Source: Candidatus Multivoradales bacterium (lineage in GTDB: Bacteria; Acidobacteriota; Thermoanaerobaculia; Multivoradales; J023). Taken from it: a stretch of 64,000 nt of DNA. Where the stretch lies: the NCBI GenBank assembly GCA_965248925.1, contig CBDFLE010000006.1, forward strand, positions 1,600,001 to 1,664,000. Reading direction: 5' to 3'. The notes under the pieces are model-generated. The model was not told the origin of the DNA, did no database searches, and was given only the letters and a program-made list of their open reading frames with translations. The translations under genes were made by a program, and so were the position numbers. The first letter of the stretch is position 1; each line of letters starts with the position of its first letter. This document shows positions 1-64,000 of the stretch, piece by piece.

Positions 1-826
1 AGCAGAGATTGTTGAGCGCAATCGCCGCGCCATAGCGGTTGCCCAGGGCCTGCTGCAGGGCCAGCGCCGCCTCGAGTGCGGTCTGCGCCTCGGTACTCTC
101 GCCCAGCCGCCAATGAGCCAGGCCAAGATCACTCAGGGCGACCGCTTCGGCCTGCCGTTCACCCAGCTGCCGCAGCAAGGGCAGGGCGGCGCGGTAAGCG
201 GTGATCGCCAACCGCGGCTGGTCCAAGGCGGCCCGCGACGCACCCAAACCAAAGAGCGCTCGCGCTTCGCCCTGCCGATCGGCCAAGGCGCGCCAGGAGC
301 ACAGTGCTTGTTCGAGTTGCTCGGTCGCTCGCCGCCGATCTTCGACCGTTGCCAGGAAGTTCAGCTGCCCCGCTTCACTCACCGCCGCCAGGGCTAACAA
401 CCGCTCCGCTCCAGCATCGGTAACCTCGACCAATTGGATGCGATAAGCACCCGGACCGACCGCTGCCGACGCCGACTTGACGGTGATCCGCCAACTGCCG
501 GCAGCCCGCGGTGGAAAAAGAATCGACTCCCAGCCATGGCGGTAGGTCGGCGCATTGACCACCAGGGGAGCGTTGTCGGCCAGCTCTGCTTCGAGAATGA
601 TATCGATACCGCGCTGCTCGAGTTGCACCAAGTATCGATGGCGAGGGTCGAGCTCGGCCTGGTAGCTTTGTACCTCCGCGGCCTCGAGGCGGCGTTCGAT
701 CACCCGCTCACTCGCGCTGAGATAGCGGGGCACCGTAGGCGGCTCACCGGCGAGCAACAGCGGGCAGGCCAACAACACGGCAAACATCCACCACCGCAGG
801 AGGCGGCTTGGCTCAAGCAAGGGCAT
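1..826 (-). CDS. Secreted TPR-repeat protein, probably CHAT-domain type; runs off the left edge of the window
   Basis: Manual translation from ATG at 826: signal-like MPLLEPSRLLRWWMFAVLLACPLLLA, then QLEQRGIDIIL and TPR helices (ALSDLGLAHWRLGESTEAQTALEAALALQQALGNRYGAAIALNNLC). Missing from the ORF track because no stop lies in the window. CHAT domain is inferred, not seen. Confidence 0.6.
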   Translation of the reverse strand, partial: MPLLEPSRLLRWWMFAVLLACPLLLAGEPPTVPRYLSASERVIERRLEAAEVQSYQAELDPRHRYLVQLEQRGIDIILEAELADNAPLVVNAPTYRHGWESILFPPRAAGSWRITVKSASAAVGPGAYRIQLVEVTDAGAERLLALAAVSEAGQLNFLATVEDRRRATEQLEQALCSWRALADRQGEARALFGLGASRAALDQPRLAITAYRAALPLLRQLGERQAEAVALSDLGLAHWRLGESTEAQTALEAALALQQALGNRYGAAIALNNLC

Positions 827-962
827 GTCTCATCCTAACTCGCCGGGCGGCGGCAGCGCCGCGATCGGGGTGGACCTTGACCCATCGCCGCCAGTGCCAT
901 AGAACTTTGGGCCAATTTGCTCGACTCCTTTTCCCAACGAATTTCTTATTAGGAGACCATCC

Positions 963-1679
963 ATGACCGCAAACAACAACCAACTTGAAGGACAACGCGC
1001 CCTGGTCACCGGCGGCAGCACCGGTATCGGCCGAGCCATCGCCGAAGCCTTGCTGCGCCAAGGTGCGACGGTGGTGGTGAACTCACGCAATGAAGAGCGT
1101 CTGGCGAAAACCGCCAGCGAACTGGGTTGCCATCATGTTGCTGGCGATGTCGGATCAGAAACCGACGCCCGGCAGATCGTCGCCAGAGCAGTCGAGATCC
1201 TCGGTGGCCTCGACATCCTGATCAACAATGCCGGCTTTGGCACCTTCGCGCCGCTGATAGAGACCGAGCTGGCGGACCTGGAAGCGGTGCTGCGCACCAA
1301 TGTCATCGGCGCCTTTTTGATCGGTCGCGAGTCGGCGCGTCACTTCGTCGACCAAGGCTCGGGAGCGATCGTCAACATCGCCTCCACCGCCGCCACCAAA
1401 GGGTTTCAAGGAGGCACCGTCTACACCGCCTCCAAATTCGCCCTGCGCGGCATGACTGAATGTTGGCGCGAGGAGCTGCGCCGCCACGACGTGCGGGTGC
1501 TGCTGATCAACCCCAGCGAGGTGATCACCGAGTTCGCCCAGGTCGCTGGCTACGAGCAAGAGACCAGCGACAAAAAACTACGGCCCGAAGACATCGGTGA
1601 AGCCGTGGTGGCGGTGCTGGCGATGAACCCGCGAGGCTTCATTCCTGAGCTCAGCGTGTTCGCCACTAATCCGTTCTGA
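963..1679 (+). CDS. Short-chain dehydrogenase/reductase (SDR)
   Basis: TGGSTGIG Rossmann motif, INNAG, catalytic YTASK; RBS AGGAG upstream. Confidence 0.93.
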   Translation: MTANNNQLEGQRALVTGGSTGIGRAIAEALLRQGATVVVNSRNEERLAKTASELGCHHVAGDVGSETDARQIVARAVEILGGLDILINNAGFGTFAPLIETELADLEAVLRTNVIGAFLIGRESARHFVDQGSGAIVNIASTAATKGFQGGTVYTASKFALRGMTECWREELRRHDVRVLLINPSEVITEFAQVAGYEQETSDKKLRPEDIGEAVVAVLAMNPRGFIPELSVFATNPF

Positions 1680-1701
1680 GCGATGCTCATTGAATGGTAC
1701 A

Positions 1702-1733
1702 CTTGTTGTGCGCTGAGCAATGCGCACAACAAG
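1702..1733. promoter_or_regulatory. 12-bp perfect inverted repeat, probable antitoxin operator
   Basis: CTTGTTGTGCGC-N8-GCGCACAACAAG, overlapping the AAGGAG RBS of the antitoxin gene. Confidence 0.55.
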
Positions 1734-1742
1734 GAGCCCCAG

Positions 1743-2000
1743 ATGCCACGCATGAACGTCTCCCTACCGGAACCCTGTTTGAAAGCGCTGCGCGAGCAGG
1801 TACCCAACCGACAGGGTAGCCGCTTCGTTGCCGAGGCTGTGCAAGAGAAACTTGACCGGTTTCGGCAAAAGCTAGCGGTACGCGCAGCCGCGAATAGCTG
1901 GAGCAACGAGGGGCGTGGCGATGTGGGAACAGAGGTTCGCGCCTTGCGCCGAGGGTGGCACGAAGCCCGTCGTTCGAGAACCAACCCAGCCGGGGATTGA
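1743..2000 (+). CDS. Ribbon-helix-helix (CopG-like) antitoxin
   Basis: MPRMNVSLPE..LKALREQVP..QGSRFVAEAVQEKL RHH pattern; directly upstream of a PIN gene. Confidence 0.7.
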   Translation: MPRMNVSLPEPCLKALREQVPNRQGSRFVAEAVQEKLDRFRQKLAVRAAANSWSNEGRGDVGTEVRALRRGWHEARRSRTNPAGD

Positions 2001-2001
2001 A

Positions 2002-2548
2002 ATGCCGGTCGACGCTATTCTCGATACGGATGTGGTGATCTAGCACCTCCGTGGCCATCCATCCATCGTCGAGCAAGTCACAGAACTCGCCGGGCACGCT
2101 AACACTCGGAGTGTCGGCAATTACCCGCGCCGAAGTCATCCTCGGAATGCGAGATTCTGAGAGAGCATCCACCTTCGAACTGCTGGACTCGCTCCGCAAG
2201 TTGACGGTAGACGCTTCAATCGCCGACCGAGCGGGTGAGATCATCCGTGATTTCCGCCGCCGCGGTATCACTCTGCACCTACCCGATGCCTTGATTGGCG
2301 CCACCGCAATTCTCGCCTCTGCGCCCCTGCTCACCGGCAACGCCCGCCACTATCCAAGCCCAGATCGAGCTGAGAGAACTCGCCATCTAGTGCAGCGCGT
2401 TCCACAGCTGGCTCTACGATTTCGAGACCCGGCAGAAGAAGTGTCTGGCACCTCCTCCGGCAGCACCTCCTCCGGCAGTGACGTCACGCCGCGGGATACC
2501 TTCGATCATCGCGGCCTCGCAGGAAGAAATAGGTTGAAGAACAAGTGA
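2002..2548 (+). pseudogene. VapC/PIN toxin pseudogene
   Basis: ATG 2002 gives MPVDAILDTDVVI*HLRG (in-frame TAG 2041-2043), then a frameshift near 2090 into VSAITRAEV...DALIGATA...LLTGNARHY; PIN homology ends near 2360. Confidence 0.75.
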
Positions 2549-2674
2549 TCAGATTCGGGGTTCATTCTCGCCTCTTCTACCTAGAAGGCGTTCGAGCCGC
2601 CTTGGAAGTTACAACACGGTGCGGGCAAATTGACTGCCCTTTTCACCAATACGTCCCAGATGAGGTCTTCGGCA

Positions 2675-4110
2675 ATGCGTTCTGAACTCTTGAAAATTCT
2701 GACTCTCACCGGTTGCATTCTATCCTTGTCGTCGCCGACCCGCGCTGCTGACGACATCTTTATCGTGCCTCAGCCAACAGGGTCCTTGCCTGTCTCTTTC
2801 GAGATTCAAGATCCGGAGTTTTGAGCAACGACGGCCAAGGTGCCGAGGTCGTATCCTTCACCACCACCAGCCGCGGCACCCTGGAGCGAGGTGGAAGCGG
2901 ATTCGTCTACCACCCGGAGGCCGAGTTCTGGAGCAAGGGAACGGACTTCTTCAGTTACAGATTCGATCAGCTGCCGGAGGAATCGGCGATCGTTTTTCTT
3001 CTGGCCGATCCACTGTCGGAGCCGACGATGGTGATTGATCTGGAGCTGGAGCTGGAGCTACCCATCCGGCTCACCGCCCGCCAGGGCACCCTGGCCGCCC
3101 AGGGCAACGTCGACCGTCTCGGCTTGGGAACGGAGGCCGAAAGTTCCTTCGTCTCGGCTATGCTCCGCAAACCGGTCAAGCCTGCCGGCAACAAGGTCAC
3201 GACCGGTCTCAATCCCGGCCAAATGACTCTCATCAACGGTGAGGAGGTCACCTTCGCCAGCATCGGCCAACTAGATTTGGTGGTCGGCTTCGACGGCACT
3301 TCTTACTCGCTCAAAGCCCGGCGTAGCTCCACTGGCGAAACCCCCATTTCAACCCTCTTGCAGCAGAGTCCACAGTCGGTCGCTGCTCGCTGGTGGAGTT
3401 CGGGCGCAACAGCGGACCGCGATCGCGGACTCATCTTGCAGGTCGGTAACCGAGTCGCTGCCAGCCTGCCCGACGCCAAGCGCTTCGATGACCCTTCGCC
3501 GACCATCGAGCTGCGCTTCGGGGCACTGAGCCTAGGGCCAGGCGCTTCGGGGCTCCTCGCCTTGGACGGCATCGAGGCTTGGATCGAGCCGGCGAGTTCG
3601 CCACACCTGCTGCCAATATTCGCCGACGGCGTCGAGAGAGCTGGTCTCGACGCCTGGGCTGCCACCACTGGCAACCTCGCGGTCACCGGTCTAGCAGCGA
3701 TCAGCGGCAACCTGGGAATCGACGTTGCCGGCCCCTTCCCAGCCTACCTGGAAGCCCCTTCGGTGGGCGGTCTGCCCCGTTACCGTGCCCGTTTCAGCTT
3801 CGATCCGGCCCAGCTCAGTTGGACGGCTGGCGATGCAACCACCATTTTGGAGGGCATCGATGAGCACAGCTCAGAGACCCTCTTCATCGTCGAGCTACGT
3901 TGGTGGTCAGCCGACGACACCAGCAGCGATGACGGCGGCTTGAGAGTCTGGCTCGACGATGGCTCCGGCGGCGGCAATCAACTGATCGGCGAGGTTTCGA
4001 ATCTGGCCAACAGCTCGCAAGACCTCGGCGAAGTGCGCTTTGGCGCCATCGATCCCCAAGGCACGGCTGACGGTCCACTGTACCTCGACGACCTCGAGTC
4101 TTGGCACTAG
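2675..4110 (+). CDS. Secreted protein with cadherin/Ig-like N-terminus, split by a 1-nt frameshift at about 2820
   Basis: Signal peptide and AADD in ORF 2675-2824; one extra T in GAGTTTTGAGC gives E-F-L-S-N-D, joining ORF 2821-4110 (FVYHP..GTDFFSY Ig-like motif, IFADGVE motif). Confidence 0.55.
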
Positions 4111-4130
4111 CCGCGGCGCGGCAGGGGCTC

Positions 4131-4158
4131 TTGACAGCCAGTAGATCCCAAATATAAT
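4131..4158 (+). promoter_or_regulatory. Consensus sigma70 promoter for aibABC
   Basis: TTGACA (4131-4136), 16 bp, TATAAT (4153-4158). Confidence 0.75.
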
Positions 4159-4279
4159 GCCGCTTGCTCGATACCAAACGAACGGTCGGTCTGTTTTCTA
4201 CTACCCGTCGAGGCCCTCCCATGAATCTACCCGGCAGAATTCAGCAGCAAAGTGCCGCGGCGAGCACCCGGAGATCGCC

Positions 4280-5107
4280 GTGAGTCGGGCCACCTGGGTC
4301 AGTCTCGAACAGGCTGTGCGCACCATCAGCGATGGCAGCAGCCTGGCGATCGGCGGCTTCATGCTGGGCAGCGCGCCAATGGCGCTGATCTTCGAGTTGG
4401 TGCGGCAAGACCGCCGTGATCTGCATGTATTGTCGTTGCCCAACCCGCTGCCGGTGGAAATCCTGGTAGCGGCAACAGCGGCACGCAAGGTGGAGTTCCT
4501 ATTCACCGCGATCAACGTCGCCGGCCGGGTCTACCCGATGCCGAGCCTCAAGCGAGCGATCGAGCAAGGCACCATCGAATGGGCCGAGCACGATGGCTAT
4601 CGCTTGGTCCAGCGATTGCGCGCCGCCGCCCTGGGCCTGCCATTTCTGCCCGTTCCCGACTTCGGTGGCACCGACCTGGCGCAACGCGACCCGCTGCCCG
4701 AAGTCGAGGATCCATTCACCGGCGAGAAGGTGCCGGTGGAGCAGGCTTTCTACCCCGACGTGGCGCTGATCCACGCTCAGGCGGCTGATGGCGAAGGCAA
4801 TTTGTGGATCGATGATCCGGCGACCGAACGTTTGCTAGCGGGCGCCGCCCAGCGAGTCATAGCCACCGTCGAACAACGCCTGGAACGCTTGCCGGGAGTC
4901 GCCACGGTGCCGGGGTTGATGGTCGACTTGGTGGTCGAAGAACCCCGTGGCGCTTTTCCCACCGGCTGCCTGGGCCACTACCAAGCCGACGACCCGCACC
5001 TACTGCACTATCTGAAACTGGCCAAGGCAGGAGAGCAGCAACGCTACATCGACCGAGTGATCCGCCCTTCGACTCACCAGATCGATCTGGTCGGGGAGGC
5101 GGCTTGA
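4280..5107 (+). CDS. aibA: AibA-like 3-methylglutaconyl-CoA decarboxylase subunit A (CoA-transferase fold)
   Basis: DGSSLAIGGFMLGSAPMAL, SLPNPLP, EHDGYRLVQRLRAA, EDPFTG, AFYPDVAL match my recollection of Myxococcus AibA; GTG start 4280; synteny with aibB and aibC. Confidence 0.85.
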   Translation: MSRATWVSLEQAVRTISDGSSLAIGGFMLGSAPMALIFELVRQDRRDLHVLSLPNPLPVEILVAATAARKVEFLFTAINVAGRVYPMPSLKRAIEQGTIEWAEHDGYRLVQRLRAAALGLPFLPVPDFGGTDLAQRDPLPEVEDPFTGEKVPVEQAFYPDVALIHAQAADGEGNLWIDDPATERLLAGAAQRVIATVEQRLERLPGVATVPGLMVDLVVEEPRGAFPTGCLGHYQADDPHLLHYLKLAKAGEQQRYIDRVIRPSTHQIDLVGEAA

Positions 5108-5847
5108 GCGATTCTGACCACACCGCCGCCAGCCGTGCCGAGACCCTGGTGGCGGCGATGGCCCGACGACTCGAAGATGGCTCGGTGGTGGCCACCGGGG
5201 TAGCTTCCTCGCTACCTATCCTGGCCATCGCGGTGGCGCGGGCTACTCATGCACCACGCCTGACTTACCTGGCCAGTGTAGGTGCGATCGACCCGGACAT
5301 CGATCGGCTGCGGCTGGGTTCCGAAGACCTGGCTTACCTCGACGGTCGGCGCGGCGAGTTGACCATTCCCGATCTCTTCGACCACGCCCGGCGCGGACGC
5401 ATCGACGTGATGTTCTTCGGCGCCGCCGAGGTCGATGGCCGCGGCAACACTAACCTCACCGCCATCGGCCCACTCGAAGCGCCGCGCTACAAGCTGCCCG
5501 GCGTGGCCGGCGCCGGCACGCTGCGCCGCTGGGTCAAGCGGCCGGTGCTGCTGGTAACCCGCCAGAGTCGCCGCAGTCTGGTGTCCAAGGTGCAAGTGAT
5601 CTCGACCAGCGACGCCAGCCGCCCGACGCCATTGATGACCAATCTCGGCACTTTCGAACTCGGCCCGGCGGGCGCCCTCCTAGTGCAGCGCTACCCCTGG
5701 GCCGAGGTGGCCGAGATCGAGGCCGCCACCGGCTTCGAATTTCACTCCAACGAGCCGGTGGGGCTAGCCCCCGAGCCGTCCGCCGAGCATTTGCGGGCAA
5801 TCCGCGCCATCGACCCCGACGGGCTGCGTGAGAGCCTGGTCGCTTGA
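5104..5847 (+). CDS. aibB: AibB-like decarboxylase subunit B
   Basis: VVATGVAS, AVARATHAP, TIPDLFDHARRGR, FFGAAEVD, PGVAGA; 4-nt overlap with aibA. Confidence 0.85.
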   Translation: MSDSDHTAASRAETLVAAMARRLEDGSVVATGVASSLPILAIAVARATHAPRLTYLASVGAIDPDIDRLRLGSEDLAYLDGRRGELTIPDLFDHARRGRIDVMFFGAAEVDGRGNTNLTAIGPLEAPRYKLPGVAGAGTLRRWVKRPVLLVTRQSRRSLVSKVQVISTSDASRPTPLMTNLGTFELGPAGALLVQRYPWAEVAEIEAATGFEFHSNEPVGLAPEPSAEHLRAIRAIDPDGLRESLVA

Positions 5848-5869
5848 CCGAAACACAGGAGAGATTGCC

Positions 5870-6904
5870 ATGCAAGCCGTTGTGCTGAGAGCTTTCGGAG
5901 GTCCTGAAGGACTGAGTCTGGAGACCGTGCCCGACCCCAGTCCGGGGGCCGGTGAAGTGCTGCTGCAGGTCCGCGCTTGCGGCGTCTGCTTCCACGACGT
6001 GATCAACCGGCGCGGCAATTTGCCCCGCACCTCGGTGCCGGCAATCCTCGGCCACGAGGCCGCGGGCGAGGTGGTGGCGGTCGGCGAAGGGGTCAAAGGC
6101 TGGGCAGTGGGCGATCGGGCGGCCACTCTGCAACGCCTGTCCTGTGGCAGCTGCGCCCGCTGCCATAGTCGGCGGGCCAGCCTGTGCAAGGTCGACCGCC
6201 GATTCTTTGGCGAAGAGATTCCCGGCGGCTACGCTGAGTTCATGACCGCGCCGGTCGCCGGTATTGGCAAGATTCCCGACGATGTTCTCTGGCCAGTCGC
6301 CGCCACCGCCTGTTGCACCACCGGCACGGCGGTGCATGTGGTGCGCAGCCGCGGCCGGGTGCAGGCCGGTGAGACGGTGGTAATCACCGGTGCCAGCGGC
6401 GGGGTCGGCATCCAGGCGGTGCAACTGGCCCGGCTCGATGGCGCAAGGGTGATCGCGGTGACCTCGGGAGAGCAGAAAGTCGCGGCCCTGGAGCAAGCCG
6501 GCGCCCACGATGTCATCGTCGCCTCCGACTTGTTGTTTTCCAAACAGGTACAGCAGCTGACCGATGGCGAAGGCGCTGACCTGGTGTTGGAGATCGTCGG
6601 CAGCGCCACTTTCGAGCAGAGCATGCGCTGCCTGGCCCCAGGCGGCCGCCTGGTGGTGGTGGGTAATTTGGAGAGCGGTCTGGTCGAGATCAATCCCGGC
6701 CTGGTGATTGTCAAAGAGTTGGAAATCATCGGCGCCTACGCCACCACTCAGAACGAGCTACGCCAAGCCCTAGCATTGCTCGAGAGCAAGGCCGTGAAAC
6801 CCTGGATTGCAGAGGTTCTGCCGCTCGCCGAGGCGGCGCGCGCCCATCAATTGCTCGAAGACCGCGCCGTTGCCGGGCGCCTGGTGCTGGCACCACGCCA
6901 CTGA
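5870..6904 (+). CDS. aibC: AibC-like Zn-dependent MDR reductase (dimethylacrylyl-CoA reductase)
   Basis: CGVCFHDVINRRGNLPRTSVPAILGHEAAG, structural Zn cysteines, TGASGGVG; RBS AGGAGAG. Confidence 0.85.
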   Translation: MQAVVLRAFGGPEGLSLETVPDPSPGAGEVLLQVRACGVCFHDVINRRGNLPRTSVPAILGHEAAGEVVAVGEGVKGWAVGDRAATLQRLSCGSCARCHSRRASLCKVDRRFFGEEIPGGYAEFMTAPVAGIGKIPDDVLWPVAATACCTTGTAVHVVRSRGRVQAGETVVITGASGGVGIQAVQLARLDGARVIAVTSGEQKVAALEQAGAHDVIVASDLLFSKQVQQLTDGEGADLVLEIVGSATFEQSMRCLAPGGRLVVVGNLESGLVEINPGLVIVKELEIIGAYATTQNELRQALALLESKAVKPWIAEVLPLAEAARAHQLLEDRAVAGRLVLAPRH

Positions 6905-6920
6905 GGCCAGCGGCAACGAC

Positions 6921-8249
6921 TCATCCACGGGTCTCGCGCTGCTCCCCGGATAGCGGCTGCAAGAGAGGCCCCAGACTGGCCAACCGCGCCTCCAGGAAAC
7001 GACGCTCGGGAGCGCTGCAGGTACAGGCCAAAGCCTGCCGATAGCTAGCCGCCGCCCCTTGCCGGTTGCCGATCTCGGCCAACAGCTCGCCGCGGGTCGC
7101 ACCCAGCAGGTAGTAGCCGGCCACTGCCGGACGGCTCTCGATCTGCGCTAGCGCTCCAAGCCCCGCCCGCGGTCCCAACGCCCGCGCTACCGCCACCGCT
7201 CGATTGAGCGCCACCACGGCGCTGGGATTGAGCGCGAAGAGTTGATCGTAGAGTTCCAGGATCGACCGCCAGTCGGTAGTCTCGGGAGAGGCCGCCATGG
7301 CGTGGTAGGAAGCGATCGCCGCTTGCAGATGGTAAACCCCCTGCTGCCGGCCGCTGGCCGCTTGGCTCAGATGACCGAAAGCCCGACGCAACAGGCCGCG
7401 GTCCCAGCGCGAGCGATCTTGATCTTCCAACCGCACCAGATCCCCGGCGGCGTCTAGCCGGACTGGCAAGCGCGAAGCCTGGAAGGCCAACAGAGCCGCC
7501 AGAGCATGGCTCGCCGGCCGCATGGTCAGTTTCAGGCAGGCCAGTTGCTCGGCCAAGTGCAGGGCCTCGCAGCAAAGCTCGGTCCGTACCAAGTGCTCGC
7601 CATGGTGGGCTGAATAACCCTCGTTGAACATCAAATAGACCACCTCGAGAACCGTCTCGAGACGCTCCGGCAATGCCTCACCCGTGGGCATTTCTAGGGT
7701 CAAGCGGCGAGCCGTGATCAGCCGCTTAGCCCGCACCAGGCGCTGCGCCAAAGTTGCTGGAGGGAGCAGAAAAGCACCAGCAATCTCGGCGACACTGAAA
7801 CCAGCTACTACTTTCAGGGTCAACGCAACTCGTGAATCCCGTGGCAACTCTGGGTGGCAGCAGAGGAAGATCAGGCGCAGTTGGTCGTCACTCAGCTCCC
7901 CCCCGAGGCGCACCTCGGCCGCGCTAGCAGAGCCGGGCACAGCCACCAGGCGAAGGCGTAGTTCGGCTTCTTTGCCGCGCAATCGGATGTCGCGACGCAG
8001 CCGATCAAGGGCTAGGTTGCGGGCCACCCGGTAGAGCCAGGCGACGGGGCGTTCAGGAATACCGCTAAAGGGCCACCGCCGCAAGGCTTGCAACATCGCC
8101 TCTTGGACGACTTCTTCAGCCAGACCAAGGTGAGCCGAGCCAAACGAACGGCTCAGCAAAGCCACCAAGCGACTCGCCTGGCGTCTGAACAGGTGATCGA
8201 CGAGGCCATGCACTTCGCCGCCTCGCCCTGGCTCTGCTTTCTCGTCCAT
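6921..8249 (-). CDS. ECF sigma factor with C-terminal TPR-like extension (ECF42-like)
   Basis: AEEVVQEA, WLYRVARN..LDRLRR, DDQLRLIFLCCHP, VYLMFNEGY, LEDQDRSRWD; paired with a YciI/DGPF gene. Confidence 0.88.
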   Translation of the reverse strand: MDEKAEPGRGGEVHGLVDHLFRRQASRLVALLSRSFGSAHLGLAEEVVQEAMLQALRRWPFSGIPERPVAWLYRVARNLALDRLRRDIRLRGKEAELRLRLVAVPGSASAAEVRLGGELSDDQLRLIFLCCHPELPRDSRVALTLKVVAGFSVAEIAGAFLLPPATLAQRLVRAKRLITARRLTLEMPTGEALPERLETVLEVVYLMFNEGYSAHHGEHLVRTELCCEALHLAEQLACLKLTMRPASHALAALLAFQASRLPVRLDAAGDLVRLEDQDRSRWDRGLLRRAFGHLSQAASGRQQGVYHLQAAIASYHAMAASPETTDWRSILELYDQLFALNPSAVVALNRAVAVARALGPRAGLGALAQIESRPAVAGYYLLGATRGELLAEIGNRQGAAASYRQALACTCSAPERRFLEARLASLGPLLQPLSGEQRETRG

Positions 8250-8264
8250 CGGCTCGACCTTCGT

Positions 8265-8618
8265 TCAGTCCATCTCTTCGATGCGGCGAATCTCGATTCT
8301 ACCGCCATACTCCAAGTGTGGGCAGCTGCGGGCGATCTCCACCGCCTGGTCGTAGCTTTCGGCGGCGAGTTGGAAGAAGCCGCCCACCACCTCCTTGGTC
8401 TCGCTGTACGGCCCATCGAGTAAACGCTCACGGCCGTCTTGGCGGACGATCACCCGGCCTTCGCCGTCGGCCAGCTTCTCGCCACCGAGCAGCTGACCCG
8501 CCTCCTGCAATCCGTCCGCCCAGGCTCGATAGCTCTCGACCACTTGCTGCATCTGCTCCGGGCTGAGGTCCCCGAGACCGTCCGGATCTTCACGCAGTAG
8601 AAAAATGTAACTCGGCAT
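8265..8618 (-). CDS. YciI/DGPF-family protein
   Basis: DGPYSETKEVVGGFF..A.SYDQAVEIARSCP..IEIRRI. Confidence 0.88.
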   Translation of the reverse strand: MPSYIFLLREDPDGLGDLSPEQMQQVVESYRAWADGLQEAGQLLGGEKLADGEGRVIVRQDGRERLLDGPYSETKEVVGGFFQLAAESYDQAVEIARSCPHLEYGGRIEIRRIEEMD

Positions 8619-8894
8619 AGAAACCTCCTAGGGATGTCGGCGCGGCATGACCACAGCCAACAGGTTGGTTTTTCGTGGCGCCCAAATGATGAGCATTCGA
8701 TGAGATGACGAACGAGATGAGAAGATATCGACACTGGCGACAAAATTTCCAACTTCGCAGACCACCATTGACCTTCCAACGGCCACCGCTGACCAATGCC
8801 GGTGAGTCAACGGCGGGGGTTTGCGTAGCTAACCACAGCAATCGTCGAACTCGCCTACCACCGCCCTGACCAATGGCACCACCTGGAGGCCCCA

Positions 8895-10232
8895 TTGTCG
8901 ACAACACTCCAACTCACCGGCGCCCACAAGCGCTTCGGCTCAACCCAAGCCCTGGATGGCGCCGATCTAGAGCTGCACGCCAGCGAATGGCTGGCTCTGC
9001 TAGGTCCCAACGGCGCCGGCAAGACCACCCTGGTGCGCGCCATCGCCGGCAGGGTAAGGCTCGATCAGGGCAGCTTGATCCTCTTCGGTCAGACCCTCAC
9101 CGCCACCAACCTCGAGGCCCGCCGCCAGCGTGCTCCACCGACCGGAGGTGGTGTTGCTCGACGAACCCACCGTCGGTGTCGATCCACAGAGTCGCGAGCG
9201 CATCTGGCAAATGCTCGACGGCCTGCGCCAGCAAGGCACCGCCCTGCTGCTCACCACCCATCAGCTGGACGAAGCCCAGCAAGTGGCCGATCGCATCGTC
9301 ATCCTCGACCACGGCCGCACGGTGGCTGCCGGCACCTTCGACGAGTTGGTGCGCGCCACCATCGGCCAGAGACGACGACCCCAACCCAGCGCCCTACGAC
9401 CTGGAGACCGCCCAACGCTTGGTGCGCGGTAGCCGCTACCCTGCGGCGGTGATCCTGCCAGCCGGTTTCGGCGCCAGCTTTGGCGACTTCACCACCACCG
9501 GTGAACCGGTGCAGCGACTCGCCTTTCGCTCAGGGCATCGTCCCGGTACAAGCGATCGACGTGCATTCCCTCGACCAGAACTCCAAACCGAACCGCCCCA
9601 AACGCTCGATGGTGGCCTACTATGCCGCCGGCATCAGTGTCATGTTCCTGCTCTTCTCGATGAGCGGCGCCGCGGGCTCGCTGCTCGACGAAGAGGAGTC
9701 CGGAGTGCTCGAACGGCTGCTCTCGACCCGCGCCTCGATGACCTCTCTGCTGGCTGGCAAATGGCTTTTCTACGGCCTGATGGGCTACTCCCAAGTGCTG
9801 CTGATGTTCGGCTGGGGAGCGCTGTTCTTCGGCCTCGACTTGAGCACCCCTAGACGCCTGGTCGGCCTGTTGGTGATGGCCCTCTTCACCTCTCTGGCGG
9901 CGTCGGGTTTCGGCTTGGTGCTGGCGACAGTCTGCCTCACCCGCGGACAGCTGAGCGGCGCCTCGACGGTGGCAATCTTGCTCATGTCGGCGATTGGCGG
10001 CAGCATGTTTCCTCGCTTCATGATGCCCGAGCTGATGAACAAGGCGGCACTCTTGACTTTCAACGGCTGGGCTCTCGATGGCTTTCTGAAGATCTTCTGG
10101 TACGACGATCCGGCGGTTGGCCTGAGCGGCGCGTTGCTCGACCTGCTACCCCAGTTAGCCGTGCTGGCGGCGATGACGGTGGGCTTCGTCGCCCTCGCCC
10201 GCCACTTGGCGCGGCGCTGGGAAGCAGTCTGA
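8895..10232 (+). pseudogene. Internally deleted ABC-2 exporter (ATPase and permease fragments)
   Basis: Walker [10 protein letters not shown] jumps in another frame to [10 protein letters not shown] with no Q-loop or LSGG between; then frame-shifted permease pieces ([11 protein letters not shown]; EEESGVLERLLST...MSAIGGSMFPRFMMP). Confidence 0.8.
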
Positions 10233-10324
10233 GTTCAGCTGCCACAACACTCTCGTACCGCCTCCGCGGTTGTGATTGAATCCTAGTCGTAATCCGACCA
10301 CGCCCGACCGCGGAGAAGACCCCC

Positions 10325-11725
10325 ATGGCCACCCAGCCTGTCACCGACAGCAGCCCGAAGAGCCAGCGCCTATCGCCCGTCGACCTCTCCTGGTTGCGCA
10401 TGGACGAGACGGCGAACCGGATGATCATCACCGGCATGATGTTCTTTGAGCGGCCGCTTGAGCAGGACGAATTCAGCCAGCTGCTCGACCAACGCCTGGC
10501 CTCGATTCCCCTCTTCCGCCGCCGCATCGTGGTCGGCCCGCGCGGCCGCGCTCACTGGCAGGAAGATCCAGCCTTCGACATCGGCCATCACCTGCACAGC
10601 TTGGATCTAGATCCGCCGGTCGATAAAGCAGCGCTGGAAAGGGCGGTCGGCAGCTTGATGAGCCGCCCTTTGAACGACAGCCACCCGCCGTGGGGTTTCT
10701 GGTTGGTGCCCTTCGAGGGTGGAACGGTCATGCTGTCGCGGCTGCACCACTCAATTGGCGATGGTGTCGCTCTGATGCTGGTGTTGTTGTCAATGACCGA
10801 GTTCGAACCTCCGGTGGCGGCTCAAGCCGAGAGCGACAATCCAATCCGCACCCTCCTCTGCGGCGGCGAGGTCGACCCCCGTGGCCTGGAGATCGCCCAT
10901 CAGATCATGCCCGAAGTGATGGGCCTGATGACCCGTCGCGGCGGCGGCAGCCCGCGCGGCAGCAAGCTCGGCCTGGGACTCAAGTTGTTGGGCTCGCTGA
11001 CCAGTTTGACCTTTCGTTCGGCGGATCCAAGCACCCGCTTCAAAGGCTCGCTGACCACCGACAAGCGCGTCGCCTGGTCCGAGTCCATCGATCTCGACGA
11101 GGTGCGGGCAATCAAGCAGCATCTCGGCGGGACGCTGAACGATCTCTTGCTGACCGCCCTGACCGGCGCCTTGCGGCGCTACCTGGAAGCCAAGGGGGAA
11201 TCAGTCTCTGGGCTCGACTTCCGCGCCACGGTGCCGGTTTCGATCCGCAAACTCGAAGACTTGAGCGCCCTGGGCAACCGTTTCGGTTTGATCTTCCTCT
11301 CCTTGCCGGTAGGCATCGCCGATCCCGTCTCTCGGCTCGCCGAGCTACAGCGGCGCACCACGGCCCTCAAGGGTTCAGTCGAAGCCGGCGTGGTCTACGG
11401 CGTCCTCCACGCCCTGGGGCACTCGCCACGCTGGGCTCATCGCTTGGTGTTGAAGATCTTCGGCACCAAAGCGACCGCCGTGGTCACCAATGTGCCCGGC
11501 CCGCGGCAACAGCTCTACCTCTGCGGCAATCCGATCCGCGACATGCTCTTCTGGGTCCCCCAAGCCGGCCGGCTGGGGCTCGGCATCAGCATCGCCAGCT
11601 ACAACGGCCAGGTCCGCCTCGGGGTCACCACCGACGCCGCGCTGGTGCCCGACCCGAGCAGCATTGTCAGCGCTTTCCACGACGAACTCGAACACCTGCG
11701 CACCCTGCTGCCGGCTGCACCTTGA
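10325..11725 (+). CDS. Wax ester synthase/diacylglycerol acyltransferase (WS/DGAT)
   Basis: RLSPVD, HHSIGDG catalytic motif, GTLNDLLL, VPVSIR, VTNVPGP, SYNG. Confidence 0.92.
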   Translation: MATQPVTDSSPKSQRLSPVDLSWLRMDETANRMIITGMMFFERPLEQDEFSQLLDQRLASIPLFRRRIVVGPRGRAHWQEDPAFDIGHHLHSLDLDPPVDKAALERAVGSLMSRPLNDSHPPWGFWLVPFEGGTVMLSRLHHSIGDGVALMLVLLSMTEFEPPVAAQAESDNPIRTLLCGGEVDPRGLEIAHQIMPEVMGLMTRRGGGSPRGSKLGLGLKLLGSLTSLTFRSADPSTRFKGSLTTDKRVAWSESIDLDEVRAIKQHLGGTLNDLLLTALTGALRRYLEAKGESVSGLDFRATVPVSIRKLEDLSALGNRFGLIFLSLPVGIADPVSRLAELQRRTTALKGSVEAGVVYGVLHALGHSPRWAHRLVLKIFGTKATAVVTNVPGPRQQLYLCGNPIRDMLFWVPQAGRLGLGISIASYNGQVRLGVTTDAALVPDPSSIVSAFHDELEHLRTLLPAAP

Positions 11726-11744
11726 AGTCGCGGGCAGACCGCCG

Positions 11745-12965
11745 ATGAGCCCCAAGTCGAAGTCCGCGAACGATGCGGAGACCCTGATCCTGAGCTTAGC
11801 CCAAGCCCTGCACGCCTACGGCACGCCGGCCCACCGGCTTGAAGAAGCGATGAGCCTACTGGCCCGGCGACTGGGGCTGACCGGCCAATTCTTCGCCACC
11901 CCGACCGCCCTCTTCGCCGCCCTGGGCAGCGGCGACGAACAACGCACCCGCTTGCTGCGGGTCGAGCCCGGCCAAGTCGACTTGGAGAAACTCTCGCGCC
12001 TTGACCGGGTGCTGACCCGAGCCCTGGCTGGCGAACTCGGTCCCCGCCAAGCCATCCGGCACATTCACCGGGTGGTCGCGGCCGCACCGCGCTACGGCCG
12101 CTTGGCTACCACCCTGGCCTTCGCTCTGGCTTCGGCAACCGCGGCCTACTTTCTTGGCGGCGGCTGGCCCGAGATCGGCGCTGGCGGCGCCGTCGGCTTG
12201 GGTGTCGGTTTGATGACCCTGCTGATCGACCGAATACCGGCCAGCCGCCGGCTGTACGAAATTCTGGCGGCGACTCTGGCCGCTGCACTGGCCACTTCGA
12301 TAGCCGCACTCAGCGGCCAGCTGGCAGCGCCGATTGCCACCCTCGCCGGTCTGATCATCCTACTGCCGGGACTCAACCTGACCATCGCCATGAGCGAACT
12401 CGCCACTCGCCATCTGGTCTCAGGTGCTTCGCGAATGGCCGGCGTTTCGCTGGTTTTCTTGACCCTCGGTTTCGGCACCGCTCTCGGCCGCCACCTGGGC
12501 ACCTTGGTGGCCGGGCCGGCACCGATAGTGATTCCGCAACCGCCGCCCTGGCCAACCGTGTTGGTGGCACTACCGCTGGCGGCCTTGAGCTTCGTGGTGC
12601 TGTTCCAAGCCCGACCACGGGAGTTCGGCTGGATCACCTTGGTGGGCGCCGCGGCGATCGGCGGTGGCCGGCTAGGGGTAGCCTGGCTCGGCGCCGACCT
12701 GGGGCCCTTCCTCGGCGCGCTGGTGGTTGGTTTGGCCAGCAACTTGCTGGCCCGCTACCGCGATCGTCCCACCGCCCTTACCCAGCTACCGGCGCTGATC
12801 TTGTTGGTACCGGGCTCCCTCGGCCTGCGTAGCATCTCCGCCCTACTGGCCAGCGATACCCTGGCCGGCGTGCAGTCCCTCTTCGGCGTCGCCCTAGTGG
12901 CGGTGTCCTTGGTCGCCGGTTTGCTGATGGCTAACGTTCTGCTGCCGCCACGACGGGTTCTGTAG
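11745..12965 (+). CDS. ThrE-family threonine/serine exporter
   Basis: ALHAYGTPAHRLEE, VDLEKL, IILLPGL..TIAMSELAT.HLVSGASR, LLVPGS; many TM segments; ATG 11745. Confidence 0.88.
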   Translation: MSPKSKSANDAETLILSLAQALHAYGTPAHRLEEAMSLLARRLGLTGQFFATPTALFAALGSGDEQRTRLLRVEPGQVDLEKLSRLDRVLTRALAGELGPRQAIRHIHRVVAAAPRYGRLATTLAFALASATAAYFLGGGWPEIGAGGAVGLGVGLMTLLIDRIPASRRLYEILAATLAAALATSIAALSGQLAAPIATLAGLIILLPGLNLTIAMSELATRHLVSGASRMAGVSLVFLTLGFGTALGRHLGTLVAGPAPIVIPQPPPWPTVLVALPLAALSFVVLFQARPREFGWITLVGAAAIGGGRLGVAWLGADLGPFLGALVVGLASNLLARYRDRPTALTQLPALILLVPGSLGLRSISALLASDTLAGVQSLFGVALVAVSLVAGLLMANVLLPPRRVL

Positions 12966-12977
12966 GTTGTCCTCAGC

Positions 12978-13367
12978 CTACCAGGCGTCGATCTGGAGGC
13001 TCTCGACCTGGTCGAAGTGGCGGTCTCGGGTGGCTAGGATGAGGTTGTGCTGGAGCGCACTGGCGGCAATCCAGATATCGTTCTCCGGGATCGGCCGGCC
13101 CATTCTCTGGAGCTGTGCCTTGAGTGCTCCGTAATGTTCAGCCGTTCTTAAATCGTGCGGTAGCAACGAGCAGAGGTCAACCAGCCTCTCGACCCGCTCC
13201 CGGTTGACCTCAGAGCGGGCTGACTTTGCCGCTCCAAAGAGAAGTTCGCCGACGACCGTCAGGCAGAGGAGCACCTCGATTCCACTACCCCGGCGAGATT
13301 CGAGGTCCACTTCCTGGTTGAGCATGCGGATGGCAACATTGGTATCGAGCAGATATCTACCATTCAT
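12978..13367 (-). CDS. vapC: VapC/PIN toxin
   Basis: YLLDTNV, VVGELLFGA.KS, PIPENDIWIAASALQHNLILATRD.HF. Confidence 0.92.
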   Translation of the reverse strand: MNGRYLLDTNVAIRMLNQEVDLESRRGSGIEVLLCLTVVGELLFGAAKSARSEVNRERVERLVDLCSLLPHDLRTAEHYGALKAQLQRMGRPIPENDIWIAASALQHNLILATRDRHFDQVESLQIDAW

Positions 13368-13587
13368 CGAGATCCACCTGCTCGCAGCCCTTCTCGACAG
13401 CCTCCATCATCTCGCGGGCTGACCTGTCGTCCAAAGTGCCAGCAACTTTCATCAGGTCCTCGACCGAAGCTCCGGTGACCCTGGGTGATACCAAGCCATG
13501 GACGAGATCAGCAGCACGCTTCTGTTTGGCAGGTGAAAGTTTGTTCAGGTCGTTAAGGATCTGCTTTTGGATCGCTAGCTGCACCAT
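13357..13587 (-). CDS. Putative antitoxin of the PIN toxin
   Basis: Small ORF overlapping the vapC start; C-terminal AGTLDD..AREMMEAVEKGCEQVDLDEW typical of these partners. Confidence 0.75.
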   Translation of the reverse strand: MVQLAIQKQILNDLNKLSPAKQKRAADLVHGLVSPRVTGASVEDLMKVAGTLDDRSAREMMEAVEKGCEQVDLDEW

Positions 13588-13712
13588 GGTTAGTGACCTC
13601 CTCGGCACCCACCGCGGGCACTCCATTCATTGTAACCGACAGCGTAGTGCGGTGGCTGCACCACTACTGCCAAACTGCCGAGAGCCCCGCGCCACACGAA
13701 AACCGAACTCAC

Positions 13713-15590
13713 TCAATCAATCTCTTCGAGCTTCTTCGCCAGCGTATTGCGGGCGATGCCCAGCAAGCGGGCAGCACGGCTTCGATTGCCGGCGGCAACT
13801 TCCAAAGCGCGGCGGATGAGGGTGTGTTCGAGACGGCGGGTATTGGCCTTGAGATCGAGGTCGCTATCCGCCGGCACCACCTCTGCTCGCCGCTCAACGC
13901 TGGCGGGGGTGGCCTGAAAACGAATTTCCAGTTGCCCGAAGTCGATCGGCCGACCGCCGACCGCCTGGCGCACCAGGCGCCGGGCCACATGTTCGAGTTC
14001 GCGAATATTACCCGGCCAGGCCCAGCGCTCTAGCGCCATCAGCGCCTTGCGGGTCAACCCCGGTATGTGCTTGCCTTCGGCGGTGGCGAAGCGACGGAGA
14101 AAATGCACTAGAAGCGATTGCATATCGTCCAGGCGATGACGCAGCGGCGGCAGGCTCAACTCGCAGGCGGCCAGGCGAAAATATAGATCGCGACGGAAGT
14201 TACCCTGCTCCATCGCCTGCTGTAAGTCACGGTTGGTGGCGGCAACGATTCGTGCACCAAAAGAGGTTGGCCGGCCACCGACCGGGGTGATTTCGTTCTC
14301 CTGCAGGGCACGCAGCAACTTCGCTTGCAACGTCAGAGCCAGGTCGCCGATTTCGTCGAGAAAGAGAATTCCCTCACCGGCCCGCGCCAGGACACCCGGC
14401 CGCGACCGCACCCCAGTGGCGGCGCCGGGAGCTACACCGAACATCTCAGCTTCCAACAGGTCAGCTGGAATGGCGGCGCAGTTGACCGCGACGAAGGGCT
14501 GCGCCGCGCGCGCTGAGGAGCGGTGGATAAGCCGCGCGATCAGCTCCTTGCCGGTGCCGGTCTCGCCGGTGATCAGGACCGGCGAATCATCCCGCAGCAG
14601 CGCTCTGACCTCGGCCAAGAGCGCCGCCATCGCTGCCGAGCTGCCGACGACAAAACCCGGCGGAAAGCGCAGCACGGCGGGCTCGCTGGGTGGCACGGGC
14701 CCATCGACCGAGCTACCGGGCAGGCCCAAAGCGAGAATCCGCAGCACTAGCCCGAGCAACGGCCGGCTGTGCTCGGCACCCTCAAATTCACCCAAGAACA
14801 CCAGCGCCAAGGAAGGTCTCCCCTGGCGGCCGGCCACCACCCAGGTCGATGACGACCCACCGATAGCAGAGCACTCGAAGACAACCTGGCCAGGCTGCCG
14901 TTCCGCCAAGCGGCCTTCGAGCGCAGGCAAAACGGCGAACTCAGCCAGTGGCAACTCCCCCGCTTTGGCCAACACCACAGGGTCTTCGGCCGACGACAAC
15001 TCGAGCAACGCCGCCCCATGAAGCCGTAGTTTCTCGACCAAGTGATGCAAGACCGAAGGGCCGAATTCGAACCCGGCTCCGGCCTCCGAGACCACCCTCG
15101 CCGCGGCTTCGAGGGACAACTCCACGGCTTGTAATGCCTCGGTCTCGACCCCACTCAGTCCAGTCATGGCGGTGAAGCGAGTCTCCGCTCGACTGCGCAG
15201 CGAATCGCCCACCTGGGCCGCCACCGAGGTCTGCTCCACCGCCAGCACGATTTCGGCGTCGTCGCGGTCTACCTTTTCGAGCCGCAAATCTACCTTGCCG
15301 AAGCGAATTTCTGCCCCGGAAGACACCACGCCACTGTCCACCGGCAGGCCATCGACGCGAGTGCCGTTCTTGCTCCCCAGGTCTTCGACCAGCACCTGCT
15401 CACCCTGGTCGGTCAGCCGAGCGTGGTATCTCGAAACACTGCGGTCGGCCAAGACGATCAGGTTGGAGGGGGCGCTACCCACCGTAGTCTCCACCTCGCG
15501 GAGGGCGAAAAAGCGCTCATCGCCCGCGCGAGCCCCCACCAACCTCCAGCTGGTCGACGAGTTTCGTTGCGCTGCTTTCTGGGTTGTCAT
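13713..15590 (-). CDS. FHA-domain NtrC/Fis-type enhancer-binding protein
   Basis: FHA (VSRYHA, EDLGSKNGT), AAA+ (GETGTGKE, VNCAAIP, LFLDEIG, FRRDLYFRL, WPGNIREL), C-terminal Fis HTH; GAFTGA loop reads GAATGV. Confidence 0.92.
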   Translation of the reverse strand: MTTQKAAQRNSSTSWRLVGARAGDERFFALREVETTVGSAPSNLIVLADRSVSRYHARLTDQGEQVLVEDLGSKNGTRVDGLPVDSGVVSSGAEIRFGKVDLRLEKVDRDDAEIVLAVEQTSVAAQVGDSLRSRAETRFTAMTGLSGVETEALQAVELSLEAAARVVSEAGAGFEFGPSVLHHLVEKLRLHGAALLELSSAEDPVVLAKAGELPLAEFAVLPALEGRLAERQPGQVVFECSAIGGSSSTWVVAGRQGRPSLALVFLGEFEGAEHSRPLLGLVLRILALGLPGSSVDGPVPPSEPAVLRFPPGFVVGSSAAMAALLAEVRALLRDDSPVLITGETGTGKELIARLIHRSSARAAQPFVAVNCAAIPADLLEAEMFGVAPGAATGVRSRPGVLARAGEGILFLDEIGDLALTLQAKLLRALQENEITPVGGRPTSFGARIVAATNRDLQQAMEQGNFRRDLYFRLAACELSLPPLRHRLDDMQSLLVHFLRRFATAEGKHIPGLTRKALMALERWAWPGNIRELEHVARRLVRQAVGGRPIDFGQLEIRFQATPASVERRAEVVPADSDLDLKANTRRLEHTLIRRALEVAAGNRSRAARLLGIARNTLAKKLEEID

Positions 15591-15729
15591 TCGCTAGTCA
15601 CCGAGCTAGTTCAAACGGATCCTTGCGCCGCCGTCTTGGGCGAAGAATACCGTATCTGATATTGAGATTCGCCATTCGCCGCAGGCTGCTAGGGTCTGGC
15701 ACCAAGAATGACAATTGTGGGAGAAGAGG

Positions 15730-17262
15730 ATGACCGTTGAATTACAACAGCGCCCCAAACGCCCCAAATCGAGCTGGAAGGTGTTGGTTGGGGCTAGCCT
15801 GCTGAGCCTGGTGGCGATTCCCGTGACCGCCCAGACCAACGACGAGATCAATGCCGGCCTCCAGCTCAGCTTCGCTCCCCCCGGCGCCCGCAGCCTGGCG
15901 CTGGGCGGCGCTTTCAGCGGTTTAGCCGACGACGCCACCGCCGCCTACTCCAATCCCGCCGGGTTGATTTGGTTGAGCGAGTCGGAGATCTCGCTGGAAA
16001 CCCGCCATCGCACCTACCGCACCCGCTACCCGGACACTGGTTCCGCCACCGGCGAGGCCACTGGAATTGGTCTCGATACGGTCGATTCGTTGGTTCTTGC
16101 CGAACGCGAGAGCAGCACCGCTGGGCTTTCTTTTCTGTCCTACGTTCAGGTCATCAATCGCGACTGGCGCGTCGCCCTCTATCGCCACGAACTGGCCGAT
16201 TTCAAGGCCGAGATCGAAAGTCAGGGGCCGTTCATCCGCAGCGATGCCGGCGCCGGCTCTCGCAGCCGCCTGTCGGCGCTCAGCGGCGCCATAAACTTGG
16301 CGATCGACAGCCTGTCGCTCGCCACCGCCTACCGCTTCAACGATCGTTTGTGGCTCGGCGCCGGTATCTCCTGGTTCTCGATCTCGATGCATGCCACCAC
16401 CCACCGTTTCTCCTCCCTGCTGCCCCGCCATCCGAGCAGCAGAGCACGCTTCGACCGGGTGCCGCTGGTCGACGAAAACGAGAACGACCGCCATACCCAA
16501 CGCGCCGACAGCAGTGACCTGGCGGCGCATTTCGGCATCCTGTGGAAAGGTCAGAACAATCGCTGGAGCGTTGGCCTGGCCTACCACTTGCCCCCCACCT
16601 TCGACCTCGACTACGACTTCGAGTGGGGCGCGCGAGCGATCGCCAACGCCGCTGGCGACGCCGATGGGGATGGCATCATCGAAGCCAGCCCCAACCTCAA
16701 CTTCACCGACCCGGCCACTGCCCGAGCCCTCTCCGGCAGCGGCAAATTCCGCGTCCCCGACGTGCTTAGCCTCGGCGCCATGATCCGCCCACGGGTGGCG
16801 CTCACCCTCTCGGTGGAACTGGTGGCGGTGGGCTATTCCCGGCTCGAACCGCAAAGCAATATCCTCCTGCTCGGCTTGGCCAACGGCGGCTCCTGCGGCA
16901 GCTTCGGCCGCGACGGGCAGCCCCACGACGTGCCCTGCACCACCGCCACCGACCGCTTGGCCCGCTTCCGCATCGACGACGCCCTCGAAGCCCATCTCGG
17001 AATCGAATACGTGCTGCGGCGGCGCTGGCCGCTGGCCCTGCGCCTGGGAGCCTGGCACGACCCGGACCACCAACTCCGCTTTGACGGCACCAGCAGCCGG
17101 CCGCCGAACGACCGTTTCGCCCCCCGCTTTCTACCTGGCGAGGACGAAATCCACCTCACCGGCGGCCTCGGCCTGGCCTTGAAGCAGCTGCAAATCGATC
17201 TCGGCGGCGACTTCTCCGACCGCGCCGAAGTGGTCTCTCTTTCTGGGGTCTACCGTTTCTGA
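15730..17262 (+). CDS. FadL/OmpP1-like outer-membrane beta-barrel
   Basis: Signal peptide, PGARSLALGGAF..LADDATAAYSNPAGL, C-terminal YRF. Confidence 0.8.
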   Translation: MTVELQQRPKRPKSSWKVLVGASLLSLVAIPVTAQTNDEINAGLQLSFAPPGARSLALGGAFSGLADDATAAYSNPAGLIWLSESEISLETRHRTYRTRYPDTGSATGEATGIGLDTVDSLVLAERESSTAGLSFLSYVQVINRDWRVALYRHELADFKAEIESQGPFIRSDAGAGSRSRLSALSGAINLAIDSLSLATAYRFNDRLWLGAGISWFSISMHATTHRFSSLLPRHPSSRARFDRVPLVDENENDRHTQRADSSDLAAHFGILWKGQNNRWSVGLAYHLPPTFDLDYDFEWGARAIANAAGDADGDGIIEASPNLNFTDPATARALSGSGKFRVPDVLSLGAMIRPRVALTLSVELVAVGYSRLEPQSNILLLGLANGGSCGSFGRDGQPHDVPCTTATDRLARFRIDDALEAHLGIEYVLRRRWPLALRLGAWHDPDHQLRFDGTSSRPPNDRFAPRFLPGEDEIHLTGGLGLALKQLQIDLGGDFSDRAEVVSLSGVYRF

Positions 17263-17492
17263 GCGTGTGGACCGCGGCCAGCCTTTGCCCGTCCCAGCCC
17301 CCACTTTTCCAGCAGCCACAGAGAAGCGAGTGTCGCCACCCCAAGCCACGACTGTAGGCTGACCGACTGCCCCCGTGAGAGCTCCAGCGAGGGCCACATC
17401 GCGATTAGCAAGACCACCAAGCAGCCGGTCGACAGCAGGATTCCGAGCAAGAAGCAGCCGAGACTGGAGAGCCCGACGATCAATCTCGACAC
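17250..17492 (-). CDS. Small two-TM membrane protein
   Basis: Two hydrophobic stretches; start overlaps the end of the upstream lectin gene. Confidence 0.4.
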   Translation of the reverse strand: MSRLIVGLSSLGCFLLGILLSTGCLVVLLIAMWPSLELSRGQSVSLQSWLGVATLASLWLLEKWGLGRAKAGRGPHAQKR

Positions 17493-18754
17493 TGGCCCGG
17501 CAAGCTGACTGAATAGCGCCCATTGGCACTATAAGTGGCAGCGACATGCCCCACCCCGCCACCGACAAATGTCCACTCGACCACCCCGGTTGCGGCCCCG
17601 AGGTCGAGAGAGGCGGCGGTGATCGACGCAGCGTGCGGAGCGACAATCTCGATCGTCTTGATGAAATTGCCAGCCTCGTCGAAGACCTCGCCGATGGCGA
17701 GCAAGGCAGTGCGACCGCCCTCGACGGCGTAGAAGTCAAACACCGTACCGCCGCTAAAGCCACCGCCGACCAAGAACCGCGTATCCCAGCGGCGGCACAA
17801 CGCCGGTGGACTCGACCAGCTGCCTTTGCGAGTCAGCAAGCCACCGCTGGCAAAGTTCTCCTGAGAATCGAGGGAAAAGTAGTCGGCGTAAATTGGCGGG
17901 CTGTCGACCGGATCAAGGGTCTCCGGATCGAAGGCGTCGACAGTCAGAAAGCCCCGGAAAACAAAGTCAAGCTGCCGCAGGTTGAGGGTCGAAACCCCAC
18001 CGGCAGCCAGCTCGACGGTGATCGTCTTCTGCGGACTGACCGAAGGAGTCTGCTCCCAGAAGAGGCTCAAACGGAGGGTCAAGGGTGATTCCCCGGCATT
18101 GCGTATCGCCAACAGAGTACTCTTCGGGCCACCTCCACCATCGAATCTGAAGTACGGAAGCAGCAGCTGATCCCGTGGCGCGGATGGGAAAGACCAACGT
18201 TGATTCACGTCGCCATGACAGGGAAATACGATCAACGATGTTCCATTGGCCGTTCCTTCCTGAAACACATCGAGGCATTCGTCCGTTGAAAACCGCTTGA
18301 GCTGGAAATCGTCGGGAAAGGAGCCGACAATCTCCCAGTCTAGTGCTTCAGTACCCACCCGGCAATTGCGCAGCACCATCTCCGAGTAGCCAGAGGCGCC
18401 AACCGCCCCGGGAACCAAGCAGGTATCATCCAAGCCCCGAATTCCGATATTGCCGAAGCCGTCGGTGACCAGATCCCACTGTTGATTGTCCTCGCCATGG
18501 CATCCATAGAGCACCACCGGCGTGCCCACGGCAGCGTCTCCACCGAGGATATCCACACACTTGCCACCCACCCCGAGCAGCGGACCCGAGCGCAGCGACA
18601 GAAAAGCTGATGGTTGTGCCGGGTGCTTCGCCTGACCAACAGCAGGCAACCCCAGCCAGCAGAGAGTCACGGTCAAGCAGCCCAACGCCAGTCCACAGAC
18701 TTGGCCAAGGCATGATCGAGGTGAGAAAGAGTACATCGATGGGTAGTGCTTCAT
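17480..18754 (-). CDS. Secreted ricin-B (beta-trefoil) lectin domain protein
   Basis: GKCVDI..CHGEDNQQW and CLDV..CHGDVNQRW (QxW repeats) after a signal peptide; unknown C-terminal domain. Confidence 0.8.
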   Translation of the reverse strand: MKHYPSMYSFSPRSCLGQVCGLALGCLTVTLCWLGLPAVGQAKHPAQPSAFLSLRSGPLLGVGGKCVDILGGDAAVGTPVVLYGCHGEDNQQWDLVTDGFGNIGIRGLDDTCLVPGAVGASGYSEMVLRNCRVGTEALDWEIVGSFPDDFQLKRFSTDECLDVFQEGTANGTSLIVFPCHGDVNQRWSFPSAPRDQLLLPYFRFDGGGGPKSTLLAIRNAGESPLTLRLSLFWEQTPSVSPQKTITVELAAGGVSTLNLRQLDFVFRGFLTVDAFDPETLDPVDSPPIYADYFSLDSQENFASGGLLTRKGSWSSPPALCRRWDTRFLVGGGFSGGTVFDFYAVEGGRTALLAIGEVFDEAGNFIKTIEIVAPHAASITAASLDLGAATGVVEWTFVGGGVGHVAATYSANGRYSVSLPGQCRD

Positions 18755-18892
18755 GATTTATTCTCCTATGTTGAGTTCATCGATAGACCGTTGCCGAAAA
18801 CGAACTCCGCCCACAGCAGACCGCCGCAACAGTCCTGTAGCGAGAAAGGTGCCAACTTGAAGCAGATCCTGTAAGTTCTGCAATGATGAAAG

Positions 18893-19392
18893 TTAAGAGA
18901 CTTCTTCCGAGACCAGGCCCGCCTCTGACCTCAGCTCCGCCTGCTCAACACCTGGGCGGTTGCTCACTTGTTGAGCAGCGTATTCGGCCATCGGGTAGGG
19001 GAAACTCTCCAGCAATCGGAGTGGAAGGAGGCCAATGCACACGTCTCGCGTAAGACGTCGCCGTACCCCGTCCCATCTAGCGGCCCGATCTGCTGCATGG
19101 TGATTCTCAAGAGGAGATCCACCATGCAGCAACGAATCGCGAGCTGTCGTCATCAGGTCGAGATCCACTTAGGCAGCCGCCGAGGTCGCGGCGACCTTCT
19201 ACAGCCTGACCGGGTGTGCCACGCTCGGCGGCGGCGAGCCCAATGCGTACCGATTCAAGGCGCCGCGAGCGGCTCTCGAAAGGCCCGGCACTACCACCCT
19301 GCCAGCCCGACCCGGCGAAAGACCAGCGCCAAACTGATCTTCCCTCTTCGAATCTGAGGCCGCTGTCAAGGCTTGGCAAGGAGAACTCTTAA
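18893..19392 (+). mobile_element. Degenerate IS66-like remnant
   Basis: Frame 19182-19337 reads EVAATFYSLTGCATLGGGEPNAY..ALERPGTTTLP, resembling an IS66 TnpC C-terminus; short imperfect IRs TTAAGAG (18893) and CTCTTAA (19386-19392). Confidence 0.45.
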
Positions 19393-19484
19393 GCCTAGGC
19401 CGTAGAATGTACATTCGGACCAGCCGCTCGCTCCGTACTAAGAGCCGTTGGCGGCTTACTATCAATTCGGAGTACAGCGCTGCC

Positions 19485-19826
19485 CTAATCGAACAAATGC
19501 ACAACGAGTTTGAACAATCTCTCAGCCGATCCGAGCAGTGTACCCACATAGAACCCCAAAACAAATTCCGGAAATATGAAGCCGAGCAGGGCGGACCCCA
19601 GGGACATCCACTTGAATACGTTCAGCGCAGAGTTCGGTGTTTGCCAGGCAGCGACGAGCAGAATTAATAACCCATAAATCCCCAAAGCAAAGAAGACAGC
19701 AGAGACGGCGCCGATAGCACCCAGCAGTCTGAACATGCAGCCTGGAGATTTCTTCTCTTCAGCCTCCGCCGGGCCGCTCCCGTTGGCAACCTCTTGATCT
19801 TGCTGCTTCATGATTCCGATCTCCAT
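19485..19826 (-). CDS. Small membrane protein
   Basis: Two to three hydrophobic segments; lower GC; co-oriented with the upstream gene. Confidence 0.55.
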   Translation of the reverse strand: MEIGIMKQQDQEVANGSGPAEAEEKKSPGCMFRLLGAIGAVSAVFFALGIYGLLILLVAAWQTPNSALNVFKWMSLGSALLGFIFPEFVLGFYVGTLLGSAERLFKLVVHLFD

Positions 19827-19850
19827 TGTCTATCAGGACTTATCGTCTAG

Positions 19851-21155
19851 CTATGAATCCGAATTCTCTTCCAGAGCCTCCCGGAGGCTCTTCGGCCGCA
19901 TATCCACCCACACCTCTTCGATGTAGTCGAGGCACTCTTGTTTGCTCCCGGTCTTGCCGACCCTCCTCCAGCCAGAAGGAACCTCTTGATCCGCCGGCCA
20001 TATGGAATACTGCTCTTCTTCGTTCAAGACCACGACGTAGACTGTCTCGGCTTCCGTGGTCTCACCAGTGAAGTCCCCACCGCGATCGAGATTCTCAGCC
20101 AGCTGGCCCGTAGCGGCTAGATGTGCCAGTAAAGACACCCGCTGAATGTTGTCGACCGATTCCTCCCCGCCGAGCATCCATTCCGTAATCCAGTCGTAGA
20201 CCCAGCCGTCTTCGAGCGAGATCCCTAGATCTCGAAGCTGGAGTAAGGTGCGTGCCCGAAAGAACATTGCCGGCGAGTCGTATATGATTCGGCGCCAGCT
20301 CTCCACATCGTCAGCGAGTTCCCACAGCTCATTTGAACTCGTTTCGAGGAAGAGAAACTTCCCGTCCGAATCCCGCAACATGAGGTCTCCGAAAGCCGTG
20401 ATGCGAAATATTTCCACATCAGAGCCCACTCGCCAACGCCAAGACTCCAGCCAGTCGCCCTTTTCAGCAGCCTCGAAGGGAATGAAGAGATCGCCAGCAG
20501 CGTCATCAAGCGCCTCGGCACCAAGGTCCGCTGTGATAAGTCGAATCTCGTCATAACCAACGCCCGCCAGGACTAAATTGTCTTGATACAGTACCGGCTG
20601 GTAACCAACGGCCTCGATATCGAACGCGCTATGCCAGGGGAAGTTCCCCGACTTGTCAGGCCAGTACAGTTGAACCACCGGAAAGCTGTTGCCGCGGTAG
20701 TAACCTAAAGCTGTCCCGAGGAAACTCGCAAACCACTTGGGAAGGACACTCCGCACCCTGGCTGGATAGTCACCAAACGCCCCATCGATCGAGTCTCCAG
20801 CATTGAATTTCTCACCACTGGAAATTCTCTTGACCAAGGATTTGACCACACCACCCAGGGGCACAGGATCCTCGCTCGTTGCAAAGACGAGAATCTCAGG
20901 GTGCTTAAAAGACTCCCAAAGGCCGATGGTGAAGAGAAATCCCGCCCTCCCCTCCCCTGGAACTGCAACCATATGCCAGCCATGCTCGGCAATGTCCGCA
21001 CGGACCCTGGCGAGAATCTGGCTTATTTCATCCTCTTCACCGCTGGCAAGCTGCCCCGGCACCGACTCTTGCTGACCTAGCAAAGGCCTGCGGATCACCA
21101 ACAGCCAACAAACCATCACGATCGCGAAGACCACCAAGGTCAATCCTATTCGCAT
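19851..21155 (-). CDS. Membrane-anchored DUF4262 + Tdi1/DUF1851-like + MbtH-like fusion
   Basis: N-terminal TM; HGWHMVAV..FLFTIGLWESFKHPEILVF (DUF4262-like); WRWRVG..ITAFGDLML..LGGEESVDNI (Tdi1-like); C-terminal NEEEQYSIWP..VPSGW..CLDYIEEVWVDMRPKSL (MbtH signature). RBS GGGAG. Confidence 0.8.
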   Translation of the reverse strand: MRIGLTLVVFAIVMVCWLLVIRRPLLGQQESVPGQLASGEEDEISQILARVRADIAEHGWHMVAVPGEGRAGFLFTIGLWESFKHPEILVFATSEDPVPLGGVVKSLVKRISSGEKFNAGDSIDGAFGDYPARVRSVLPKWFASFLGTALGYYRGNSFPVVQLYWPDKSGNFPWHSAFDIEAVGYQPVLYQDNLVLAGVGYDEIRLITADLGAEALDDAAGDLFIPFEAAEKGDWLESWRWRVGSDVEIFRITAFGDLMLRDSDGKFLFLETSSNELWELADDVESWRRIIYDSPAMFFRARTLLQLRDLGISLEDGWVYDWITEWMLGGEESVDNIQRVSLLAHLAATGQLAENLDRGGDFTGETTEAETVYVVVLNEEEQYSIWPADQEVPSGWRRVGKTGSKQECLDYIEEVWVDMRPKSLREALEENSDS

Positions 21156-21523
21156 ACTCTACTCCCTTAGGTTCAGGTAGGAGATTCACTCCCCCATCCT
21201 TCTATAGGCGTTGCCAAGCCCGCAAAAGTTACAGCCTTCTTGAGACCCAACGACCAGCACTCCAGCAAACTCATCATGGTCCCCACGTTGTCAGTGCCCA
21301 ACAACCAAGATTACGCTGTAGAGACATCGAACTGCGCCTGGCGAGGGGAAGTGTCTCGGATCTCTGGGGTTGATCGGTAGAGCAAGAGCGATGCCAGTCG
21401 GCAGCCTCGCCGCCCAACCCTTGTAACAGCTAGGGCTAGCGATATTGAGCGGATTTAGGGGAGCCATTTCAGTCGACCAAACTGCTCAGAAGCTGAGCAC
21501 TTGCGCAGACTCTGCGCAGCCGC

Positions 21524-22774
21524 TCAGTGATCGAGGCTGGCGGCAAAGAAGCTCCTGAAACCGGGTGGGAAGTAGGGCCCCTGGGGCCGCAAGTCGGGGT
21601 CTGCTGCGAAGCTGGCGGCGGCGAGACGCTGCGCGCTCGCCAGCCGCTTGCTGGACTCTGCCGGGCGCAGCTGGGCGAGGGCGAAGTGAGCGGCGGCAGC
21701 GAACAGGCGGGCCTGCGCTCGCGATCTGGGACGCTCGAAGTCAGCACTGTCAGCCCGCGCCAACAGACTGTCGTAACGGCCCTCGAAATAGGCACTGGCC
21801 AATGCCATCAACCCGGTGGGTAGGCGTCTATCTTGGGTCTGACCTCGCAGCTGTTCGAGCTGTGAGTGCGAGGCATTGATTCGCTGTAGTTCTGCCTCTA
21901 GCTCGCTGGCGGTGTTCACCGACGGCCTTGGATGAGTGGTGAGCCGATCGGCACGGGTGATGGCTGTGGTCAGCTCTTGCACCAGACTCGATGGCAAGGG
22001 CAGCTGGTCAGACGCGAAGTGCTGCCGACTCTGCTCAGCCAGCTCGGCCAGCTGCCGGCCGGCAGCTGCTACTTGGCTTTGCAGAGCTTCTACTTCTTGC
22101 AGCAAGGCAGCTTCCACTTGGTCTCTCAGCTGGTTGGCTTGCTGTTGCAGCTGCACCAACTCGGGCAAGGCTTGGGCTAGACGGCTCAACTCGCTCGCCG
22201 CCAGCGCCTGGTCGGTGAGGCGATCGAAGGCCGCTCGCAGTTGGGCTCGGCGCGCCACCTGGTCCACCGGCCAGCGGGCGGAACTCACTCGCCAACGATC
22301 CTCGAGCCGATCGAGCTGACGCCGGGCGGTCGAGCGCGCCTGCTCGAGCCGTTGACGGATTTCCGGCAACAGTGTTTCCTCGCATTGCCGACGCTCAGCC
22401 AGCAAACCGGTGGCTGCCGGAGATTGCGCCACCACCGCTTGCCGATCCGCTTCTCGCCAGGCCGCCAAGGCGGCTGCGAAATCGCCCAAGCGACACTGAC
22501 AGAGGCCGAGGTAGAAGTGCGGCAAGTAGGGCTCGAAGCGCATGCCATAGGGGCGGGTCACCAAGCTGGCCGAAGCCTCTGGCCGGCGCGCCGCGGTCGC
22601 TGTCAGCAGGTTCAGGGCCTCTTCCAGGTGGCCATAGCCGAGCTGCCGTAGGCCCTGCTCGTAGTCCCCGTAGCCACCATCGGCCGGTGCCGCCGAAGAC
22701 GCCCCCAGGCCGAGCCAGGCAACCACCAACCACCAACTCAAGAAGTTGCGCGCGAAGCCCTCCTGGCCTACCAT
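21524..22774 (-). CDS. Secreted TPR/coiled-coil protein
   Basis: Signal peptide, PYLPHFYLGLC TPR-like segment, long helical region; overlaps the kinase stop. Confidence 0.6.
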   Translation of the reverse strand: MVGQEGFARNFLSWWLVVAWLGLGASSAAPADGGYGDYEQGLRQLGYGHLEEALNLLTATAARRPEASASLVTRPYGMRFEPYLPHFYLGLCQCRLGDFAAALAAWREADRQAVVAQSPAATGLLAERRQCEETLLPEIRQRLEQARSTARRQLDRLEDRWRVSSARWPVDQVARRAQLRAAFDRLTDQALAASELSRLAQALPELVQLQQQANQLRDQVEAALLQEVEALQSQVAAAGRQLAELAEQSRQHFASDQLPLPSSLVQELTTAITRADRLTTHPRPSVNTASELEAELQRINASHSQLEQLRGQTQDRRLPTGLMALASAYFEGRYDSLLARADSADFERPRSRAQARLFAAAAHFALAQLRPAESSKRLASAQRLAAASFAADPDLRPQGPYFPPGFRSFFAASLDH

Positions 22775-24342
22775 CCGGTGCTCCTGAAATACTCCAGTGG
22801 ATCTCTACTTGGGAACTCGACACGAACCAGCGCCAACTGCTCGGCGACTACCTGCAGCTCGATCCGCCGGCGCCCACCGCCACCGCTGGCCAACACCACC
22901 GCCCGGTAGCTGCCGACCGGCAGCTCAAACTGGCATGGGGTCTCACAGCCATCTGGCAACAGCTGCACCTGGCCACTGGCATCACCCAGCTCCATCACTC
23001 TTCCCCACGGAACCGCCTCGACGATCACCCGGCCCAATACTTCGTCGGCCAGTTCCGGCTCGCCGACAGGCACGGGACGGATCAGCTCCGCCTGGGGCCC
23101 GCGCCCGGCGACTTCGTCCGCCGCCTGCCAACCGAGCCCGACCGAAAGATCCGGCTTGGGTCCAGGGTTGCGCAAGGTCGGCACCATGGTCGGCACCCAC
23201 CAGCTGCCCAGAGCCACCGCGAAGGCAAAGCCCAGCGCTAGCAGAATCACCCAACTGCCCCGCCGGGCCAACGACCCCAGATCTTCTGCACTCGCCACCA
23301 AGCCCGTCTCCTGACCGACGGTGTCAGTTCTCGCGCCCCAGGAATCGCTGGCCACGGTGGTAGCGGTCGAGAAACCCGCCGGGGCTATGTCGGCGGACTC
23401 CGCATCTGTCCTCGGCAATGCCGCGCGGACCTGCTCCAAGGCTTCGGCCAAGCCCTGGGCACTGGCGATTCGCCGGCTGGGCTCGAGCGCCATCGCTTGT
23501 TCGACCACCTCCACCAGTGGCTCTGGCAGCGACGGTTGCAGCTGCGCCAGGGGCTCCAACTGCTGCCCCCGCCAGCGCCGCAACGCCGCCATGGGCTGGC
23601 GGCCGCCAAGCAGCTCGTAAAGGGTAGCGCCGCAGGCGTAGACATCGCTCCAAGGACCGACCGGGCCACCGATTTCGCAGTACATCTCGGCCGCGGCATA
23701 GCCATGGGTGAGAGAAAAGGCACGCTGGCCAACGCTGTCGCCCACCGCCACCCGCGCCGCGCCGTAGTCGAGCAGCAAGATCTCGCCATCGTCAGTGAGA
23801 TAGATGTTGGGAGGCTTGATATCGCAGTGCAACACATCTTTGGCATGCGTCGCCTCAAGACCGTGCAACACCGCCACCAGGGTTTGCAACGCCGTCGGCC
23901 AAGGCAGCCGACCGCCAACCCGGTGCACATACTGAGCCAAAGAAGCACCACGGTGATACTCCATCACCAAGTAGGCGGTACCGTTCTCCTCGAAGAAATT
24001 GAGCACCTTGACCACATTGGGATGGCGCAGGCTGGCCAGCACCCTCGCTTCGGTCAGGAAGCGGCCCACGGCAAGACCAAACTTCCCTTCGCTACCCACT
24101 CCTCGCGACTCGACCGCCACCCCGTCACTGGCCCGAGCCACCAACCGACGGGGCAAGAATTCCTTGATCGCCACCTGCAAACGCAAAGTGGCATCCCAGC
24201 CTAAGTAGGTGATGCCGAAGCCACCAGGATGGCCGAGGATATTGCCGATCAGATACCTATTGAAAAGCCGATGCCGCAGTGGCAAGGACTCCGCCGGTCG
24301 ATCATTCGCCGCGCTGAAGAATTCGTCTGCTGGTTGCTCCAT
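22768..24342 (-). CDS. Membrane Ser/Thr protein kinase with C-terminal PEGA-like domain
   Basis: [37 protein letters not shown]; TM helix; [19 protein letters not shown]. Start at MEQPAD is a choice. Confidence 0.85.
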
Positions 24343-24467
24343 GGTGCAGGCCGAGGATATCCGACCCAAAGGCTGCCAGGGGCGGCAGCAGCCTGGCAGC
24401 GCTGCAACTGCGATATAACTTACTCCTCTATGCAACTCCCCACCCAGACCGCCGAGGACCGCCGCCG

Positions 24468-27400
24468 ATGACCATCGCAGTGGTGGCCGAGAAGCCCTCC
24501 GTGGCGCGCGATATCGCCCGCGTCCTGGGAGCCAGCCAGAAGGGCAAGGGAATACTCTCTGGCTCCGGCTACGTCGTCACCTGGGCCATCGGGCACCTGG
24601 TGACCCTGCCCCAGCCGCACGAGATCGAAGCAGCCTGGAAGGGCTGGCGCCGCGACACCTTGCCGATGCTGCCCCAGCGCTGGCCGCTGCAAGTGAGCCA
24701 CCGCACTCGCGAGCAATTTCGCGCTGTCAAGAAAACGATCTGCGCGGCGGACGTCGAGCAGGTCATCTGCGCCACCGATGCAGGCCGTGAAGGCGAGCTG
24801 ATCTTCCGCTACATCTACGAAGCCGCCCGCTGCCGCAAGCCGGTGCAGCGGCTGTGGATTTCGTCATTGACCCCCACCGCTATCCGCCGAGGCTTCGCCG
24901 AGCTGCGCGCCGGCGATCAGTTTGACGGCTTGGCCGACGCCGCCCGCGGTCGCAGCCAGGCGGACTGGCTGGTAGGGATGAATCTGTCGCGGGCGATCAG
25001 TCTGGTGGCCGACGAAACCCTCTCGGTCGGTCGGGTGCAGACCCCCACCCTGGCGCTGCTGGTAGAGCGCGAGCTAGCCATCCGCAACTTTGTGCCCGAG
25101 GACTATCAGGAAGTGGTCGCCAGCTTTGCGCCCACCACCAACGCAGCCACTGCCAAAGACCCCGCAGCCGCTTATCAAGGCACCTGGTTCAACGGCGACA
25201 AGCCCGCCAGCGGCAAACCCTCAGCCAAGGCCAGCCGGCTGCCGGCCGATGGCCAGCAAGCACAGCGGATCGTCGACCGACTGGCTAACGGCGAAGCGAA
25301 AATCGCCAGCGTCGAGCGCAAGACCCGCCGCCGCCCAGCTCCCTTGCTCTACGACCTCACCGAGCTACAGCGGCACGCCAACCGGCTCTTCGGCTGGAGC
25401 GCCAAGAAGACCCTCGGTATCGCCCAGAGTCTCTACGAAAGCAAGAAGCTGATCAGCTACCCGCGCACCGACAGCCGCCATCTGAGTCGCGATGTCGCCG
25501 CCGAGCTACCGCGAATCGTCGCCGCCATCGCCGGCCCTTATGCTGAGCTGATGGCTCCTGGCAGCGGTGAGAAACCCCTCGGACGGCGTTTCGTCGACGA
25601 GGCTCGGGTCGCCGACCATCACGCCATCCTACCCACCGCGACCGCGGCAAAAAGCGCCCGGCCGAATGCCGACCAAGCCAAGCTCTACGACCTGATCTGC
25701 CGCCGCCTGCTCTGTGCCTGGCATGGACCGCAAGTCAGCGCCATCGTCGAAGTGGTCACCACCGTCGACAGCAGCCCAGAGACCGCCGAGCAGGGAGACG
25801 AAGTCGTCGATCACTTTTTTAGCAGCGGCACCAGCATTCTCGAGCAAGGCTGGACCGTGCTCGATATCAGAGTACGCAAGAAGATAAAGAAAGAACAGCC
25901 GGTTGTTCTGCCAGCTGAACTTGCTCAAGGTCTAGCGCGTCAGGTCAGCGCCGTCCAAGCCATCGAGAAAACCACTCGCCCGCCGCGCCGCCACACCGAC
26001 GCCACCCTGCTGACCGCGATGGAGACCGCTGGTCGCAGCCTCGACGACGAAGAACTCTCCGCGGCGATGAAAGAACGCGGCCTGGGCACCCCCGCCACCC
26101 GTGCCGAGACCCTCGAAACCTTGTTGCGCCGTGACTACGCCCAACGGCAGCAAAAAGCTCTCATCGCCACCGACAAAGGCATCGCCTTGATCGACCGGGT
26201 CCATCCGAAAGTCAAAAGCCCGGTGATGACCGGCGAATGGGAGGCCGAACTCAAACGGGTCGAGCGCGGCGAGCTTGAACTGAAAACCTTTCTGGCACGG
26301 ATCGAAACCTACGTCCGCGAAGTGGTGCGCAGCATGCTCGCCCACGGCCATCGCCCTCTCGGCCAAGCGACCGGCAGACCCCGACCCCAGGTGGTTGAGA
26401 CCAGCCACCAAGCAAAGAGCGAGGCTCGGAAGCCCGCAGGTGGGCCGGTGTTCACCGGCAGACAGCCCTTCCCTTCCAGGCATTTATCGCCGACGCCCAC
26501 CGCTGCATCCAGTAGGCCAGCGCCAGCCAACGAGATTCCGGCGCCGAGCCTCACCACCCAGCCATCGTCCCCCAGTGAACAGAGCTGGCGCCCCACTGCG
26601 GCCTTGGCCGCCGACCAACTAGGTCAGCTGCTCACTCAGCCATTTGGTTTTGACGGTTTCCGCCCCTACCAAGAGCCGGTCTGCCGCGCCGTCGCCAGCG
26701 GCCAAGACGTCCTCTTGGTGATGCCGACCGGCGCTGGTAAATCCCTCTGCTACCAGCTCCCCGGCCTGGCCCGCGCCGGCACTACGCTAGTGATCTCGCC
26801 GTTGATCGCGCTGATGGAAGATCAGGTGGCCAAGCTGCAAGCGGTGGGCATCCGCGCCGAGCGCATCCACTCCGGCCGCGGCCGGGGGGCTTCGCGCCAG
26901 GCCTGCCGGGACTACCTCGATGGCCGCTTGGATTTTCTCTTTATCGCTCCCGAACGACTCGGCGTGCGCGGCTTCCCCGAACTGCTGGCGCGGCGCAAGC
27001 CAAGCCTGGTGGCGGTCGACGAGGCGCATTGCATCTCGCAGTGGGGCCACGACTTCCGGCCCGACTATCGGCGCCTGGGTGAACGTCTGCCTGAGCTGCG
27101 GCCTGCGCCGGTGGTCGCCCTCACCGCCACCGCCACCCCAGTGGTGCAAGACGACATCGCCAAACAACTCGGCCTGAGCAGCGGCCAGCGATTCATCCAC
27201 GGTTTTCGCCGCACTAACATCGCCATCGAGAGCGTCGAGCTGCGTCCCTCGGAGCGGCGGGGGGCGGTTCGCCGTTTGCTCGCCAACGACTCCAACCGAC
27301 CGGCGATCGTCTACGCCCCGACCCGCAAAGAAGCCGAGGGGTTGGGAGCCGAGCTGGCCGAACTGCTGCCGGCCAGCGCCTACCACGCCGGCCTGAGCGC

Positions 27401-28619
27401 CAGCCACCGCGACCGCGTGCAGAGCGGCTTCCTGAGCGGCGAGCTGGAAGTGGTCGTCGCCACCATCGCCTTCGGCATGGGTATAGACAAAGCTAATGTG
27501 CGCACCGTCATCCACACCGCCTTGCCCGGCAGCCTGGAGTCTTACTATCAGGAAATCGGCCGCGCTGGCCGCGACGGTCTACCCTCCCGCGCCGCCCTAC
27601 TGTGGGGCTATAGCGACCGCCGCACGCACCAGTTCTTTTTTGATCGCGATTACCCCGAGGTGGCGGTTCTGCAAGGCTTACTCGGCGCCCTCGGCCAGGC
27701 CACCCTCGGCCGCGAGGCGCTGGCCGTCCGCAGCGGCCTCGGCGAGGACACCTTCGAGCGCGCCTTGGAGAAGTTGTGGATCCACGGCGGGGTCGAAATA
27801 ACTACCGAGGACAGCGTCCGGCGTAGCAACAGCACCCGTTCCGGCGCCAGCTGGCAGCTAGCCTACGAGGAGCAACGGCAGCAAAAACTGGCTCAATTGG
27901 GCCAGATCACCCGCTTCGCCCAAGCCCGCCAATGCCGCATGCTGGTGTTGGTGCGCCACTTTGGCGATCAAGAAGACAGCGGCGAGCGCTGTGACGTTTG
28001 TGACCACTGCGCGCCGGAGAACTGCCAGGCGCTGGCCTTTCGCCCGCCCACCGGCACCGAGGTCGGCGCGATGGAGCGCATCTTGGCCTCCCTGCGCCAG
28101 CGTGACAGCCAAGGAACAGCCCAGCTGTTTCGCGCCAGCTGTGAACCCCGAGGTCTCGACCGGCGCACTTTCGACACCCTGCTCGCCGGTCTGGTGCGAG
28201 CCGAGCTGGTGGCAGTCAGCGAAGAGTCCTTCAACAAGGACGGCCGCACCATCCACTTCCAACGCGCCTCCCTGACCGCCGACGGCTACCGCGATCTACC
28301 GATGCTCGGCGCACGGGTGCGGATGGTCGACGAGGTGCCGTCCAGCGGTCGATCCAAACGCCGCCAGCGACCCTCCAAGGCGGCGGCAGACCTCGCCGCC
28401 AAAGCTCCCACGCAGTTGGTGGCCAAGCTCGAGCACTGGCGCAAGGGCGAGTCGCGGCAGCGCGGTGTGCCAGCTTTCAGAATCCTCCGCCAAGCGACCC
28501 TGCGAGCCATTGCCGCCGCGCGGCCTAGCGATCAGCAACAACTGGGGGCGGTGCGTGGCGTCGGTCCCGCCTTGCTGCAACGCTATGGCGATGAGCTGCT
28601 GCGCTTGCTGCGCCCATGA
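24468..28619 (+). CDS. DNA topoisomerase III - RecQ helicase - HRDC fusion
   Basis: [45 protein letters not shown]; Pro-rich linker; [53 protein letters not shown], Zn motif [10 protein letters not shown]-terminal HRDC; one 1383-aa ORF. Confidence 0.95.
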
Positions 28620-28727
28620 GGCCGCCCGCCGCGGCTTGGCTGGCGATATCCTGGGCCCCGGAATCCACCGATCGGTCATCGCGCCGAAAACTCAATTCAA
28701 AGGACCGCAGCTTTTAGGACAGATACG

Positions 28728-31304
28728 TTGGCCCAGCACAAAATCATCTTCTGGCTGACCTTCCTCACCCTCCAATTGGCGTTGGTCAGCAGTGCCCAGC
28801 AGTCGATGGATTGGCAGCAGCTATCGTTGACCGAGGCCTTGATCGAACTCCGCCAGCAAGGGCTCGGCCTGCTCTTCACCAGCCAGGTAGTTCGGCCCGA
28901 GATGCAGGTCGAAGCGGCCCCCACCGCGACCTCCAAGCGACAGATTCTCGATCAGTTGTTGGCACCGCACGGGCTCGCGGTGGAGCTTTCGCCAGCGGGC
29001 ACTTTAGTGGTAATCAAACAACCCTTACCGACCACCGGCAGCTTGACAGGGCAGGTTTGGGAACGACGATCGCGACACCCACTGGCCGGAGTCCAAGTGC
29101 TGCTGCCCAGCACCCCGTTCGCCACCGTCAGCGACGGTGACGGGCATTTCGAGTTGGGCGAGCTACCGGCCGACGAACACCTCCTGGAGCTGCGCCGCGC
29201 CGGCTTCGTGGTCGAGCAACGCCAGATCACTGTGGTCGCCGGCCAGGCACTCGAGCTAGCGGTCGGACTGGTGCCCGCGCCGCTAGCCTTGGGCGAGATC
29301 ATTGTTACCCCGAGCACTATCTCCCTCCTGCGAACCGACCCCCTGCCCCAGCTGGCCTTAGAGCGGGACGAGATCGCCGCCCTGCCCCACCTCGGCGACG
29401 ACCTCTTCCGTGCCCTCGATCTGCTGCCCGGGGTCTCTGGAAACGAACTCACAGCCCAGTTCAATATTCGCGGCGGACGGGCCGATGAAGTGCTGGTAAT
29501 CCTCGATCAGCTGGAACTCTACGAGCCCTACCATCTACCCGATTTCAGCAATGCGCTGAGCCTGATCGCACCACCGGTGATCGGCGAGATGGACTTGATC
29601 CTGGGCGGCTTTCCCGCTCAATTCGGCGACCGCATGGGCGGCGTACTCGACATGCGAACCACCGAACCCGCGGCAGATCGCCACGGCCAGTTCGGCCTCG
29701 GCATCATCAGCGTTCTGGCCAGCAACTCGGGGAGATTCGCTCAGCAGCGTGGCAGCTGGTTCACCGTCGGCCGGCTCGGCTCGCTCGAGCTGCTGTCGGA
29801 TTTTCTCAGCGAAGACGAGCAACCCCATTTTGGCGACGGTTTTGGCAAGCTCGAATACCAGCTCGTCGACACCCAGCGGCTCGGCCTGCGAGTGCTCCAC
29901 GGCGAGGACAGCCTGCAATTCCAAGTCACCGAGGAAGGCGATCAGGAGCAGGCCCGAACCGAATACACCAACACCTATCTATGGCTCACCCACCAAGCAC
30001 TGCTCGGCGACCGCCTGTTTGTCGACACGGTACTGTCGCGCGGCCGAGTCCAGCGCGGGCGCAGCTCCAGCGAGATCGAGCCTGAAGATCAGGGTTTCCA
30101 GCTGCGCGACCAGCGCAACCTGGAGATCTTCGGTCTGAAGCAAGACTGGAGCTCGCAAACCCATGGCGATAGCGACGGCCACTACCGACGCTGGGGGTTC
30201 GACCTGCGCCACCTGCGAGCGGATTACGACTATTTCAACAATCGCCAACTCGAAGATCTCTTCGACGCGATTCGCAGCGAGCCCCGAGTTGGCACCACTG
30301 AATTCCACCAGCGGTTGAGCGGCGAGCACTACAGCCTGTATTTCAGCGATCGCTGGCGTTGGCAACAGCTGACCACTGAATTCGGCCTGCGTTTTGACCG
30401 CCACACCGCCACCGCCGACAGCGACCTCAGCCCGCGGCTCAACCTGGTCTGGGCGCTGGGCCAAGCCAGCACCCTGCGAGCCGCCTGGGGATACTATTTT
30501 CAGAGCCAACGACTCTACGAGCTGCGGGTCGAAGACGGTGAGACCGAACTCCTACCTTCGGAACGCACCGAACAATTGGCGCTGGGCTTGGAGCACCTCT
30601 TCAGTAGCGGCATCACCCTGCGGCTCGACCTCTACCGCCGCGACATCAGGGATCCTCAACCGCGCTACGAAAATATTTTCGACCCGGTCAGCCTGTTTCC
30701 GGAAATCGAGCCCGACCGGGTGCGCTTCGCGCCTCAACACAGCAGGTCGAGCGGGGTCGAACTCTTCGTCCGCGGGCCGCGGGGCAACCAGTTCGGGTGG
30801 TGGGCGAGCTATGCGTTCTCGCGGGTGGAAGACGAGATTGACGGCGTCGACCTGCCGCGCAGCTTTGACCAACCCCACGCCCTGAATGCCAGCCTGAGCT
30901 ATCAACCAGGGCCTCGCTGGACCTTCAACCTAGCCTTCCGCTACCACACCGGCTGGCGCACCACCGCCCTCAGCGGCGAACTGGAACTTGACGACGACGG
31001 GGAACTAGAAGATGACGAGGAAGAGGCCGAGCCCGAGCTGGTGCTGCGTTTCGGCCCGCTCTACGGCGAGCGGCTGCCCGACTACCACCGTCTCGACCTG
31101 CGCATCAGCCGCCAGTGGTCACTGCGCAACGGCAAGATCACCCTGTTTTTCGACCTCCAGAACCTCTACGCACGTAAGAACCTAGCTGGCATTGACGTCG
31201 AGATCGATTTCGAGCTGCAAGACGATGGCGCCGTGCGGCTGCTACCGATCGAAGAGACCTGGGGCGGTCTGCTACCTTCCCTCGGTTTCCGCTGGGAGTT
31301 CTGA
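28728..31304 (+). CDS. TonB-dependent receptor with N-terminal signalling (STN-like) and carboxypeptidase-regulatory-like domains
   Basis: Plug LPGVS..FNIRGG, GGFPAQFGDRMGGV, PRLNL, LPDYHRLDL, C-terminal WEF. Confidence 0.9.
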   Translation: MAQHKIIFWLTFLTLQLALVSSAQQSMDWQQLSLTEALIELRQQGLGLLFTSQVVRPEMQVEAAPTATSKRQILDQLLAPHGLAVELSPAGTLVVIKQPLPTTGSLTGQVWERRSRHPLAGVQVLLPSTPFATVSDGDGHFELGELPADEHLLELRRAGFVVEQRQITVVAGQALELAVGLVPAPLALGEIIVTPSTISLLRTDPLPQLALERDEIAALPHLGDDLFRALDLLPGVSGNELTAQFNIRGGRADEVLVILDQLELYEPYHLPDFSNALSLIAPPVIGEMDLILGGFPAQFGDRMGGVLDMRTTEPAADRHGQFGLGIISVLASNSGRFAQQRGSWFTVGRLGSLELLSDFLSEDEQPHFGDGFGKLEYQLVDTQRLGLRVLHGEDSLQFQVTEEGDQEQARTEYTNTYLWLTHQALLGDRLFVDTVLSRGRVQRGRSSSEIEPEDQGFQLRDQRNLEIFGLKQDWSSQTHGDSDGHYRRWGFDLRHLRADYDYFNNRQLEDLFDAIRSEPRVGTTEFHQRLSGEHYSLYFSDRWRWQQLTTEFGLRFDRHTATADSDLSPRLNLVWALGQASTLRAAWGYYFQSQRLYELRVEDGETELLPSERTEQLALGLEHLFSSGITLRLDLYRRDIRDPQPRYENIFDPVSLFPEIEPDRVRFAPQHSRSSGVELFVRGPRGNQFGWWASYAFSRVEDEIDGVDLPRSFDQPHALNASLSYQPGPRWTFNLAFRYHTGWRTTALSGELELDDDGELEDDEEEAEPELVLRFGPLYGERLPDYHRLDLRISRQWSLRNGKITLFFDLQNLYARKNLAGIDVEIDFELQDDGAVRLLPIEETWGGLLPSLGFRWEF

Positions 31305-32324
31305 TACCGACAGCCGGCCAGCTTCGAGCTGGTAGGAGAGTCCGCTACCGGTCAGTGCCGAAATCACCGCTTCTTGCAGATTCTCGCCCACCGGTGGGCC
31401 ATAGATCTGGATCTCCGCCGCCAGCTCGGCCAAAGCCTGATCGGCGTAGTGCAGCTGCCAGCCGCCTTCGCGAGCCACCCAGGCGAGCACTTCGGCCAGC
31501 GACCGACCCTCGATCTCATAGCCCGGCCCCGCCACCACCACCCAATTCCAAGTCGGCCCGAAGGTCGGTACAGAACCGCGCACTACTGAGCCATCGGCCA
31601 GCACCGCCAACTGCTCACCCGCGGCAGCGGTATGTCGGTCATCAGCCAGCTCGAGTTCCACCCGTCCTTCGCGCACCCGGATCCGTAGTGAGCGGGTCGA
31701 CGCCATCAGCCGGACCTCGAATTGGGTGCCGATATCCCGCGCTGTGCCCAAGGCGGTGCGCACTTCGAACGCCGCACCCGCCACCGCTGAATCCAAGTAA
31801 ACCGCGCCCCGTTCGAGTTCGAACTCAGTCGCCGAGAGCAAGCGCAGCCGGCTACCCGCAGCGAGGCGCAGCGAGCCGCCAGCCGCCAGCCGCAGCGCCG
31901 TGTGAGCCACCGTCTGCGCCGCTGCCGCGGTCTCGATCAGCGTTCCGGCGACCAGCTCCACACCACCCTGTGCAACGGTCCCGGCACCGCCGTCGACGAA
32001 GAACGTAACCCCGCCCGCAACCCTCTCGACGGTGGCGACCGGCAAGCCAGAAGGCAGCAACCACCAGCGCCACAGACCACCGCCGAGCAGCAACAACAGC
32101 ATCGCTGCCAGCGCCAACAAGGCGCCGCGCCGGAAGCGATTGCGCTGCCTATTCGTCGCCACCGTGCGCCGCCACTCGGCATGCGCCGCCGCTTTCACCT
32201 GCGCCGCCACCGCGGCCGGCACCGGCGGTCTGGGACCGGCGAGATCCAGCAGTCGAGCGACCGCCCTATCCTCGCCTGGGGGAATATCAGCCAGAGATCT
32301 CGGTCCTTTGTATTGCTCGTTCAT
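31272..32324 (-). CDS. FecR-family anti-sigma factor
   Basis: TM helix, LERGAVY, RDIGTQFEVR, VREGRV; ATGA overlap with the ECF sigma stop. Confidence 0.88.
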   Translation of the reverse strand: MNEQYKGPRSLADIPPGEDRAVARLLDLAGPRPPVPAAVAAQVKAAAHAEWRRTVATNRQRNRFRRGALLALAAMLLLLLGGGLWRWWLLPSGLPVATVERVAGGVTFFVDGGAGTVAQGGVELVAGTLIETAAAAQTVAHTALRLAAGGSLRLAAGSRLRLLSATEFELERGAVYLDSAVAGAAFEVRTALGTARDIGTQFEVRLMASTRSLRIRVREGRVELELADDRHTAAAGEQLAVLADGSVVRGSVPTFGPTWNWVVVAGPGYEIEGRSLAEVLAWVAREGGWQLHYADQALAELAAEIQIYGPPVGENLQEAVISALTGSGLSYQLEAGRLSVSELPAETEGR

Positions 32325-32947
32325 GCTCCACTCCAAGCCGCGCAGCCACCGCCGATGGATGAAAAGGAATGTTGGAAAGCGCGCCGGGCGCGGGTCAGCA
32401 GCGATTCAGCAGCCTTCGGGCCAACTTCGAGCCGGCGAGCGATCTCCTTCACCGGCAACCCTTCCAGGTACTTCCATTCGAGAGCCTGGCCGTAGCGCGG
32501 CGGCAACTCGTCAAGCACCGCGTGGACGGCGGCGGCCACCTGCTTGCGTTCCAACGACTGCTCAGGGCCGTCGATGCCCGCGGCCAGCCCATCGAGCGCC
32601 GCCCGCACCTCCGGCGCTTCTTCGACCAGCTCCACTGCCGTCGGCGACCGGCGCAAACGACGGTAGTGACCGCTGATCTCGTAGCGGCAAATAGTAAACA
32701 ACCAGCCCGCCAGCGAAGAGTCGCCACGAAAGCCACGCAAATTGGCGATCGCCTTGCAGATCGCCGTCTGCACCACTTCGCGAGCCAACTCCGGGTCGCT
32801 CAGCCTGGCCAAGGCGAAACGGTAGAGACCCGGAAAGTGCCCCTCGAAGAAGTCCTCGAAAGCCGCTTCGTCTCCACCGAGCATGCGCTCGACCAAGGCC
32901 CGATCACCTGCCTCGGGCGGGCTCGGAGATTGCCGTGAGAATCGCAT
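32321..32947 (-). CDS. ECF sigma factor
   Basis: GDEAAFEDF, LYRFA, FRGDSSLAGWLFTICR, LPVKEIARRL..AESLLTRARRAF. Confidence 0.92.
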   Translation of the reverse strand: MRFSRQSPSPPEAGDRALVERMLGGDEAAFEDFFEGHFPGLYRFALARLSDPELAREVVQTAICKAIANLRGFRGDSSLAGWLFTICRYEISGHYRRLRRSPTAVELVEEAPEVRAALDGLAAGIDGPEQSLERKQVAAAVHAVLDELPPRYGQALEWKYLEGLPVKEIARRLEVGPKAAESLLTRARRAFQHSFSSIGGGCAAWSGA

Positions 32948-33130
32948 GTAGATATGGAGTCCAGCGTTTGGTGAATCCTTCGCCCGACTATTCGATCACT
33001 TTTTCGTCGCCAATGCGAGAAGGATCGCGGCCCAGCTGGACTCATCACAAACGCAGCCAAACCGGCTAATAGCCAGGCGGCGGCATGAGGACTAGAGAGA
33101 CCCTTACCGCGACCCAAGAAAGGAAAAGAG

Positions 33131-34207
33131 ATGAAGAACCTACCGCGAACCCAACAGCTCTGGAGCACTGTCTTGATTCTCGGCCTGCTGCTCCTGGCCC
33201 CGGCTCTACTGGCCCAGGACGACGAGTTCACCGACGAGTTCAACCGCGAGGGATGTACCTTCACCAGCACCGGCAACAACCCCTACTTCCCCCTCACGCC
33301 AGGCTACGTCTTGGACTACGAAGGTCAAGAAGAGGACGACGAGGGTGAGCTGGTGGATATCGCTCTGACCATTACCATCACGGCCGACACCGAGCTTGTT
33401 GATGGCGTCATGACCCGCGTCCTAGAAGAGGTCGAGAGCGAGGATGGTGAGTTGGTCGAGGTATCGCGCAACTTCATCGCCATGTGCCGCGAGACCGGCG
33501 ATCTCTGGTACTTCGGTGAAGATGTCGACGACTATGAAGACGGCGAGATCGTCGGCCACGAGGGGGCCTGGCGAGCAGGCCAGAACGGCGCCGCACCCGG
33601 CATCTTTCTCCTCGGCACACAGATTCTCGGCGCCCGCTACTTCCAAGAGGTGGCCCCCGGCATCGCTCTCGACCTGGCCGAAGTGATCAGCCTCGACGAG
33701 CAGCTCATCGTCCCCGCTGGCACCTTCGAAGACCTGCTTTTCATCGAAGAAGGCTCCGGCCTCGAACCCGATGCCGAAAGTAGTAAGTGGTATGCCCATG
33801 GTATCGGTCTAGTCAAGGACGACGATCTCGACTTGATCGGCATCACCCCACCCCCCTGCCAGCCCGGCGCCACCACCCACTGCCTGGCCGATGGCCGCTT
33901 CAAAGTTGAAGTGGCTTGGCAGCGAGCCAACGGCAACGAGGGCCTGGGCAACGCCCTCCTGGGCAACAATTCGAGTGGCGAATTCTGGTTCTTCGGCAGC
34001 GACAACACCGAGCTGTTGGTCAAAGTGCTCGATGCCTGTGACGGCACCTTCAACAGCTTCTGGGTATTCGCCGCCGGCTTGACCAACGTCGGTGTCACCT
34101 TGACCGTCACCGATACTCAGAGCGGCCAGATTCGCGAGTACGAGAACCTGATCGGCGCCGATTACCAGCCGGTCCTCGATACCCAAGCCTTCCAGACCTG
34201 CCCCTAG
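33131..34207 (+). CDS. Secreted acidic hypothetical protein
   Basis: Signal peptide; NPYFPL, WYFGEDV, WYAHGIGLVK; C-terminal CLADGRFKVEV..FWFF..NTELLVKVLDAC..FWVFAAGLTNV module. Confidence 0.75.
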   Translation: MKNLPRTQQLWSTVLILGLLLLAPALLAQDDEFTDEFNREGCTFTSTGNNPYFPLTPGYVLDYEGQEEDDEGELVDIALTITITADTELVDGVMTRVLEEVESEDGELVEVSRNFIAMCRETGDLWYFGEDVDDYEDGEIVGHEGAWRAGQNGAAPGIFLLGTQILGARYFQEVAPGIALDLAEVISLDEQLIVPAGTFEDLLFIEEGSGLEPDAESSKWYAHGIGLVKDDDLDLIGITPPPCQPGATTHCLADGRFKVEVAWQRANGNEGLGNALLGNNSSGEFWFFGSDNTELLVKVLDACDGTFNSFWVFAAGLTNVGVTLTVTDTQSGQIREYENLIGADYQPVLDTQAFQTCP

Positions 34208-34310
34208 CCGCCCGCCTGGCCCCCAGGACAGGGCGGGTGCGTCTGATCACCGGCGTACCCGCCCCTTTCCTTCCACATTGCTACCAGGGCCATGGGGGAT
34301 CCGCAGCCAG

Positions 34311-36011
34311 CTAGGAGCACTCGTCCGGAATGCCGTCAAGGTCGAGATCGAGAGATTTCTTGCGGTAAATATCGGTCCAGTCCGGAATGCGGTTGCCGTT
34401 GCAGTCCTTGGCCGTCGGATCAGGCTCGGTCTTCTCTTGCAGCAAGGTCAGTGGGCCGGTGTTCTTGGCCACCATGAGAATCTCAGTCTGGGCGGTGGGC
34501 AAACGATCATGACCCTCGGAGAAGACCTCCCAATTGTCGGCCAGGAACGTCCCGCGATCGGGAATCCGCAGCGGTGCGATGGTCGTCGCACCGCCAGTGA
34601 CAATGATGTTGCCACAGCGGTCCAGGCGGCAATCCTCGCCGCTAATATCGATCACTTGGGTCCAGAAGCTACCCTCCGGAAGACCCGTTTCGTCGGCCAC
34701 CAAATAGGCACCGTTGTAGAGCATGATGCGGTAGCTCTCGGTGTTGAGGTACGAGAAATCGGTCTTCAAGCGCAGCATCGGCCCCTCCTCGGTCATTTCA
34801 TTGCTGATCCTGAAGAAAGAAAACCGCTGCCCCGGCTGGCCATCGACGATGCCCGTCTGGTAGGTCACCAGTGACGCTCCTGGAGCACTCAAGGAGAAGT
34901 TGGGAGAAACTAGTCGAGTATCCATGTCGAGGGTCTCGGGCACATACTGCAGCAGCCGCATCTGCGAGCCAGTACCATCGATCTTCAGCACCTCTTGACT
35001 ACCGTGCTGCTCCAGAGTAAGCGTAACGTTCCGGCTAGCGGTGTTGAGGAAGCCGTCGAAAGTACAGGCATTGTTGCCGATCACCGCATTGGGCATCGCT
35101 GGCTTCCAGGCCAGATCACATTCGTCCGGTACCCGATTGCTGAGCACGTTGAGCGAAGCGCCGCTGGCGATATCACCATAATCCGGCAGACCATTGCGGT
35201 TGCAGTCTTTGGCGTTAGGCGGCGGGATCGTGGTTTCCTTCAGAATCTGCAGCTCATCCAGGTTACTGGCCACCATCTCGATCGAAGTCTGCACCAGCGG
35301 CTGACGGCTATGACCCGCAGAGAAAATCTCCCAGTTGTCGGCCAAGAACTCGCCCACCCCAGTGATGGTGAAGATCGTCGGGTCCGGCAGATCGCCGGTG
35401 ATGATGATGTTCCCATCGTCGTCAATGTTGCAGTCCTCGCCGCTGATGTCGCCGATCGGAATCGACATATGTCCACGCCGCAGGCCAGCAGCGTCAGCAA
35501 CCAGCGAGTCGCCATTGTAGAGCTTGATGCGATAGGACTTTGCGCCGATGAACGAGTAGTTGGCTTCGAGATCCAAACGGGTGCCCCGATTGTCGACCGA
35601 GAAGGACGAGAAAACCTGGTCCACCAGGCCGTCAACCGTTCCCCGCTGTATGGTCAACAAGCTCGCTCCGCGACGGCTCAAGGAGAAGTTAGGAGTCACC
35701 AGACGGGTATCCATGTCGATCGAATTGGGCACGTACTGAGTAACTCCAAAGGGCGCTTCAGGGTTCATGTTCTTCACCCGCAGCACCTCCGTAAGCTGCC
35801 CTGACGGCGACGGCACAGAAAGCAGTGAAAGCTCACTCCCCCCAGTGCTGACATTGAGGAATCCCGAGAAGGTACATCTCGTGGCATCGAGGCATTTGTT
35901 GGGCAACACGGGTTCGGGCTGAACGGTGATGATGGCTAGGCTAGGATTAGCGAGCACCGCAGATAGTAGAAATCCAAGGATAGTGAGGTTAATCGATCTC
36001 GTTTTCATCAT
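34311..36011 (-). CDS. Secreted protein with two tandem ~255-aa repeats
   Basis: Signal peptide; CTFxGFLN..QYVP..DMDTRLV.PNFSLS..SYRI.LYNG..DISGEDC..FLADNWE.FS..AKDCNxNxxPD occurs twice. Confidence 0.75.
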   Translation of the reverse strand: MMKTRSINLTILGFLLSAVLANPSLAIITVQPEPVLPNKCLDATRCTFSGFLNVSTGGSELSLLSVPSPSGQLTEVLRVKNMNPEAPFGVTQYVPNSIDMDTRLVTPNFSLSRRGASLLTIQRGTVDGLVDQVFSSFSVDNRGTRLDLEANYSFIGAKSYRIKLYNGDSLVADAAGLRRGHMSIPIGDISGEDCNIDDDGNIIITGDLPDPTIFTITGVGEFLADNWEIFSAGHSRQPLVQTSIEMVASNLDELQILKETTIPPPNAKDCNRNGLPDYGDIASGASLNVLSNRVPDECDLAWKPAMPNAVIGNNACTFDGFLNTASRNVTLTLEQHGSQEVLKIDGTGSQMRLLQYVPETLDMDTRLVSPNFSLSAPGASLVTYQTGIVDGQPGQRFSFFRISNEMTEEGPMLRLKTDFSYLNTESYRIMLYNGAYLVADETGLPEGSFWTQVIDISGEDCRLDRCGNIIVTGGATTIAPLRIPDRGTFLADNWEVFSEGHDRLPTAQTEILMVAKNTGPLTLLQEKTEPDPTAKDCNGNRIPDWTDIYRKKSLDLDLDGIPDECS

Positions 36012-36327
36012 TCATCATCTCCAGAAACTAGAAAGATCGCACATGGCCATTTCACCCTAGGGAATAGGCCGGAGGAACATAGTTCGGAATGGGCCCGCCT
36101 GACGATTGACTGACTTACAGTGCGAACGTCGGCAGGCAGCCGCCAAAGAGATCTCGCTTTGACGGGAGTAAGGGCGGCGCTCTGGCCTGCCGCGGCAACG
36201 CACTCTCGATGAGGCGATGTTGCAAGGAGCCTCCCAAGTCTGAGAACGAATTCTCGAACAAAATTAGTACATTTCGACATGCAACTATACGAAGGTCCGC
36301 CATTCCGGTCAAGAGAAAAAACCTATT

Positions 36328-36353
36328 AAACCCTGCACCAAGGTGAAAGGTTT
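36328..36353. promoter_or_regulatory. MerR-type dyad (upstream copy)
   Basis: AAACCCTGCACC-AA-GGTGAAAGGTTT, 10/12 symmetric, similar to the dyad in the merR promoter. Confidence 0.45.
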
Positions 36354-36492
36354 AGCAGCAAGATATTGACACCACTGCGCTTAGCCGGTGAGTGGTAAGC
36401 CCTGGGAGTTTGTAGGCACGCATGGCAGGTGTTCGACTTCGACAACCGAGCCAGCAGGCTCACCTGGCGCTCCTACGGGAAGTTCACGCCCC

Positions 36493-36524
36493 TTGACTCT
36501 GCATCTAGGTATAGGGTTTAAACT
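36493..36524 (+). promoter_or_regulatory. MerR-family long-spacer promoter/operator
   Basis: TTGACT, 20 bp, TAAACT, containing the imperfect dyad ACTCTGCATCT/AGGTATAGGGT; ATG follows at 36532. Confidence 0.7.
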
Positions 36525-36531
36525 AGGGGTC

Positions 36532-36942
36532 ATGCCTGGATTGACCATCGGCAAGCTAGCGCAGCGGGCTGGGATCGCGGTCCAGACCATCCGCTTCTAT
36601 GAGCGGCGCGGCCTGATCCCGGACCCACCGAGGAAGGCTTCGGGCTATCGTCAGTATCCAGCGGGGACTCTGCGCCGCCTGCGCTTCATCCGCCGCGCCA
36701 AAGAGCTGGGATTCTCCTTGCGCGAAATCGAGGAGCTACTCGCCCTACGGCTGGAGCCGACCACCCCCTGCGCCGCGGTGCAGCGGCAGATCGGCGGCAA
36801 GCTGCAAGACGTGCAGGAACGGATTCGTGATCTGCAGCGCATGGGACGCGCCCTCGAGGAGCTACACACCCTGTGCGAGACCAACGATCCGTTGGGCGAT
36901 TGCCCGATTCTCGATCTGCTGGAGCAGACCGGCAATGAATGA
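36532..36942 (+). CDS. MerR-family heavy-metal regulator (MerR/ZntR/CadR-like)
   Basis: LTIGKLA..TIRFYERRGL, SGYRQY, RAKELGFSLREI, three metal cysteines (TPC..LC..DCPIL). Confidence 0.93.
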   Translation: MPGLTIGKLAQRAGIAVQTIRFYERRGLIPDPPRKASGYRQYPAGTLRRLRFIRRAKELGFSLREIEELLALRLEPTTPCAAVQRQIGGKLQDVQERIRDLQRMGRALEELHTLCETNDPLGDCPILDLLEQTGNE

Positions 36943-36984
36943 CTACAGAAGCACCGCCAGGAACTTGCTGCGAGGAATCCCTGG

Positions 36985-37458
36985 ATGAGCGACGACTGCT
37001 GTAGAGCACCGATGAGCAAGAACGGCAGCGGCCGCTGCCCGATCTCGGGAGGGGTCGGACAGTCGGTCAAGTGGACCACCATGGTGGCCCTCTCGGCGGT
37101 GCCGATTCCCCCCCGTCAGGCCATCTCGCTCTGTCTCGATATGGACTGCGAGGTGGTCTACTTCGGCGAGAGTGGCCTCGAGCTGCGGGGTGCCGACCTG
37201 CACACCGTCCCGGGTTTCAAAGTTGGCGGCGACAATCTGGTTTGCTACTGCTTCCAGCATTCTCGCTCGGCGATCGAGCAAGAGGTGCGGACCCTGGCCA
37301 GCAGCCCGACCTTCGACGAGATCCGCAAACAAGTGAAAGCGAAGAACTGCGCTTGCGAGGTGCGCAACCCGACCGGCAAGTGCTGCCTCAGAGACATCCA
37401 ACGAATTGTCGAGGAAACCTCGATGAAAGGAGCTGCCCCATGCCAGCGATCTGCCTGA
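36985..37458 (+). CDS. Cys-rich metallochaperone (CopZ N-terminal Zn/[2Fe-2S]-like)
   Basis: CP.SG, CLDMDCEVVYF, VCYCF, CACEVRNPTGKCC. Confidence 0.8.
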   Translation: MSDDCCRAPMSKNGSGRCPISGGVGQSVKWTTMVALSAVPIPPRQAISLCLDMDCEVVYFGESGLELRGADLHTVPGFKVGGDNLVCYCFQHSRSAIEQEVRTLASSPTFDEIRKQVKAKNCACEVRNPTGKCCLRDIQRIVEETSMKGAAPCQRSA

Positions 37459-37541
37459 TCTGCGGCGCCCTGGGTACTGCCTGCGGCGCCTTGTGTACCG
37501 CCTGCTGCGCCGTCGGTGCTGCCTTGTTCATCGCCCCCTAG
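37440..37541 (+). CDS. Putative 33-aa Cys-rich hydrophobic peptide
   Basis: AAAGGAG RBS 7 nt before ATG 37440; MPAICLICGALGTACGALCTACCAVGAALFIAP with six Cys. Confidence 0.5.
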   Translation: MPAICLICGALGTACGALCTACCAVGAALFIAP

Positions 37542-37559
37542 CCACTGCGAGCGTTGCCA

Positions 37560-37931
37560 ATGGCCAACCAACGCAATCTCCGGGCTTGGGGCGCGGCCTC
37601 CACCGGCGCTGGCGCCGCGGTGCTTGCCACCGCGGCGACGGCTTGCTGCGTTCCCATTCTCGCGCCCTTTCTGGTCAGCGTGCTGGGAGTCAGCGGCTCG
37701 ATCTGGGCCGCTGGCCTGAAACCCTACAGCCTGATCATTCTCGCCATCGCCGGCTTACTGCTGGGCTACGGGTTCTGGACCGTCTACCGCCGCCGAGCGC
37801 TGGTCGAGGGTGAGACTTGCGCCGCCAGGCCGCCGTTGATGGTGCGGCCAGTGCTGTGGTTCTCTGCCTTGCTGTGGCTCCTGGCCTTGGTCGCCAACAC
37901 CCTGCAATTACTCGCCTTGAGGAGTGGATAG
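37560..37931 (+). CDS. MerT/MerF-like metal transporter
   Basis: TM1 with ACCVP cysteine pair, LKPY, VYRR..ETC loop, three TM segments. Confidence 0.8.
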   Translation: MANQRNLRAWGAASTGAGAAVLATAATACCVPILAPFLVSVLGVSGSIWAAGLKPYSLIILAIAGLLLGYGFWTVYRRRALVEGETCAARPPLMVRPVLWFSALLWLLALVANTLQLLALRSG

Positions 37932-38543
37932 ATGGGAATAACACGAGTTCTCAAACTCGAACTGATCATCTTGGCGGTGATCGTCGCTACCCTTGCCCTG
38001 GTAGGTTTGGGCAGAACGCTGGCGTCATCCGCTAGCCAAGAAAGCGAACTGAGCTACGAGATCATCGATGCGGACTTGCAGCCCTTTCGCGAGTCCTTTA
38101 ACGCCGCCTCCGAGCATCTCCGCGCCGTCCTCCTGGTGGGCCCTACGTGAGGGGTCTGTCTTCGGGGGGTCTCCGAAGTCGACAAAGCGTTGGCCGCCGC
38201 CAACATTCCAAATCTCTCCGTTTTTGTCATCTCCTCCAGCCAGCTCGGCGCCAAAGAGAAACACGTCGCCAACGCGATGAAGCTGATGCAAGGTGGCCAC
38301 GTCCGCCACTACTGGGACGCTGACCGCCACGTCGGCACCGCCGTGCAGCCTCTGGTCGCCGGTCTCGACCAACCGGCCTGGGACTTCTGGATGCTCTACA
38401 AACCAGGTCAGACCTGGGGCGAGGAAACCCCCGAGCCAGATTGGTGGGAACACCAACTCGGCGACCTCAGCCGCGAGTTCAAACAGCGCCGGCTCGACGC
38501 TGAGCGATTTGCCGGCAAGGCCAAAGAGCTCGCCGGCCCTTAG
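37932..38543 (+). CDS. Membrane-anchored thioredoxin-like selenoprotein (UxxC)
   Basis: ORFs 37932-38150 and 38190-38543 are in frame; TGA 38148-38150 reads VGPT-U-GVC-LRG; SECIS-like hairpin directly downstream. Confidence 0.8.
38157..38184 (+). promoter_or_regulatory. Putative bacterial SECIS element
   Basis: CTTCGGGG-GGT-CTCCGAAG stem-loop with a G-starting loop 18 nt after the UGA. Confidence 0.65.
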
Positions 38544-38619
38544 GCCCGGCTCCCTGTGCGATGGGCGCGTCCGATACCACCTACGCACCCATCGATTCAC
38601 CTCTCTAGCGCGATAGGAC

Positions 38620-38653
38620 TTGATGACTATACGGCCAGGCCGTATAGTCATCA
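38620..38653 (+). promoter_or_regulatory. TA promoter inside a perfect 16-bp inverted repeat
   Basis: TGATGACTATACGGCC-A-GGCCGTATAGTCATCA (38621-38653) covering TTGATG-17-TATAGT; toxin ATG at 38657. Confidence 0.7.
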
Positions 38654-38656
38654 TCT

Positions 38657-38935
38657 ATGGAGTTGGAATGGGATGAGCACAAGCGGCATCGCAATCTGGC
38701 CAAGCATGGCGTGGATTTCCGCGACGCTGTACGGGTTTTCCTCGATCCGCATCTGCTTTGGGGATTCGATGATCGACATAGTGACCATGAAGACCGTTGG
38801 TGGAACCTCGGCATCACCGTGGGAGCGGTCCTGTTGGTCGTGACCACCGAGCGAGGCACCGTGCAACGCATCATTTCGGCAAGAAAGGCCACTCAAGATG
38901 AGCGAGCAGCGTATTACGAGAATCTCACTCGCTGA
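38657..38935 (+). CDS. brnT: BrnT-family toxin
   Basis: MELEWDEHK..NLAKHGVDF.DA..VF.DP..EDRW..RIISARKAT..ER. Confidence 0.92.
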   Translation: MELEWDEHKRHRNLAKHGVDFRDAVRVFLDPHLLWGFDDRHSDHEDRWWNLGITVGAVLLVVTTERGTVQRIISARKATQDERAAYYENLTR

Positions 38936-39275
38936 GCGAGGCGAGACCAAGACTTTGAAGGGCGAGACCGACTGGCATCGGCTGGACGCGATGGACGACC
39001 TGGAAGTTCGCCGAGCTGCCGAGAGCGACCCCGACGCGCAGCCCCTGACCGCTCGCCAGCTCGCCAGGGCTTGCAGAGTTCCAGAAGTCGACGTCCGGGA
39101 GGTCCGGCGACGGCGAAACATGTCCCAGGCAGCCTTTGCCAACAGCTACGGTCTGACGTTGGACGCGGTGCAGGACTGGGAACAAGGGCGGCGTCCTCCA
39201 AATCGGTATGCCAGGATATTGCTCGCGGTAATCGATAGAGAGCCAGAGGCTGTCAAGCGGGCTCTGACGGGTTAA
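38898..39275 (+). CDS. HTH (Xre) antitoxin
   Basis: TDWHRL..AAESDPDAQPL N-terminus, then MSQAAFANSYGL..VQDWEQGRR.P..ARILLAVI. Confidence 0.85.
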   Translation: MSEQRITRISLAERGETKTLKGETDWHRLDAMDDLEVRRAAESDPDAQPLTARQLARACRVPEVDVREVRRRRNMSQAAFANSYGLTLDAVQDWEQGRRPPNRYARILLAVIDREPEAVKRALTG

Positions 39276-39471
39276 TTGCCTGCGCCGTCGAAACATCGCG
39301 GGAGAAACTCGCCGACCCGAATCTCCAAGCGCGCGGGCAGGCCACTCGACGTCAACCCACGCCGCCGGCCAGAAAGCCGGTGTGCTACGGTTCTAGCTTC
39401 GCAAGATTGAAAGAACTCAATTCTCTGGAACTGGAGATCAAGGCTCGAGCCAGAGCTGAAAGGAATTTAGG

Positions 39472-40449
39472 ATGAGCTTTTTCGCCTTCCTTTTTGGATT
39501 GCTCGTCTATGTCGCCCTGGGCATTGGAGCGCGAGGTTTCTTCACCGTGCGGCCCAATGAACGGGCAGTAAAAACCTCTTTTGGCCGCGCCGAAAGACTT
39601 GAGGGAGCACCTAGCGGGGCTCCTGATCTCAGCGCTGAAGAGCAGGACCGCTACCGCTATCCGCAGCTCCGCGTCATCCCACCGGGCGGTCCCTATTTGA
39701 AGATGCCCTGGCAGCAGGTACATAAAGTGTCGGTGGCCACCCAAGCGGTCGATCTGGTGTGGGATCCGACCAAATCGCAGAACACCATCGAATCGGTGAC
39801 CAAGGACAACCTGACCACCGGCGTCAACGGCCAGCTGCGCTACCGGGTGAGCGAGAGCAACCTCTATCCCTACCTCTTTGGCGTCACCAGCCCGCTGGAA
39901 CATGTCATGGGCTTCTTCGTCTCGGTGCTGCGCGAAAGAATCTCCAATTTCGTCGACCCAAAAGGCGCCAGCCTGATCAGCGACAGCGAACTCGACGGCG
40001 ATGAGCAGCCGGCGGCGGAGCTTTCAGAAGGGGTATCGATCAACGATCTACGCAAGAACCTGCCATTGCTCAATCAGTACATGGAACAGCAATGTCATTC
40101 GACGGCCGGACGCTATGGCATCGAGCTAGACGCCGCCCTGGTGACCGAGATCGATCCGCCGTCTGAGGTCGACCACGCCCTATCGGCGATCAACTCGACC
40201 CGCAATCAGGTGGCGGCGGACATCTCCACTGCCCGCGCCGACGCCGAGCAGCAGATCACCCTGAGTGAGCGCGCCGTCGAGATCGCCCAAAACAACGCCG
40301 AGGCCGAGGTCGCGCCGCTGCGCGAGTTAGCTACCATCTTGTCGAAGATTAAAGATCAGGGGGGCTCGGCAGCGTTGGGAGCCTACCTGCGCAACATGCG
40401 CGTGCCCCTCTTCGAACGTGCCAACCGCGTCGTCATTACCAGCGACTGA
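39472..40449 (+). CDS. SPFH/band-7 protein
   Basis: N-terminal TM, FFTVRPNERAVKTSFG, TKDN, YGIELD..VTEIDPP, coiled-coil tail. Confidence 0.85.
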   Translation: MSFFAFLFGLLVYVALGIGARGFFTVRPNERAVKTSFGRAERLEGAPSGAPDLSAEEQDRYRYPQLRVIPPGGPYLKMPWQQVHKVSVATQAVDLVWDPTKSQNTIESVTKDNLTTGVNGQLRYRVSESNLYPYLFGVTSPLEHVMGFFVSVLRERISNFVDPKGASLISDSELDGDEQPAAELSEGVSINDLRKNLPLLNQYMEQQCHSTAGRYGIELDAALVTEIDPPSEVDHALSAINSTRNQVAADISTARADAEQQITLSERAVEIAQNNAEAEVAPLRELATILSKIKDQGGSAALGAYLRNMRVPLFERANRVVITSD

Positions 40450-40462
40450 GGGGACAATAACC

Positions 40463-41359
40463 ATGCCAATCTTCCCCGTAATATCATTCCTTTTCGGCCT
40501 GCTCTTGATCCCCATCCTGCTGCGCTTGGCGCGGCTGTTCGGCCTCTACACCATCGTCGGCGAATGCGAATCACAGGTCTTCACCCTCTTCGGCAAAGTT
40601 CTGGGAGTGCTCGACGAGCCCGGCCTGAGCTTTCCCGTCGCCCGCTTCGGCCCAAAAGCGTTCTTGATCCCCTTCTTCGGCCGCCGCCAAGTGGTATCGA
40701 CCGCGCTGCGCCAGCACTACCTGCGCAGCCAGATGGTCAATTCCGAAGAAGGCACGCCGATGGGCGTCGGCATCTGGTACGAGATGAGCGTCAACGACCC
40801 GACTTCCTATCTGTTCACCAACGCCAACCCAGAAGGATCCCTCCAAGCCAACGTCACCAGCTCGACCATCTCGACCCTGTCCAATCTGCAGATGGAAGAG
40901 ATGCTTGAGAATCGCCACAGTTTGAGCCGCACGGTGCGCGCGGCGGTCTCCCCCTTGAGCGAAAAGTGGGGCTATCAGCTGGGCTCGGTTTACATCCGCA
41001 AAGTCGCCTTCACCGACCGCTCGATGGTCGAGAACATCACCGAAAAAGTAGTCAAACGCCTGGTCCAGGTAACCAGCGCGATGAAACAAGACGGAGACAA
41101 CCGGGTCGGCCTGATCCAGAGTGAAACCGCCAAGAAAGTCTCGCAAAGACTCGCCGAAGCCGCCGCCGCCCGCCCGGCGGTGGTCGGCGCAACCTTGAAC
41201 GAAATCGGCCGCCAGGACACCGAGATTCTCAGCTCAGTGATCGAAGTGATGGAAACCGACAAGCTGCTGGCCTCGGGCGCACGGGTTGATGTTCTACCCA
41301 AAGATGCCACCGTGCTGATGCAGCTGGGAGAAGGGGCACCGCCGCTGATCGGGAGCTAA
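40463..41359 (+). CDS. Second SPFH/band-7 protein
   Basis: TM, LFGKVLGVLDEPGL, WGYQLGSVYIRKV. Confidence 0.8.
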   Translation: MPIFPVISFLFGLLLIPILLRLARLFGLYTIVGECESQVFTLFGKVLGVLDEPGLSFPVARFGPKAFLIPFFGRRQVVSTALRQHYLRSQMVNSEEGTPMGVGIWYEMSVNDPTSYLFTNANPEGSLQANVTSSTISTLSNLQMEEMLENRHSLSRTVRAAVSPLSEKWGYQLGSVYIRKVAFTDRSMVENITEKVVKRLVQVTSAMKQDGDNRVGLIQSETAKKVSQRLAEAAAARPAVVGATLNEIGRQDTEILSSVIEVMETDKLLASGARVDVLPKDATVLMQLGEGAPPLIGS

Positions 41360-41764
41360 ACCAAGACGGGCGCCCAGCCGTGCGCCCCTACGCCTCCTCG
41401 GCGACCTCGCTGGGTTCCTCGTTCCGCAGAAATAGTGCGGCATGGATTTCGTGTCAAGAAGACTCGTCCGTTTGCGCGGCCTTGACCCCACCCGGCAGAC
41501 TCCGGCAATGGCTCACCAGGCAGAATCCACCAACGCCGACTTGTTGAAGGTCGATCGGATTGAGTTCGCCGTGGTGCCCTCGCAGGACAGCGGCGACAAT
41601 GTTATTACTGGCGACAGAAGAAGAAAATTAGTTCTTCAGAAAGAGTCTGTCGACGGCGACTAGCAAGGGACAGTCCCTGGCATTCACCAGATCGAGCGGT
41701 CGCGTTCTTGCGCCGCACCCAGTTCTTGGTTGATAGTAAACTTATTTCGTGAGGGTCCGATCCA

Positions 41765-44643
41765 GTGCAATATCGCCCATCCAAGCCACAAGCTCCCCTG
41801 TCCGAATTCGATCGTTACTGCCTGACCTTGCGTCTGGCGGCGCCGATAGTCCTGCCCTTTGAGCATGGCGGCGTGCTGCGTGGCTTGCTGTCGCGGGCGC
41901 TGAGCCAGCACCAACTGCCGGACGGACTGATCCTCTTTGCCGCCGAGTCGGGGCGGGTTCACTTCCGCGCCGGCGATCGCTATCGCTGGGTGGTCACTCT
42001 GGTGGGCGAGGCCCGTGGCCAGGCGGAGACACTGCTGGCGGGTATCGCCGCGGTGGGTGGCCGGGTCGACAAGGGGCCGGCACCGGTCTTGGGTGGTAAT
42101 TTCGTGCTCGAGGCCACCGACTTGCTGCCCGCCGTCGATCTCGACGCCGAGTTGGCCCAGCTCGGCGAGCGAGACGAGATCGTGCTGCTGCTGCGCTCGC
42201 CCCTCTGCCTGCCGCGGCCAAAGACTCCCCAGGGCGCACGAGGCGGCATCTTCGACCAACACTGCTTCCCGGCCGCGGCTTTCTTGGATCGACTTTGGCG
42301 CCGCCGCTTCTTCCTCCAGCACAGCCGCTATCCGCGGCCCGAAGAGCGGTCGACCCGGGCCGCGGTAGGAGAGGGTGCGACGGCCCGACCCCACCACTTG
42401 CTGGCGGTTGATCTGCCGGTTCGGGGCACCGGTGAGCACAAGCCTTCTTACAACCTTGCAGGGGTGCGCGGCCAAGTGGTCTTCGGCGGGCTGAGCGAGG
42501 AAGAGCGCTCAGGCCTGGTCGCCGGGATGTTCCTGCACCTCGGCAAGAGCGTTAACTTTGGCTTTGGCCGCTACACCCTCGAGGGCACCCTCGACCATGG
42601 CGACAAGCATTTTCTACCCAGCACCTCGCTGCTGGCTCACGCCGCCGACTCGGAGGTGCTCGAGGACGCCGTCGCCCATCTGCGCCAGAACCTGAAAACC
42701 AAGCATCAGCTGCCGGGCGATGAGGATGAGCCGATCCCCGGCCGGCTGATCGTCGATCTCTCGCGGCGGCTGCTCGACGGCAGCTACCAGCCCGGCCTGC
42801 TCAGCGGCTTCGTGCTGCCCAAGAAGGACGGCGGCGTGCGCCCTCTGGCGGTCCCCAGCGTGCGCGACCGGGTGGCGCAGCGGGCGGCGATCGAGGTCCT
42901 GGCACCGATCATCGATGGTTTGCTCGAGGATTCCTCCTTCGGCTACCGCCGGGGGTTTTCGCGGCAGGGCGCGGCGCGGGCCATAGAACGGGCCTATGCC
43001 GAGGGCTACCGCTATGTCCTCGACGCGGACATCCACGCCTTCTTCGATCAGGTCGATTGGTCGCTGCTCTTCGCCAAGCTCGAAGCGCTCTTCCCCCAGG
43101 AGCCGCTGGTGGAGCTGCTGCGGCAGTGGATCCAAGCGCCGGTGATCTTCGAGGGTCGGCGCATTCGCCGGCAACGGGGCCTGCCCCAAGGCAGCCCCAT
43201 CTCCCCTCTGCTGGCCAATCTCTATCTTGACCAGCTCGACGAGGCGTTGATCGACCAGGGCTTCAGGCTGGTGCGTTTTGCCGACGATTTCGTCGTCTTG
43301 ACCAAGGATCTCGACCGGGCACGAGCCGCCAAGCTCGCCACCGAGCGGGTGCTGCGAGAGCTGCGCCTGTCGCTCAACCAAGACGAGACCGCCATTCGTG
43401 CCATCGACGACGGCTTCAGCTACCTCGGCTATCTCTTCGTCCGCTCGATGGTGATCGAGAAACGCTCATCGTCGAGTGCCGACGGTTCGGCAGCTGAAGT
43501 GTCCCTCGACGCTGACGACGTGCCGGCTGGATCGTGGCTTGCCGGGGTGTCCCTGCGACGAATCGAGGAGCTGCTCTCCGGGCGTCGCGGGCCCAAGTCG
43601 GTGGCCGGGTTCGAACGAGTTCCTCTGGCCACCGGCGCCGCCCTCGACGCCGGCCGTTGGCCCCTCTATGTGGTGGGGCATGACACCCGCTTGTTCTTGC
43701 GGCGACGAACCGTGGTGCTGAAGCGCCCGGAACAGGAGCCCGCCGAGCTACCCATCGAGGCGCTTTCCCACGTCGTCTTTTGGGGCCGGGTGCGGGCGAC
43801 GGTACCCGTCTTGCGCGGCCTCGCACGGGCCGGTGTGCCGGCCTACTTCTGCCAGGTCGACGGCACCCTCGAAGCGGTCTTTGGTCCCTATGAAGAAAAG
43901 TGGCCGAATTGGCTGGCGCAGGCCCGCGCCGCCGACAACCCGGAGCTCTGCCTGCGTTTTGCCATGGCCACCATCGAAGCGCGGTTGCGCAACTTGCGGT
44001 CATGGCGGTGCGCTTTGGCTGGGGCGGCGGTTCGGCGCTCGCCGCTCAGCTGCGCCAGCTGGCGCGGGAAACTGTCAACAAGCAAAGCCTCGACTCGGTC
44101 CGTGGCCTTGAGGGTCGCGGCATGGCTTTGGTATTTGGAGCATTGGCGGATGCGCTCGACTCCGAGTGGGGTTTCACCGGTCGTCACCGCCGACCGCCGC
44201 CGGATCCGGTCAACGCGATGCTCTCCTTCGGCTACAGCTTGCTTTACAACCACACTGCCACGGCCTTGACCGAGGCTGGCCTCAGTCCGCGGATCGGCTT
44301 GATGCACGAACCCCGCGGCGCCCATCTCGCCTTGGCATCCGATCTGATGGAAGAAGTCCGCCACCTGGTCGAGTCGTTGGTCTGGACATTGATCCGCCGC
44401 CGGCAGGTCAAGCCGACAGATTTTCGCCCGTCGGCAGATGGCTACTACCCGGCGCTGCTGACCCAGGAGGCGCGGCGGATGTTTCTCGACGCCTTCGAGC
44501 GCCGGATGCTGACCCAGCTGACCCCGGAAAAGGGCGAAGAACCGATCAGCTACCGCCAGCTGCTGGTGCGCCAAGCCAGGCAGGTCAGGGAGCTGGTGAG
44601 CGGGCGTCAAGACAGCTATCATCCTCTGGTGATCCGTGGCTAG
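41765..44643 (+). CDS. cas1: Cas6-RT-Cas1 fusion, frameshifted at about 43995
   Basis: Cas6 G-rich loop LHLGKSVNFGFGRY; RT PKKDGGVRPLAVP, DADIHAFFD, GLPQGSPISPLLANLYL, RFADD; Cas1 N-terminus in ORF 41765, with catalytic part (GLEG, PPPDPVNAMLSFGY, GLMH, LASDLMEE) in the frame of ORF 43900-44643. Confidence 0.92.
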
Positions 44644-44974
44644 GAGGCAGAATCTTGGCTGCCGCGGGCGAGTTGTCAAGGGTAGAGCAAGGCGTCTGGC
44701 TAACGCTACGGTGTTTCCGGGGATCTCGAGGGAGAATCTGCCAAACTGGCACACGTAAGGCTTAAAGCTCTTGAAACAAACAACTTAGATGGGTCGAGGG
44801 GAGAAAGATCAGACCGAGATCCCCTGAGAGACGATAAAATCAATGATATCAATGGGATACAAGACTTCGGAAAACACGAAACCGGCACAATCGAGGGTCC
44901 AGCGCCGCATTTTGACGAGATCCCCTGAGAGCCGCCTGCAAGTCCTTTGCTTTCAAGGGCCTGGAAAGGGTAGA
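44644..44974 (+). promoter_or_regulatory. CRISPR leader
   Basis: AT-richer non-coding stretch between the cas1 stop and the first, non-degenerate repeat. Confidence 0.75.
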
Positions 44975-46839
44975 GTGGGAATCGACCTAGCCGCTCAAGG
45001 CATTGCGACCATAAATATTCGGACAGGATACACCAAGACATTTTGTGAGTGTGGGAATCGACCTAGCCGCTCAAGGCATTGCGACTTTCTGCCCCCTCGT
45101 GTCGTTATAGTCGGCGATGCCCACAGTGGGAATCGACCTAGCCGCTCAAGGCATTGCGACTTTCAACGCACGAACCATCTGATCAATGACCCAATCGTGG
45201 GAATCGACCTAGCCGCTCAAGGCATTGCGACTTCGCAAACGTTGTAGAAAAAAGTATGAGCAAGCTCGTGTGGGAATCGACCTAGCCGCTCAAGGCATTG
45301 CGACCTTTCATCCGAAAAGTTCTCAGTGTTCAGTAGGACGTCGCGTGGGAATCGACCTAGCCGCTCAAGGCATTGCGACTTCATTAAAATTTGGGTCAGT
45401 CGCTGTTCTGTACCAGTGGGAATCGACCTAGCCGCTCAAGGCACTGCGACTTTCACCAAGCGTGACGAGCCCGACAACCATGAGAACAAGTGGGAATCGA
45501 CCTAGCCGCTCAAGGCATTGCGACTTTCTAGAATTGGTTGAGAAAACTCTAGTGCAACTCTAAGGTGGGAATCGACCTAGCCGCTCAAGGCATTGCGACA
45601 CACGATACCGTACATTACCAGAAACCACGACAGTTTGTCGGTGGGAATCGACCTAGCCGCTCAAGGCATTGCGACCTTTCTGAGACCTTGCGAAGATTAG
45701 AGAAGAGCAAAGTAGTGGGAATCGACCTAGCCGCTCAAGGCATTGCGACTTTCTGCAATAAATTGACTAATCTCCAGAGCGTCATGCAAGTGGGAATCGA
45801 CCTAGCCGCTCAAGGCATTGCGACTTCGCATCTTCCGAAACTCGCCTGGAAAGTCATGCTGCTTGTGGGAATCGACCTAGCCGCTCAAGGCATTGCGACT
45901 TCAAATATGCTGGATGGACATGTTGCCTCACAAAGAAGCTGTGGGAATCGACCTAGCCGCTCAAGGCATTGCGACTTTGAGAAACGTGGTTTTCCCATTT
46001 TTATGGAGTACGAGTGGGAATCGACCTAGCCGCTCAAGGCATTGCGACTTTGAGAAGTAGTTCAGCAAGGCACAGTAGCCGCTGTGGGAATCGACCTAGC
46101 CGCTCAAGGCATTGCGACCAAACGATAGAAGAAGGTGTGCCCGAGTTCATGAGCAACCGGTGGGAATCGACCTAGCCGCTCAAGGCATTGCGACTTCTCC
46201 ATCCACAAACCTAGCAAAGGGTGTGCGGTCGAAATGTGGGAATCGACCTAGCCGCTCAAGGCATTGCGACTTCGTAGTTGGCGCATACCAGAACCACACT
46301 GCGTTGAAGTGGGAATCGACCTAGCCGCTCAAGGCATTGCGACTTTCCATCAGGGCGTTGTTGTTACTCTGAGTCATAAGTGGGAATCGACCTAGCCGCT
46401 CAAGGCATTGCGACTTTCCGATAGTCATCATCCCGCACCAGTCCAGTTTCATCGTGGGAATCGACCTAGCCGCTCAAGGCATTGCGACTTCTATAGACTT
46501 TGTTCCACCCATGTTCGTTTCTCTCGAGTGGGAATCGACCTAGCCGCTCAAGGCATTGCGACTTTAGCAACGTAGCATCCTTGATCTTGTCGAGCGGCAG
46601 AGTGGGAATCGACCTAGCCGCTCAAGGCATTGCGACCTCAAGGTCTTCGTTGGTGACCCCTGCAATGCTCGACTCTTGTGGGAATCGACCTAGCCGCTCA
46701 AGGCATTGCGACTTCCCCTCCATATCCACGAACGACCTGTTCTTGCCGTAAGTGGGAATCGACCTAGCCGCTCAAGGCATTGCGTCACAGAGTTCGTTGG
46801 CATCGCCGTGTGAGAATCGACCTAGCCGCTCAAGGCATT
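44975..46839 (+). CRISPR. CRISPR array: 26 repeats (25 full, 1 truncated), 25 spacers, type III-like
   Basis: 35-bp repeat GTGGGAATCGACCTAGCCGCTCAAGGCATTGCGAC; GCC/GGC stem followed by the 8-nt handle ATTGCGAC; spacers 35-41 bp, last 23 bp; variants at repeats 7, 25 and 26 put the trailer on the right. Confidence 0.98.
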
Positions 46840-48163
46840 GGATCTTCGTCTCCCTGTGTGGGTAAATAGCGCCGTGGCCGACAAATGGATATGCTTGCTG
46901 GATGCGAGACAAAGACCTGTAGGCGAAGATCTTGGGCGTCGAATCGCCGTGGCGAGTCACAGAAGTAGACCTGGCCTTGGATGAAGGTGAGGTTTTGGTG
47001 CACTTGGTCAACGGCGAGAAGCGCCCACCCTGTCCTGAATGCGGCAAGCCGTGCAGCGACTACGACACCCGTTCTCGTCGCTGGCGGCACCTGGATACCT
47101 GCCAGTACCGGACGGTGCTTTTGGCCCAAGTGCCTCGGATCGAGTGCCCGGATCATGGTGTGCTCCAGGTCCGTGTCCCGTGGAGTGAGCCCGGCTCTCG
47201 CTTTACGGCGCTGTTCGAGGCGCTGGTGATCGATTGGCTCCAGGAAGCAAGCGTCTCGGCCGTCGCTCGGCTGGTGGGCCTGGACTGGGGCGAAGTGGAT
47301 CGAATTATGGCCCGATCCGTGGCCAGGGGTCTGGCTCTGCGAGAGCGCAAGCTCCCTCAGCGTCTCGGTGTGGATGAGACCTCGTTCCAGAAGCGCCACG
47401 AATACGTGACCGTGGTCTGTGACTAGCAGAGAGGTGTCGTTGTGCATGTAGCCGACGGTCGGGGCCGAGACTGCCTCGACGATTTCTACAAGGGATTCGA
47501 AGAGAAAGAAAGGAAAGCTGTCGAGTCTGTGTCTATGGACATGTGGCCAGCGTACATCGGCTCGACCGAGCAGTACATTCCCGGTGCCGAGACGAAGATC
47601 GCCTTCGACAAGTTCCATGTAGCCCAGCACCTGTCCAAAGCCGTGGACAAGATTCGCCGACAGGAGAACAAGATCCTCGTCAGCCAAGGTGATGAGTTCC
47701 TGAAAGGCAGCAAGTACCTCTGGCTCCAGAACCCTGACAACATGAGCGATGAGCGCTGGGCGGGCTTTGAGGAACTGCGGGAAAGTAGCCTCAAGACCGC
47801 CCGCGCATGGGCGATCAAAGAACTCGCCATGAGTCTGTGGTACTACGCATACCGGGGCAGTGCTCGCAAAGCCTGGAACAAGTGGTACTCCTGGGCGATC
47901 CGTTCCCAGCTCGAGCCCATCAAGAAGGTTGCGAGGATGGTCAAACGCCACCTGGAGGGTATCCTCACCGCCATCGTGCGCGGCGTCACCAATGCTCGCT
48001 CCGAAGGCATCAACGCGAAGATCCAATGGGTCAAGTACACAGCCAGGGGATGCCGCAACCGGGAGCGCTTCCGCAACGCGATCTACTTCCATCTTGGTGG
48101 TCTTGATCTTTACCCTGAAAGCATCAGGCGGTGATTGCTACCCACACAAAGTATTGTAGCGCC
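46840..48163 (+). mobile_element. ISL3-family insertion sequence
   Basis: Imperfect terminal IRs GGATCTTCGTCTCCCTGTGTGGGTA and revcomp GGCGCTACAATACTTTGTGTGGGTA; no target-site duplication visible. Confidence 0.85.
46902..48134 (+). pseudogene. ISL3 transposase with two in-frame TAG stops
   Basis: MRDKDL*AKILGVESPW..CPECG..RRWRHLD..LGVDETSF..VVCD*..SMDMW..FDKFHV..TNARSEGIN; TAG at 46920 and 47424. Confidence 0.9.
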
Positions 48164-48170
48164 GTCTGAT

Positions 48171-48551
48171 TCAATCCGCTGGCAACTGGTCAAGAGGAAC
48201 TCTCTTAGACAAAAGCTCGCCCGCCTCTATGGACCCTTTCTTGGTGAGATTGAGCCAGCAAATATCGCCGAGATCCGGCCCCTTGGGCAAGGCCAGCCAC
48301 TCACTTTCAATCTGCTGAAGGGCTTGGTCAACAGGAATCTTCCAGGCTGTGAATCCTGTCTCTGTAACCATCCCGACATCCATCAAGTCTCGCCCGAGTA
48401 GCTCCCGAAGAACCCGGAGTGAGAGATCACGAACTTCGGCTTCACTCGTTGCACCACCGACCGAGCGTGCTACCCAAGCAACTTCCGTAGCATCGACCCA
48501 ATCGTCCAAACCACGTCGCAGAAGCTCTTCGACAAGATTGTGCAGGCTCAT
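48171..48551 (-). CDS. Putative cognate immunity protein of the RHS toxin
   Basis: Small acidic lower-GC ORF coupled to the RHS stop by an ATGA overlap. Confidence 0.75.
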   Translation of the reverse strand: MSLHNLVEELLRRGLDDWVDATEVAWVARSVGGATSEAEVRDLSLRVLRELLGRDLMDVGMVTETGFTAWKIPVDQALQQIESEWLALPKGPDLGDICWLNLTKKGSIEAGELLSKRVPLDQLPAD

Positions 48552-51500
48552 TGCTGTACATGCACCTTGCGCCTGGCTCCACTAGGCAGCTTGATGTCGA
48601 TGGTTGGCCCTCCAGACTTCGAGCCAGTGCGCAAGCCTACCGTCGTACCGTCGGGCAGTTTGACTAGCTTACCTGGATACCTTGTGGCGTCGACTGGTGT
48701 GCCGCCGCGGCTTAAGCGACCAAATATGCCCCCTAAATCATCAGCCGACTCGACTACTTTGACGCTAGAACTGCTCCCAGCTCGCAAGCCGGAAAGAGCG
48801 TCGCCAACAGCCTCCGCTCCCCTCCTTGCCTGTGCCGCTTGACGCAGCTTTTTGATTCTCTTCGCTCTCTTGACAGCTTTTGTGAGCTTCACCCCTTTGC
48901 TAACAACCTTGAAAAGCCCCACACCTGTGGCACCTGTCGCCGCCCCAGTGAGAAAAGCTGTGCCTACGCCCGTGGTTAGATCATCGCCCGCTATCGCGTT
49001 AATCGCAACTTGAAAACCGACATCTACGACTCCACCAAGAAACGCGGTTACCAGAAAGGCAAGTCTTCCGTCCGGGTCTACCTGGTTGATTGGACTGTTG
49101 CTGACGTAAGAGAAACGATTCCAACTCTGGGGTGAGGACCGGCTGCCCAGAGATGGATCGACACTCAAGAACCGCCCCACCACCGGATTGCAATGCCGAG
49201 CATGCATGTAGTCCAGCTCGCTCCTCACCCCGGTCCCGGTCTTGTCCCGCTCATGACCGGTAAACTTCAGCAGAATCTCATCTGCCCCCGCGCTGGTCGC
49301 CTCCTGACCAAAGGGGTAGTAGTTGTGCAACGCCACCTGCTGACCGCCACGAGTGATCTGCCGGGGCGTACCCAAATGATCAAGATGCAGATGCGAGGTC
49401 ATCTCGCCGCCGCTACCATCGGGCTCGATGGTGGCCAGCGGCTGGCCACCTCGATGGACGTAATCCCGGCTCCAGCTGAAAGCGCCGCCAGCCGGCTGAT
49501 CGTAGATTCGCAGGACTTCGTTCCCGAGCCCACGCAGGGTCCAGGTGAGACTGGCGGGCTGGGTGGTGCAAGTGCTGGTGGCGCCGGGGCCGAAGCAGTC
49601 GAAGGTGAGGATCCGCTCGTCGCTGGCGTTGTAGATGAAGACCCGCGCTTGATCGGTGTTTGAGCGCAGGTGCTTCATCATGTTGGCGCCATCGAAGGCG
49701 TAGTCGAAGCTCTCGCTGCCGAGGGTGATGTCGGTCAGATTGCCGGCAGCGTCGTACTGAGCGCCTGAGAGGCCGAGGCGGTTGGTGGTGGTGCTGGGGT
49801 TGAGGTTGAGAGCCACGAAACCGGGTGTCGACAACTGCTGGATGTTGCCGAAATTGTCATAAGTCGCCGTCTGGGTGAACCGGGTGGCACCAACGGAGGT
49901 CTGGCCGGAGCGTAATCGGCCGAGGCGGTCATAACGGTAGTCCAGGTTGCCGATGGCGGAGATATTGCCGGCTCCGTCGTAGGCGAAAATGCCGCTGCTC
50001 CAGCCCGCGGAGGTGGTCAGCTGATGCGGCCTGGCGAGGCCGTTGGAGCTGCTGACTTCCTGGGTGTCAACCACGCCATCGCCGTGGGTGAGCTGATGCA
50101 GCATGCCACCGCTCTGGTAGGTGAGGTTGTTGGCGAAGCCGGGCACGGACCTCAGCATACCCTTCTCGTAGTTGAAATTCACCGTGCGCTGCGGATCGTT
50201 GGTGGCGCAGCCGCCGTCGGCGTGTTGGCAGCTGGGGTAGTCGAGTTGCGACAAATTGCCCTGGGTGTCATAGACGAAACCGGTGGTGAAGGCGTAGTTG
50301 CCGGCGAAGAATTGGTAGCGGGTCTGCTTCTCCGACATCAGCCCCTGACGACCGGTGTAGCGGAAGCTCTCGGAGAGCTTGACGTCGAGGAAGCCGGGCT
50401 CGGGGGCCAGGGGATTCTGGATGTCGACCCAGTTGTGGCGCACGGTCTGCACCAGCTTGCCGGCCCGGTGGTCGCTGCCAGAGTTGGCGCGGGCGTAGCG
50501 GAACTGCTTCTGCAGACGCGGGGTGCTCCCCGCGCCATTGCTCGATTCGAGGACTCTGATCAGTCGGCCGGCGGCGTCGAAATCGAAGCTCAGATCGAAG
50601 GCGGTGCTGCCGATCAGATCTTTGGAGGTGGCGTTGCCGCCGGCGTCATAGCGGTAATCGATGCGGCCATTGCCCGAGGGGCCGATCTCGGGATGGGTCT
50701 CGGAGAGTAGGAAGCCGCGACCGTCATAGTCGAACAAGCGGGTCTGGCCGCAGGTCGAGCCGGCGAGGTTCTGGCACACTTTGGTCAGTCTGCCACCATC
50801 GTCATATGAGTAGCGAGTCAGCAGACCGCCACCGCCACAGCTCCCTGACCAGGGGGCGGAACTGCCCTCGCAGACCTCGGCCAGACGGCCCTGGCCGTCC
50901 ATGATCTCGGTGACGTAGGTGTCTTGCTGGCCACTGGTCAGCTGCACTTTGAAGCGCCGGGTCTGCACCCGGTCGCCTTGGTAGGTGAAGAAGGTCGCCG
51001 GCTGTTCTGGCGGCTTGACCCGGCCGGGGCGGCCGAAGCGATCGTAGGCGATGTAGGTCGTGCGCCGGCTCTCGCCGGCCGCGGAGGCGGTGGTCCACAC
51101 CGACTCGTCCGTCTTCCAGTGACGGGGGTTCCAGGTTGTGTAGCGATGCCAGAGCTCGGTCTGGCCAGCGTTGGCGACGGGGATGCGCACGGTCTGTTGC
51201 AGCCGCCGGCCGAGGCCGTCGTAGCGGTGCTCGCGGAAGCTCATCAGATCGGTGCCGCTGCAGGAGGTCTGGAAGGGCTGGCACTGTTGCTCGGTGAGCT
51301 TGGGCGCAAGACTGGGGTTGGCGGTGGTGGGCAGGGTGTAGGTCCACTGGGTCCAGCCCAGCTCGGCCGGGCGCTGGCCGGTCAAGCGGCCCAAGCGATC
51401 GTAAGTGAAGCTGGTGCCCAGGCCCGCCGCGTCGCGGCTGGTGGCCACCAGGCCGGTGTCTGAGTCGATGTCGTAGTCGGCCAGGGTGAGTATCGCGGTG

Positions 51501-53554
51501 CCGGTGCAGTCCACCGCCGTCGACTTGCGCAGGCTGCCGCTGGCGTAGACGTGGTCGGTGCGGTAGGTCGGGCCGGACAAGCCGAGGCTGCACAAGGAGC
51601 CGGTGCCGAGGTTCTGGGTGTCGCCGCCATAAATCCGCTGGCGGGTGACGAAGCCGTTGGTCGAAGTGAGGAGGCTCACCACATCGCGGCTCTGACGGCT
51701 GCTGCCAGCCAGCTGGCGGCGGCGTTCGAGAAAGCCGGTGGTGCTACTGAAGCAGAACTCGGCCTTTTCTGTGGTTCCGCCTTCGCTCACCGACTGCTCG
51801 TCCCAGGTCTCCAGGATCCAGCGTGCGTTGTGGCTTGGCAGCACGAAATCGGTTGCCGGATCGATCGAGCTGTCGTCGGGGTTGGCGATGATGTAGGTGC
51901 CGCTGTTGGCGTTGTAGGTGGTGCTGCTGGTGCGCACGTCGGCGGCGCCGAAGCTGCCGCCGGTGGTCATGGTGCGGAAGTGGCCCAGGCCATCGAAGTC
52001 CGAGAAGGTGACTTCGCGGAACTTGCCGCCGTCGTCGTGGAAGGTCTCCTTGCGGTAGCGCAAGCGGTGGGCCTTCTCGTTGTAGTTGCCGGCGTCGCGG
52101 CCATCGCTGTCGAACTCAACGAAGATCGAGCGGAGCTTGGTTCCGCCAGCGTTGAAGAGTTCTTGGGAAAGGAAGGGGCCGGCTTCTGAGAAGCTGCCAC
52201 TGATGGGATCGCAGTAGGTGTAGGGCAGGCCGTAGGACCAGCGATTGTTGGCGCCGACGGTGGAGAAATAGCTCACCGTTTCGAAGCCCAGCGGATCAGT
52301 CACTTTCATCGAGTGGAAGCAGGGGTGGCCCAGCGGATCGCCGGGGGCTTGCGGGTTTGCGGTGTCGTAGCTGTAGTTCCAGGTGGCGTAGGGGGTGGTG
52401 TCGCCGTCGTCGAGGAAGAGATGTTTGCTCTTGACTCCCCGCGCCACCGTGCCCCAGTCAGGAGCATGGAAGAGGTCGGCCAGCTGGGTTTGGAAGGGGA
52501 AGAGCTGGTAGTCGTAGCCGTAGGCGCCACCGGTGGGCAGGCGCAGTTTCGACAGGCCACCGGAGAGCAGGTTGTCGACGGTCAGGTAGTCCATCTCGTA
52601 GAACGAACCGTCGGGCAACACCACCCGGTCGAGCACCTGGGTGGTGAGGGTGTGCTCGGCTATCGGCACGCAGCCGGGACGGAAGCCGAACTGCCGTTCG
52701 AGGGTCTCGGTGCGGTACTGAAAGAGGAAGGTCGAGTTGCTTTGGCTGCCGAAGGCTTCGAGCCTCACCGTAGCGACTCTGCCACCGACAAAATCCACCG
52801 TGTGAGTGCGCCCTTGGCTGTCGGTCAATGTCCAGTCGCCATCGTTGGCATAGCGCACATTGATCCAATTGCCGAAGCGATCCTCCATCCGCGTCAGGCG
52901 CCAAATGTCCCTTACGGTAGCGTAGTTATGAAATTCATGCAGCTCGCCGCCAGGAAATTCTATGGTGAAGCAGCTCTGATCGACAAACGTACCAGCGGGC
53001 AGCTCGCACACTCCCGGATTGCGTCGGCGGAGGCGCAAATAGGTACTGTCGTTGGTGAACCAGGTGCTGGGCTGCGGGGTCGCTGGAAAGCCACCGGGGT
53101 GTAGCTCGGTGTAAAACCTGTGCTCGCCGCCGCTTGGATCGACGTAAATCTCAGGCGTTGTCGTCGGACTGTTACGCGGCGCGATCAGCTCTCCGAGGCT
53201 GACTCGCCAGCCGAAGCCTGCCCGGGTCTGGAGATCCTGGATCGGCAGACTGTAGGTGCGCAGCATGAACGGTGGGTTGATGTCCTGGCATTGGTGGTTC
53301 TCGTCGTACTCCCAGCCGCCAGAGCTGTACGAGGCGGTCAAGCTGAAGCTCAGGGACGGGCCGACGGGGTAGGTGATTCCGATCGGCAGAGATACGGTAA
53401 GGCTGCCGTTGAAAAGGTTGATTTGATCCAGGTCGCTGATCTGGTAGGCGGTGTCGGCGGTCACTCCGCGCTGGTGGCTCGGGGGGAGTTGCGCGGTCAG
53501 CGGCAGGGCGATGCAGAGGCCGAGAAGGATGAGGGTGAGAGGTCTAATTCGCAT
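48548..53554 (-). CDS. Sec-secreted RHS/YD-repeat polymorphic toxin
   Basis: Signal peptide, many YD repeats, core HLDHLGTPR..YYPFG..KFTGHERD..DYMHAR..GRFLSVDP..NSPINQVDPDG, then a hydrophobic helix and a ~90-aa lower-GC tip. Confidence 0.93.
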   Translation of the reverse strand: MRIRPLTLILLGLCIALPLTAQLPPSHQRGVTADTAYQISDLDQINLFNGSLTVSLPIGITYPVGPSLSFSLTASYSSGGWEYDENHQCQDINPPFMLRTYSLPIQDLQTRAGFGWRVSLGELIAPRNSPTTTPEIYVDPSGGEHRFYTELHPGGFPATPQPSTWFTNDSTYLRLRRRNPGVCELPAGTFVDQSCFTIEFPGGELHEFHNYATVRDIWRLTRMEDRFGNWINVRYANDGDWTLTDSQGRTHTVDFVGGRVATVRLEAFGSQSNSTFLFQYRTETLERQFGFRPGCVPIAEHTLTTQVLDRVVLPDGSFYEMDYLTVDNLLSGGLSKLRLPTGGAYGYDYQLFPFQTQLADLFHAPDWGTVARGVKSKHLFLDDGDTTPYATWNYSYDTANPQAPGDPLGHPCFHSMKVTDPLGFETVSYFSTVGANNRWSYGLPYTYCDPISGSFSEAGPFLSQELFNAGGTKLRSIFVEFDSDGRDAGNYNEKAHRLRYRKETFHDDGGKFREVTFSDFDGLGHFRTMTTGGSFGAADVRTSSTTYNANSGTYIIANPDDSSIDPATDFVLPSHNARWILETWDEQSVSEGGTTEKAEFCFSSTTGFLERRRQLAGSSRQSRDVVSLLTSTNGFVTRQRIYGGDTQNLGTGSLCSLGLSGPTYRTDHVYASGSLRKSTAVDCTGTAILTLADYDIDSDTGLVATSRDAAGLGTSFTYDRLGRLTGQRPAELGWTQWTYTLPTTANPSLAPKLTEQQCQPFQTSCSGTDLMSFREHRYDGLGRRLQQTVRIPVANAGQTELWHRYTTWNPRHWKTDESVWTTASAAGESRRTTYIAYDRFGRPGRVKPPEQPATFFTYQGDRVQTRRFKVQLTSGQQDTYVTEIMDGQGRLAEVCEGSSAPWSGSCGGGGLLTRYSYDDGGRLTKVCQNLAGSTCGQTRLFDYDGRGFLLSETHPEIGPSGNGRIDYRYDAGGNATSKDLIGSTAFDLSFDFDAAGRLIRVLESSNGAGSTPRLQKQFRYARANSGSDHRAGKLVQTVRHNWVDIQNPLAPEPGFLDVKLSESFRYTGRQGLMSEKQTRYQFFAGNYAFTTGFVYDTQGNLSQLDYPSCQHADGGCATNDPQRTVNFNYEKGMLRSVPGFANNLTYQSGGMLHQLTHGDGVVDTQEVSSSNGLARPHQLTTSAGWSSGIFAYDGAGNISAIGNLDYRYDRLGRLRSGQTSVGATRFTQTATYDNFGNIQQLSTPGFVALNLNPSTTTNRLGLSGAQYDAAGNLTDITLGSESFDYAFDGANMMKHLRSNTDQARVFIYNASDERILTFDCFGPGATSTCTTQPASLTWTLRGLGNEVLRIYDQPAGGAFSWSRDYVHRGGQPLATIEPDGSGGEMTSHLHLDHLGTPRQITRGGQQVALHNYYPFGQEATSAGADEILLKFTGHERDKTGTGVRSELDYMHARHCNPVVGRFLSVDPSLGSRSSPQSWNRFSYVSNSPINQVDPDGRLAFLVTAFLGGVVDVGFQVAINAIAGDDLTTGVGTAFLTGAATGATGVGLFKVVSKGVKLTKAVKRAKRIKKLRQAAQARRGAEAVGDALSGLRAGSSSSVKVVESADDLGGIFGRLSRGGTPVDATRYPGKLVKLPDGTTVGLRTGSKSGGPTIDIKLPSGARRKVHVQQ

Positions 53555-53567
53555 AATTGTTCCTCAC

Positions 53568-53981
53568 TCAGCAGCTAGAGGTGGCACAGGTCTCGGTCCA
53601 ATTCGTGCTATTCCCCGACTCGAAGTTGTCGCTAAAGAGAGATTCGGGCGGCATCACCTGGATGGTGGCGGTGGCAAAATTCTGCGACTCGTCCTCGATC
53701 CGGTAGGTCACCGTACAAGCCGTTCGCACCGCCGGGGTCGGGGTCAGCCGGACGACATCAAACAGCACTTCGAAAGTCAGCGGACAAGTGGTCGAGAGGA
53801 CCGTCAGGCTGAGGGCCTCGCCGTCGGGCTCTTGGTCGTTGGCCAGCACATCGACCAGTACTGGGGTGGCGACGAGCAGCACTTCGTCGTCAACCGCGAT
53901 CGGATGGTTGTCGCATTGGGCCAGAAGCGGGGCCGAAGTCAGGCAGGCCAGGAGCAGGAGTGGTGCGAGTCTTCGGTGCAT
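53568..53981 (-). CDS. Small secreted cadherin/Ig-like protein
   Basis: Signal peptide, NHPIAVDD..VDVLAND.EPDGEAL..TYRIED, C-terminal LFSDNFESG. Confidence 0.75.
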   Translation of the reverse strand: MHRRLAPLLLLACLTSAPLLAQCDNHPIAVDDEVLLVATPVLVDVLANDQEPDGEALSLTVLSTTCPLTFEVLFDVVRLTPTPAVRTACTVTYRIEDESQNFATATIQVMPPESLFSDNFESGNSTNWTETCATSSC

Positions 53982-54115
53982 TTCTTCACCCCTAAGTTGG
54001 GTTAGTGGCGTAGTTGCTAAAACTCTCGTGCTTGACGGTCGCTTCCAGGGATCGTCTACGTTGGAGAGCAGCAAACTCTAACATTTGCCAGCAAGCTGTG
54101 CTTGCCGAGGTGGGT

Positions 54116-54165
54116 GGCACGTCTGTTGGGGGCACGTCTGTTGGGGGCACGTCTGTTGGGGGCAC
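54116..54165. repeat. 15-bp tandem repeat, three copies plus a partial
   Basis: (GGCACGTCTGTTGGG)x3 + GGCAC between the divergent RHS operon and AraC gene. Confidence 0.9.
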
Positions 54166-54579
54166 TGTCATTGGCACGCCGCCAAGCCCCGTTTGGATCT
54201 CACGCGCCGGCAGGCAGCCGTTGCGCGCGGACGCTGCCAACCGGCCTCGTCGCGCTCTTGTTGGCGCTCGGCGAGAAACGGGCCGACCTCCGCTTAAATC
54301 GTTTCGGCTAACAACTCAGGATACGCCACCTGATTTTTCTCCCCATTCACCGGTTTCGACCATAGCTCCCCCGAACAGAGAGTAGGGCTTCTGCTGAGGA
54401 TGGCGCGAGACACCTTTGCGGCCGCCGCCGAAATGATACGCCTAAATGAGAAGTCGAGAGACGATGCAGGCAGCCTGAGGTGGCTGCAGTGAGTTCGAAA
54501 GCGCAGAGTGGAAGGGCAAGGCTTCTGGTAAGGTAGGTCGCGCAGCTGAAGAGTCATCGGAATCCTGGGGAGGAGCAGC

Positions 54580-56283
54580 ATGGGACTTGACCAAGACCAC
54601 GCCTTGCTCGGTGACGCTGCCGAAGCCAGTCTGGAGCAGGTCAGAAAGGATCTGGCGGAGGCCAAAGGCAGGCCCCAGCAGGTGCTGGCGCATCTGCAGG
54701 ACTTTCTCTTCGATCCGGGCTTGGATGTCAAGCAGCTGCGGCGAGTCTGCGGAATCTCGGCCCGGTCGGTGAGCGGTGAGTTTGCCAAGGCAGTGGGTAC
54801 GCCGCTGGCGATCTACGTCCGAGAAAAGCGCCTGGAAACCGCCAAGCGCCTGCTGCGCCACACCGCCTTGCCGGTGTCGAAGATCAGCGATTTGGTGGGT
54901 TACGATCAGCCGCAGAGCTTCTCCCGAGCTTTTACCGAGTGGAACGGCTCCAGCCCCACAGCTTCGCGTCTACTGGTGAAGAAAAGCTCACGGTTGCGCA
55001 GCGTGCCGTCCGACAAGATGCTGGACAAAGAGTTCATGAATCGGGTGATGCTTGGCCAGATCGACAAGCAGGAAGAGGAACAAGTCGGCCATCATCTGCA
55101 AGCGGTCTACCCGAGAACCTTCAGTCCCAACCCGCCAGGGCAGAACAGCGATTCCGAGCCCCGCCTGGAGCGGGTTGACGGGCGCGAGTGGGAGCGCATC
55201 AAGGCCATTGAGCTGTGGCGAGAGATTGCCGAGCAACCGCTGGAGCAGCAGCGCCAGCGAGTGTGCCAGGTAGCGTTCCACACCAAGGCTTTCTCCAGTC
55301 TGCTGCTGCGCAAGAGCCGCGAAGAGGGTCGCAAGGACCGCCAACGTGGGGTTGATATCGCCCTCTTGGCACTCGACAGCCTCGACACCAGCGTTGGCGC
55401 TGGGCTGCTGGGCGACGATCCCCGCATCTTGCGCGCCCAAGCCTGGGCCTGGGTCGGCAACGCCCGTCGCCTGGCCCTCGGCTTCCCCGGCGCCGAACAA
55501 GCCTTCGACCGGGCAGAGATCGAGCTGGGGCAGCGGTTTGGGCGCCACCCGCAATTCGTCAAAGCCGAGATTCTTCTCTGTAGGGGTGCGCTACGTCTAG
55601 ATCAGCGATGTTTCCAAGAAGCGCTCGTTCTGGCCGATCGCGCGGTGCCTATTTTCTGCGAGTCGGACGATCTGCATCGCTACCTGGAAGCGCGGATTTT
55701 CCGGGCTCGCGTCCTTTGCTATACAGGTGACGCCATGGCGATCGAAGAGCTCGGCGAGACTCTACGGGATCTGGCAAAGAAGCCGCAGAGGCGGCTTGAG
55801 CTTACCGCCCTCTTGCTACTGGCAATTTCCCAGGCTCTCGATGACCAGCACCAACTAGCTCGCGCAACTGTGGACAGGGCCAAAGTGCTTGCTGTTGGAT
55901 TCTCCAGCCTGTCTGTCTACGCTCACCTGGATTGGGTGGACGCCCTGGTGGCCGGCGCGGAGGGGGCGTTGGCCGATGCAGAGACTCTGCTGACTTCAGC
56001 CAGGGAAGCCTTCGGCCGCTGTGGCGAGATCGATTCTCGGGTCGGCGTTGCTCTTGACTTGGCAATCCTCCACGATAGGCAGGGTCGCTACTCGGAAGTG
56101 AAAGAATTCGTAGCCGAGGCCCTGCCAGTTCTTGAGGCGTTCAAGTTTGAAGGTGAGGTTTCCAAGGCCCTCGCTCTGCTGAAAAAGGCAGCTGCCCACA
56201 GCCAACCGGCTCTTGAGAGCCTGTTGCTGGCCAGGGCGGCCATTCAAATGGTGCTCCGGCTACCACCTACCATCGGGGAATAA
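54580..56283 (+). CDS. N-terminal AraC HTH regulator with C-terminal TPR-like helices
   Basis: YVREKRLETAKRLLRHTALPVSKISDLVGYDQPQSFSRAFTEWNGSSPT; RAQAWAWVGNARRL-type helical repeats; RBS GGAGGAG. Confidence 0.85.
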   Translation: MGLDQDHALLGDAAEASLEQVRKDLAEAKGRPQQVLAHLQDFLFDPGLDVKQLRRVCGISARSVSGEFAKAVGTPLAIYVREKRLETAKRLLRHTALPVSKISDLVGYDQPQSFSRAFTEWNGSSPTASRLLVKKSSRLRSVPSDKMLDKEFMNRVMLGQIDKQEEEQVGHHLQAVYPRTFSPNPPGQNSDSEPRLERVDGREWERIKAIELWREIAEQPLEQQRQRVCQVAFHTKAFSSLLLRKSREEGRKDRQRGVDIALLALDSLDTSVGAGLLGDDPRILRAQAWAWVGNARRLALGFPGAEQAFDRAEIELGQRFGRHPQFVKAEILLCRGALRLDQRCFQEALVLADRAVPIFCESDDLHRYLEARIFRARVLCYTGDAMAIEELGETLRDLAKKPQRRLELTALLLLAISQALDDQHQLARATVDRAKVLAVGFSSLSVYAHLDWVDALVAGAEGALADAETLLTSAREAFGRCGEIDSRVGVALDLAILHDRQGRYSEVKEFVAEALPVLEAFKFEGEVSKALALLKKAAAHSQPALESLLLARAAIQMVLRLPPTIGE

Positions 56284-56680
56284 AGTAGTGCCTCTGCCGG
56301 GATCCTCCGAGAGGGTCGAGGCCGGGCCCCCAATCTGCTGGTGACGGTCGGCGGTCACCGTTCGATCTCGAATTCCCCATAGCTAACTCCTTCTCCCGGT
56401 TGGCACAAGCCGACTCTGCATGAGCCTGTTGCCCGACCGGCTTGGGGGAACCCTAGCGACAAAGGCGCCACATTGCGCTGCCGAAATGCGATGAGGTCAG
56501 CCAGATTGCTGTGTCCTACTGCTATGTCGGCTGCCAGAGCCGATTCTGGGGATCTGATCTCTGTAGTGCTGGCGGCCACTTTGTGCAGAGACTTGCTCCT
56601 GACGTTCGCTACGCCCCGGCAGAAGATCTCGACAGCAAGAACGACCGCCACCGCAGCCGGTCGACCCTGTGGAGATCACC

Positions 56681-56932
56681 ATGCAAGACCCCGAACTCAA
56701 CACCACCCCCCAGCCACCGCCCGGCTGGCGCTACTCGTCCAATGGCCGGGCGACTCTCGACAAGGACTACGCCTTCACCCACTGGCGTGAGGCGCTGATC
56801 TTTATCGAGCTGGTGCTTTACCTCGGCGAGCTGGCCGGCCTGCTGCCGGGGATCGTGATCTGCGGCTCGCGGGTGGCGATCGAGCTTGGGGCTGATGAAG
56901 TTCAGTTCGCTCGCCTTCTCGACCCGCCTTGA
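56681..56932 (+). CDS. Small protein, weak pterin-carbinolamine dehydratase (PCD)-like
   Basis: PPGWRY..TLDKDYAFTHWREALIFI; RBS GGAG. Confidence 0.5.
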   Translation: MQDPELNTTPQPPPGWRYSSNGRATLDKDYAFTHWREALIFIELVLYLGELAGLLPGIVICGSRVAIELGADEVQFARLLDPP

Positions 56933-57052
56933 ATGGGTGGTCACCAGACTTTGTGGGTGGGTGCCCGCGTCCCTCCCCCCTCCGGGCCGGAGATTGCTGT
57001 CGCCGGTCAGGAGGTACTTTTCTCTACCTCTCACCTCGAAGGAGGGACGGCG

Positions 57053-57361
57053 ATGAAACCCGAACGCATTCAACTCGGCCTCAAGAGCCTGATCCACTGG
57101 CGCCAGTCTGGCGAGACGGAGCAAGCCATCGTTCGCCATTACCGCTTTGTCGACTCGGCTGCCACCGTCCGCTTCCTGCGCGAAAGCCTGGAGCTGGCGG
57201 AGCACCAGCAGCTGCCGATCGAGTTGCACCTGAAGAACGACGCGCTGAGTGCGCGGCTGCCCGGCGATTCAGCCTCTGAGCTGACTGAAGGGCACTTTTC
57301 TTTGGCCAGAGCGATCGAAAGCCGAGCGCTCGGCGTCACATTGGTGATCCGCGGTGAGTAG
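57053..57361 (+). CDS. PCD-like protein lacking the catalytic His motif
   Basis: LIHW..AIVRHYRFVDSAATVRFL..LAEHQQLPIEL..LTEGHFSLARAIE; RBS GGAGG. Confidence 0.6.
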   Translation: MKPERIQLGLKSLIHWRQSGETEQAIVRHYRFVDSAATVRFLRESLELAEHQQLPIELHLKNDALSARLPGDSASELTEGHFSLARAIESRALGVTLVIRGE

Positions 57362-57749
57362 CCAGCGGCAGCACGGCCGCTCGCCTAGCAGCCTGCCGAT
57401 AGGCGATCACGAGCTAAGACAGCTGGTGCATCACTGCACCGACCGGCTGGTCGAGGTTGAGGAGCGTTTGAACGATCCCCGCCTGCACCGGCTCACCGAT
57501 GCCAACATCAGCGGTCCAATCAGCACCGTGGACCTGGCGGCGATCCTGCTGAATGGCCTCTACAAACTCCACATCAAGCCGGTGGCAGCCTTGCTGCAAA
57601 TGATCGACCTGGCGGTGGATCCCGACAGCGAGGGTTGCGAGCCAGCCAAAGAGATGCTGCGCGACTGCCTCTTGCGCCCGCTGCCAGCGGCAGCAGCGGT
57701 GGAAGCGGGGCTGCGGATTCTCGGCGGCAATCGGGAGGAAGATCCATGA
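57354..57749 (+). CDS. Hypothetical protein
   Basis: Overlaps the upstream stop; host-like codon usage. Confidence 0.5.
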   Translation: MSSQRQHGRSPSSLPIGDHELRQLVHHCTDRLVEVEERLNDPRLHRLTDANISGPISTVDLAAILLNGLYKLHIKPVAALLQMIDLAVDPDSEGCEPAKEMLRDCLLRPLPAAAAVEAGLRILGGNREEDP

Positions 57750-57828
57750 CCGCCGGTGCCTGCAACCCATCCGCCGACGCGCTCGCCGACCACCCTAGCG
57801 CGTGGGTACCGAACAGCGAGGAGATGCT

Positions 57829-58527
57829 GTGAGTGACCCGCAGGACACCAGTTTCTACATGATCAAGTTCATGGAAAACGTCGCGGAGAAGTTCGAGTCG
57901 GACGAATTCGAGAGCTTCCCCGAAGATATACAAAGCAGCCTGCGGGCGCTGCATCACGGCGTGCTCTCGAAAATGTACCAGGCCCAGGTGCAGAATGCCG
58001 AGCTGAGCAGTTTCATCGAGCCTTTTCTGGCGGCGATCGAGACCGCGACCCAGAATCTTGCCGGGCCACAGGATCGTGCCACCGAGGCTGACACTTACGA
58101 GCCGGCACAGCCATTCGATGCCCACCCGGTAAAGGCGATGATGCCTGATGCCCCCCGAGAGGGCGAAGCCTTCCGCCCCTACCTCTACCATCCCTTCCGG
58201 GAATCTTGCTTGGCCGAACTCTCACCCGCCCGCGCGGAGCTGGTGCGCCGCTTCGGCATCCTGATTTGCACCGCGCTGGGCGCGTCTGCCATCTCCGGGC
58301 ACGATCGAGAATGGGAGGTCCGCGGTGGACTGCTCGACATCGAGCACGCCTTGCGAGCGCTCGGTGAGTACCCGGACCCTGGCGAGACACCGCTGAGCCG
58401 GCCACTCAAGGGTTGGTGTAAGCGCCTGTGGGTGATTGCCACCGAAATGCGAGAGGCCTTTGGTCGGCTGCCCAGCGAGCAGCCGGGCGCGGCTGCTGCC
58501 CAAGGAAGGTCACCTATCCACGGCTGA
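57829..58527 (+). CDS. Hypothetical protein
   Basis: GAGGAG RBS before GTG 57829; host-like codon usage. Confidence 0.55.
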   Translation: MSDPQDTSFYMIKFMENVAEKFESDEFESFPEDIQSSLRALHHGVLSKMYQAQVQNAELSSFIEPFLAAIETATQNLAGPQDRATEADTYEPAQPFDAHPVKAMMPDAPREGEAFRPYLYHPFRESCLAELSPARAELVRRFGILICTALGASAISGHDREWEVRGGLLDIEHALRALGEYPDPGETPLSRPLKGWCKRLWVIATEMREAFGRLPSEQPGAAAAQGRSPIHG

Positions 58528-58550
58528 TGATCGACGGCAGGGCAACGCTT

Positions 58551-58613
58551 CATCACCAACTGATACTCATCGCCGCGCCGCTTCCAGCCGGAGAGCTGCT
58601 CGAACCCTGAGCC
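58551..58613 (-). pseudogene. Internally deleted duplicate of the antitoxin at 59350-59592
   Basis: CATCACCAACTGATACTCATCGCCGCGCCGCTTCCAGCCGGAGA is near-identical to 59446-59489, then skips about 41 bp to GCTGCTCGAACCCTGAGCC. Confidence 0.7.
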
Positions 58614-58650
58614 GAGTTCGCAGTGGTGCCCTTGCAGGATAGCGACGACG

Positions 58651-58900
58651 ATGCCGCCTACAGGCAGCAAGACTCCCGAAGAGCGCCTCAGGGCCTTGGA
58701 ATTGATGCGGAGCGTGGTCTGTGGCTACGGTGAAGATCCCCCCAGACTTCAGAGAGTTCTTACAGTTATTACTCGCCAACGACGTTGAGTACCTGCTGAT
58801 CGGCGGCTATGCCGTGGGCTATCACGGCTACCCCAGGGCAACCCTCGATCTCGATGTCTGGGTCAGCAGATCTGAAGACAACGCCGGACGCCTTGCTAGG
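58651..58900 (+). pseudogene. Truncated nucleotidyltransferase pair (small partner fragment plus NTase N-terminus)
   Basis: SKTPEERLRALELMR..RLQRVL fragment overlapping PPDFREFLQLL..VEYLLIGGYAV.YHGYPRATLDLDVWV, which breaks off after about 60 aa. Confidence 0.65.
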
Positions 58901-58910
58901 CCGACTGGAC

Positions 58911-59372
58911 CTAATCGAAAGTCTCTAGGATCTCAGCCGGCGCTTGCTCCGGCGACTCGAAGGGATTCACCACCCGCAGCTGACCGAAGAGCTGGCCGTG
59001 GTTGAGATCCTCGGTCAGCAGCACCTGGCAATCGCAGATCTGGGCGGCCGCGATGATCAGCGCATCCCACCACGAAAGGGAGTGGCGCTCGTACTGAACC
59101 CAAGCTCGTTCCATGACCGCAAGATCGATCGGCAGGGCTCGCCAAGAGGTGAGGTCGCGAATCAACTGCTGGGCCTGCCCGGCATCCATCCCAGGCTTCA
59201 GCTTGTGGGTGAGGGTGACGTAAAGTTCCTGCAACACCTGATAGCTAAGATGCCCCGAACGTTGGCGCCAAAGAAGGCTGAGCCAGTCGGCGGCCCTCGG
59301 CTGCTTGGCAGGCTCGCTGGAATCATGGCGATAGACCAAGACGTTGGTGTCAACGAAGACTGGCACGGTCAT
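58911..59372 (-). CDS. PIN-domain toxin
   Basis: VFVDTNVLVY, SYQVLQELY, LSWWDALIIAAA..LLTEDL.HGQ..VVNPF. Confidence 0.92.
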   Translation of the reverse strand: MTVPVFVDTNVLVYRHDSSEPAKQPRAADWLSLLWRQRSGHLSYQVLQELYVTLTHKLKPGMDAGQAQQLIRDLTSWRALPIDLAVMERAWVQYERHSLSWWDALIIAAAQICDCQVLLTEDLNHGQLFGQLRVVNPFESPEQAPAEILETFD

Positions 59373-59592
59373 GGAGAGACTCCCGAGTCGGGTAGCGAAC
59401 TTCTGGCCGTTTCAACCCGACGGGCTCCGCGGATAGGCAGCGATCCATCGCCAACTGATACTCGTCGCCGCGCCGCATCCAGCCGGAGATTCGCTCACTC
59501 AGCCATCGCGAGACACTGCGATCATCCTCAGCAGCTCGAACTCTGAGCCACAGAGCAACTTCCTCTGGCAATGTGATGGTGACGTTCTTCAT
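59350..59592 (-). CDS. CopG/RHH antitoxin
   Basis: MKNVTITLPEEVALWLRVRAAEDDRSVSRWL..YPTRESLHDR. Confidence 0.85.
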   Translation of the reverse strand: MKNVTITLPEEVALWLRVRAAEDDRSVSRWLSERISGWMRRGDEYQLAMDRCLSAEPVGLKRPEVRYPTRESLHDRASLR

Positions 59593-59598
59593 CACAAA

Positions 59599-59627
59599 AA
59601 ATTAGTGCAACACGAGTTCCGTGTCAA
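59599..59627 (-). promoter_or_regulatory. Promoter of the PIN TA operon
   Basis: Minus strand TTGACA-17-TAATTT with CAC..GTG dyads, a few nt before the start codon. Confidence 0.55.
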
Positions 59628-59651
59628 GATAAGTTACAAAAGAAACTCGCC

Positions 59652-59727
59652 GACGCCTCCGGCGTCTTGCTGGCTCCGCCAGCAGGGCCGCTCCGCGACC
59701 CCGCGCTCCGCGCCTGGGCTACCGCCC
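59652..59727 (-). repeat. Tandem hairpins downstream of DGR VR1
   Basis: Sense strand: GGGC-GGTA-GCCC, GCGC-GGA-GCGC, GGGTCGC-GGA-GCGGCCC, TGCTGGC-GGA-GCCAGCA, GACGCC-GGA-GGCGTC. Confidence 0.85.
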
Positions 59728-60624
59728 TGAGCGCAGACCCTGACCTAGAGCAAGGCGGAAGCCCAAGAAGTCGTAGCGGAGCGACGGGTGCCAGTAGTAG
59801 CGGTAAGCCGCACGCACGTAGCGAGCGTCGTAGTTCCACGCACCCCCGCGGATGACCCGGTTGGCGCCTTCTTCAGGGCCAGTTGGGTTTCTCTGCTCAA
59901 CCGACTCGTAGCCGCCATACCAGTCGTGGCACCATTCCCAGACATTGCCAAGCGTGTCGTAGAGCCCCCAGGGGTTAGCCTCCTTCTCAGCCACCAGCCG
60001 AGTCCCCGCCCGGTGGTGGGGATGTTGCTTCTCCGGCCAGTTTGAAGAATCTTCACCCTCCGTGAGATCAAAGTCGACGCCACTGTTGCCGCCATACCAA
60101 CCGATATCATGGAGTAGCGGAGCATCGTTCGCACCGACGATTTCCAGGTCGCCGGCGTAGGTCGCGGTCTCAGTACCGGCGCGGCAAGCGTGCTCCCACT
60201 CTGCTTCGCTGGGCAAACGAAGCTCTAGTGCCGAGACTCTCCGGTTGAGAACTTGCAAGAACTCCTGGCAATCTTGCCAGCTCACCTGTTCTACCGGCCG
60301 CTGGAGCGATACAAAGCGGCTCGGATTTTCGCCGTCCATGACCGCTAGCCAAAGTGCCTGCGTACAGGGGGTGTCGGCCAGCCAGAATCCCGCGGTCAGG
60401 GTGACTCGATGCCGAATTTCGTCGTCATCGCGGCCTTGTTCCTCCTCTGGCGAGCCCATCCAGAATCTACCGGGCCGAATCCACCGTAGACGTTGCTCCA
60501 CCCCACCTATTTCAAAAACCACAAAAACCCCGTACCGATCCTCGCCCCAGGCTGTGGCCCAGCTAGGCGGGTTCCCAGAAGAGAGTGGGTGGTCCAGGAA
60601 ATCAGCCATGGAATTGGGGATCAA
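59719..60624 (-). CDS. DGR target 1: stand-alone FGE-sulfatase (CLec-fold) protein
   Basis: FWMGSP, RLPSEAEWEHACRAG, NPWGLYDTLGNVWEWC, RVIRGGAW, GFRL; C-terminal VR. Confidence 0.93.
   Translation of the reverse strand: MIPNSMADFLDHPLSSGNPPSWATAWGEDRYGVFVVFEIGGVEQRLRWIRPGRFWMGSPEEEQGRDDDEIRHRVTLTAGFWLADTPCTQALWLAVMDGENPSRFVSLQRPVEQVSWQDCQEFLQVLNRRVSALELRLPSEAEWEHACRAGTETATYAGDLEIVGANDAPLLHDIGWYGGNSGVDFDLTEGEDSSNWPEKQHPHHRAGTRLVAEKEANPWGLYDTLGNVWEWCHDWYGGYESVEQRNPTGPEEGANRVIRGGAWNYDARYVRAAYRYYWHPSLRYDFLGFRLALGQGLRSGR
59745..59870 (-). repeat. DGR variable repeat VR1
   Basis: 126 bp; 11 differences from TR, all at TR adenines. Confidence 0.95.
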
Positions 60625-60771
60625 GAATCAGCCGCCGGTGAGCTTTCGCGGCTGCTGCTGCTGCCCTACTAACACACCGGCGGCCGTCACCATGTTTGCT
60701 GCCCACATAGCAAGGGTAAGCAGACTGGACGGCGGCCTGGTCAGTGGCGGGCACTGCGGCCCGCGTCTGCG

Positions 60772-60897
60772 CTAGAGCAAGGCGGAAGCCCAAGTTGTCG
60801 TTGCGGTTCGACGGGTGCCTGTAGTTGCGGTAAGCCGCACGCACGTTGCGTGCGTTGTTGTTCCACGCACCCCCGCGGATGACCCGGTTGGCGCCTT
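60772..60897 (-). repeat. DGR template repeat (TR)
   Basis: 126 bp with nine AAC codons (GANRVIRGGAWNNNARNVRAAYRNYRHPSNRNDNLGFRLAL), intergenic just downstream of the RT. Confidence 0.95.
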
Positions 60898-60929
60898 TTT
60901 GGCCGCGCCCGAGTTGGCAATCATATCGC

Positions 60930-61961
60930 CTAGGCATCAATGCTACCTCGCTGGACGAGTTCTTCGCGGCGCCAGGCTCGCGCCTCGGCATGCGCAGTCA
61001 CGGCATAGACAGAGGCATAGCCGGCCTGCAACTGCTGACCGTCGATCAGACCGGCAAGATAAGCGGTCTCGAAACGTCGCCTGGCAGTGGCATAGCGCCG
61101 CCGACGGCGGCGGGATAGCAGCAGCCGGTCGCCGAAGATCCGAAAGCCGAGCAGCGGCAGACCGCGGCAGCTTGGTTGGACCTGCCAGTGTGGCTTGATC
61201 GTCAGGTGCAGAGCCTGATCTGCATGTGCCACGGCCTGCTGAGCCGCCGCCCGCACAACGGCTGGGCTGTTCCCCCAGATCGCCACATCGTCCATGTATC
61301 GCACCATCGCAACACCTTGCCCCTCCAACAGAAGGCGATCGAGGCTTGCCAAGTAGAGGTTGGCGAAGTGCTGCGAAGTCAGCGCGCCGATGGGCAACCC
61401 TCGAAGCCCTTCTCTGGATCCTTGGTCAGTCGCCGGAGATAGATAGCTGGCGATGATCCGGTCGATCAAGTGCAGCGTTGCCGCACCCTTGATACGCCGC
61501 CTGAGCTGGGAGCGCAAGATAGCATGATCGATACTGGCAAAGTAGGCTCGCACGTCGAGCTTGACGAACCAACCATAGCGAGCCGTATGACACTGCGCCC
61601 GCTTTACAGCTGCCAGCGTACCCTTGCCCAGCCGGCAGGCAAATGTATCGTCCACCAGCAGTCGTTCGAGTACCGGGCCTACCCGGGCCATGAGCGCATG
61701 GTGAAGCACTCGCTCGCGAAAACAAGGCGCCTGGATAACTCGCCGCTTGGGATCATGAATGGTGAACGAACGCCTCGATCCGACCCGGACCCGTTGCTCT
61801 AGTATTTCGCGCCCGAGACGTGCCAGCTCTGACAGAAGATTCGCCTCGAAGGCCCGAACCTCCGGCTGCTGGCGCTTGCCCTTGGCGGCACGCCAAAACG
61901 CTGCACCGAGGTGTTCTAGCGAGGCAACATCCTCTAGTTGCACCAGCGCCCGCTTAGTCAT
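60930..61961 (-). CDS. DGR reverse transcriptase
   Basis: DPKRRVIQAPCFRERVLHHAL, FACRLGKG, KLDVRAYFASIDH, GLPIGALTSQHFANLYL (DGR-type GxxxSQ), RYMDD; ATG 61961 after GGAGG. Confidence 0.95.
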   Translation of the reverse strand: MTKRALVQLEDVASLEHLGAAFWRAAKGKRQQPEVRAFEANLLSELARLGREILEQRVRVGSRRSFTIHDPKRRVIQAPCFRERVLHHALMARVGPVLERLLVDDTFACRLGKGTLAAVKRAQCHTARYGWFVKLDVRAYFASIDHAILRSQLRRRIKGAATLHLIDRIIASYLSPATDQGSREGLRGLPIGALTSQHFANLYLASLDRLLLEGQGVAMVRYMDDVAIWGNSPAVVRAAAQQAVAHADQALHLTIKPHWQVQPSCRGLPLLGFRIFGDRLLLSRRRRRRYATARRRFETAYLAGLIDGQQLQAGYASVYAVTAHAEARAWRREELVQRGSIDA

Positions 61962-62430
61962 GCCGCCCCTCCTGGTCCGCGGCTGAATTCCAGGCGGCAC
62001 GCAGAGCCTCCACGAACGCGGCACCGTATTTCTCAGCCCGTTTGGCGCCCACTCCTGCCAATGCTTCCAGCTCACTGGGGGTCTGCATTCGCTGGCGCAC
62101 CATGGCAGCCAACTGCGCATTAGTGAAGACAGAATAGGGTGGTACGCCGTCTCGCTGCGCAAGCTCCTTACGGAGCTTTCTCAGCTCGGCAAAGACAGTG
62201 AAATCTGCGCTCGACAACACTTCTCTATAGTCGATCTTCCCTTTTCTGATCGCCGGAATTGCTGCTGAACTCTCCTGATAATTGATGCATAACGCCCAGA
62301 AAGCAGCCCCATCGCCCACTACTAGATGGCGCTTGACCGACAGCACCCGATGGCTGCCGAGAAAGGCATTCAGCTCCGCCTCGGCGGTATCGGGAGCGAG
62401 CGCCGGCACCCCGAAGAATTTCATCTTCAT
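61954..62430 (-). CDS. HRDC-domain DGR accessory protein
   Basis: ELNAFLGSHRVLSV..FWALCINY; KIDYREVLS..FAELRKLRKELAQRDGVPPYSVFTNAQLAAM..GVGAKRAEKYG; overlaps both the target 2 stop and the RT start. Confidence 0.88.
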   Translation of the reverse strand: MKMKFFGVPALAPDTAEAELNAFLGSHRVLSVKRHLVVGDGAAFWALCINYQESSAAIPAIRKGKIDYREVLSSADFTVFAELRKLRKELAQRDGVPPYSVFTNAQLAAMVRQRMQTPSELEALAGVGAKRAEKYGAAFVEALRAAWNSAADQEGRHD

Positions 62431-64000
62431 TTTTCCGCGGCCTCCGGCCGCGAAGGGTCGCGAAACGTACTCGCCCCTGGAATCTCTGCATCCGGAGGGC
62501 GCTCCGCGCCCGCGGGCTCCGCCCGCTCTGCTTGCGGCTCCGCCGCCTTGAGCGCACCCTGACCTAGAGCAAGGCGGAAGCCCAAGTAGCCGCTGCGGAG
62601 CGACGGGAGCCTGAAGCGGCGGTAAGCCGCACGCACGCCGCGTGCGAAGTCGTACCACGCACCCCCGCGGATGACCCGGCCGGCGCCTTCTCGTGGAACT
62701 CCGTAGCTAGCGCTCCAATGATCCTGACACCACTCTTCGACATTCCCTAACATGTCGAACAGTCCCCAGGGATTCGGAGGCTTCTCAGCAACTGGATGGG
62801 TCTCTCCCCCGCTATTGTGGTGGTACCAGGCGACTTTCTCGATTTCTGGTGCTCTACCTTCCTCATCGATTGTCAGCCCACCCTGGTAGGTTGCCGTCTC
62901 GGTGCCCGCGCGACAGGCGTACTCCCACTCGACTTCCAGAGGAAAGCGACATTCGAGGCCGGGATTCTGTTCGTGCAGCGTCTTGAAGAAGCTGTCGCAA
63001 TCTTCCCAGCTGATCTTCTCTACGGGGCGGTCGTCCGCGGGGAAGTTGCTTGGATTGTTGCCCATAACAACTTGCCACAGACGTTGGGTGCAGGGGGTAT
63101 CGGCCAACCAGAACCCGCGCCGGATCACTTCGAGATGGCGGGGCCCCTCATCGTCCCAACGACCGGGCTCATCTTCGGGAGACCCCATCCAATAGCGCCC
63201 TGGCGGAATCCAGCGCAGGCGTTGACTGACTCCCTTGACTTCGAATGAAGCCCACAGACCGAAGCGATCCCGGCCCATGGCACTCGCCCAAGGGGGACGG
63301 GTGACCTGGTGGAGGGTGGCCTCGGTGCGATCGGTGCGGAGGATCACAGCCGGTGCCGAAGGCAGAAGAATCTCAGTGGACTCTGAGAGCAGCACCGGCA
63401 CCGGTACGGCCTCGGGCTCGGCGCCCCCGACCACGCGGTCGACACTGTCAACCGCCGTCAAGAAGCTGCCAGGGGGAACCGTTCTGAGAGCCGGCGCAAA
63501 GCGAATCGACTGACAGTAGTGAAAGACCTGCCAGCGTTGCAGGCGACCCTGAGAATCACTAGGAGGAATCCGATCCGAACCTTCAGAAGTCGAGGCTTCG
63601 GCATCCCCCGTCGCCCTCCAGGCACGCCAGAGGTAGGGACGTAGCGATTCGTTCTGCCACAGGGAACTCGGATGCCGGTCGCGGAGCGCCCGGCCGGCGA
63701 AAGCACCTACCGCGTCGACTACCTCTTCGTCGGTGGCCCCGCCACCGTCGACGGTCTCAGCCACCCGGCGCCACAGCAAGTGGGCAGCACCGATCTCCGC
63801 CTCGCTGAGGGTGCCTGGCGGCAGCTCGGCTTCGCTGTCGAAGGCCAGGACCTCATCGAGCCAAATCTCCTTGGCCTTGCCTGCCCGCCACGCCCGCATA
63901 GTCTGCACCACGGCTGTCTTGAGGCGCGGCGCCAGGCGGCGAAACTTCTGCTGTAGCCGGGTTCTGAGCGGCCGCGCGAGGTCTGCTGAATCGGCCAGCC
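62427..64000 (-). CDS. DGR target 2: multidomain protein with C-terminal FGE-sulfatase (CLec) domain; N-terminus outside the window
   Basis: YWMGSP, EWEYACRAG, NPWGLFDMLGNVEEWC, RVIRGGAW, GFRL; the frame stays open from 63911 to the window end. Confidence 0.9.
   Translation of the reverse strand, partial: LADSADLARPLRTRLQQKFRRLAPRLKTAVVQTMRAWRAGKAKEIWLDEVLAFDSEAELPPGTLSEAEIGAAHLLWRRVAETVDGGGATDEEVVDAVGAFAGRALRDRHPSSLWQNESLRPYLWRAWRATGDAEASTSEGSDRIPPSDSQGRLQRWQVFHYCQSIRFAPALRTVPPGSFLTAVDSVDRVVGGAEPEAVPVPVLLSESTEILLPSAPAVILRTDRTEATLHQVTRPPWASAMGRDRFGLWASFEVKGVSQRLRWIPPGRYWMGSPEDEPGRWDDEGPRHLEVIRRGFWLADTPCTQRLWQVVMGNNPSNFPADDRPVEKISWEDCDSFFKTLHEQNPGLECRFPLEVEWEYACRAGTETATYQGGLTIDEEGRAPEIEKVAWYHHNSGGETHPVAEKPPNPWGLFDMLGNVEEWCQDHWSASYGVPREGAGRVIRGGAWYDFARGVRAAYRRFRLPSLRSGYLGFRLALGQGALKAAEPQAERAEPAGAERPPDAEIPGASTFRDPSRPEAAEK
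62436..62546 (-). repeat. Tandem GGA-triloop hairpins downstream of DGR VR2
   Basis: Sense strand: GCGGC-GGA-GCCGC, GCGGGC-GGA-GCCCGC, GGGCGC-GGA-GCGCCC, CGCGGCC-GGA-GGCCGCG. Confidence 0.85.
62564..62689 (-). repeat. DGR variable repeat VR2
   Basis: 126 bp; 17 differences from TR, all at TR adenines. Confidence 0.95.

Follow-up and report, generated by a model that had tools for sequence, protein, structure and literature searches.

MbtH-like proteins are recognized by three invariant tryptophans and the motifs SxWP, PxGW and WxDxRP. Free members of the family, such as PA2412, YbdZ, FscK and Rv2377c, are standalone proteins of about 60-80 amino acids that are usually encoded in NRPS clusters. 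To our knowledge, MbtH-like proteins are seen either as free-standing small helpers for the adenylation domains of NRPSs or as components of synthetases; in SlgN1 and ObiF1, for example, MbtH is covalently fused to the adenylating enzyme itself. A different type of accessory protein is PvdA, an ornithine hydroxylase that acts within one pathway. It has an N-terminal hydrophobic anchor and binds the NRPSs of the pyoverdine "siderosome", and it has been proposed to tether them at the inner membrane (PMC11172790). Immunity proteins are the other point of comparison. Tdi1 and Tdi2 confer immunity to Ntox15 (Tde) DNases of the T6SS. A polyimmunity protein joins several folds of the immunity type within a single chain. 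According to Zhang et al. (2012, PMC3482391), Imm-SuFu features prominently in these proteins, and domains of the SuFu type, which are also found in Acidobacteria, often take part in such fusions. The text covered of that paper contains 0 occurrences of DUF4262, DUF1851, GAD-like or MbtH.

Here, we describe a protein with an anchor-DUF4262-Tdi1-like-MbtH architecture, which is undescribed in the literature searched: no publication combined MbtH with DUF1851, and those listed for MbtH-like proteins with immunity proteins were unrelated by title and abstract, while those listed for fused architectures concerned fusions of the NRPS type or other topics. Its gene begins with ATG and lies in a 64,000-nucleotide stretch of a Candidatus Multivoradales genome, referred to as the window (Table 1). 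Each of the four elements named in the original prediction was found by Pfam, structure or hydropathy. DUF4262, MbtH and Tdi1_C were the sole entries in a Pfam scan at E values up to 1. No match was obtained in NCBIfam or in PADLOC, where no defence-system membership was found, and a search of the ESM Atlas with residues 38-358 gave no usable match. The full-length AF2 model had a pLDDT of 84.2 and a pTM of 0.75. The junction near position 20060, for which a check of read support had been proposed, falls in the linker (residues ~358-366) that joins the Tdi1-like domain to the MbtH domain. Four runs, which come from one sample of one study and are probably the source of the assembly itself, yielded contigs that cover 19400-21600 without a break and show 0 differences. 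The same architecture is present in 14 other protein clusters at 41-55% identity. Together with the junction-spanning contigs, these clusters rule out a misassembly or one-off chimera.

Table 1. Features of the locus, in positions of the window.
Feature	Position	Strand	Basis
Whole gene, 434 aa: anchor, DUF4262, Tdi1-like, MbtH	19851..21155	-	ORF list, Pfam, AF2 model
N-terminal hydrophobic helix, residues 2-21	21093..21152	-	Hydropathy, AF2 model, aligned hydrophobic N-termini of homologues
DUF4262 domain, Pfam residues 54-178 (structural domain ~38-188)	20622..20996	-	Pfam, fold match
Tdi1-like domain, residues 199-357	20085..20561	-	Fold match, family-level Pfam
MbtH-like domain, residues 363-432, with W386, W396 and W416	19860..20069	-	Pfam, fold match
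113-aa ORF with three hydrophobic segments, 24 nt downstream of the gene, in the same low-GC stretch	19485..19826	-	ORF
Internally deleted IS66-family remnant, two ends abutting	19049..19394		Genome matches

The fused MbtH domain shares its Pfam family, fold and three-tryptophan signature with free MbtH-like proteins. Residues 367-414 matched PF03621 (E 3.6e-22, 78 bits, cut-off 27), and the modeled fold aligned with PA2412 (2pst) over 61 of 61 residues (Z 11.0, rmsd 0.7, 57% identity); SlgN1 (4gr4/4gr5) and ObiF1 (6n8e) were also among the fold matches. Identity to the one free MbtH of the genome is 67%. The signature had been called complete, and is: it reads S384-I-W386-P387, P393-S-G-W396 and W416-V-D-M-R-P421. 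Among 27 fused MbtH domains, compared with 41 free domains, the serine is present in 27, the second tryptophan in 27, the third in 24 and the first in 23; the absence of the first tryptophan from the remaining four counts against a tethering role. Unlike free MbtH-like proteins, this copy forms the C-terminal 70 residues of a 434-residue membrane protein encoded far from NRPS genes, and its partners are not an adenylating enzyme, as in SlgN1 and ObiF1, but a membrane anchor together with a pair of immunity-type folds that are not enzymes.

When residues 195-434 were modeled with an adenylation domain from the same genome, the ipSAE of the complex was 0.80 (0.79, 0.81 and 0.80 in separate runs) compared to 0.00 for the best of three controls, at contact agreement of at least 75% and partner pLDDT of at least 76; the ipSAE mark is reached by 116 of 157 solved complexes versus 2 of 215 mismatched pairs. 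The confident interface is restricted to MbtH residues 375-431, including S384, W386, P387 and W396, which leaves the predicted docking unobstructed by the attached Tdi1-like domain. These models predict that the domain docks on one of its genome's 68 adenylation domains via the canonical tryptophan face, the same face that free MbtH-like proteins use. Because solved complexes of similar proteins exist (5ja2, 6ea3 and 4gr4), the prediction may reflect likeness or memory rather than the behavior of this copy.

The original prediction emphasized that the window lacks NRPS genes. None of the 75 condensation and 68 adenylation matches in the genome falls within C6:1600001-1664000, but the statement is misleading, as the genome is NRPS-rich; the nearest matches on the same contig are more than 1 Mb away. 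The genome has only two MbtH matches, one of them the free MbtH gene, which adjoins a PPTase. The presence of 68 adenylation domains as candidate partners versus one free MbtH supports a tethering role, whereas the absence of NRPS genes beside the gene, both in the window and at four other MbtH-bearing loci, counts against it. Condensation domains were found in all 16 distinct carrier genomes. However, NRPS were also found in 22 of 22 genomes of the relevant families in the order, only five of which carry the protein family, so the co-occurrence is confounded by phylogeny and does not discriminate between explanations.

Both middle domains have immunity-type folds. DUF4262 (PF14081) was matched above its curated threshold (E 6.2e-32, 110.9 bits, cut-off 28) and modeled with a pLDDT of 96.6. 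Compared to 48,161 chains, the model matched a bacterial SUFU homologue (3k5j; Z 8.0, rmsd 3.8, 118 residues aligned, 8% identity) and four eukaryotic SUFU chains (Z 5.7-6.5), with the next unrelated match at Z 3.7. The SUFU Pfam model (PF05076) had no match in the protein at E values up to 1, and the resemblance suggested by the model is that of a distantly SUFU-like fold. H61, H85, E87, Q162, D167 and Q186 are conserved, and polar residues of the domain are conserved at 81-97% across 70 distant domains. No recognizable toxin or immunity neighbor was found among 81 ORFs at 15 of 33 other DUF4262 loci. Two of these 15 loci sit in runs of small unannotated ORFs. A preprint on Shedu, in the part covered, calls the hallmark of SduA "DUF4262". 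Identity with SduA, a PD-(D/E)xK nuclease, was ruled out by the lack of a PADLOC match and by a fold that is SUFU-like, not nuclease. The label in the preprint probably stands for DUF4263.

The second domain was initially assigned from a weak signal, as T6SS_Tdi1_C (DUF1851, PF08906) matched residues 308-352 at E 0.0043 with 17.3 bits, under the 27.4-bit cut-off. The assignment is backed by the family, in which 16 of 21 aligned members matched (best E 1.3e-9), and by the fold. Residues 199-357 cover the whole Tdi1/Tdi2 immunity protein, including the GAD-like and DUF1851 parts, with matches to 8g0k_B (Z 12.8, rmsd 3.1, 142 residues aligned, chain positions 2-190 of 193), 8fzz_B (Z 12.0) and 6itw (Z 10.6) at 14-17% identity. 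In contrast to Tdi1 and Tdi2, the fold here has a domain on either side and a membrane anchor ahead of them, and neither an adjacent toxin nor a T6SS sheath gene was found.

Hydropathy reaches 3.09 over residues 5-21, which are followed by RR; a helix was modeled at residues 2-21, and homologues have aligned hydrophobic N-termini. Lysine and arginine are more frequent after the hydrophobic N-terminus than before it in 19 of the 24 members in which this N-terminus is strongly hydrophobic, and several of them have four or five such residues. From this charge pattern we infer a C-in topology, in which the domains would face the cytoplasm. Independent membrane-linked MbtH architectures were also observed (P0107, P0128 and P0052) and speak for a tethering role.

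The family is patchily distributed. It was found only in NRPS-rich Acidobacteriota/Thermoanaerobaculia-type genomes, including 5 of 301 sampled in the class, and both DUF4262 and MbtH have been gained and lost as modules. For example, P0021 and P0047 have a Tdi1-like domain and MbtH without DUF4262. On the tree of the core, MbtH-bearing members are interspersed with those that lack it, with 11 changes among 38 rows, at least eight of them forced by well-supported branches, and are clustered no more than in shuffles (86/500). When all 27 fused MbtH domains were constrained to a single origin, this origin was not rejected, and the constrained tree had the higher likelihood (p-AU 0.908). MbtH therefore appears, from these trees, to have been gained once and then lost repeatedly. 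Repeated loss implies that the anchor-DUF4262-Tdi1 core works without MbtH, and this lack of need counts against tethering as the function of the protein. A split gene in the MbtH-less relatives was ruled out by a six-frame search with an MbtH profile, which had no match at E values up to 1 in 12 MbtH-less loci and found the domain only in L014, L015, L017 and L018. Among the matches listed in a metagenome scan with a Tdi1+MbtH alignment, 80 of 80 loci aligned with the MbtH part only (query ~135-240), and no new fusion loci were found.

The setting of the gene is as first described, a lower-GC island beside an insertion sequence remnant. GC content is 0.558 compared to 0.65 in the flanks, and it is also below that of the flanks in 11 of 14 related loci. 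The remnant belongs to the IS66 family: sequences 74-86% identical to its two parts (~19049-19191 and ~19180-19394) occur at 13 other genomic sites, in pairs ~2.2 kb apart, and one complete copy carries genes for IS66 Orf2 and a DDE transposase of the IS66 type. No conserved operon partner was found among the 14 related loci and the window. The small downstream ORF had no Pfam or PADLOC match, matched itself alone among 5.8 billion clusters (62-198 aa) and is absent beside homologues; it is probably an orphan, not a partner. Scanning 19000-21700 for sites resembling promoters and terminators gave 0 and 2, respectively, which does not exceed the shuffles.

Of the roles originally proposed for MbtH, namely decoy, sensor or membrane tether for adenylating enzymes, the tether fits best, given the canonical signature, the predicted docking and the mostly C-in anchor. 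The explanation that we tentatively favor, and consider possible without regarding it as established, is that the protein serves as an adaptor in the membrane, facing the cytoplasm and tethering the adenylation domains of NRPSs. The N-terminal helix would hold it in the inner membrane with its domains in the cytoplasm, and the C-terminal MbtH would dock on adenylation domains as free MbtH-like proteins do. Docking could thereby connect megasynthetases both with the membrane and with the SUFU-like/Tdi1-like module; this module may be a protein-binding unit of immunity-protein ancestry. The anchor-DUF4262-Tdi1 core would be older and self-sufficient, with MbtH added once and lost many times, which would make the link to NRPSs accessory to what the core does. 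The resemblance to PvdA would lie in the anchor and in NRPS binding; unlike PvdA, this protein has no recognized enzyme domain and would bind via a generic MbtH module.

The main alternative, which we consider somewhat unlikely, is that the gene encodes an orphan polyimmunity protein, a horizontally moving accessory defence gene whose SUFU-like and Tdi1-like domains neutralize nuclease-type toxins injected by competitors, with MbtH as a third binding module or an unrelated add-on. The whole-chain Tdi1/Tdi2 fold, the Tdi1_C matches across the family, the SUFU-like fold and the prominence of Imm-SuFu in polyimmunity proteins reported in the covered text of PMC3482391 argue for this, as do the patchy distribution, the low GC content, the IS66 remnant, the unconserved neighbors and the modular changes. 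The original prediction had read the architecture in a similar way; the domain order stands and the immunity-type label holds by fold only. Neither the neighbors of the gene in the window nor the 31 ORFs scanned in the flanks of 11 related loci include a recognizable toxin or Imm family, and the other DUF4262 loci scanned were no different. VipB/TssC, the T6SS sheath gene, was absent from the genome, which is 96.9% complete, while an E. coli control was positive; Ntox15 had no match in the genome either, a weak result because its control matched nowhere. The gene also differs from Imm-SuFu proteins in lying outside any polyimmunity locus, and its DUF4262 resembles SUFU at the level of fold (Z 8.0, 8% identity) without a SUFU Pfam match. 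Polar residues of DUF4262 as conserved as those described above are unlike an arms-race surface, nuclease immunity does not usually involve a membrane anchor, and a strictly canonical MbtH is left unexplained.

The fusion could instead be functionally neutral, if a free MbtH gene was joined to an unrelated membrane-protein gene at its 3' end and simply supplies MbtH activity without tethering or any functional tie to DUF4262 and Tdi1. Repeated loss of MbtH while the core stays, fusion of MbtH elsewhere to unrelated partners (tail-collar, GNAT and tandem copies) and retention of the free MbtH beside the PPTase are consistent with such a neutral event. We nevertheless consider it improbable, as the fusion is kept across proteins only 41-55% identical, is also found without DUF4262, and may well have a single origin, which was not rejected and would imply long retention in many lineages. 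Still less probable, in our view, is an exported protein, which would begin with a signal peptide or N-in anchor and have its domains in the periplasm, where the MbtH fold binds a non-NRPS partner. Judged by eye, the N-termini of the MbtH-bearing P0012, P0013, P0021, P0028 and P0031, and of P0047, resemble signal peptides or lipoboxes with acidic residues after them (AXA-type sites in P0012, P0013, P0021 and P0047, a lipobox-like LAAC in P0031). In these six, MbtH would sit outside the cytoplasm, which also counts against the tether. P0128 and P0025 are further MbtH proteins with signal-like N-termini. Against export are the hydrophobic stretch of 17 or more residues followed by RR in the protein described here, the more positive C-side flank of most members, eight MbtH-less relatives without any hydrophobic N-terminus, and a signature that matches that of cytoplasmic MbtH proteins.

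We speculate further, though we think it rather doubtful, that the tethering adaptor represents immunity folds of the SUFU-like and Tdi1-like types co-opted into a dedicated, generic NRPS membrane organizer that captures any MbtH-dependent adenylation domain. The assembly line would then be held at the inner membrane beside the ligand of the core, for example an exporter or self-protection factor. If true, this would be the first NRPS tether of its kind defined by sequence, and would provide a direct handle on the membrane targeting of megasynthetases without transmembrane segments.

A conserved MbtH on a membrane anchor with immunity-type folds suggests that MbtH may serve as a recruitment module as well. 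The finding bears on the positioning of NRPS assembly lines at the membrane and on the roles of the widespread DUF4262 and Tdi1-like domains outside toxin-immunity pairs. The carriers belong to uncultured-type soil Acidobacteriota and have dozens of NRPS modules, so heterologous expression of their clusters may need accessory proteins such as this one.

The 434-residue protein divides into four parts: a hydrophobic N-terminal helix, in keeping with the membrane anchor of the original prediction, a DUF4262 domain, a Tdi1-like domain and a C-terminal MbtH domain (table). This division comes from an AlphaFold2 model built from 21 homologues, which is confident (mean pLDDT 84.2, pTM 0.75) except at residues 22-36, 176-182 and 363-367, with Foldseek matches re-aligned. 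The Tdi1-like part also matched the whole T6SS immunity chains 8fzz_B (Z 12.0) and 6itw (Z 10.6). An NCBIfam search of the protein gave no match. All the features named in the original prediction proved to be present. By profile, signature and fold, the C-terminal domain belongs to the MbtH family, whereas the protein as a whole differs from a usual MbtH-like protein.

Coordinates of the protein, its parts and associated features (contigs C5 and C6 belong to the window's genome, G000; L002 and L013 are loci)
Feature	Position	Strand	Basis
434-residue ORF	window 19851-21155	minus	ORF list
Helix	residues 2-21		AlphaFold2 model
DUF4262	residues 54-178		Pfam E 6.2e-32, strong
DUF4262 part	residues ~38-188		bacterial SUFU homologue 3k5j: Z 8.0, 118 aligned, 8% identity
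T6SS_Tdi1_C	residues 308-352		Pfam E 0.0043, 17.3 bits, below the 27.4-bit cut-off
Tdi1-like part	residues 199-357		whole T6SS immunity chain 8g0k_B: Z 12.8, rmsd 3.1, 142 aligned, 17% identity
MbtH	residues 367-414		Pfam E 3.6e-22, strong
MbtH part	residues 363-432		PA2412 (2pst): Z 11.0, rmsd 0.7, 61 aligned, 57% identity
IS66 remnant	window ~19049-19394		two abutting pieces
113-aa ORF	window 19485-19826	minus	
Ricin-lectin protein	window 17480-18754	minus	
Ser/Thr kinase	window 22768-24435	minus	
Full IS66 copy, L013	C6:3729300-3732200		
Free MbtH gene	C6:800450-800608 (L002 1399-1737)	plus	
Sfp-type phosphopantetheinyl transferase, LuxR-type regulator	L002 2300-3061, 318-1079	minus	
Giant NRPS clusters	C6:341-376 kb; C6:5.11-5.18 Mb; C5:1.52-1.53 Mb; C5:2.19-2.30 Mb		
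A domain P0174	C6:5128312-5129880		

The architecture is conserved. Among 25 proteins returned by a word-indexed search, DUF4262 and MbtH occurred together in 14 clusters besides the window's own (41-55% identity, 85-99% query coverage); five proteins were the same protein minus MbtH, and P0021 combined Tdi1_C and MbtH without DUF4262. Of 21 aligned members, 20 have DUF4262, and MbtH and Tdi1_C were each found in 16 (best E for Tdi1_C 1.3e-9), which supports the middle-domain assignment that had been weak for the window's protein. An exhaustive representative search gave 4934 proteins at E <= 0.001, a number that falls to 35 at 1e-30, so the multi-domain family is small. All relatives that carry a name are MAGs of Acidobacteriota, mostly Thermoanaerobaculia; MbtH is present at four loci (L014, L015, L017, L018) and absent from 12 (L016, L019-L029). 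Five of 301 sampled genomes of the window's class, all in a single order, carry the multi-domain protein, and in two, one being the window's genome, it has MbtH; the overall tally of 57 of 301 takes in single-domain matches and two genomes flagged unpublished, neither of them among the five carriers. The architecture is undescribed in the literature searched, in part by title and abstract.

The fused MbtH domain is close to canonical. As originally predicted, the window's copy keeps all three signature Trp. Across the family, the Ser of SxWP and Trp2 are retained in 27 of 27 fused domains, Trp1 in 23 and Trp3 in 24, compared to 41 of 41 free domains at each position, so the fused domain is under nearly, not fully, the constraint of free MbtH. 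Other MbtH architectures include many small tandem double MbtH proteins (P0055, P0057, P0058, P0061, P0064, P0071, P0075, P0077, P0078 and others), which make up a separate 17-domain cluster on the MbtH tree; the metagenomic proteins P0022, P0023 and P0060, with 2-4 MbtH repeats and charged coiled-coil-like linkers before a phage tail-collar domain, an architecture with no obvious NRPS role; and fusions to a polytopic membrane N-terminus (P0107), a signal-like N-terminus joined to an acidic linker (P0128) or an unknown domain (P0025), and a GNAT acetyltransferase (P0024).

Potential partners are available. When the genome's condensation and adenylation matches (75 and 68, in a few giant clusters) were mapped, none lay within the 64-kb window, in agreement with the original prediction; open frames in these clusters reach 19,437 aa. 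Only two MbtH matches occur in the genome, the fused domain and one free gene 67% identical to it. The free gene lies away from all NRPS clusters, flanked by a phosphopantetheinyl transferase and a regulator gene, and looks like part of a shared NRPS support locus. Co-folding residues 195-434 (Tdi1-like and MbtH) with the genome's own A domain P0174 gave an ipSAE of 0.80 (runs 0.79, 0.81 and 0.80; best of three controls 0.00). Of 157 solved complexes, 116 attained that mark, as did 2 of 215 mismatched pairs. Because MbtH-A-domain complexes have already been solved, the result shows likeness to known complexes and does not establish binding by the window's copy. Contact agreement between runs was at least 75% and partner pLDDT at least 76. 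The confident predicted interface is confined to MbtH residues 375-431, including S384, W386, P387, W396 and W416, and to A-domain residues 370-395; the attached Tdi1-like domain leaves the docking face free in this prediction.

MbtH presence is variable across the family. A tree of the anchor-DUF4262-Tdi1 core was built without the MbtH portion (38 rows, 373 columns); some of its MbtH-less rows come from metagenomic gene calls and are possibly truncated. On this tree, MbtH presence requires 11 changes, of which well-supported branches force at least eight, and its clustering does not exceed that of shuffled labels (86 of 500). Sister pairs with and without MbtH, among them the window's protein and P0010, have support of 94-100. 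No MbtH remnant was found within the flanks of the 12 MbtH-less genomic loci. On the poorly resolved MbtH-domain tree (106 domains, 76 columns), 19 of 27 fused domains group together (SH-aLRT 81), and constraining all 27 together gave a log-likelihood 49.4 above that of the free quick search (p-AU 0.908). One fusion followed by repeated loss is the simplest history, and repeated loss implies that the core functions without MbtH.

DUF4262 folded alone from 45 sequences (pLDDT 96.6, pTM 0.90) and compared with all 48,161 representative chains, without use of Foldseek, matched 3k5j, ZFYVE9 (Z 6.6) and four eukaryotic SUFU chains (Z 5.7-6.5) before the next match at Z 3.7. Foldseek alone gave nothing at E <= 0.001, its top rows all SUFU. 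By its model, DUF4262 is SUFU-like, but distantly. H61, H85, E87, Q162, D167 and Q186 are conserved at 81-97% across 70 DUF4262 domains outside the family, a polar set that fits a site for a ligand, a metal or catalysis better than it does a toxin-binding surface under rapid evolution. No toxin or immunity family was recognizable among 81 ORFs around 15 of 33 other DUF4262 loci. Other DUF4262 architectures are tandem copies and combinations with DUF4265 or, outside the family, with Tdi1_C. The "immunity-type" label of this domain therefore derives from its fold. At two Bacteroidota MAG loci (L034, L055), DUF4262 stands among 4-7 small ORFs in a row on one strand that lack Pfam matches, reminiscent of polyimmunity arrays. 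A Shedu preprint names its PD-(D/E)xK hallmark domain "DUF4262" (bioRxiv 10.1101/2023.08.10.552762). We reject a link to Shedu, as Pfam DUF4262 has a predicted SUFU-like fold and no SduA match. The label is presumably a slip for DUF4263.

The best-supported reading, which we hold tentatively, is a cytoplasm-facing membrane adaptor whose MbtH module would bind NRPS A domains, linking the NRPS both to the membrane and to a putative ligand of the core. The architecture, its conservation, a canonical MbtH and the presence of candidate partners are established, and topology, binding and tethering are inferred from them. Of 36 N-termini inspected by eye, 24 are strongly hydrophobic, four more weakly (hydropathy 1.3-1.9; P0005, P0028, P0031, P0042), and eight, all MbtH-less, are not. 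More K/R follow than precede the hydrophobic N-terminus in 19 of the 24, several with 4-5; two tie and three have none after. The window's protein has RR directly past the helix. Under the positive-inside rule, the domains would be cytoplasmic in most members, including the window's protein. Six proteins (P0012, P0013, P0021, P0028, P0031, P0047) have N-termini resembling cleavable signal peptides or lipoproteins, which counts against a purely cytoplasmic role. The reading as an exported protein is very improbable. Unrelated architectures also link MbtH to the membrane (P0107, P0128, P0052). A precedent for such an anchored NRPS-binding protein is PvdA, N-terminally anchored and binding pyoverdine NRPSs; the article on it describes the route of PvdL to the membrane as still open (PMC11172790).

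An orphan poly-immunity protein is possible but rather unlikely. In its favor are the two folds, Tdi1 and SUFU, a distribution that is patchy, a GC content lower than the flanks at 11 of 14 related loci and the adjoining IS element; it leaves the strictly canonical MbtH and the anchor unaccounted for. The low-GC island and IS remnant noticed originally are both present: GC is ~0.55 compared to ~0.65 in the flanks, and ~460 bp past the gene's 3' end lie pieces that match 13 other genome sites (74-86% identity), paired ~2.2 kb apart. A full copy encodes IS66 Orf2 and an IS66 DDE transposase, so the pieces are an internally deleted IS66 remnant; several full copies (~2.4 kb) occur in the genome. 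The original "immunity-type" assignment stands for the folds but not for context, and likeness to Tdi1 and Imm-SuFu is in fold only. Among 31 flanking ORFs of 11 related loci, Pfam found a mixture of functions (TPR, epimerase, alpha-2-macroglobulin, deacetylase, HTH) and no toxin, immunity, T6SS or NRPS genes. Gene calling at the window and 14 related loci found no common neighbor; only the close relatives L017 and L018 share cyclophilin and DUF900 hydrolase neighbors. VipB/TssC had no match in the window's genome (96.9% complete), nor did Ntox15, a weak result, as its control gave no match in any genome. Fusions that contain Imm-SuFu are well documented (Zhang et al. 2012, PMC3482391); in 300,000 characters of that article's text, none of DUF4262, DUF1851, GAD-like or MbtH is mentioned. 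A neutral fusion is improbable.

In the window, the neighbors are a FadL-type porin, a coiled-coil/TPR protein, a Ser/Thr kinase and a ricin-B lectin protein (424 aa, secreted-looking, moderately low GC), which adjoins the IS66 remnant. The kinase has a C-terminal extension; its match to the PD-T4-6 kinase models of PADLOC (best E 6.9e-52) probably reflects generic kinase similarity. The 113-aa ORF, 24 nt downstream of the gene and with three hydrophobic segments, had no relatives of 62-198 aa in a 5.8-billion-cluster collection and may be a lineage-specific gene or no gene at all.

The adaptor and poly-immunity readings are compatible: a binding module descended from immunity proteins could have been taken up for a role with NRPSs. 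The protein is a specific candidate, open to testing, for a membrane tether of NRPSs, and it gives a first lead to the function of DUF4262.

Follow-up and report, generated by a model that had tools for sequence, protein, structure and literature searches.

A Cas6-RT-Cas1 fusion gene with a frameshifted Cas1 domain, a CRISPR array and no neighbouring cas2 in a Multivoradales genome

The fusion gene and the break in its Cas1 domain

The window analysed here is a 64,000-nucleotide stretch of contig CBDFLE010000006.1 (hereafter C6; assembly GCA_965248925.1) of Candidatus Multivoradales bacterium, corresponding to C6:1600001-1664000. As the original prediction described, a gene of the Cas6-RT-Cas1 type is followed in the window by a leader and an array, with SPFH genes and an insertion sequence in the flanks. 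The leader measures 331 nt and the array 26 repeats; two SPFH/Band_7 genes lie to the left and an ISL3-family element to the right. The features, in window coordinates, are as follows.

39472-40449 and 40418-41359: two SPFH/Band_7 genes of the left flank
41765-44269, + strand: Cas6-RT-Cas1 fusion ORF, 834 aa, covering Cas6, RT (FADD) and, of Cas1, the N-terminal domain alone
41765-42604, + strand: Cas6 (crRNA maturase) domain, residues 1-280, assigned by AlphaFold model and Foldseek, with a weak Pfam PF10040 match
42818-43432, + strand: group II intron-like RT domain with FADD, residues 352-556 (RVT_1, TIGR04416)
43664-43993, + strand: Cas1 N-terminal domain, residues 634-743, the final in-frame portion of the fusion
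43991-43996, + strand: frameshift site, one base absent
43993-44643, + strand: catalytic C-terminal domain of Cas1, an open frame shifted by -1 from that of the fusion ORF
44644-44974, + strand: leader, 331 nt, without cas2 or a remnant of it
44975-46844, + strand: CRISPR array, 26 repeats of 35 nt and 25 spacers, 8-nt tag ATTGCGAC
46856-48148, + strand: decayed ISL3-family insertion sequence adjoining the trailer end of the array

Cas6, RT and Cas1 domains had been placed together in one gene. The Cas6 domain, the RT domain and the N-terminus of Cas1 do share one frame, but the catalytic half of Cas1 lies in another, and the frameshift at 43993/43994 had been missed. The RT domain matched RVT_1 at residues 352-556 (Pfam, E 9.4e-34) and TIGR04416 (E 7.7e-66), and its FADD active site reads intact in the translation. 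The Pfam match to CRISPR_Cas6 (PF10040) was weak (E 0.0011; 20.1 bits, under the 25-bit cut-off). The Cas6 fold is nevertheless predicted to be intact: the AlphaFold model of residues 1-280 reached a pLDDT of 85.7 and a pTM of 0.82, and its top Foldseek match was the Marinomonas Cas6 domain (6dd5; E 6.7e-16, TMq 0.67, 22% identity), followed by 7kft/7kfu and then by stand-alone Cas6 proteins.

Within the fusion ORF, the Cas_Cas1 match (residues 634-746, Pfam) covered only positions 1-114 of the 283 in the profile. Positions 132-282 were matched in a separate frame at 43900-44643 (E 1.6e-48), which also matched TIGR00287 (E 1.3e-46), and no single reading frame holds a complete Cas1 integrase domain. 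The shift of the catalytic half into the -1 frame stems from the lack of one base at 43993/43994: position 43993 is both the last base of an Asn codon and the first of the -1-frame Leu codon. Past the break, the fusion ORF continues out of frame to a stop at 44269, which gives it a 91-residue tail. In an alignment to 20 homologues, homology of the N-terminal part ends at residue 743 and no residues are lost at the junction. If one base is restored, the two frames join seamlessly, with the N-terminal part running to column 798 and the C-terminal part from column 799. Given that the sequence is homologous throughout, the fusion is a member of the Cas6-RT-Cas1 family by descent, though a broken one.

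The fusion keeps the family-invariant residue at 146 of 151 columns, including all 34 in the out-of-frame Cas1 half, and from this conservation the Cas1 lesion appears to be recent. Two otherwise invariant Trp residues of the Cas6 domain are altered; the total of broken invariants is within the family range, since in a leave-one-out test family members broke 0-17 invariant columns (median 2). The closest listed proteins were P0005 (58%) and P0006 (55%). Among the matches listed, 108 of the 119 other homologues are 914-1008 aa long, vs. 834 aa here, and none of the 119 is split inside Cas1. A scan of genome contigs with the fusion as query returned one weak RT-only match and nothing else.

Logan contigs from four public runs cover 43400-45000 and show neither differences nor gaps relative to the assembly, although all four runs come from a single sample, possibly the one from which the assembly itself was made. 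Their agreement excludes an assembler slip and leaves room for a read error that is systematic or for an intact allele in the minority. Programmed frameshifting and transcriptional slippage were also considered and were rejected, as reading of the site revealed neither a slippery heptamer nor a homopolymer.

The missing cas2 and the prospects for spacer acquisition

The window had been described as devoid of cas2, cas10 and csm/cmr genes, and family searches and tblastn with the genome's own proteins agree with that description. In the whole-genome family search, no PF09827 match fell in the window and all matches were elsewhere; whole-genome family searches and tblastn likewise found no Cas10 or RAMP gene in C6:1600001-1664000. 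With the genome's own Cas2 and effector proteins as queries, tblastn gave nothing credible in the window, and with Cas2 proteins it detected neither cas2 nor a remnant in 44644-44974 (E<=10). Among the metagenome loci of relatives, cas2 is downstream of the fusion in 36 of the 37 that could be assessed, and it directly follows the fusion in the nearest genomic relative (G006) and in both in-genome paralogues.

The genome itself holds four cas2 genes, all outside the window, and three complete CRISPR-Cas systems: a III-B locus (cmr1-6 and cas6), a III-D-like locus (Csx10, Csx7 and a Cas10-like protein) and an I-C locus. The Cas10/RAMP effector genes are located at C6:0.29 Mb and C6:4.13 Mb, and the III-D-like locus carries two further Cas6-RT-Cas1+Cas2 modules (C6:284-312 kb). 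Each of the other type III loci comes with adaptation genes and arrays of its own, and none of the III-B, III-D-like and I-C loci has the same repeat as the 26-repeat array. With <=6 mismatches allowed, the repeat occurs nowhere else in the genome, and the genome-wide search that had been suggested for cas2, effectors and same-repeat arrays thus yielded no second array of this kind. An ordinary split system had been expected to reveal itself by a full type III operon elsewhere that had both cas2 and this repeat; type III operons with cas2 exist in this genome, but the repeat is confined to this array.

The original prediction had also raised the possibility of a Cas2-independent RNA recorder. 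Such a recorder is unsupported, because its integrase half is not translated in frame. Cas1 function could in principle be rescued if the C-terminal domain were translated from an internal start: its frame is already open at 43900 and contains an ATG at 44002, and the break separates the two Cas1 domains. Ahead of that ATG, however, no purine-rich ribosome-binding sequence can be seen, and the 119 listed homologues offer no precedent for such a split. Moreover, the integrase complex of Thiomicrospira is described as a heterohexamer around a Cas2 dimer, an architecture that needs Cas2 (PMC8102632). Either version, the recorder or the functional split Cas1, is therefore very improbable.

Another explanation is that the module still acquires spacers in trans; the frameshift would then be an artefact of the reads or the consensus, or a minority allele, and either the III-D or the III-B locus would provide Cas2. 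Everything but the missing base looks to be under selection, including the fully conserved catalytic-half invariants, four cas2 genes are at hand in the genome, and RT-Cas1 modules have been proposed as possibly functioning in trans (Silas et al., 2017, PMC5513706). Against this explanation are the agreement of the four-run contigs with the assembly at a site that is not a homopolymer, the solved complex centred on a Cas2 dimer (PMC8102632) and the near-constant presence of cas2 beside the fusions of relatives. The paralogous fusions are only 42% identical to this one, so compatibility with their Cas2 is uncertain. We regard active acquisition in trans as improbable. The earlier suggestion that the module serves a distant locus in trans is thus divided: adaptation in trans is unlikely, while Cas6 processing and use of crRNAs in trans with the III-B and III-D-like loci would be plausible.

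The ISL3-family element (DDE_Tnp_ISL3, E 2.4e-61) had been put forward as the agent of a rearrangement that left a relic. Its transposase frame (46932-48134) contains an in-frame stop, and partial copies about 89% identical to it occur elsewhere on C6. Terminal inverted repeats of about 10 bp can be seen by eye, although the repeat tool gave no inverted pair, and the 8-bp flanks of the element are unlike each other. The element does not occupy the usual position of cas2 or effector genes. An old insertion at the trailer end does not explain the clean lack of cas2 between cas1 and the leader, and IS-driven loss of cas2 or effectors was rejected. Of that earlier claim, the relic is the part best supported, by the frameshift and the missing cas2, and the insertion sequence is not clearly its cause. 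SPFH genes as defence partners were likewise without support; among 10 neighbouring ORFs, PADLOC reported a DpdF-like helicase 13 kb upstream and nothing else.

The array and the possible use of its spacers

The leader and array lie downstream of the fusion in the same orientation, and the repeats carry a type III-style 8-nt tag. About 60 leader-proximal nucleotides are conserved with the leaders of relatives, and a 15-nt motif occurs twice in the leader (44816-44830 and 44917-44931). Of the 26 repeats, 23 share one sequence, another carries one change and the final two are degenerate; 24 spacers are 35-41 nt long and the last is 23 nt. The repeats of relatives end in ATTGCGAC, ATTGAAAC or ATTGAGAC, and the tag ATTGCGAC is found in relatives beside III-B-like effectors (L038) as well as III-D-like effectors (L032 and L036). 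Within the genome, the tags of the III-B array (AUUAAGAC, 2.5 Mb away) and the III-D-like array (AUUGAGAC, 1.3 Mb away) differ from it by 2 and 1 nt, respectively.

The spacers are AT-rich and foreign-looking, and they have the junction signature typical of arrays of the Cas6-RT-Cas1 family. No spacer had a genome match longer than 18 nt, and searches of phage and plasmid collections gave no match at E<=0.05. A search of 299 further genomes of the order, with 1-2 candidates scored per genome, found neither the array repeat nor a protospacer match. A simple scan of 41300-47000 detected 0 sigma-70 promoter-like sites against 1.1 expected, an uninformative outcome, the repeat folded no better than its shuffles (z-scores -0.25, 0.52 and -0.98), and no Rfam family reached its gathering score across the whole window. 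For 43400-45000 no RNA runs were listed, the matches being DNA-type contigs of one sample.

It should be noted, as a separate observation, that the array has a one-sided TT bias at the tag-side spacer junction. Set against the 3' dA tailing reported in the literature, this bias is the sole, and indirect, hint of spacer acquisition from RNA. The count in the comparison of spacer ends omitted six arrays with wrongly bounded repeats (the genome's own III-D a and b and III-B arrays, and L055, L057 and L063).

The loss of one base that breaks the integrase half, together with the missing cas2, makes it most likely that the locus is a recently disabled leftover, the stored guides of which may serve both complete type III systems. 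We lean toward viewing it as an orphan type III-style adaptation and processing module that has recently become unable to write spacers, with an array that is a frozen memory usable in trans. The spacers would have been written while the fusion gene was still intact. The array would still be transcribed, and the Cas6 domain, which is encoded upstream of the break, would cut the repeats to yield crRNAs bearing AUUGCGAC as their 5' tag. Cas6 RNA processing was reported to be unaffected by Cas1 and RT mutations (Wang et al., 2021, PMC8102632). The crRNAs might then be loaded in trans by the III-D-like complex, the III-B complex or both, and the locus would act as a frozen memory bank. Counting against this explanation are the lack of a promoter-like site in the scan, the tag differences, the two Trp changes and the lack of a protospacer for any spacer.

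The main rival is a fully inert relic, which would have lost cas2, effectors and now Cas1, and the array of which would be unprocessed, unused and too young to have decayed. Such a relic is consistent with two independent lesions (the absence of cas2 and the Cas1 frameshift), a window without effector genes, a decayed insertion sequence at the trailer end, the lack of a promoter-like site and a repeat shared with no other array, in a genome whose other type III loci own their adaptation genes and arrays. The intact Cas6-RT reading frame, leader and 23 of 26 repeats, the well-predicted Cas6 fold and the near-identical tags in two resident type III systems all argue against it, and we consider complete inertness unlikely, though a serious alternative. 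Distinctly less probable is a live memory bank, in which RNA-derived, dA-tailed prespacers were integrated with a borrowed Cas2. The TT junction signature would then put the sense strand of the source RNA opposite the crRNA, the Cas2 would have come from a paralogous module with the low identity given above, and after the Cas1 frameshift the Cas6-RT stump would be a dedicated maturase for two type III effector complexes in trans.

The locus would offer a natural case of Cas6 processing separated from integration, which is useful for the question of whether orphan type III arrays are retained as frozen memory. The result is mainly a correction, in that what had the look of an unbroken RNA recorder lacking Cas2 is an adaptation gene that has only recently been broken, and it is a reminder that high-GC ORFs may run past a frameshift and hide it. 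The T-rich one-sided spacer junction in arrays of the Cas6-RT-Cas1 family is a side observation that could matter more: if protospacers confirm that the junction bases are non-coded, it could serve as a marker by which RT-mediated acquisition is recognised in the sequences of natural arrays.

Comparison with known systems

Like the locus described here, that of Marinomonas mediterranea MMB-1 (6dd5) has a type III-associated RT adaptation module. The MMB-1 system is active in RNA spacer acquisition, and its locus includes cas2, with III-B effector genes alongside. MMB-1 integrates spacers in either orientation, whereas the junction bias in the present array is one-sided.

The Cas6-RT-Cas1/Cas2 of Thiomicrospira (7kft/7kfu, PMC8102632) has the same Cas6-RT-Cas1 domain order. 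Residues 251-746 of the fusion are colinear with residues 284-772 of its chain 7kft_D (E 7.6e-63), and residues 791-975 of that chain are colinear with the out-of-frame Cas1 part (E 2.2e-24). In contrast to the Thiomicrospira enzyme, which as described is built round a Cas2 dimer, the Cas1 catalytic domain here is out of frame and cas2 is absent.

The lack of nearby effectors is not unusual, given that about half of RT-cas loci are reported to be without effector genes, often with the array kept (Silas et al., 2017, PMC5513706), and that the effector complex was partial or unknown in 41 of 110 representative RT-CRISPR records (Toro et al., 2017, PMC5541045). Those effector-less loci are, as presented in these reports, autonomous units with cas1 and cas2, and differ from the present locus, in which cas1 is broken and cas2 is missing. 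The genome's own III-D-like modules have the same fusion architecture, a similar leader-proximal motif and a similar tag (ATTGAGAC), but their fusions are 42-43% identical to this one, their repeat is another, their frame is intact and their cas2 is present.

The fusion gene and its broken Cas1 domain

The window corresponds to C6:1600001-1664000 in a genome of 8.0 Mb in six contigs. The Cas6-RT-Cas1 gene and the genes beyond its array are as follows.

41765-44269, + strand: fusion open reading frame, 834 aa
Residues 352-556: reverse transcriptase domain (RVT_1, E 9.4e-34; group II intron RT model TIGR04416, E 7.7e-66)
Residues 634-746: Cas1 match, covering profile positions 1-114 of 283 only
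46856-48148: ISL3-family element abutting the trailer end of the array, the end far from the leader (transposase domain, E 2.4e-61)
48548-53554, - strand: RHS-repeat protein gene, 1668 aa, directly after the ISL3 element

The Cas6, RT and Cas1 domains named in the original prediction are all real. The RT and Cas1 domains were identified by profile matches, and the translated RT domain contains FADD. For Cas6, the PF10040 match was sub-threshold (E 0.0011), and the assignment comes from residues 1-280 modelled with AlphaFold on 30 homologues (pLDDT 85.7, pTM 0.82). The top solved match of this model was the Cas6 domain of Marinomonas Cas6-RT-Cas1 (6dd5; E 6.7e-16, TMq 0.67), with further matches to the Thiomicrospira Cas6-RT-Cas1-Cas2 complex (7kft/7kfu) and many stand-alone Cas6 proteins. 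Among the matches listed, 108 of 119 other proteins were 914-1008 aa long, and the closest homologues were 58% (949 aa) and 55% (937 aa) identical to the fusion; several of the homologues listed, 533-734 aa long, were Cas6-RT proteins lacking Cas1.

Profile positions 132-282, the remainder of Cas1 (E 1.6e-48), are encoded in a different frame, at 43900-44643. Twenty homologues were aligned and the two pieces added to them as fragments; the first piece stopped at column 798 and the second began at column 799, where relatives read ...ARLRN-LA..AVRFGW.... In the DNA, the Asn codon ends and the -1 frame Leu codon starts at the same position, 43993; thus, a single base has been lost. The site shows neither a slippery heptamer nor a homopolymer. 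The in-frame product is limited to Cas6, RT and the N-terminal domain of Cas1.

We noticed that 146 of 151 family-invariant columns are kept, including all 34 in the out-of-frame catalytic half, and that, in a leave-one-out test, the number of such columns broken by ordinary members of the family ranged from 0 to 17 (median 2). In all other respects the sequence looks like that of a sound gene. Because the invariant columns are kept and the breaks are in line with those of ordinary family members, the lesion is, judged by this conservation, recent. Contigs in Logan from four public runs, all of a single sample, cover 43400-45000 without difference or gap, which argues against an assembler slip; the sample is possibly the one that was assembled, and a minority intact allele may still exist. 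That the module is still active, the frameshift being an artefact or a minority allele and Cas2 being supplied in trans, is an improbable reading.

The missing cas2 and the usual gene order

The Cas1 frame stops at 44643 and the first repeat starts at 44975, with 331 nt between. Neither cas2 nor a remnant of it was found in these 331 nt, three Cas2 proteins used as tblastn queries (E<=10) hit nothing but noise in other parts of the window, and a genome search with PF09827 returned four cas2 matches, none of them in the window. Neither a catalytic Cas1 domain nor Cas2 is available at this locus.

Among relatives, cas2 is the rule. A scan of metagenome contigs yielded 80 loci, 40 of them with a Cas1 C-terminal match, and three with <=110 nt of downstream sequence were set aside. 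Downstream cas2 on the same strand was found in 36 of the 37 assessable loci, starting <=250 nt from the Cas1 match in 34 of the 36, at 750 nt in L084 and at 2.6 kb, past an array, in L029; in the remaining locus, L033, it was absent within its 251 nt of downstream sequence. In G006, which among genomes is the nearest relative (48% identical), cas2 lies immediately 3' of the fusion. L029 (metagenome contig, 1831-6630), the nearest metagenomic relative (56-59% identical), is decayed too, its order being a Cas6-RT open frame, a Cas1 C-terminus remnant of ~56 residues, a 26-repeat array and cas2 past the array.

Type III effector matches were found upstream in 7 of 10 loci with >=5.6 kb of upstream sequence. 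Given that published surveys report effector genes absent from about half of RT-cas loci (PMC5513706) and a partial or unknown effector complex in 41 of 110 representative RT-CRISPR records (PMC5541045), missing interference genes are ordinary here. The unusual parts of the locus are the absent cas2 and the broken cas1.

Two SPFH genes lie upstream of the fusion. The ISL3 transposase frame (46932-48134, + strand) contains one in-frame stop, partial ISL3 copies elsewhere on C6 are ~89% identical and lack about 200 bp that the window element has, and the 8 bp flanking the element are unlike on its two sides. A copy of the 3' region of the RHS-repeat gene, 81% identical, lies at C6:3519489-3520008. 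A helicase of 1383 aa at 24468-28619 (+ strand) shows a nearly end-to-end match to the PADLOC DpdF model (1639 bits).

The array and its spacer junctions

Over its final ~60 nt, next to the first repeat, the leader is conserved with those of relatives and of an in-genome paralogue, and this conservation fixes how the array is oriented. Within the leader, a 15-nt motif is present in two copies (44816-44830 and 44917-44931, 101 nt apart), the proximal one inside the block that relatives' leaders share. The array comprises 26 repeats, each 35 nt long: 23 have the same sequence, one differs by a single change and the final two are degenerate. Of the 25 spacers, 24 measure 35-41 nt and the last measures 23 nt. 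The 8-nt tag (the end of the repeat) is ATTGCGAC, as predicted. A search of 299 other genomes of the order did not recover the repeat.

The window spacers have a G+C content of 46%, compared to about 62% for the genome, and none matched its own genome; this low G+C and lack of self match suggest a foreign origin. At the tag-side start of 24 spacers (45010-46809), T occupies position 1 in 18 and position 2 in 21, compared to a T frequency of 0.25 in spacer interiors (binomial p 3e-16); starts are often TTC or TTT, and the opposite end shows a weak A excess only. With six arrays with wrongly bounded repeats excluded, the same one-sided bias was found in 8 of 12 other well-bounded family arrays (p<0.01), a ninth gave p 0.011 and three were without it.

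Arrays sharing the TT bias: G000:C6:310331-311857 (the same genome); L022, L029, L035, L036, L041, L047 and L051 (other loci)

A control I-C array of the same genome had some T excess at position 1 (43/107) and none at position 2 (26/107). RT-Cas1/Cas2 has been reported to put short 3' dA-rich tails on RNA protospacers, with non-coded A residues at the junctions of in-vivo spacers and, for the Marinomonas enzyme, integration in both orientations (Mohr et al., bioRxiv 10.1101/2023.09.01.555893). The one-sided TT may be a footprint of 3' dA tailing by RT-Cas1, fixed in one orientation. It would fit, as a hypothesis only, dA-tailed RNA-derived spacers kept so that the crRNA is antisense to its source RNA; an integrase with a sequence preference would account for the bias just as well.

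Resident systems and the likely state of the module

The genome holds four cas2 genes and six Cas1 matches, distributed over three other CRISPR-Cas systems.

Contig C5: type I-C-like locus with three large arrays
C6:4.118-4.134 Mb: complete III-B locus with cas6, cmr1-6, a CARF protein, a SAVED-CHAT protein and a 25-repeat array
C6:0.284-0.312 Mb: III-D-like locus with Csx10, Csx7-type RAMPs, a weak Cas10-like protein and three arrays

In the III-B locus, cas2, RT and cas1 are separate genes; its array (L007, C6:4118531-4119297) has an apparent internal duplication of a five-spacer block, judged only by the repeating order of 4-nt spacer starts. The III-D-like locus (L005 and L006, C6:284000-312000) carries two Cas6-RT-Cas1+Cas2 modules, 99.6% identical to each other and 21.6 kb apart, and its effector genes are adjoined by a CBASS-like nucleotide cyclase and a SAVED-CHAT protein. 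Because these paralogues are only 42-43% identical to the window fusion over its full length, the latter is, by sequence comparison, a separate lineage and not a recent copy. The original prediction had considered an ordinary split system with cas2 and the same repeat at another type III locus: cas2 genes and type III loci with cas2 are indeed present, and the window repeat is absent elsewhere in the genome at <=6 mismatches.

With moderate confidence, we favor a broken module that gains no new spacers, whose Cas6 still matures the array and whose crRNAs may serve the resident III-D-like and III-B complexes. Spacer writing would no longer be possible, because catalytic Cas1 and Cas2 are unavailable at the locus and the solved Thiomicrospira enzyme is a heterohexamer around a central Cas2 dimer (PMC8102632). 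A recorder that is Cas2-independent or uses a split Cas1 we consider highly improbable. Since Cas6 processing by the Thiomicrospira enzyme was unaffected by Cas1 and RT mutations (PMC8102632), the Cas6 domain could probably still mature the array transcript. That the locus is instead a wholly inert relic, in keeping with its broken cas1 and absent cas2, seems rather unlikely. In gene orientation the tags of the III-D-like locus (ATTGAGAC) and the III-B locus (ATTAAGAC) differ from that of the window array by 1 and 2 nt, respectively, and in relatives the window tag adjoins III-B-like and also III-D-like effector genes. The crRNAs of the array could possibly be used in trans by the two resident complexes. 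The original prediction is partly confirmed in its observation and partly supported in its interpretation, and the locus is a damaged member of an already known kind.

Follow-up and report, generated by a model that had tools for sequence, protein, structure and literature searches.

The window, by which we mean the whole 64-kb stretch of DNA analysed, contains an RT-Cas1 gene with a CRISPR array downstream on the same strand. The features of the locus, in window positions, are:

41765..44269, + strand: RT-Cas1 reading frame 1, 834 aa, with a Cas6-like N-terminus, an RT domain and the N-terminal part of Cas1
43900..44643, + strand: second reading frame, with the C-terminal part of Cas1 (profile positions 136-325, 1e-46)
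44644..44974, + strand: leader region, from the end of Cas1 to the first repeat, without cas2
44975..46844, + strand: CRISPR array with a 35-nt repeat in 26 copies and the leader lying 5' of it
45010..46809, + strand: the 25 spacers, whose 5' (repeat-proximal) ends carry a T-tract motif
46932..48134, + strand: transposase of the ISL3 family, spanning two ORFs (46932-47426, 47442-48134), immediately beyond the degenerate end of the array

The first reading frame carries a group-II-intron-type RT domain at aa 330-568 (RVT_1, 9e-34) and the N-terminal part of Cas1 at aa 634-746, which covers positions 1-116 of the Cas_Cas1 profile. In an alignment with homologues, the RT motif ending in DD has the invariant columns R504, D507 and D508, which include the window protein. 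An RT-Cas1 module is recognised by a group-II-intron-like RT with a DD motif fused upstream of Cas1, and this is the arrangement found here. The N-terminal Cas6 region gave a weak match to PF10040 (22 bits, against a cut-off of 25), a domain present in most of the RT-Cas1 homologues listed. These homologues are 930-990 aa long with Cas6, RT and Cas1 domains, the best of them at 58% identity, and they share their three-domain architecture with the Cas6-RT-Cas1/Cas2 system of Thiomicrospira as portrayed in the available text of its description (Wang 2021, PMC8102632). For the Cas1 part of the window protein, the top-scoring profiles were the I-C, I-D and Cas4-Cas1 type models.

Cas1 gave two separate profile matches at the locus, and a tblastn search with homologue P0002 likewise aligned in two pieces in different frames. 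Because the two halves of Cas1 lie in different frames, the window RT-Cas1 is frameshifted, near 43957-44131. Judged from its sequence, the frameshift may reflect either a pseudogene or an assembly error. The leader region contains a 19-nt sequence twice in direct orientation (44815-44833, 44916-44934) and an inverted counterpart of it at 44711-44728, and one reading frame of 44643-44975 is interrupted by 5 stop codons. Cas2 had no match within the 64-kb window, and the genome's four Cas2 matches are all at other loci. The ISL3-family transposase probably marks the truncated distal end of the array. The frameshift in RT-Cas1, the lack of Cas2 and the IS element beyond the array give the module a decayed appearance.

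The array has the regular, near-identical repeats and the unique spacers of similar length that characterise CRISPR arrays. Compared with the consensus, 23 repeats are identical, two have one mismatch and one has four, while the spacers measure 35-41 nt in 24 cases and 23 nt in the final one, no two being alike. The degenerate repeats are the last two (one and four mismatches); since they occur at the 3' end only, we assign the array to the + strand, the same strand as RT-Cas1 and downstream of it. This bears out the description of the array as RT-linked in the initial annotation, as the gene immediately 5' of it, in the same orientation, encodes Cas6-like, RT and Cas1 parts. Its designation as type III was an assumption: neither an effector nor Cas2 occurs in the window (no type III effector gene was found among the ORFs of at least 150 aa that survived a greedy non-overlap filter), and the nearest III-D genes (Csx10, Csx7 and a weak Cas10, at C6:288-296 kb) are ~1.34 Mb away from the window array at C6:1.645 Mb. 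The III-B genes (Cmr2) of this genome are at C6:4.13 Mb. The window repeat ends in an 8-mer of the ATTG..AC form, one base off the end of the repeat of a III-D-linked RT-Cas1 locus in the same genome (RT2); the last 8 nt of repeats of this kind we take to be the crRNA 5' tag. The repeat was absent elsewhere in its own genome and from all 299 other genomes of the order (0/299), and a 23-nt piece of it had 0 matches among metagenome contigs.

The spacers begin in a strikingly uniform way. Our recount gave the same numbers as the initial annotation, with TT at the start of 18/25 spacers and CTTT in two more; the chance expectation is 1.5/25 from the interior T content, where roughly 2 had been estimated (binomial P = 4e-17), and the excess is as strong when tested on the interior TT dinucleotide frequency of the window spacers (P = 1.5e-16). 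The T-rich start is therefore real, although 'TT' under-describes it as a motif. The starts fall into T(2-3)C (15 spacers), CTTTC (2), TTT(G/A) (3) and others (5), such that TT(T)C or CTTTC opens 17/25 spacers and TTC lies inside the first 5 nt of 17/25 (P = 4e-16). Position 1 is T in 18 spacers, C in 5 and A in 2; position 2 is T in 21, A in 2 and C in 2; position 3 is T in 13, C in 9 and A in 3. Hence, G is missing from all 75 cells of positions 1-3, which are 92-96% pyrimidine, with T above C and run lengths of mostly 3-6. A pyrimidine run of at least 3 opens 21/24 full-length spacers, against ~3 expected. The T run is followed by C in 17/20 cases, by G in 2 and by A in 1.

Two further points of the initial annotation were borne out by these data. 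The 3' ends show no equal bias, their sole departure being a slight enrichment of A at the final nucleotide (11/25). Furthermore, the T's are not part of the repeat, because the run may hold either 2 or 3 of them and because the five spacers without the motif (1, 9, 16, 23 and 25) begin with unrelated bases. The motif also departs from the definition of a PAM, since it sits inside the spacer and its offset shifts with a T homopolymer of 1-3. A greater length of motif-less spacers was considered and rejected: it appeared in the window only (the three without a pyrimidine-run start were all 41 nt, compared to 3/21 of the others; P = 0.018) and in 0/6 other sets.

Besides the window locus, the genome holds two intact RT-Cas1/Cas2 modules, located at C6:284-288 kb and C6:306-310 kb. 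RT2, which is linked to III-D genes, has intact RT-Cas1 and Cas2 genes and a repeat that differs from that of the window. TT opens 13/33 spacers in the genome's two other RT-Cas1 arrays (RT2), and a pyrimidine run of at least 3 opens 17/33 spacers of RT2, compared to 21/25 in the window. That RT2 is biased despite its different repeat indicates that the bias follows the type of enzyme and not the repeat. TT starts numbered 2/18 as read and 0/18 on the other strand in the RT-less III-B array of the same genome, and 14/146 in its I-C arrays. In type I adaptation, the last repeat base of I-E is PAM-derived and the PAM of I-C is TTC. The TTC PAM of the co-resident I-C system was rejected as the source of the motif, because the I-C arrays lack it, the T run is homopolymeric, and the single I-C self-target has no TTC flank.

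A similar signal occurs beside relatives of the RT-Cas1 gene in other phyla. In 46 such arrays, TT opened 133/659 unique spacers, against 43.6 expected, and many spacers began with T(1-3)CT. Across all arrays examined, a start motif C(0-2)T(1-3)CT was present in 267/1128 spacers, compared to 46/1128 at an internal offset. When TCT lay at offset 1, the preceding base was T in 108/124 spacers (internal frequency 34%), and at offset 2 it was preceded by TT in 39/53. A T homopolymer of variable length before TCT fits tailing, and not sloppy trimming around an encoded motif. In arrays chosen for strong bias, TTTT was rare (2 versus 9.6 expected) and TTCT common (25 versus 5.8). Overlapping spacer pairs among 1153 spacers yielded none that was useful in RT arrays.

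The association with RT is graded among these relatives. TT starts were found in 88/216 spacers of arrays with RT near and in 27/170 of arrays without RT found within <=60 kb; for the motif, these numbers were 94/216 and 28/170. At a control offset, the latter arrays had TT in 7/170 and the motif in 9/170. An RT-less Cas1 in the relative G257 is flanked by two small arrays in which a pyrimidine run begins 11/11 spacers. The bias is lacking in many arrays linked to RT-Cas1 (e.g., L035, L037, L049, L068, L069 and L089). The initial annotation had read the bias as a possible signature of RT-Cas1, and had named the same bias in RT-less type III arrays as an observation that would speak against it. 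Within this genome the signature holds, as arrays linked to RT-Cas1 are biased whereas the III-B and I-C arrays, which have no RT, are not. Beyond it, the claim is weakened by the smaller TT excess in relatives without RT found nearby (27/170 against 7/170 in the control) and by the strong signal of G257.

Searches for the sources of the spacers gave few matches. The 25 window spacers had only chance matches of 18-20 nt in their own genome and no protospacer in phage and plasmid collections (E up to 1) or in 299 other genomes of the order; two window spacer cores had no match in IMG/VR. The genome's one self-match for RT arrays is RT2 array c spacer 10 (34/35), of which the 5' TTC is encoded in the source. 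Among the relatives, self-searches in their own genomes gave no spacer match for L032, both arrays of G134, two of the three arrays of G270 and the two RT-Cas1-adjacent arrays of G293. A self-derived spacer of L042 (genome G301) has an unmatched first T, and its crRNA lies antisense to a gene for a lipoprotein; the protospacer has a 91% match in G379, which identifies the source as a conserved host gene. A self-derived spacer in the third array of G293 lies in sense orientation and its last 5 nt are unmatched. Hence, in both of the relatives' self-derived spacers with a clear gene strand, the unmatched bases are at the 3' end of the mRNA-sense strand. A self-match of L034 (97% identity, with a 3-nt indel) was uninformative. 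Family and order searches for L042 and G134 otherwise returned only array-to-array and two weak, chance-like matches, and those spacers of relatives that were scanned against IMG/VR had no match, while a metagenome scan gave only the same array, in two samples.

The explanation that we prefer, to which we would give about an even chance of being correct, is that the T-tract is the complement of a short purine, mostly dA, 3' tail put on RNA protospacers by RT-Cas1. The T-tract would then be a scar of spacer entry into the window array. According to the available text of Mohr 2024 (PMC11014452), the RT domain of the Marinomonas enzyme is a terminal transferase that places a purine tail, mostly dA and typically 1-6 nt long, on the 3' end of RNA fragments; from the same text it can be deduced that only the tailed 3'-OH is joinable to the repeat by Cas1. 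It further describes at least two noncoded junction nucleotides, mostly A, with each of three RT-Cas1 enzymes, whereas such nucleotides were few when the RT had been deleted or when the type III Cas1 had none. The mechanisms put forward in the initial annotation (capture of RNA ending in AA, cDNA start opposite AA, or oriented integration) come close to this published mechanism, although tailing itself was not named.

Applied to the window array, the RT domain would tail the 3' end of a captured RNA with purines, and Cas1 would join the tailed 3'-OH to the repeat. In Cas1 integration, joining a 3' end where the repeat meets the old spacer makes the strand that carries this end the bottom strand of the incoming spacer. 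An end ...G-A-A(-A)-3' of the captured strand would thus read as 5'-T-T(-T)-C on the crRNA-sense strand. Because the captured RNA would be the strand opposite the crRNA, the mark would appear on one side only, and because it would become the bottom strand, the crRNA would be antisense to the captured RNA, which would be the only orientation usable by an RNA-targeting effector. The one-sidedness could come from either polarised integration or the disappearance of sense-oriented spacers, which would be of no use. The former is suggested by the III-D RT-Cas1 of Vibrio vulnificus YJ016, whose new spacers are antisense-biased even without the effector, as reported in the accessible part of González-Delgado 2019 (PMC6821258). 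The G before the A's might be where the RNA ends or where the added tail begins. RNase Y cuts after G and leaves a 3'-OH, and the genome encodes this enzyme. Given the decay of the module in the window, the scar would record past activity, or else the two intact RT-Cas1/Cas2 modules elsewhere in the genome acting in trans.

Several properties of the spacer starts agree with tailing. A start made of pyrimidines only, with T above C, complements the order of preference published for the tail (A far above G, followed by C and T), and run lengths of 3-6 match the published '1 to 6 noncoded nucleotides' and 'pause after about 4'. The size of the bias, its restriction to RT-linked arrays within the genome, its recurrence beside RT-Cas1 relatives in other phyla, the variable T homopolymer and the side on which bases are unmatched in the self-derived spacers of G301 and G293 speak for tailing too. 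Counting against tailing, the TTC of RT2 array c spacer 10 is encoded in its source, and the sequence of the motif is more fixed than would be expected of a random purine tail (TTTT rare, TTCT common). The lack of a protospacer for any window spacer is a further weakness, as are the unoriented integration and the RNA-proximal A's of Marinomonas. The excess in relatives' arrays without RT found within <=60 kb, the motif beside the RT-less Cas1 of G257, the many RT-Cas1-linked arrays without bias, and the frameshifted, Cas2-less state of the window RT-Cas1 count against it as well. A more specific version, which we consider unlikely, is that the RT-Cas1 of this clade adds a short tail of defined rather than random sequence, which would read ...G-A(2-3) here and A-G-A(1-3) among relatives of several phyla. 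Such a tail would serve as an orientation mark, a 'synthetic PAM', whose end is always joined at the repeat's spacer side, so that every RNA-derived spacer would yield an antisense crRNA. The protein, or a template built into the system, might dictate its sequence.

An alternative explanation, which strikes us as rather improbable but of some weight, might be an end preference of the integrase. The Cas1/Cas2 core of this clade would favour prespacer 3' ends ...GAA or ...AGAA, which would be joined untrimmed at the repeat's spacer side, so that an encoded PAM-like element is kept in the spacer and sets its orientation. This would be consistent with the defined sequence of the motif (T(2-3)C here, T(1-3)CT in relatives), with the TTC of RT2 array c spacer 10 being encoded in the matching genomic copy, and with the affinity of the Cas1 part to the I-C, I-D and Cas4-Cas1 type models. 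In type I systems the PAM-side of the spacer is the same end as that of the motif here, which is also in line with such a preference, as are the motif in the two small arrays of G257 and the weak excess in other arrays without RT found nearby. However, variable trimming should leave random bases upstream of the motif, where T is almost always found (108/124; TT in 39/53). In addition, the first T of the L042 self-match is not encoded, the genome's I-C and III-B arrays lack the motif, and the motif is more frequent near RT (94/216 versus 28/170). The experimental literature, in the portions accessible to us, reports no PAM for RT-Cas1 systems.

It seems improbable, more so than an integrase preference, that spacers entered without bias and were selected afterwards, because a U-rich crRNA start after the 8-nt tag works better, or is less self-toxic, in the linked type III effector. 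Although selection would account for a one-sided signal in the part of the crRNA adjoining the tag, and for the weak signal in Cmr-linked arrays without RT found nearby, the genome's own III-B array shows nothing (0-2/18), and base-pairing strength alone would not pick T(1-3)C(T) with a variable homopolymer. No such requirement is reported in the available RT-Cas1 literature, and type III guide ends tolerate noncoded bases, as argued in the available text of Mohr 2024 (PMC11014452). We find it hardly credible that the motif is an artefact of the repeat boundary, arising from a duplicated unit of more than 35 nt or from a slipped second cut by which the new repeat copies the first bases of the older spacer. 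The motif does abut the repeat and is common to most units; yet its T run varies from 2 to 3, five spacers have unrelated starts, and in other genomes the motif stands behind repeats of unrelated sequence. Copying of the older spacer's start by slippage was rejected, because spacer 8, with the motif, lies on the leader side of the motif-less spacer 9, and hence its start was not copied from an older spacer.

The closest known counterpart is the type III-B RT-Cas1/Cas2 system of Marinomonas mediterranea MMB-1, which likewise has an RT-Cas1 fusion beside an array with 35-nt repeats, and in which noncoded junction nucleotides were few without RT. The two differ in several respects, as far as the accessible part of the MMB-1 report goes (Mohr 2024, PMC11014452). 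Its spacers were acquired in the laboratory, whereas the window array is native and known from sequence alone. The window RT-Cas1 is frameshifted and without Cas2. Integration proceeded in either orientation, in contrast to the one-sided signal of the window, and that part of the report mentions no fixed junction sequence, unlike the T(2-3)C found here and the T(1-3)CT of the relatives. Furthermore, A was richest next to the RNA in MMB-1, while here the A's adjoin the repeat.

The RT-Cas1 of V. vulnificus YJ016, with two Cas2, belongs to type III-D, the type of the genome's intact RT2 locus. In the available text, its spacers have four to five AT-rich positions at their ends and no PAM (González-Delgado 2019, PMC6821258). 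That stretch is reported to be symmetric, present at both ends and a property of the protospacer, whereas the present signal is strong and restricted to the 5' end. The handling of the PAM-side in type I systems is similar in that a short sequence at the spacer end adjoining the 3' end of the repeat is linked to orientation. Type I motifs differ, being target-encoded, at a fixed offset, and trimmed except for one base in I-E, whereas the present motif is inside the spacer, contains a variable homopolymer and is probably not encoded.

The orientation of RNA-derived spacers is an open point for RT-linked CRISPR, since the best-studied enzyme integrates either way and the antisense bias of another lacks an explanation. 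If true, a junction mark that is native, confined to one side, defined in sequence and shared across phyla would offer a read-out of spacers acquired through the RT route in any genome. It would point to a built-in polarity signal, and RNA-recording tools in which insertion must be oriented could make use of it. Should the targets themselves encode the mark, RT-Cas1 adaptation would have its first PAM-like element.

In the CRISPR array of the window, 26 repeats of 35 nt enclose 25 spacers. Repeat decay is confined to the final two copies, and the RT-Cas1 gene precedes the array in the same orientation; both place the leader 5' of the array, which is thus read on the forward strand. The features of this locus are:

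39472–41359, forward strand: two adjacent SPFH/Band 7 genes, directly upstream of the RT-Cas1 gene
41765–44269: first frame of the RT-Cas1 gene, with a Cas6-like region (weak match), a group-II-intron-type RT domain and the N-terminal third of Cas1
43900–44643: the rest of Cas1 in a different frame, overlapping the first frame at 43900–44269
44711–44728: inverted partner of the leader repeat
44815–44833 and 44916–44934: 19-nt direct repeat in the leader (95% alike)
44975–46844, forward strand: CRISPR array
46932–47426 and 47442–48134: ISL3 transposase (two ORFs, same reading frame), right after the degenerate last repeats

The initial annotation had reported TT at the start of 18 of the 25 spacers and CTTT at the start of two more, and our counts agree exactly. 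From the interior T content, only 1.5 TT starts would be expected (P = 4e-17; tested against the interior TT frequency, P = 1.5e-16). As was also reported, there is no equal bias at the 3' end, where A occupies the last base of 11/25 spacers, a mild excess only. The earlier observation is thus confirmed, and it is also sharpened, since the bias is broader than TT alone. G does not occur at spacer positions 1–3, whose pyrimidine share is 92–96%, and an opening pyrimidine run of at least three bases was found in 21 of the 24 full-length spacers versus ~3 expected. The base after the T run is C in 17 of 20 spacers, and TTC lies inside the first five bases of 17/25. The spacers have a G+C content of 46% versus 62% for the window. 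Spacers with and without the motif differ in length in the window alone, not in the other sets. The neighbouring spacers 14 and 15 (45976–46083) have identical first 8 bases and then diverge, and four arrays from three related genomes (G257, G270, G293) share one 8-mer at spacer starts, the bases after it differing in every case. Such shared starts could reflect an added or preferred end longer than 4–5 nt in some events.

The genome contains seven further arrays. Three have an I-C-type repeat and adjoin Cas1/Cas2, and one adjoins Cas1/Cas2 and Cmr2 (III-B). The other three carry a second RT-linked repeat (RT2) and adjoin two intact RT-Cas1 genes of the 957-aa class, each with Cas2. At this RT2 locus (contig C6:283500–313400; L165, L166), two near-identical intact RT-Cas1 and Cas2 modules, with one array each, flank type III-D effector genes (Csx10, Csx7, weak Cas10), which are adjoined by a CBASS-like oligonucleotide cyclase and a SAVED-CHAT protein; the third RT2 array lies beyond the two modules. 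No copy of the window repeat (RT1) was found elsewhere in the 8.0-Mb genome or in 299 other genomes of the order, and the terminal 8-mers of the RT1 and RT2 repeats are one base apart. The initial annotation called the window array type III, a label that the window itself, with no effector, does not show; we infer it from the repeat end and the III-D locus ~1.34 Mb away.

Within the source genome, the spacer-start bias tracks the RT-linked arrays.

Spacer starts in the source genome (TT start; pyrimidine run of at least three)
RT1, window: 18/25; 21/25
RT2: 13/33; 17/33
III-B, as read: 2/18; 3/18
III-B, other strand: 0/18; 5/18
I-C: 14/146; 25/146

In the III-B array (C6:4118000–4119860), spacers 8–12 are repeated as the block 13–17 and spacer 5 equals spacer 22, which points to internal duplication. 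In the large I-C-type array, spacer 53 has a perfect chromosomal match (33/33; contig C5:1725512–1725544). The flank there is not TTC, a possible reason for the tolerance of this self-target.

A profile of 24 homologues was used to fetch 80 loci around RT-Cas1 relatives. In 46 arrays adjoining these relatives, TT opened 133 of 659 unique spacers versus 43.6 expected. The excess was strong in loci L031, L032, L034, L036, L042 and L067 but was not seen in other RT-Cas1-linked loci (e.g., L035, L037, L049, L068, L069, L089), and hence the mark is not universal among RT-Cas1 lineages. In the marked arrays the spacer start reads T(1-3)CT; TTCT, for instance, opens 7/9 spacers in L067. Among all collected spacers, controls included, C(0-2)T(1-3)CT stands at the start of 267/1128 versus 46 at an internal offset.

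As a control set, 20 regions around Cmr2 matches were taken from genomes of the same order, 13 of them widened to up to 60 kb. G281, which has a degraded RT beside Cas1, was left out of both groups.

Spacer starts in the control regions (TT; motif; the same at an internal offset)
RT match in the fetched stretch (G134, G212, G270, G293): 88/216; 94/216; 2/216 and 8/216
Without RT match (8 genomes): 27/170; 28/170; 7/170 and 9/170

The two groups differ with odds ratios of 3.6–3.9 and Fisher P values of 1e-7 to 1e-8, which overstate the case because the compared genomes are kin. In the group without RT match, G258 has an RT-Cas1 elsewhere in its genome. In G257, an RT-less Cas1 lies between two small arrays in which 11/11 spacers open with a pyrimidine run. 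The proposal that the bias is a signature of RT-Cas1 holds within the source genome, where it is limited to RT-linked arrays, but a weaker excess persists in the arrays without RT match (27/170), those of G257 included. This mixed control argues against the mark depending strictly on the RT. The excess in arrays without RT match could be explained by an RT acting in trans, by loss of the RT or by the Cas1 core itself.

Protospacers of the window spacers were not found in phage and plasmid collections, 299 other genomes of the order or, for two spacer cores, IMG/VR. IMG/VR scans with the relatives' spacers gave no match, metagenome scans yielded either no match or the query array itself, and in several searches of an array's own genome, family or order the matches were all between arrays or chance-like. 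Four self-matches in the source and related genomes were informative. A spacer of L042/G301 matches perfectly over positions 2–39 (38/39), leaving its first T without an encoded counterpart; the crRNA runs antisense to a lipoprotein gene, which puts the extra base at the 3' end of the mRNA-sense strand. A G293 spacer matches from position 1 (33/33), with its last five bases not encoded; it lies in the sense orientation of a signal-peptide gene, so that here, too, the extra bases extend the mRNA-sense strand at its 3' end. Spacer 10 of RT2 array c in the source genome (34/35) has an encoded 5' TTC, while one of its two final A's is not encoded. A 44-nt spacer of L031, without a T start, is encoded in full. 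In G293 (C1/C2), a ~40-nt sequence beside the arrays occurs at >25 genomic sites with 85–97% identity and looks like a dispersed short repeat.

In the two-step reaction of Cas1, the 3'-OH of each prespacer strand is joined to the repeat 5' end on one strand, and whichever strand is attached where the repeat meets the old spacer forms the bottom strand of the new one. If that strand ends in ...G-A-A(-A)-3', the spacer starts with T-T(-T)-C on the crRNA-sense strand. Were it a captured RNA with its added tail, the resulting crRNA would be antisense to that RNA, the useful orientation. The G before the A's might be the last RNA base or, alternatively, the first base added. The genome encodes a full RNase Y, an enzyme that cleaves downstream of G to give a 3'-OH.

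This scheme resembles known RT-Cas1 chemistry. According to sections of Mohr et al. (2024; PMC11014452), Marinomonas RT-Cas1/Cas2 puts short 3' DNA tails on RNA protospacers, with a strong preference for A over G, followed by C and T, and a pause near 4 nt, and efficient RNA integration requires at least 2 dA. The same sections describe in vivo spacers of three RT-Cas1 enzymes, mostly with at least two noncoded junction nucleotides, AG being among the enriched first two; few were seen with an RT deletion or in three RT-less type III systems. Parts of other reports describe AT-rich spacer ends for a III-D RT-Cas1, with an antisense bias without effector and no PAM (González-Delgado et al., 2019; PMC6821258), and for a type VI RT-Cas1 (2024 preprint). 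The Marinomonas enzyme integrates in either orientation (sections of PMC11014452), whereas the mark of the window array is one-sided. In the pooled strong arrays, picked for bias, only the 5' end is marked: T occupies position 1 in 74% and A the last position in 23%.

The best-supported mechanism is that the mark is this known tailing route read in a native array, to which we would give an even chance. The main rival, for which we see a smaller but appreciable chance, is that the Cas1 core prefers ends with an encoded ...GAA or ...AGAA; it would accommodate both the encoded TTC of RT2 spacer 10 and the RT-less Cas1 of G257. It is at odds with the bases upstream of the TCT core, which are nearly always T (108/124 at offset 1; TT in 39/53 at offset 2; internal T 34%). 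Such a T homopolymer of variable length fits tailing, not loose trimming around an encoded motif. Counts in arrays picked for strong bias speak against a plain random tail, TTTT being found 2 times versus 9.6 expected and TTCT 25 times versus 5.8. Selection acting on the crRNA is a weak explanation that we consider improbable. An artefact of the repeat boundary, weaker still and very improbable, is contradicted by the spacer order, in which one spacer with the motif lies closer to the leader than one without it.

The window's own RT-Cas1 module looks decayed. A frameshift within Cas1 splits the gene; tblastn with a homologue gave two pieces in different frames overlapping at ~43957–44131, representing either a real pseudogene or an assembly error. 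Cas2 and effector genes were not found in the window, and cas2 is absent from the 330 nt preceding the array. The ISL3 transposase adjoining the degenerate last repeats suggests that the array was truncated by IS insertion. The leader repeats might serve as binding sites in leader recognition. Elsewhere in the window, a 1383-aa ORF (24468–28619, forward strand) with Toprim, type IA topoisomerase, DEAD/RecQ helicase, RecQ zinc-binding and HRDC domains is a topoisomerase-RecQ fusion. A second, stand-alone reverse transcriptase ORF (60930–62162, reverse strand; 410 aa, RVT_1 6.5e-17), flanked on both sides by genes with formylglycine-generating-enzyme/sulfatase-modifying domains, is a candidate defence RT or retron-like element.

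In the literature searched, supplements aside, we found no description of a defined spacer-start motif in native RT-linked arrays. Its strict one-sidedness and the defined T(2-3)C or T(1-3)CT common to several phyla are the features not described there. In this organism, the mark is either a record of past activity or that of the two intact modules acting in trans.

Follow-up and report, generated by a model that had tools for sequence, protein, structure and literature searches.

The last part of the window (the whole stretch of 64,000 nucleotides of Candidatus Multivoradales bacterium DNA that was analyzed) contains a genuine, intact diversity-generating retroelement (DGR) with an architecture of an already described kind. 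We consider it highly probable, roughly 0.9, that this is an intact HRDC-type DGR in which one template serves three targets, with a mechanism analogous to that of the Bordetella phage element. The interest of the locus, which we regard as moderate, lies in cis elements that are specific to its clade, namely hairpin arrays and a structured RNA that follows the template repeat (TR).

The anatomy of the element can be read directly. The minus strand carries, in this order, target 2 with VR2, the HRDC gene, the reverse transcriptase (RT) gene, the TR and target 1 with VR1 (Table 1), and the complete operon begins with genes for a trypsin-like protease and a MoxR-like ATPase, which precede target 2. 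All open reading frames of the operon are intact, and stop and start codons overlap: target 2 stops and HRDC starts within one ATGA (62430-62427), and the HRDC stop and the RT start share 8 nt (61961-61954). The RT gene ends at 60930, 33 nt ahead of the TR, and target 1 starts at 60609. This gene order and these overlaps had been proposed in an earlier note and are borne out by the sequence. Toxin-antitoxin-like PIN/RHH genes flank the locus.

Table 1. Features of the DGR locus; positions are counted from the first nucleotide of the window
Feature	Position	Strand	Remarks
Hairpin array after VR1	59652..59713	-	GC hairpins, C-GGA-G loops; 3' UTR of target 1
Target 1	59719..60609	-	stand-alone FGE/C-type-lectin-fold protein, 296 aa; ATG at 60609, stop included; FGE-sulfatase 1.1e-42
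VR1	59745..59870	-	126 nt, 3' end of target 1; 11 differences from TR
Structured RNA region 3' of TR	60610..60771	-	positional analogue of the Bordetella phage 'spacer'
Long stem of post-TR RNA	60685-60672 pairs with 60643-60630	-	from 13-locus alignment
Motif CTGACC	60744-60739	-	in post-TR RNA, ahead of the long stem
TR	60772..60897	-	126-nt core; 28 adenines, 9 AAC codons
RT	60930..61961	-	DGR reverse transcriptase, 343 aa; ATG at 61961; Pfam RVT_1
HRDC accessory gene	61954..62430	-	158 aa; Pfam HRDC 9.5e-20
Target 2	62427..64000	-	C-terminal 523 codons in the window; gene continues to G000:C6:1665081
Hairpin array after VR2	62436..62546	-	four GC hairpins, C-GGA-G loops; in target 2 coding tail
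VR2	62564..62689	-	126 nt, near 3' end of target 2; 17 differences from TR

Three direct repeats are in register in the window (59740-59873, 60767-60900 and 62559-62692), and MAFFT alignment combined with a gap-free count defined their 126-nt core. The TR core is composed of 28 A, 43 C, 37 G and 18 T. VR1, VR2 and a third, remote repeat, VR3, differ from the TR at 11, 17 and 15 positions, respectively, and every one of these is a TR adenine; none of the 98 non-A positions differs in any of the VRs (0/294 over the three). Under random placement among the 126 positions, exclusive hits on A would have a hypergeometric probability of 1e-8 for VR1 and 5e-14 for VR2. The computational alignment thereby reproduces the 11 and 17 adenine-only substitutions that had previously been counted by hand. 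Extension of the core by 3 nt in the 5' direction adds one A-site change in VR1 and two in VR2. None of the A-containing TR codons is mutable to a stop codon, and the adenines at codon positions 1, 2 and 3 number 11, 13 and 2. Past the common ...CTCTAG, the sequence reads GTCAGGGTCTGCGCTCA in VR1, GTCAGGGTGCGCTCA in VR2 and CGCAGACGCGG in the TR, such that 23 identical GC-rich nucleotides are followed by GTCAGG in the VRs versus CGCAGA in the TR. These are the ends that the earlier note had written out as IMH and IMH*, labels that agree with the definition given by Wu et al. 2018 (PMC5758913).

The best solved relative of the RT (RVT_1, 6.5e-17) in a PDB search is 8ub7_A, a 328-aa 'Reverse transcriptase' (E 8e-39), compared with E 2.5e-12 for the best group II intron RT. 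In our reading, 8ub7 is the Bordetella phage DGR enzyme; the alignment to it retains YMDD and IGxxxSQ (in the form IGALTSQ), the latter being the motif that replaces the usual one in RTs of the DGR lineage. In the phylogenetic tree, the RT belongs to a clade of 14 RTs (support 99/99), and the outgroup (100/100) is made up of three RTs from the same genome that are not DGR enzymes, in agreement with the DGR-type assignment made previously. The clade includes an RT of Accumulibacter, which is named as a host of related DGRs in the account of Doré et al. 2024 (PMC10907252), and A-biased TR/VR pairs adjoin the RTs of all 13 relatives. Such pairs were recovered from 28 of 44 related loci. The synteny is directly apparent: the relatives repeat the order long target, HRDC, RT, TR, short target, and in most related loci the TR lies 30-50 nt after the RT gene. 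The accessory protein consists of a conserved N-terminal domain of about 65 aa, which has no Pfam match, and the HRDC domain (9.5e-20). Its orthologs occupy the same position in the relatives, and W45, D67, R87, F102 and G126 are invariant among the 17 that were aligned. No PF05635 (Avd-type) gene was found in the genome, which is 96.9% complete, and HRDC presumably takes the place of Avd, as had been suggested.

Pfam recognizes FGE-sulfatase domains in targets 1 and 2, and the matches of the targets range from 1e-36 to 1e-42. The top fold match of the VR-bearing domain, and also its best profile match, is TvpA (2y3c), Treponema denticola variable protein 1, in line with the C-type-lectin/FGE assignment of the earlier note. 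Target 2 is 884 aa long from the first ATG after the MoxR gene (the longest open reading frame has 908 aa), and a protein on record (P0003) has the same length. The locus had been described as a two-target DGR; it is a DGR but has three targets. A search of the 8-Mb genome with the TR for remote targets found one, 185 kb away, which encodes a protein combining Mrr nuclease, Ser/Thr kinase and lectin-fold domains and carries VR3; at E<1e-30, nothing matched beyond the three VRs. By GC skew, all three targets are co-directional with replication. This orientation is favored in a reconstituted DGR, by the account in PMC12875486, but the argument is weak because most bacterial genes are co-directional with replication.

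The RNA downstream of the TR folds, according to an alignment of 13 loci, around a long stem in which 90.8% of the cells are paired, versus 41-49% with slid partners. Changes on both sides were detected in 12 of the 15 pairs, and none of 500 shuffles matched the observed values. Comparison with Rfam at E<=1 yielded nothing except one chance-level sRNA match. For 20 of the 27 VRs, the stretch that best complements this RNA has the last shared G as its first base, and the VR flank and the motif covary through at least six sequence variants, the discriminating base included: a G in the VR goes with C in the RNA and a T with A (loci L012, L015 and L019), whereas C is constant in the TR. VR and TR can be told apart at one or two positions, and there the motif agrees with the VR in 25 of 27 cases and with the TR in none; in VR3, only 4 bp pair with the motif. 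The contrast of 5.8 versus 0.8 bp in favor of the VR is partly due to construction because the register was chosen to maximize VR pairing. As judged from sequence comparison, a short motif that complements the VR flank, and not the TR flank, fits the published RNA-primer docking model. Complementarity of this kind could also come about with no role in homing, from a TR-spacer helix that places the priming nucleotide, combined with common ancestry of IMH and IMH*. We give this alternative substantial weight, if well short of even odds. For the phage element, published descriptions (PMC6182149, PMC5703328) place seven TR-spacer base pairs about the priming site; here, the motif is TR-like beyond +6 in several loci (its complement in L013, L017 and L021), and an intramolecular TR-spacer helix thus exists as well; over 10 nt, pairing with the TR equals or exceeds that with the VR in some loci. 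Such a helix, however, would hardly account for a motif that changes with the VR and in 25 of 27 cases fits it, never the TR, precisely where the two differ, and the same asymmetry is reported for the phage element, where docking through it has been proposed (Naorem et al. 2017).

The genomic context points to a function of the targets. Just past the window, upstream of target 2, lies the MoxR-like ATPase gene (AAA_5, 2.4e-12; the bpMoxR match, 9e-5, is below its cut-off), and beyond it the gene for a 521-aa protease with Trypsin_2/Trypsin at the N-terminus, in which no other Pfam family was detected at E<=0.001 and no VMAP domain was recognized. The best NCBIfam and PADLOC matches of this protease are Avs1b-type proteases. 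Among 11 relatives, the long target comes after an AAA_5/AAA-type gene in 8, and a trypsin or TIR effector is found in 3, with the TIR effectors occurring in Accumulibacter relatives. Of the MoxR and vWA genes that had been anticipated past position 64,000, MoxR is present, whereas vWA has no sequence match: neither Pfam nor a profile search of PDB sequences detected it in target 2, and one of the 39 members of the target 2 family has a weak VWA_CoxE match (E 0.006). The structural model of the target 2 N-terminus (pLDDT 89) has vWA domains as its top matches, with residues 100-228 reaching Z 9.6 and 9.4, and NorD vWA Z 8.4 (Foldseek E 7e-3, probability 0.87-0.98), but HPRT folds tie at Z 8.4 and the range of 8.4-9.6 is barely above the tool background of 7-8. 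The MIDAS-like DxSxS motif is degenerate (DRSLR). Tentatively, this model suggests that the 'domain-less' N-terminus may have a vWA-like fold.

The probable role of target 2 is that of the variable sensor subunit in a conflict system of the MoxR/vWA-like/protease type, and an 'antigen sensor' role in defense is what we infer from the gene context and from analogy with the systems of Doré et al. 2024. The targets could instead tune signaling or cell-cell recognition, for example in kinase pathways, a rather unlikely but not negligible reading to which the Ser/Thr kinase fusion of target 3 lends some credence. Regulatory tuning is proposed for cyanobacterial DGRs in Vallota-Eastman 2020 (PMC7517822), and no defense phenotype has been shown for any such DGR locus, Doré et al. 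2024 themselves calling their proposal untested (PMC10907252). Against this reading stand the effector-type partners, that is, the trypsin-like protease with its Avs1b-type matches, the Mrr nuclease of target 3 and the Accumulibacter TIR; the PIN/RHH toxin-antitoxin-like genes at the flanks; and the resemblance of the kinase to the PD-T4-6/MADS6 defense kinases, which is a generic kinase similarity. We accordingly favor the sensor of a conflict system.

What suggests recent activity of the element is the lack of drift at non-A positions, a sequence-based indication. In Logan contigs from four runs of one sample, each VR is represented by one allele with no alternative letters, as expected if the element were a recently silenced relic, with VRs written in the past and a cassette that is now unexpressed or lacks a host factor; in loci described by Doré et al. 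2024 (PMC10907252), the VRs are also identical to the TR at non-A sites and yet invariant. Contigs drop rare variants, however, and minority alleles would be invisible in them; moreover, the RT with its catalytic motifs, the HRDC gene, the TR and all three targets are intact, and not one of 294 non-A sites differs, whereas targets 1 and 2 share just 71-75% identity in the lectin-fold coding DNA next to the repeats. Silencing appears improbable, and the element may well still be active.

Downstream of each VR, 3-4 GC hairpins with GGA loops stand in tandem. The VR1 array comprises three perfect stems of 4-7 bp and one imperfect hairpin, and its last hairpin is followed by a T-run, forming a terminator-like site (59664-59648). 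The VR2 array encodes AEP/AER repeats, and its last hairpin contains GGAGG 11 nt before the HRDC start codon. Of the 993 GGA-loop hairpins (stems of at least 4 bp) in the 8-Mb genome, only three clusters of at least three exist, all in VR flanks; none follows the TR. In the relatives, GGA hairpins occur at 5.08 per kb in VR flanks versus 0.10 per kb in the background, with none in 28 TR flanks and none in the antisense orientation; 9 of the 23 VRs of the clade have no perfect GGA hairpin. The conservation of this cis element is a matter of observation. The published form, with a GRNA loop and a 7-10-bp stem, was not found after these VRs, where the loops are GGA. That the arrays are ordinary terminators or REP-like genome-wide repeats placed there by chance is very improbable: the terminator-like score of the last hairpin and T-run after target 1 is outweighed by the in-frame arrays of targets 2 and 3 (AEP/AER tails), the absence of any other cluster of at least three in 8 Mb, the strand specificity, the absence after the TRs of relatives and the constancy of the loop while the stems vary.

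Under the mechanism that we propose, the operon transcript would hold the TR together with about 160 nt of structured RNA on its 3' side, and the RT, with the HRDC protein, would copy the TR to cDNA, inserting random bases opposite adenines. In each target gene, the 126-nt VR at the 3' end would give way to the cDNA; up to 17 codons for the ligand-binding face of the FGE/C-type-lectin fold would be rewritten, which amounts to ~1e14 peptides per VR. The targets would be designated in cis by a VR-specific flank (G|GTC...), complemented by the motif of the post-TR RNA, and by the 3-4 sense-strand GGA hairpins. Because these marks are portable, target 3, 185 kb away, would be diversified in trans. 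We put forward only tentatively, at less than even odds, the more specific proposal that these two portable marks set target choice in this HRDC-type clade, with a cryptic vWA N-terminal extension as an additional component. The first mark would be the 4-9-nt VR flank complementary to a single-stranded NNNGA[C/A]C located about 30 nt 3' of the TR; the RNA attached to the cDNA would act like a splint, docking the cDNA to the VR sense strand and rejecting the TR. The second mark would be the run of 3-4 GC hairpins with GGA triloops on the sense strand, which would keep this strand open on the lagging-strand template.

The targets of the Treponema DGR are lipoproteins, whereas those described here are fused to or adjoin ATPase, protease, kinase and nuclease modules. 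By its description, the Treponema denticola DGR (HRDC 'Architecture C'; Wu et al. 2018, PMC5758913) has in common with the present element HRDC, FGE-type targets and the presence of remote targets at distances above 100 kb; in the same survey, HRDC DGRs account for 14 of 372, in 11 different architectures. The architecture of the present locus matches, by description, the 'clade 5A' type of the 'clade 5' MoxR DGRs of Doré et al. 2024 (PMC10907252), and can be likened also to DGR 8 and DGR 9 of Thiohalocapsa PB-PSB1 in that work. As described there, the common features include a long target that has a 'domain-less' extension at its N-terminus and comes directly after a MoxR-like ATPase; another target, which is short and consists of the lectin domain alone; an adjacent trypsin-like peptidase, with no VMAP domain recognized in it; kinase-containing and remote (trans) targets; and several DGRs per genome. 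HRDC and hairpins have no occurrence in the main text of that paper, and the vWA-like model, GGA arrays and post-TR RNA are absent from its sections 5, 6, 8 and 11, although supplementary figures S10/S11 and the datasets may cover part of this.

The Bordetella phage BPP-1 DGR, as described, has in common with this element adenine-specific TR-to-VR transfer, an RT that is homologous if 8ub7 is the phage enzyme, and a GC-rich IMH-like repeat end. In both, hairpin(s) come after the VR and are missing after the TR, the RNA 3' of the TR is structured, and the flank of the VR offers an RNA primer region better pairing than that of the TR does (PMC3240598, PMC5703328, PMC6182149). It differs in that here HRDC replaces Avd, the TR comes after the RT gene rather than before it, and there are three cellular targets as opposed to one phage tail-fiber gene. 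The hairpins differ as well: 3-4 in tandem, with 4-7-bp stems and a 3-nt GGA loop, compared with a single one in BPP-1, of which the stem has 7-10 bp and the GRNA loop 4 nt. The present locus resembles the MoxR-vWA 'ternary' systems outlined by Kaur et al. 2020 (PMC7159879) and the NorQ-NorD MoxR/vWA pair in that an AAA_5/MoxR-like ATPase adjoins a protein whose model is similar to vWA domains, that of NorD among them, and in its peptidase effector; unlike in the ternary systems, the vWA domain of target 2 is predicted by the model only, at moderate Z, its DxSxS motif is degenerate, and no VMAP was found with Pfam.

If the proposed marks do set target choice, the covariation between the VR flank and the post-TR motif would lend the docking model, put forward by Naorem et al. 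2017 for one phage element, its first support from comparison across phyla, and would provide a rule to predict the remote targets of Avd-less DGRs, or to re-aim them. If the long targets indeed contain a cryptic vWA domain, these loci would fall within the classical MoxR-vWA ternary systems.

The locus is a genuine, intact, three-target diversity-generating retroelement (DGR) of the HRDC type, set in a MoxR/protease conflict-type operon. Nothing in it is new in kind, and our additions are modest: arrays of GGA-loop hairpins after the variable repeats (VRs), a covarying RNA downstream of the template repeat (TR), covariation between the VR flanks and a motif of that RNA, and a vWA-like model for part of one target protein.

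A repeat search of the window, which spans C6:1600001-1664000, returned a single repeat family with three copies (59740-59873, 60767-60900 and 62559-62692), corresponding to VR1, the TR and VR2, respectively. A 126-nt minus-strand core was set by alignment and differences were counted gap-free. The adenine-only substitutions claimed in an earlier note on this DNA, 11 in VR1 and 17 in VR2, are borne out by this count, with 0 of the 98 non-A positions of the TR differing in either VR; if substitutions were random over the 126 positions, such a distribution would be expected with P of 1e-8 for VR1 and 5e-14 for VR2. At the ends of the repeats, the flanks diverge with the same letters as that note had reported for IMH (the repeat end on the VR side) and IMH* (the TR side), namely GTCAGGGT... 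in the VRs vs CGCAGACGCGG in the TR. The TR contains nine AAC codons, carries A in codon positions 1, 2 and 3 in 11, 13 and 2 cases, respectively, includes no codon able to become a stop, and has a computed potential of ~1.2e14 peptides per VR; this is the classic DGR design.

Coordinates of the DGR repeats, upstream genes and additional DGRs (G000, whole genome; C6, contig CBDFLE010000006.1)
Feature	Location	Strand	Description
TR core	window 60772-60897	minus	126 nt; 28 A, 43 C, 37 G, 18 T
VR1 core	window 59745-59870	minus	11 differences vs TR, each at a TR adenine
VR2 core	window 62564-62689	minus	17 differences vs TR, each at a TR adenine
VR3	G000:C6:1847039-1847164		15 differences vs TR, all at TR adenines
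AAA_5/MoxR-like ATPase	beyond the window, upstream of target 2	minus	322 aa; gene overlaps the longest target 2 ORF
Trypsin-like protease	upstream of the MoxR-like ATPase gene	minus	521 aa
Second DGR	G000:C6:4814692-4816879		TR 4815904-4816028, VR 4814692-4814816; 11 differences, all at A
Third DGR	G000:C5:145049-147281		TR 146306-146423, VR 145049-145166; 13 of 14 differences at A

Among solved structures, the reverse transcriptase (RT) is closest to the 328-aa 'Reverse transcriptase' in entry 8ub7 (E 8e-39; the IGALTSQ and YMDD motifs align), which we take to be the Bordetella phage enzyme; group II intron and retron RTs match next, at 1e-12 or worse. The RT reaches no NCBIfam model; its highest score, 93 bits, was for a group II intron model with a cut-off of 300. 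The placement of the RT in a phylogeny, which the earlier note had proposed as a check, came out as expected for a DGR: in a tree of 35 RTs, the three included non-DGR RTs from the same genome form the outgroup (support 100/100), and the RT groups with 13 clade-mates in a 14-row clade (support 99/99). The hosts of this clade belong to Pseudomonadota, Myxococcota, Gemmatimonadota, Planctomycetota and Acidobacteriota, along with one unclassified bacterial MAG, and the closest relative of the RT shows only 54-55% identity; the distribution of the RT is therefore phylogenetically patchy. A-biased TR/VR pairs, with at least 75-80% of the differences at A, are present in 28 of the 44 related loci. 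The DGR reading is thus upheld by an RT closest to that of 8ub7, adenine-only differences, a TvpA-like lectin fold and an accessory HRDC gene, and all the DGR-defining features tested, a set distinct from ongoing activity, were found.

The same genome encodes two more DGRs, in both of which the TR lies upstream of the RT and the RTs differ from the one described here, forming a separate clade; no PF05635 (Avd-type) gene was detected in the genome. Within the window, an 838-aa open frame includes an RT-like region (42632-43297, plus strand) with 29% identity to the DGR RT that groups with two non-DGR RTs, at C6:~308.9 kb (duplicated at ~287.3 kb) and C6:~4.122 Mb. The frame has no TR/VR pair in its vicinity; it may represent a group II intron or a different retroelement.

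The gene order proposed in the earlier note, target 2-HRDC-RT-TR-target 1 on the minus strand, and the gene overlaps can be read directly from the sequence, in agreement with the Pfam domains (FGE-sulfatase in targets 1 and 2, HRDC and RVT_1). An ATGA contains both the stop of target 2 and the start of HRDC, there is an 8-nt overlap between the end of HRDC and the beginning of the RT gene, the TR lies 33 nt past the end of the RT gene, and target 1 starts ~160 nt past the TR. Target 2 extends past base 64000 to a full length of 884-908 aa. The suggestion that vWA or MoxR genes might be found there holds for a MoxR-like ATPase gene, located directly upstream; vWA had no match at the sequence level. 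A search of window positions 59000-64000 against Rfam at E<=1 yielded nothing beyond one chance-level sRNA match.

The island is flanked on both sides by PIN/RHH toxin-antitoxin-like genes. Directly downstream of target 1 is a VapBC-like pair (window 58911-59595, minus strand), in which an RHH gene (weak match to RHH_5) precedes a PIN-domain gene; a 61-nt stretch is doubled with 85% identity, 895 nt apart (window 58541-58601 and 59436-59496), which suggests a second, degenerate copy. Upstream of the protease there is a further PIN gene, at 6130-6585 of L005, a stretch of C6 that reaches past the end of the window. Farther along, the 2-oxoglutarate dehydrogenase E1 gene (L005:9562-12807, minus strand; G000:C6:1671562-1674807) contains an unusual insertion, a cyclic-nucleotide-binding domain (PF00027, 2.8e-17) between the N-terminal motif and the E1 domain. 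Another HRDC domain (72 bits; window 28413-28607, plus strand), unrelated to the DGR accessory gene, is encoded in a 1433-aa open frame.

The same order recurs across the clade: a long target with a VR, an HRDC protein of ~160 aa, the RT, the TR (30-50 nt past the RT in the relatives) and a short, lectin-only target with a VR. Common to the HRDC proteins is an N-terminal domain of ~65 aa without a match in Pfam (alignment of 17 sequences). In 8 of 11 relatives, an AAA_5 or AAA-type ATPase gene is located upstream of the long target, and the gene before that codes for a trypsin-like protease once and, in two loci of Accumulibacter, for a TIR protein. This is the architecture that the main text of Doré et al. 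2024 (PMC10907252) describes for the MoxR-associated 'clade 5A' loci, DGR 8 and DGR 9. According to the main text of Wu et al. 2018 (PMC5758913), HRDC DGRs account for 14 of 372, and targets more than 100 kb away occur in 10 DGRs.

A remote target is present here as well. A search of the 8-Mb genome with the TR detected a third copy, VR3, 185 kb off, in which 0 of 98 non-A positions differ, and no further TR-like sites at E<1e-30; the earlier count of two targets accordingly becomes three, VR1 and VR2 both being real. VR3 closes an ORF of 803 codons, surrounded by housekeeping genes, whose product has Mrr_cat, Pkinase and FGE-sulfatase domains. Target 1 is a lectin fold alone, and target 3 combines the lectin fold with a kinase and an Mrr-type nuclease domain. 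The nearest match to the VR-bearing domain is Treponema denticola variable protein 1 (fold E 9e-17, profile E 1e-44). No N-terminal hydrophobic signal was noticed in the targets when the translations were read by eye, and targets 1 and 2 had no match in PADLOC. From their gene context and the loci of Doré et al. 2024, the targets would function as sensors. Two places in the genome, and no others, share an identical 20-nt GC hairpin: upstream of the protease (L005:6031-6050) and ~140 nt after VR3 (near C6:1846890). This may be coincidence or a relic of shared ancestry.

Pfam gave no match to the first 640 residues of target 2, which define a family of at least 50 proteins, every one ending in an FGE domain. 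The model of the whole protein, built with a 39-sequence alignment (pLDDT 81.7), retrieved FGE-fold matches only in Foldseek; the N-terminus was therefore modeled separately (residues 72-510; pLDDT 89.2, pTM 0.84). Foldseek returned nothing at E<=0.001 for this model; the top four matches were to the NorD vWA domain in NorQ(MoxR)-NorD complexes (E 7e-3 to 2e-2, probability 0.87-0.98). An exhaustive structure aligner ranked vWA domains first (TEM8, Z 9.6; CMG2, Z 9.4; rmsd 3.0 over 117-119 residues), with NorD at Z 8.4 and 17% identity, a score that HPRT folds equal. The helical part of the model resembles MalT/STAND modules (Z 9.1), and no vWA domain was found when a profile of the family was compared with PDB sequences. 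On the strength of the model, we lean slightly towards a cryptic vWA domain at the N-terminus of target 2. If this reading is true, the loci would count as MoxR-vWA ternary systems and not as a variant without vWA.

Each VR is followed by tandem GC hairpins, the loop of which is always GGA, closed by C-G (once G-C). The VR1 array comprises three perfect hairpins and an imperfect one in the 3' UTR; the arrays of VR2 (four hairpins) and VR3 (three) are in-frame and code for AEP/AER repeats. Among the 993 perfect GGA-loop hairpins with a stem of at least 4 bp in the genome (both strands), clusters of three or more occur only in the three VR flanks; there is no such cluster after the TR. In the relatives, VR flanks contain 28 hairpins in 5,510 nt (5.08 per kb) vs 29 in 290,056 nt (0.10 per kb) of same-strand background, and none were found in 28 TR flanks or in the antisense orientation. 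At least one GGA hairpin accompanies 14 of 23 VRs inside the 14-row RT clade and 1 of 15 outside it. In contrast to these tandem arrays, the phage DGRs have a single hairpin with a 7-10-bp stem and a 4-nt GRNA loop (Guo 2011), the form that MyDGR (2019) looks for; GC inverted repeats are reported for 127 of 372 DGRs (Wu 2018). Full-text literature searches and passages of Guo 2011, Wu 2018, MyDGR 2019 and Doré 2024 yielded only single GRNA-loop repeats, not tandem or GGA-loop post-VR hairpins. Pairing of the GGA loops with GUCC repeats of the post-TR RNA was considered and dropped because such repeats are absent from the loci of Accumulibacter, where the arrays are best. The last VR2 hairpin (window 62436-62452, minus strand) has GGAGG in and next to the loop, 11 nt before the HRDC start codon, and from its position this GGAGG could double as the ribosome-binding site of the HRDC gene.

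The RNA downstream of the TR is predicted to form a stem of 13+2 bp (window 60685-60672 with 60643-60630) around GUAG and CGAAAG, which are invariant in a 13-locus alignment. The cells of the stem are paired in 90.8% of cases vs 41-49% with slid partners, and changes on both sides occur in 12 of 15 pairs; the observed values were reached in 0 of 500 shuffles. The stem is in a position like that of the Bordetella phage 'spacer', described in the phage DGR papers as recruiting the RT and priming cDNA synthesis, 3' of the TR. Among 14 relatives, all 24 VRs part from the TR at the same point, after a common ...GAG that is followed by (G/T)TC in the VR vs C(T/G)C in the TR. When the VR flanks were compared with the post-TR RNA for complementarity, 20 of 27 VRs had a longest complementary run beginning at the last G common to VR and TR. 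This run falls in one aligned motif, NNNGA(C/A)C, ~29-37 nt past the TR (58 nt in Accumulibacter), and averages 6.0 nt within a locus vs 4.7 nt across loci; in the locus described here, the motif reads CUGACC at window 60744-60739. Motif and flank covary: CCTGACC/GGTCAGG, TCCTCGACC/GGTCGAGGA, TTTGACC/GGTCAAA, TTGGACC/GGTCCAA, TGGACC/GGTCCA, CGCGAAC/GTTCGCG and TGAAC/GTTCA.

The base by which VR and TR can be told apart is matched in the RNA to the VR, with C opposite G, or A opposite T in three Planctomycetota loci that may go back to a single evolutionary event; the TR carries a C, a mismatch, in every case, the register in this comparison having been chosen to maximize VR pairing. VR3 of this genome pairs with the motif over 4 bp only. 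In several loci, the motif is TR-like beyond +6, so a TR-spacer helix, as in phage, is also present. The phage RNA primer is reported to pair better with IMH than with IMH*, and docking of the RNA-cDNA on the VR has been proposed (Naorem et al. 2017). The docking idea itself is therefore old, and what our alignments add is comparative support from a distant, Avd-less clade.

GC skew along C6 is negative from 0 to ~2.7 Mb, where the cumulative minimum lies. Interpreted in the usual way, this makes the minus-strand targets (1.66 and 1.85 Mb) run in the direction of replication, with the sense strand as the lagging-strand template. A reconstituted DGR is described as favoring this co-directional, lagging-template orientation (PMC12875486). 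The orientation fits the sense-strand-specific hairpins; as evidence it is weak because most genes are co-oriented with replication. Taken together, VR1-3 show 0 differences from the TR at 294 non-A sites, whereas targets 1 and 2 have 71-75% identity in the lectin-fold DNA beside their repeats. It follows that this TR was the source from which each of the three VRs was overwritten, later than the divergence of the genes. Logan contigs from the only public runs with the locus, four runs of one sample in one study, show one allele per VR with no alternative letters, such contigs being prone to miss rare variants; Logan unitigs break at the repeat edges, and one run has no cover over 62596-62702.

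To our knowledge, no natural system other than the DGRs carries out targeted protein hypermutation in prokaryotes. The way in which mutated cDNA is directed to its target is still described as unknown in PMC12875486. The locus provides a clean three-target example in which the marks stand out genome-wide, are conserved across phyla within the RT clade and covary with the RNA of the element; this allows direct tests, in an Avd-less system, of the docking model and of the role of the post-VR hairpins. With the remote nuclease-kinase target and the vWA-like model for the long target, a clearer view also emerges of DGR-diversified sensors attached to cell-suicide-type effectors.
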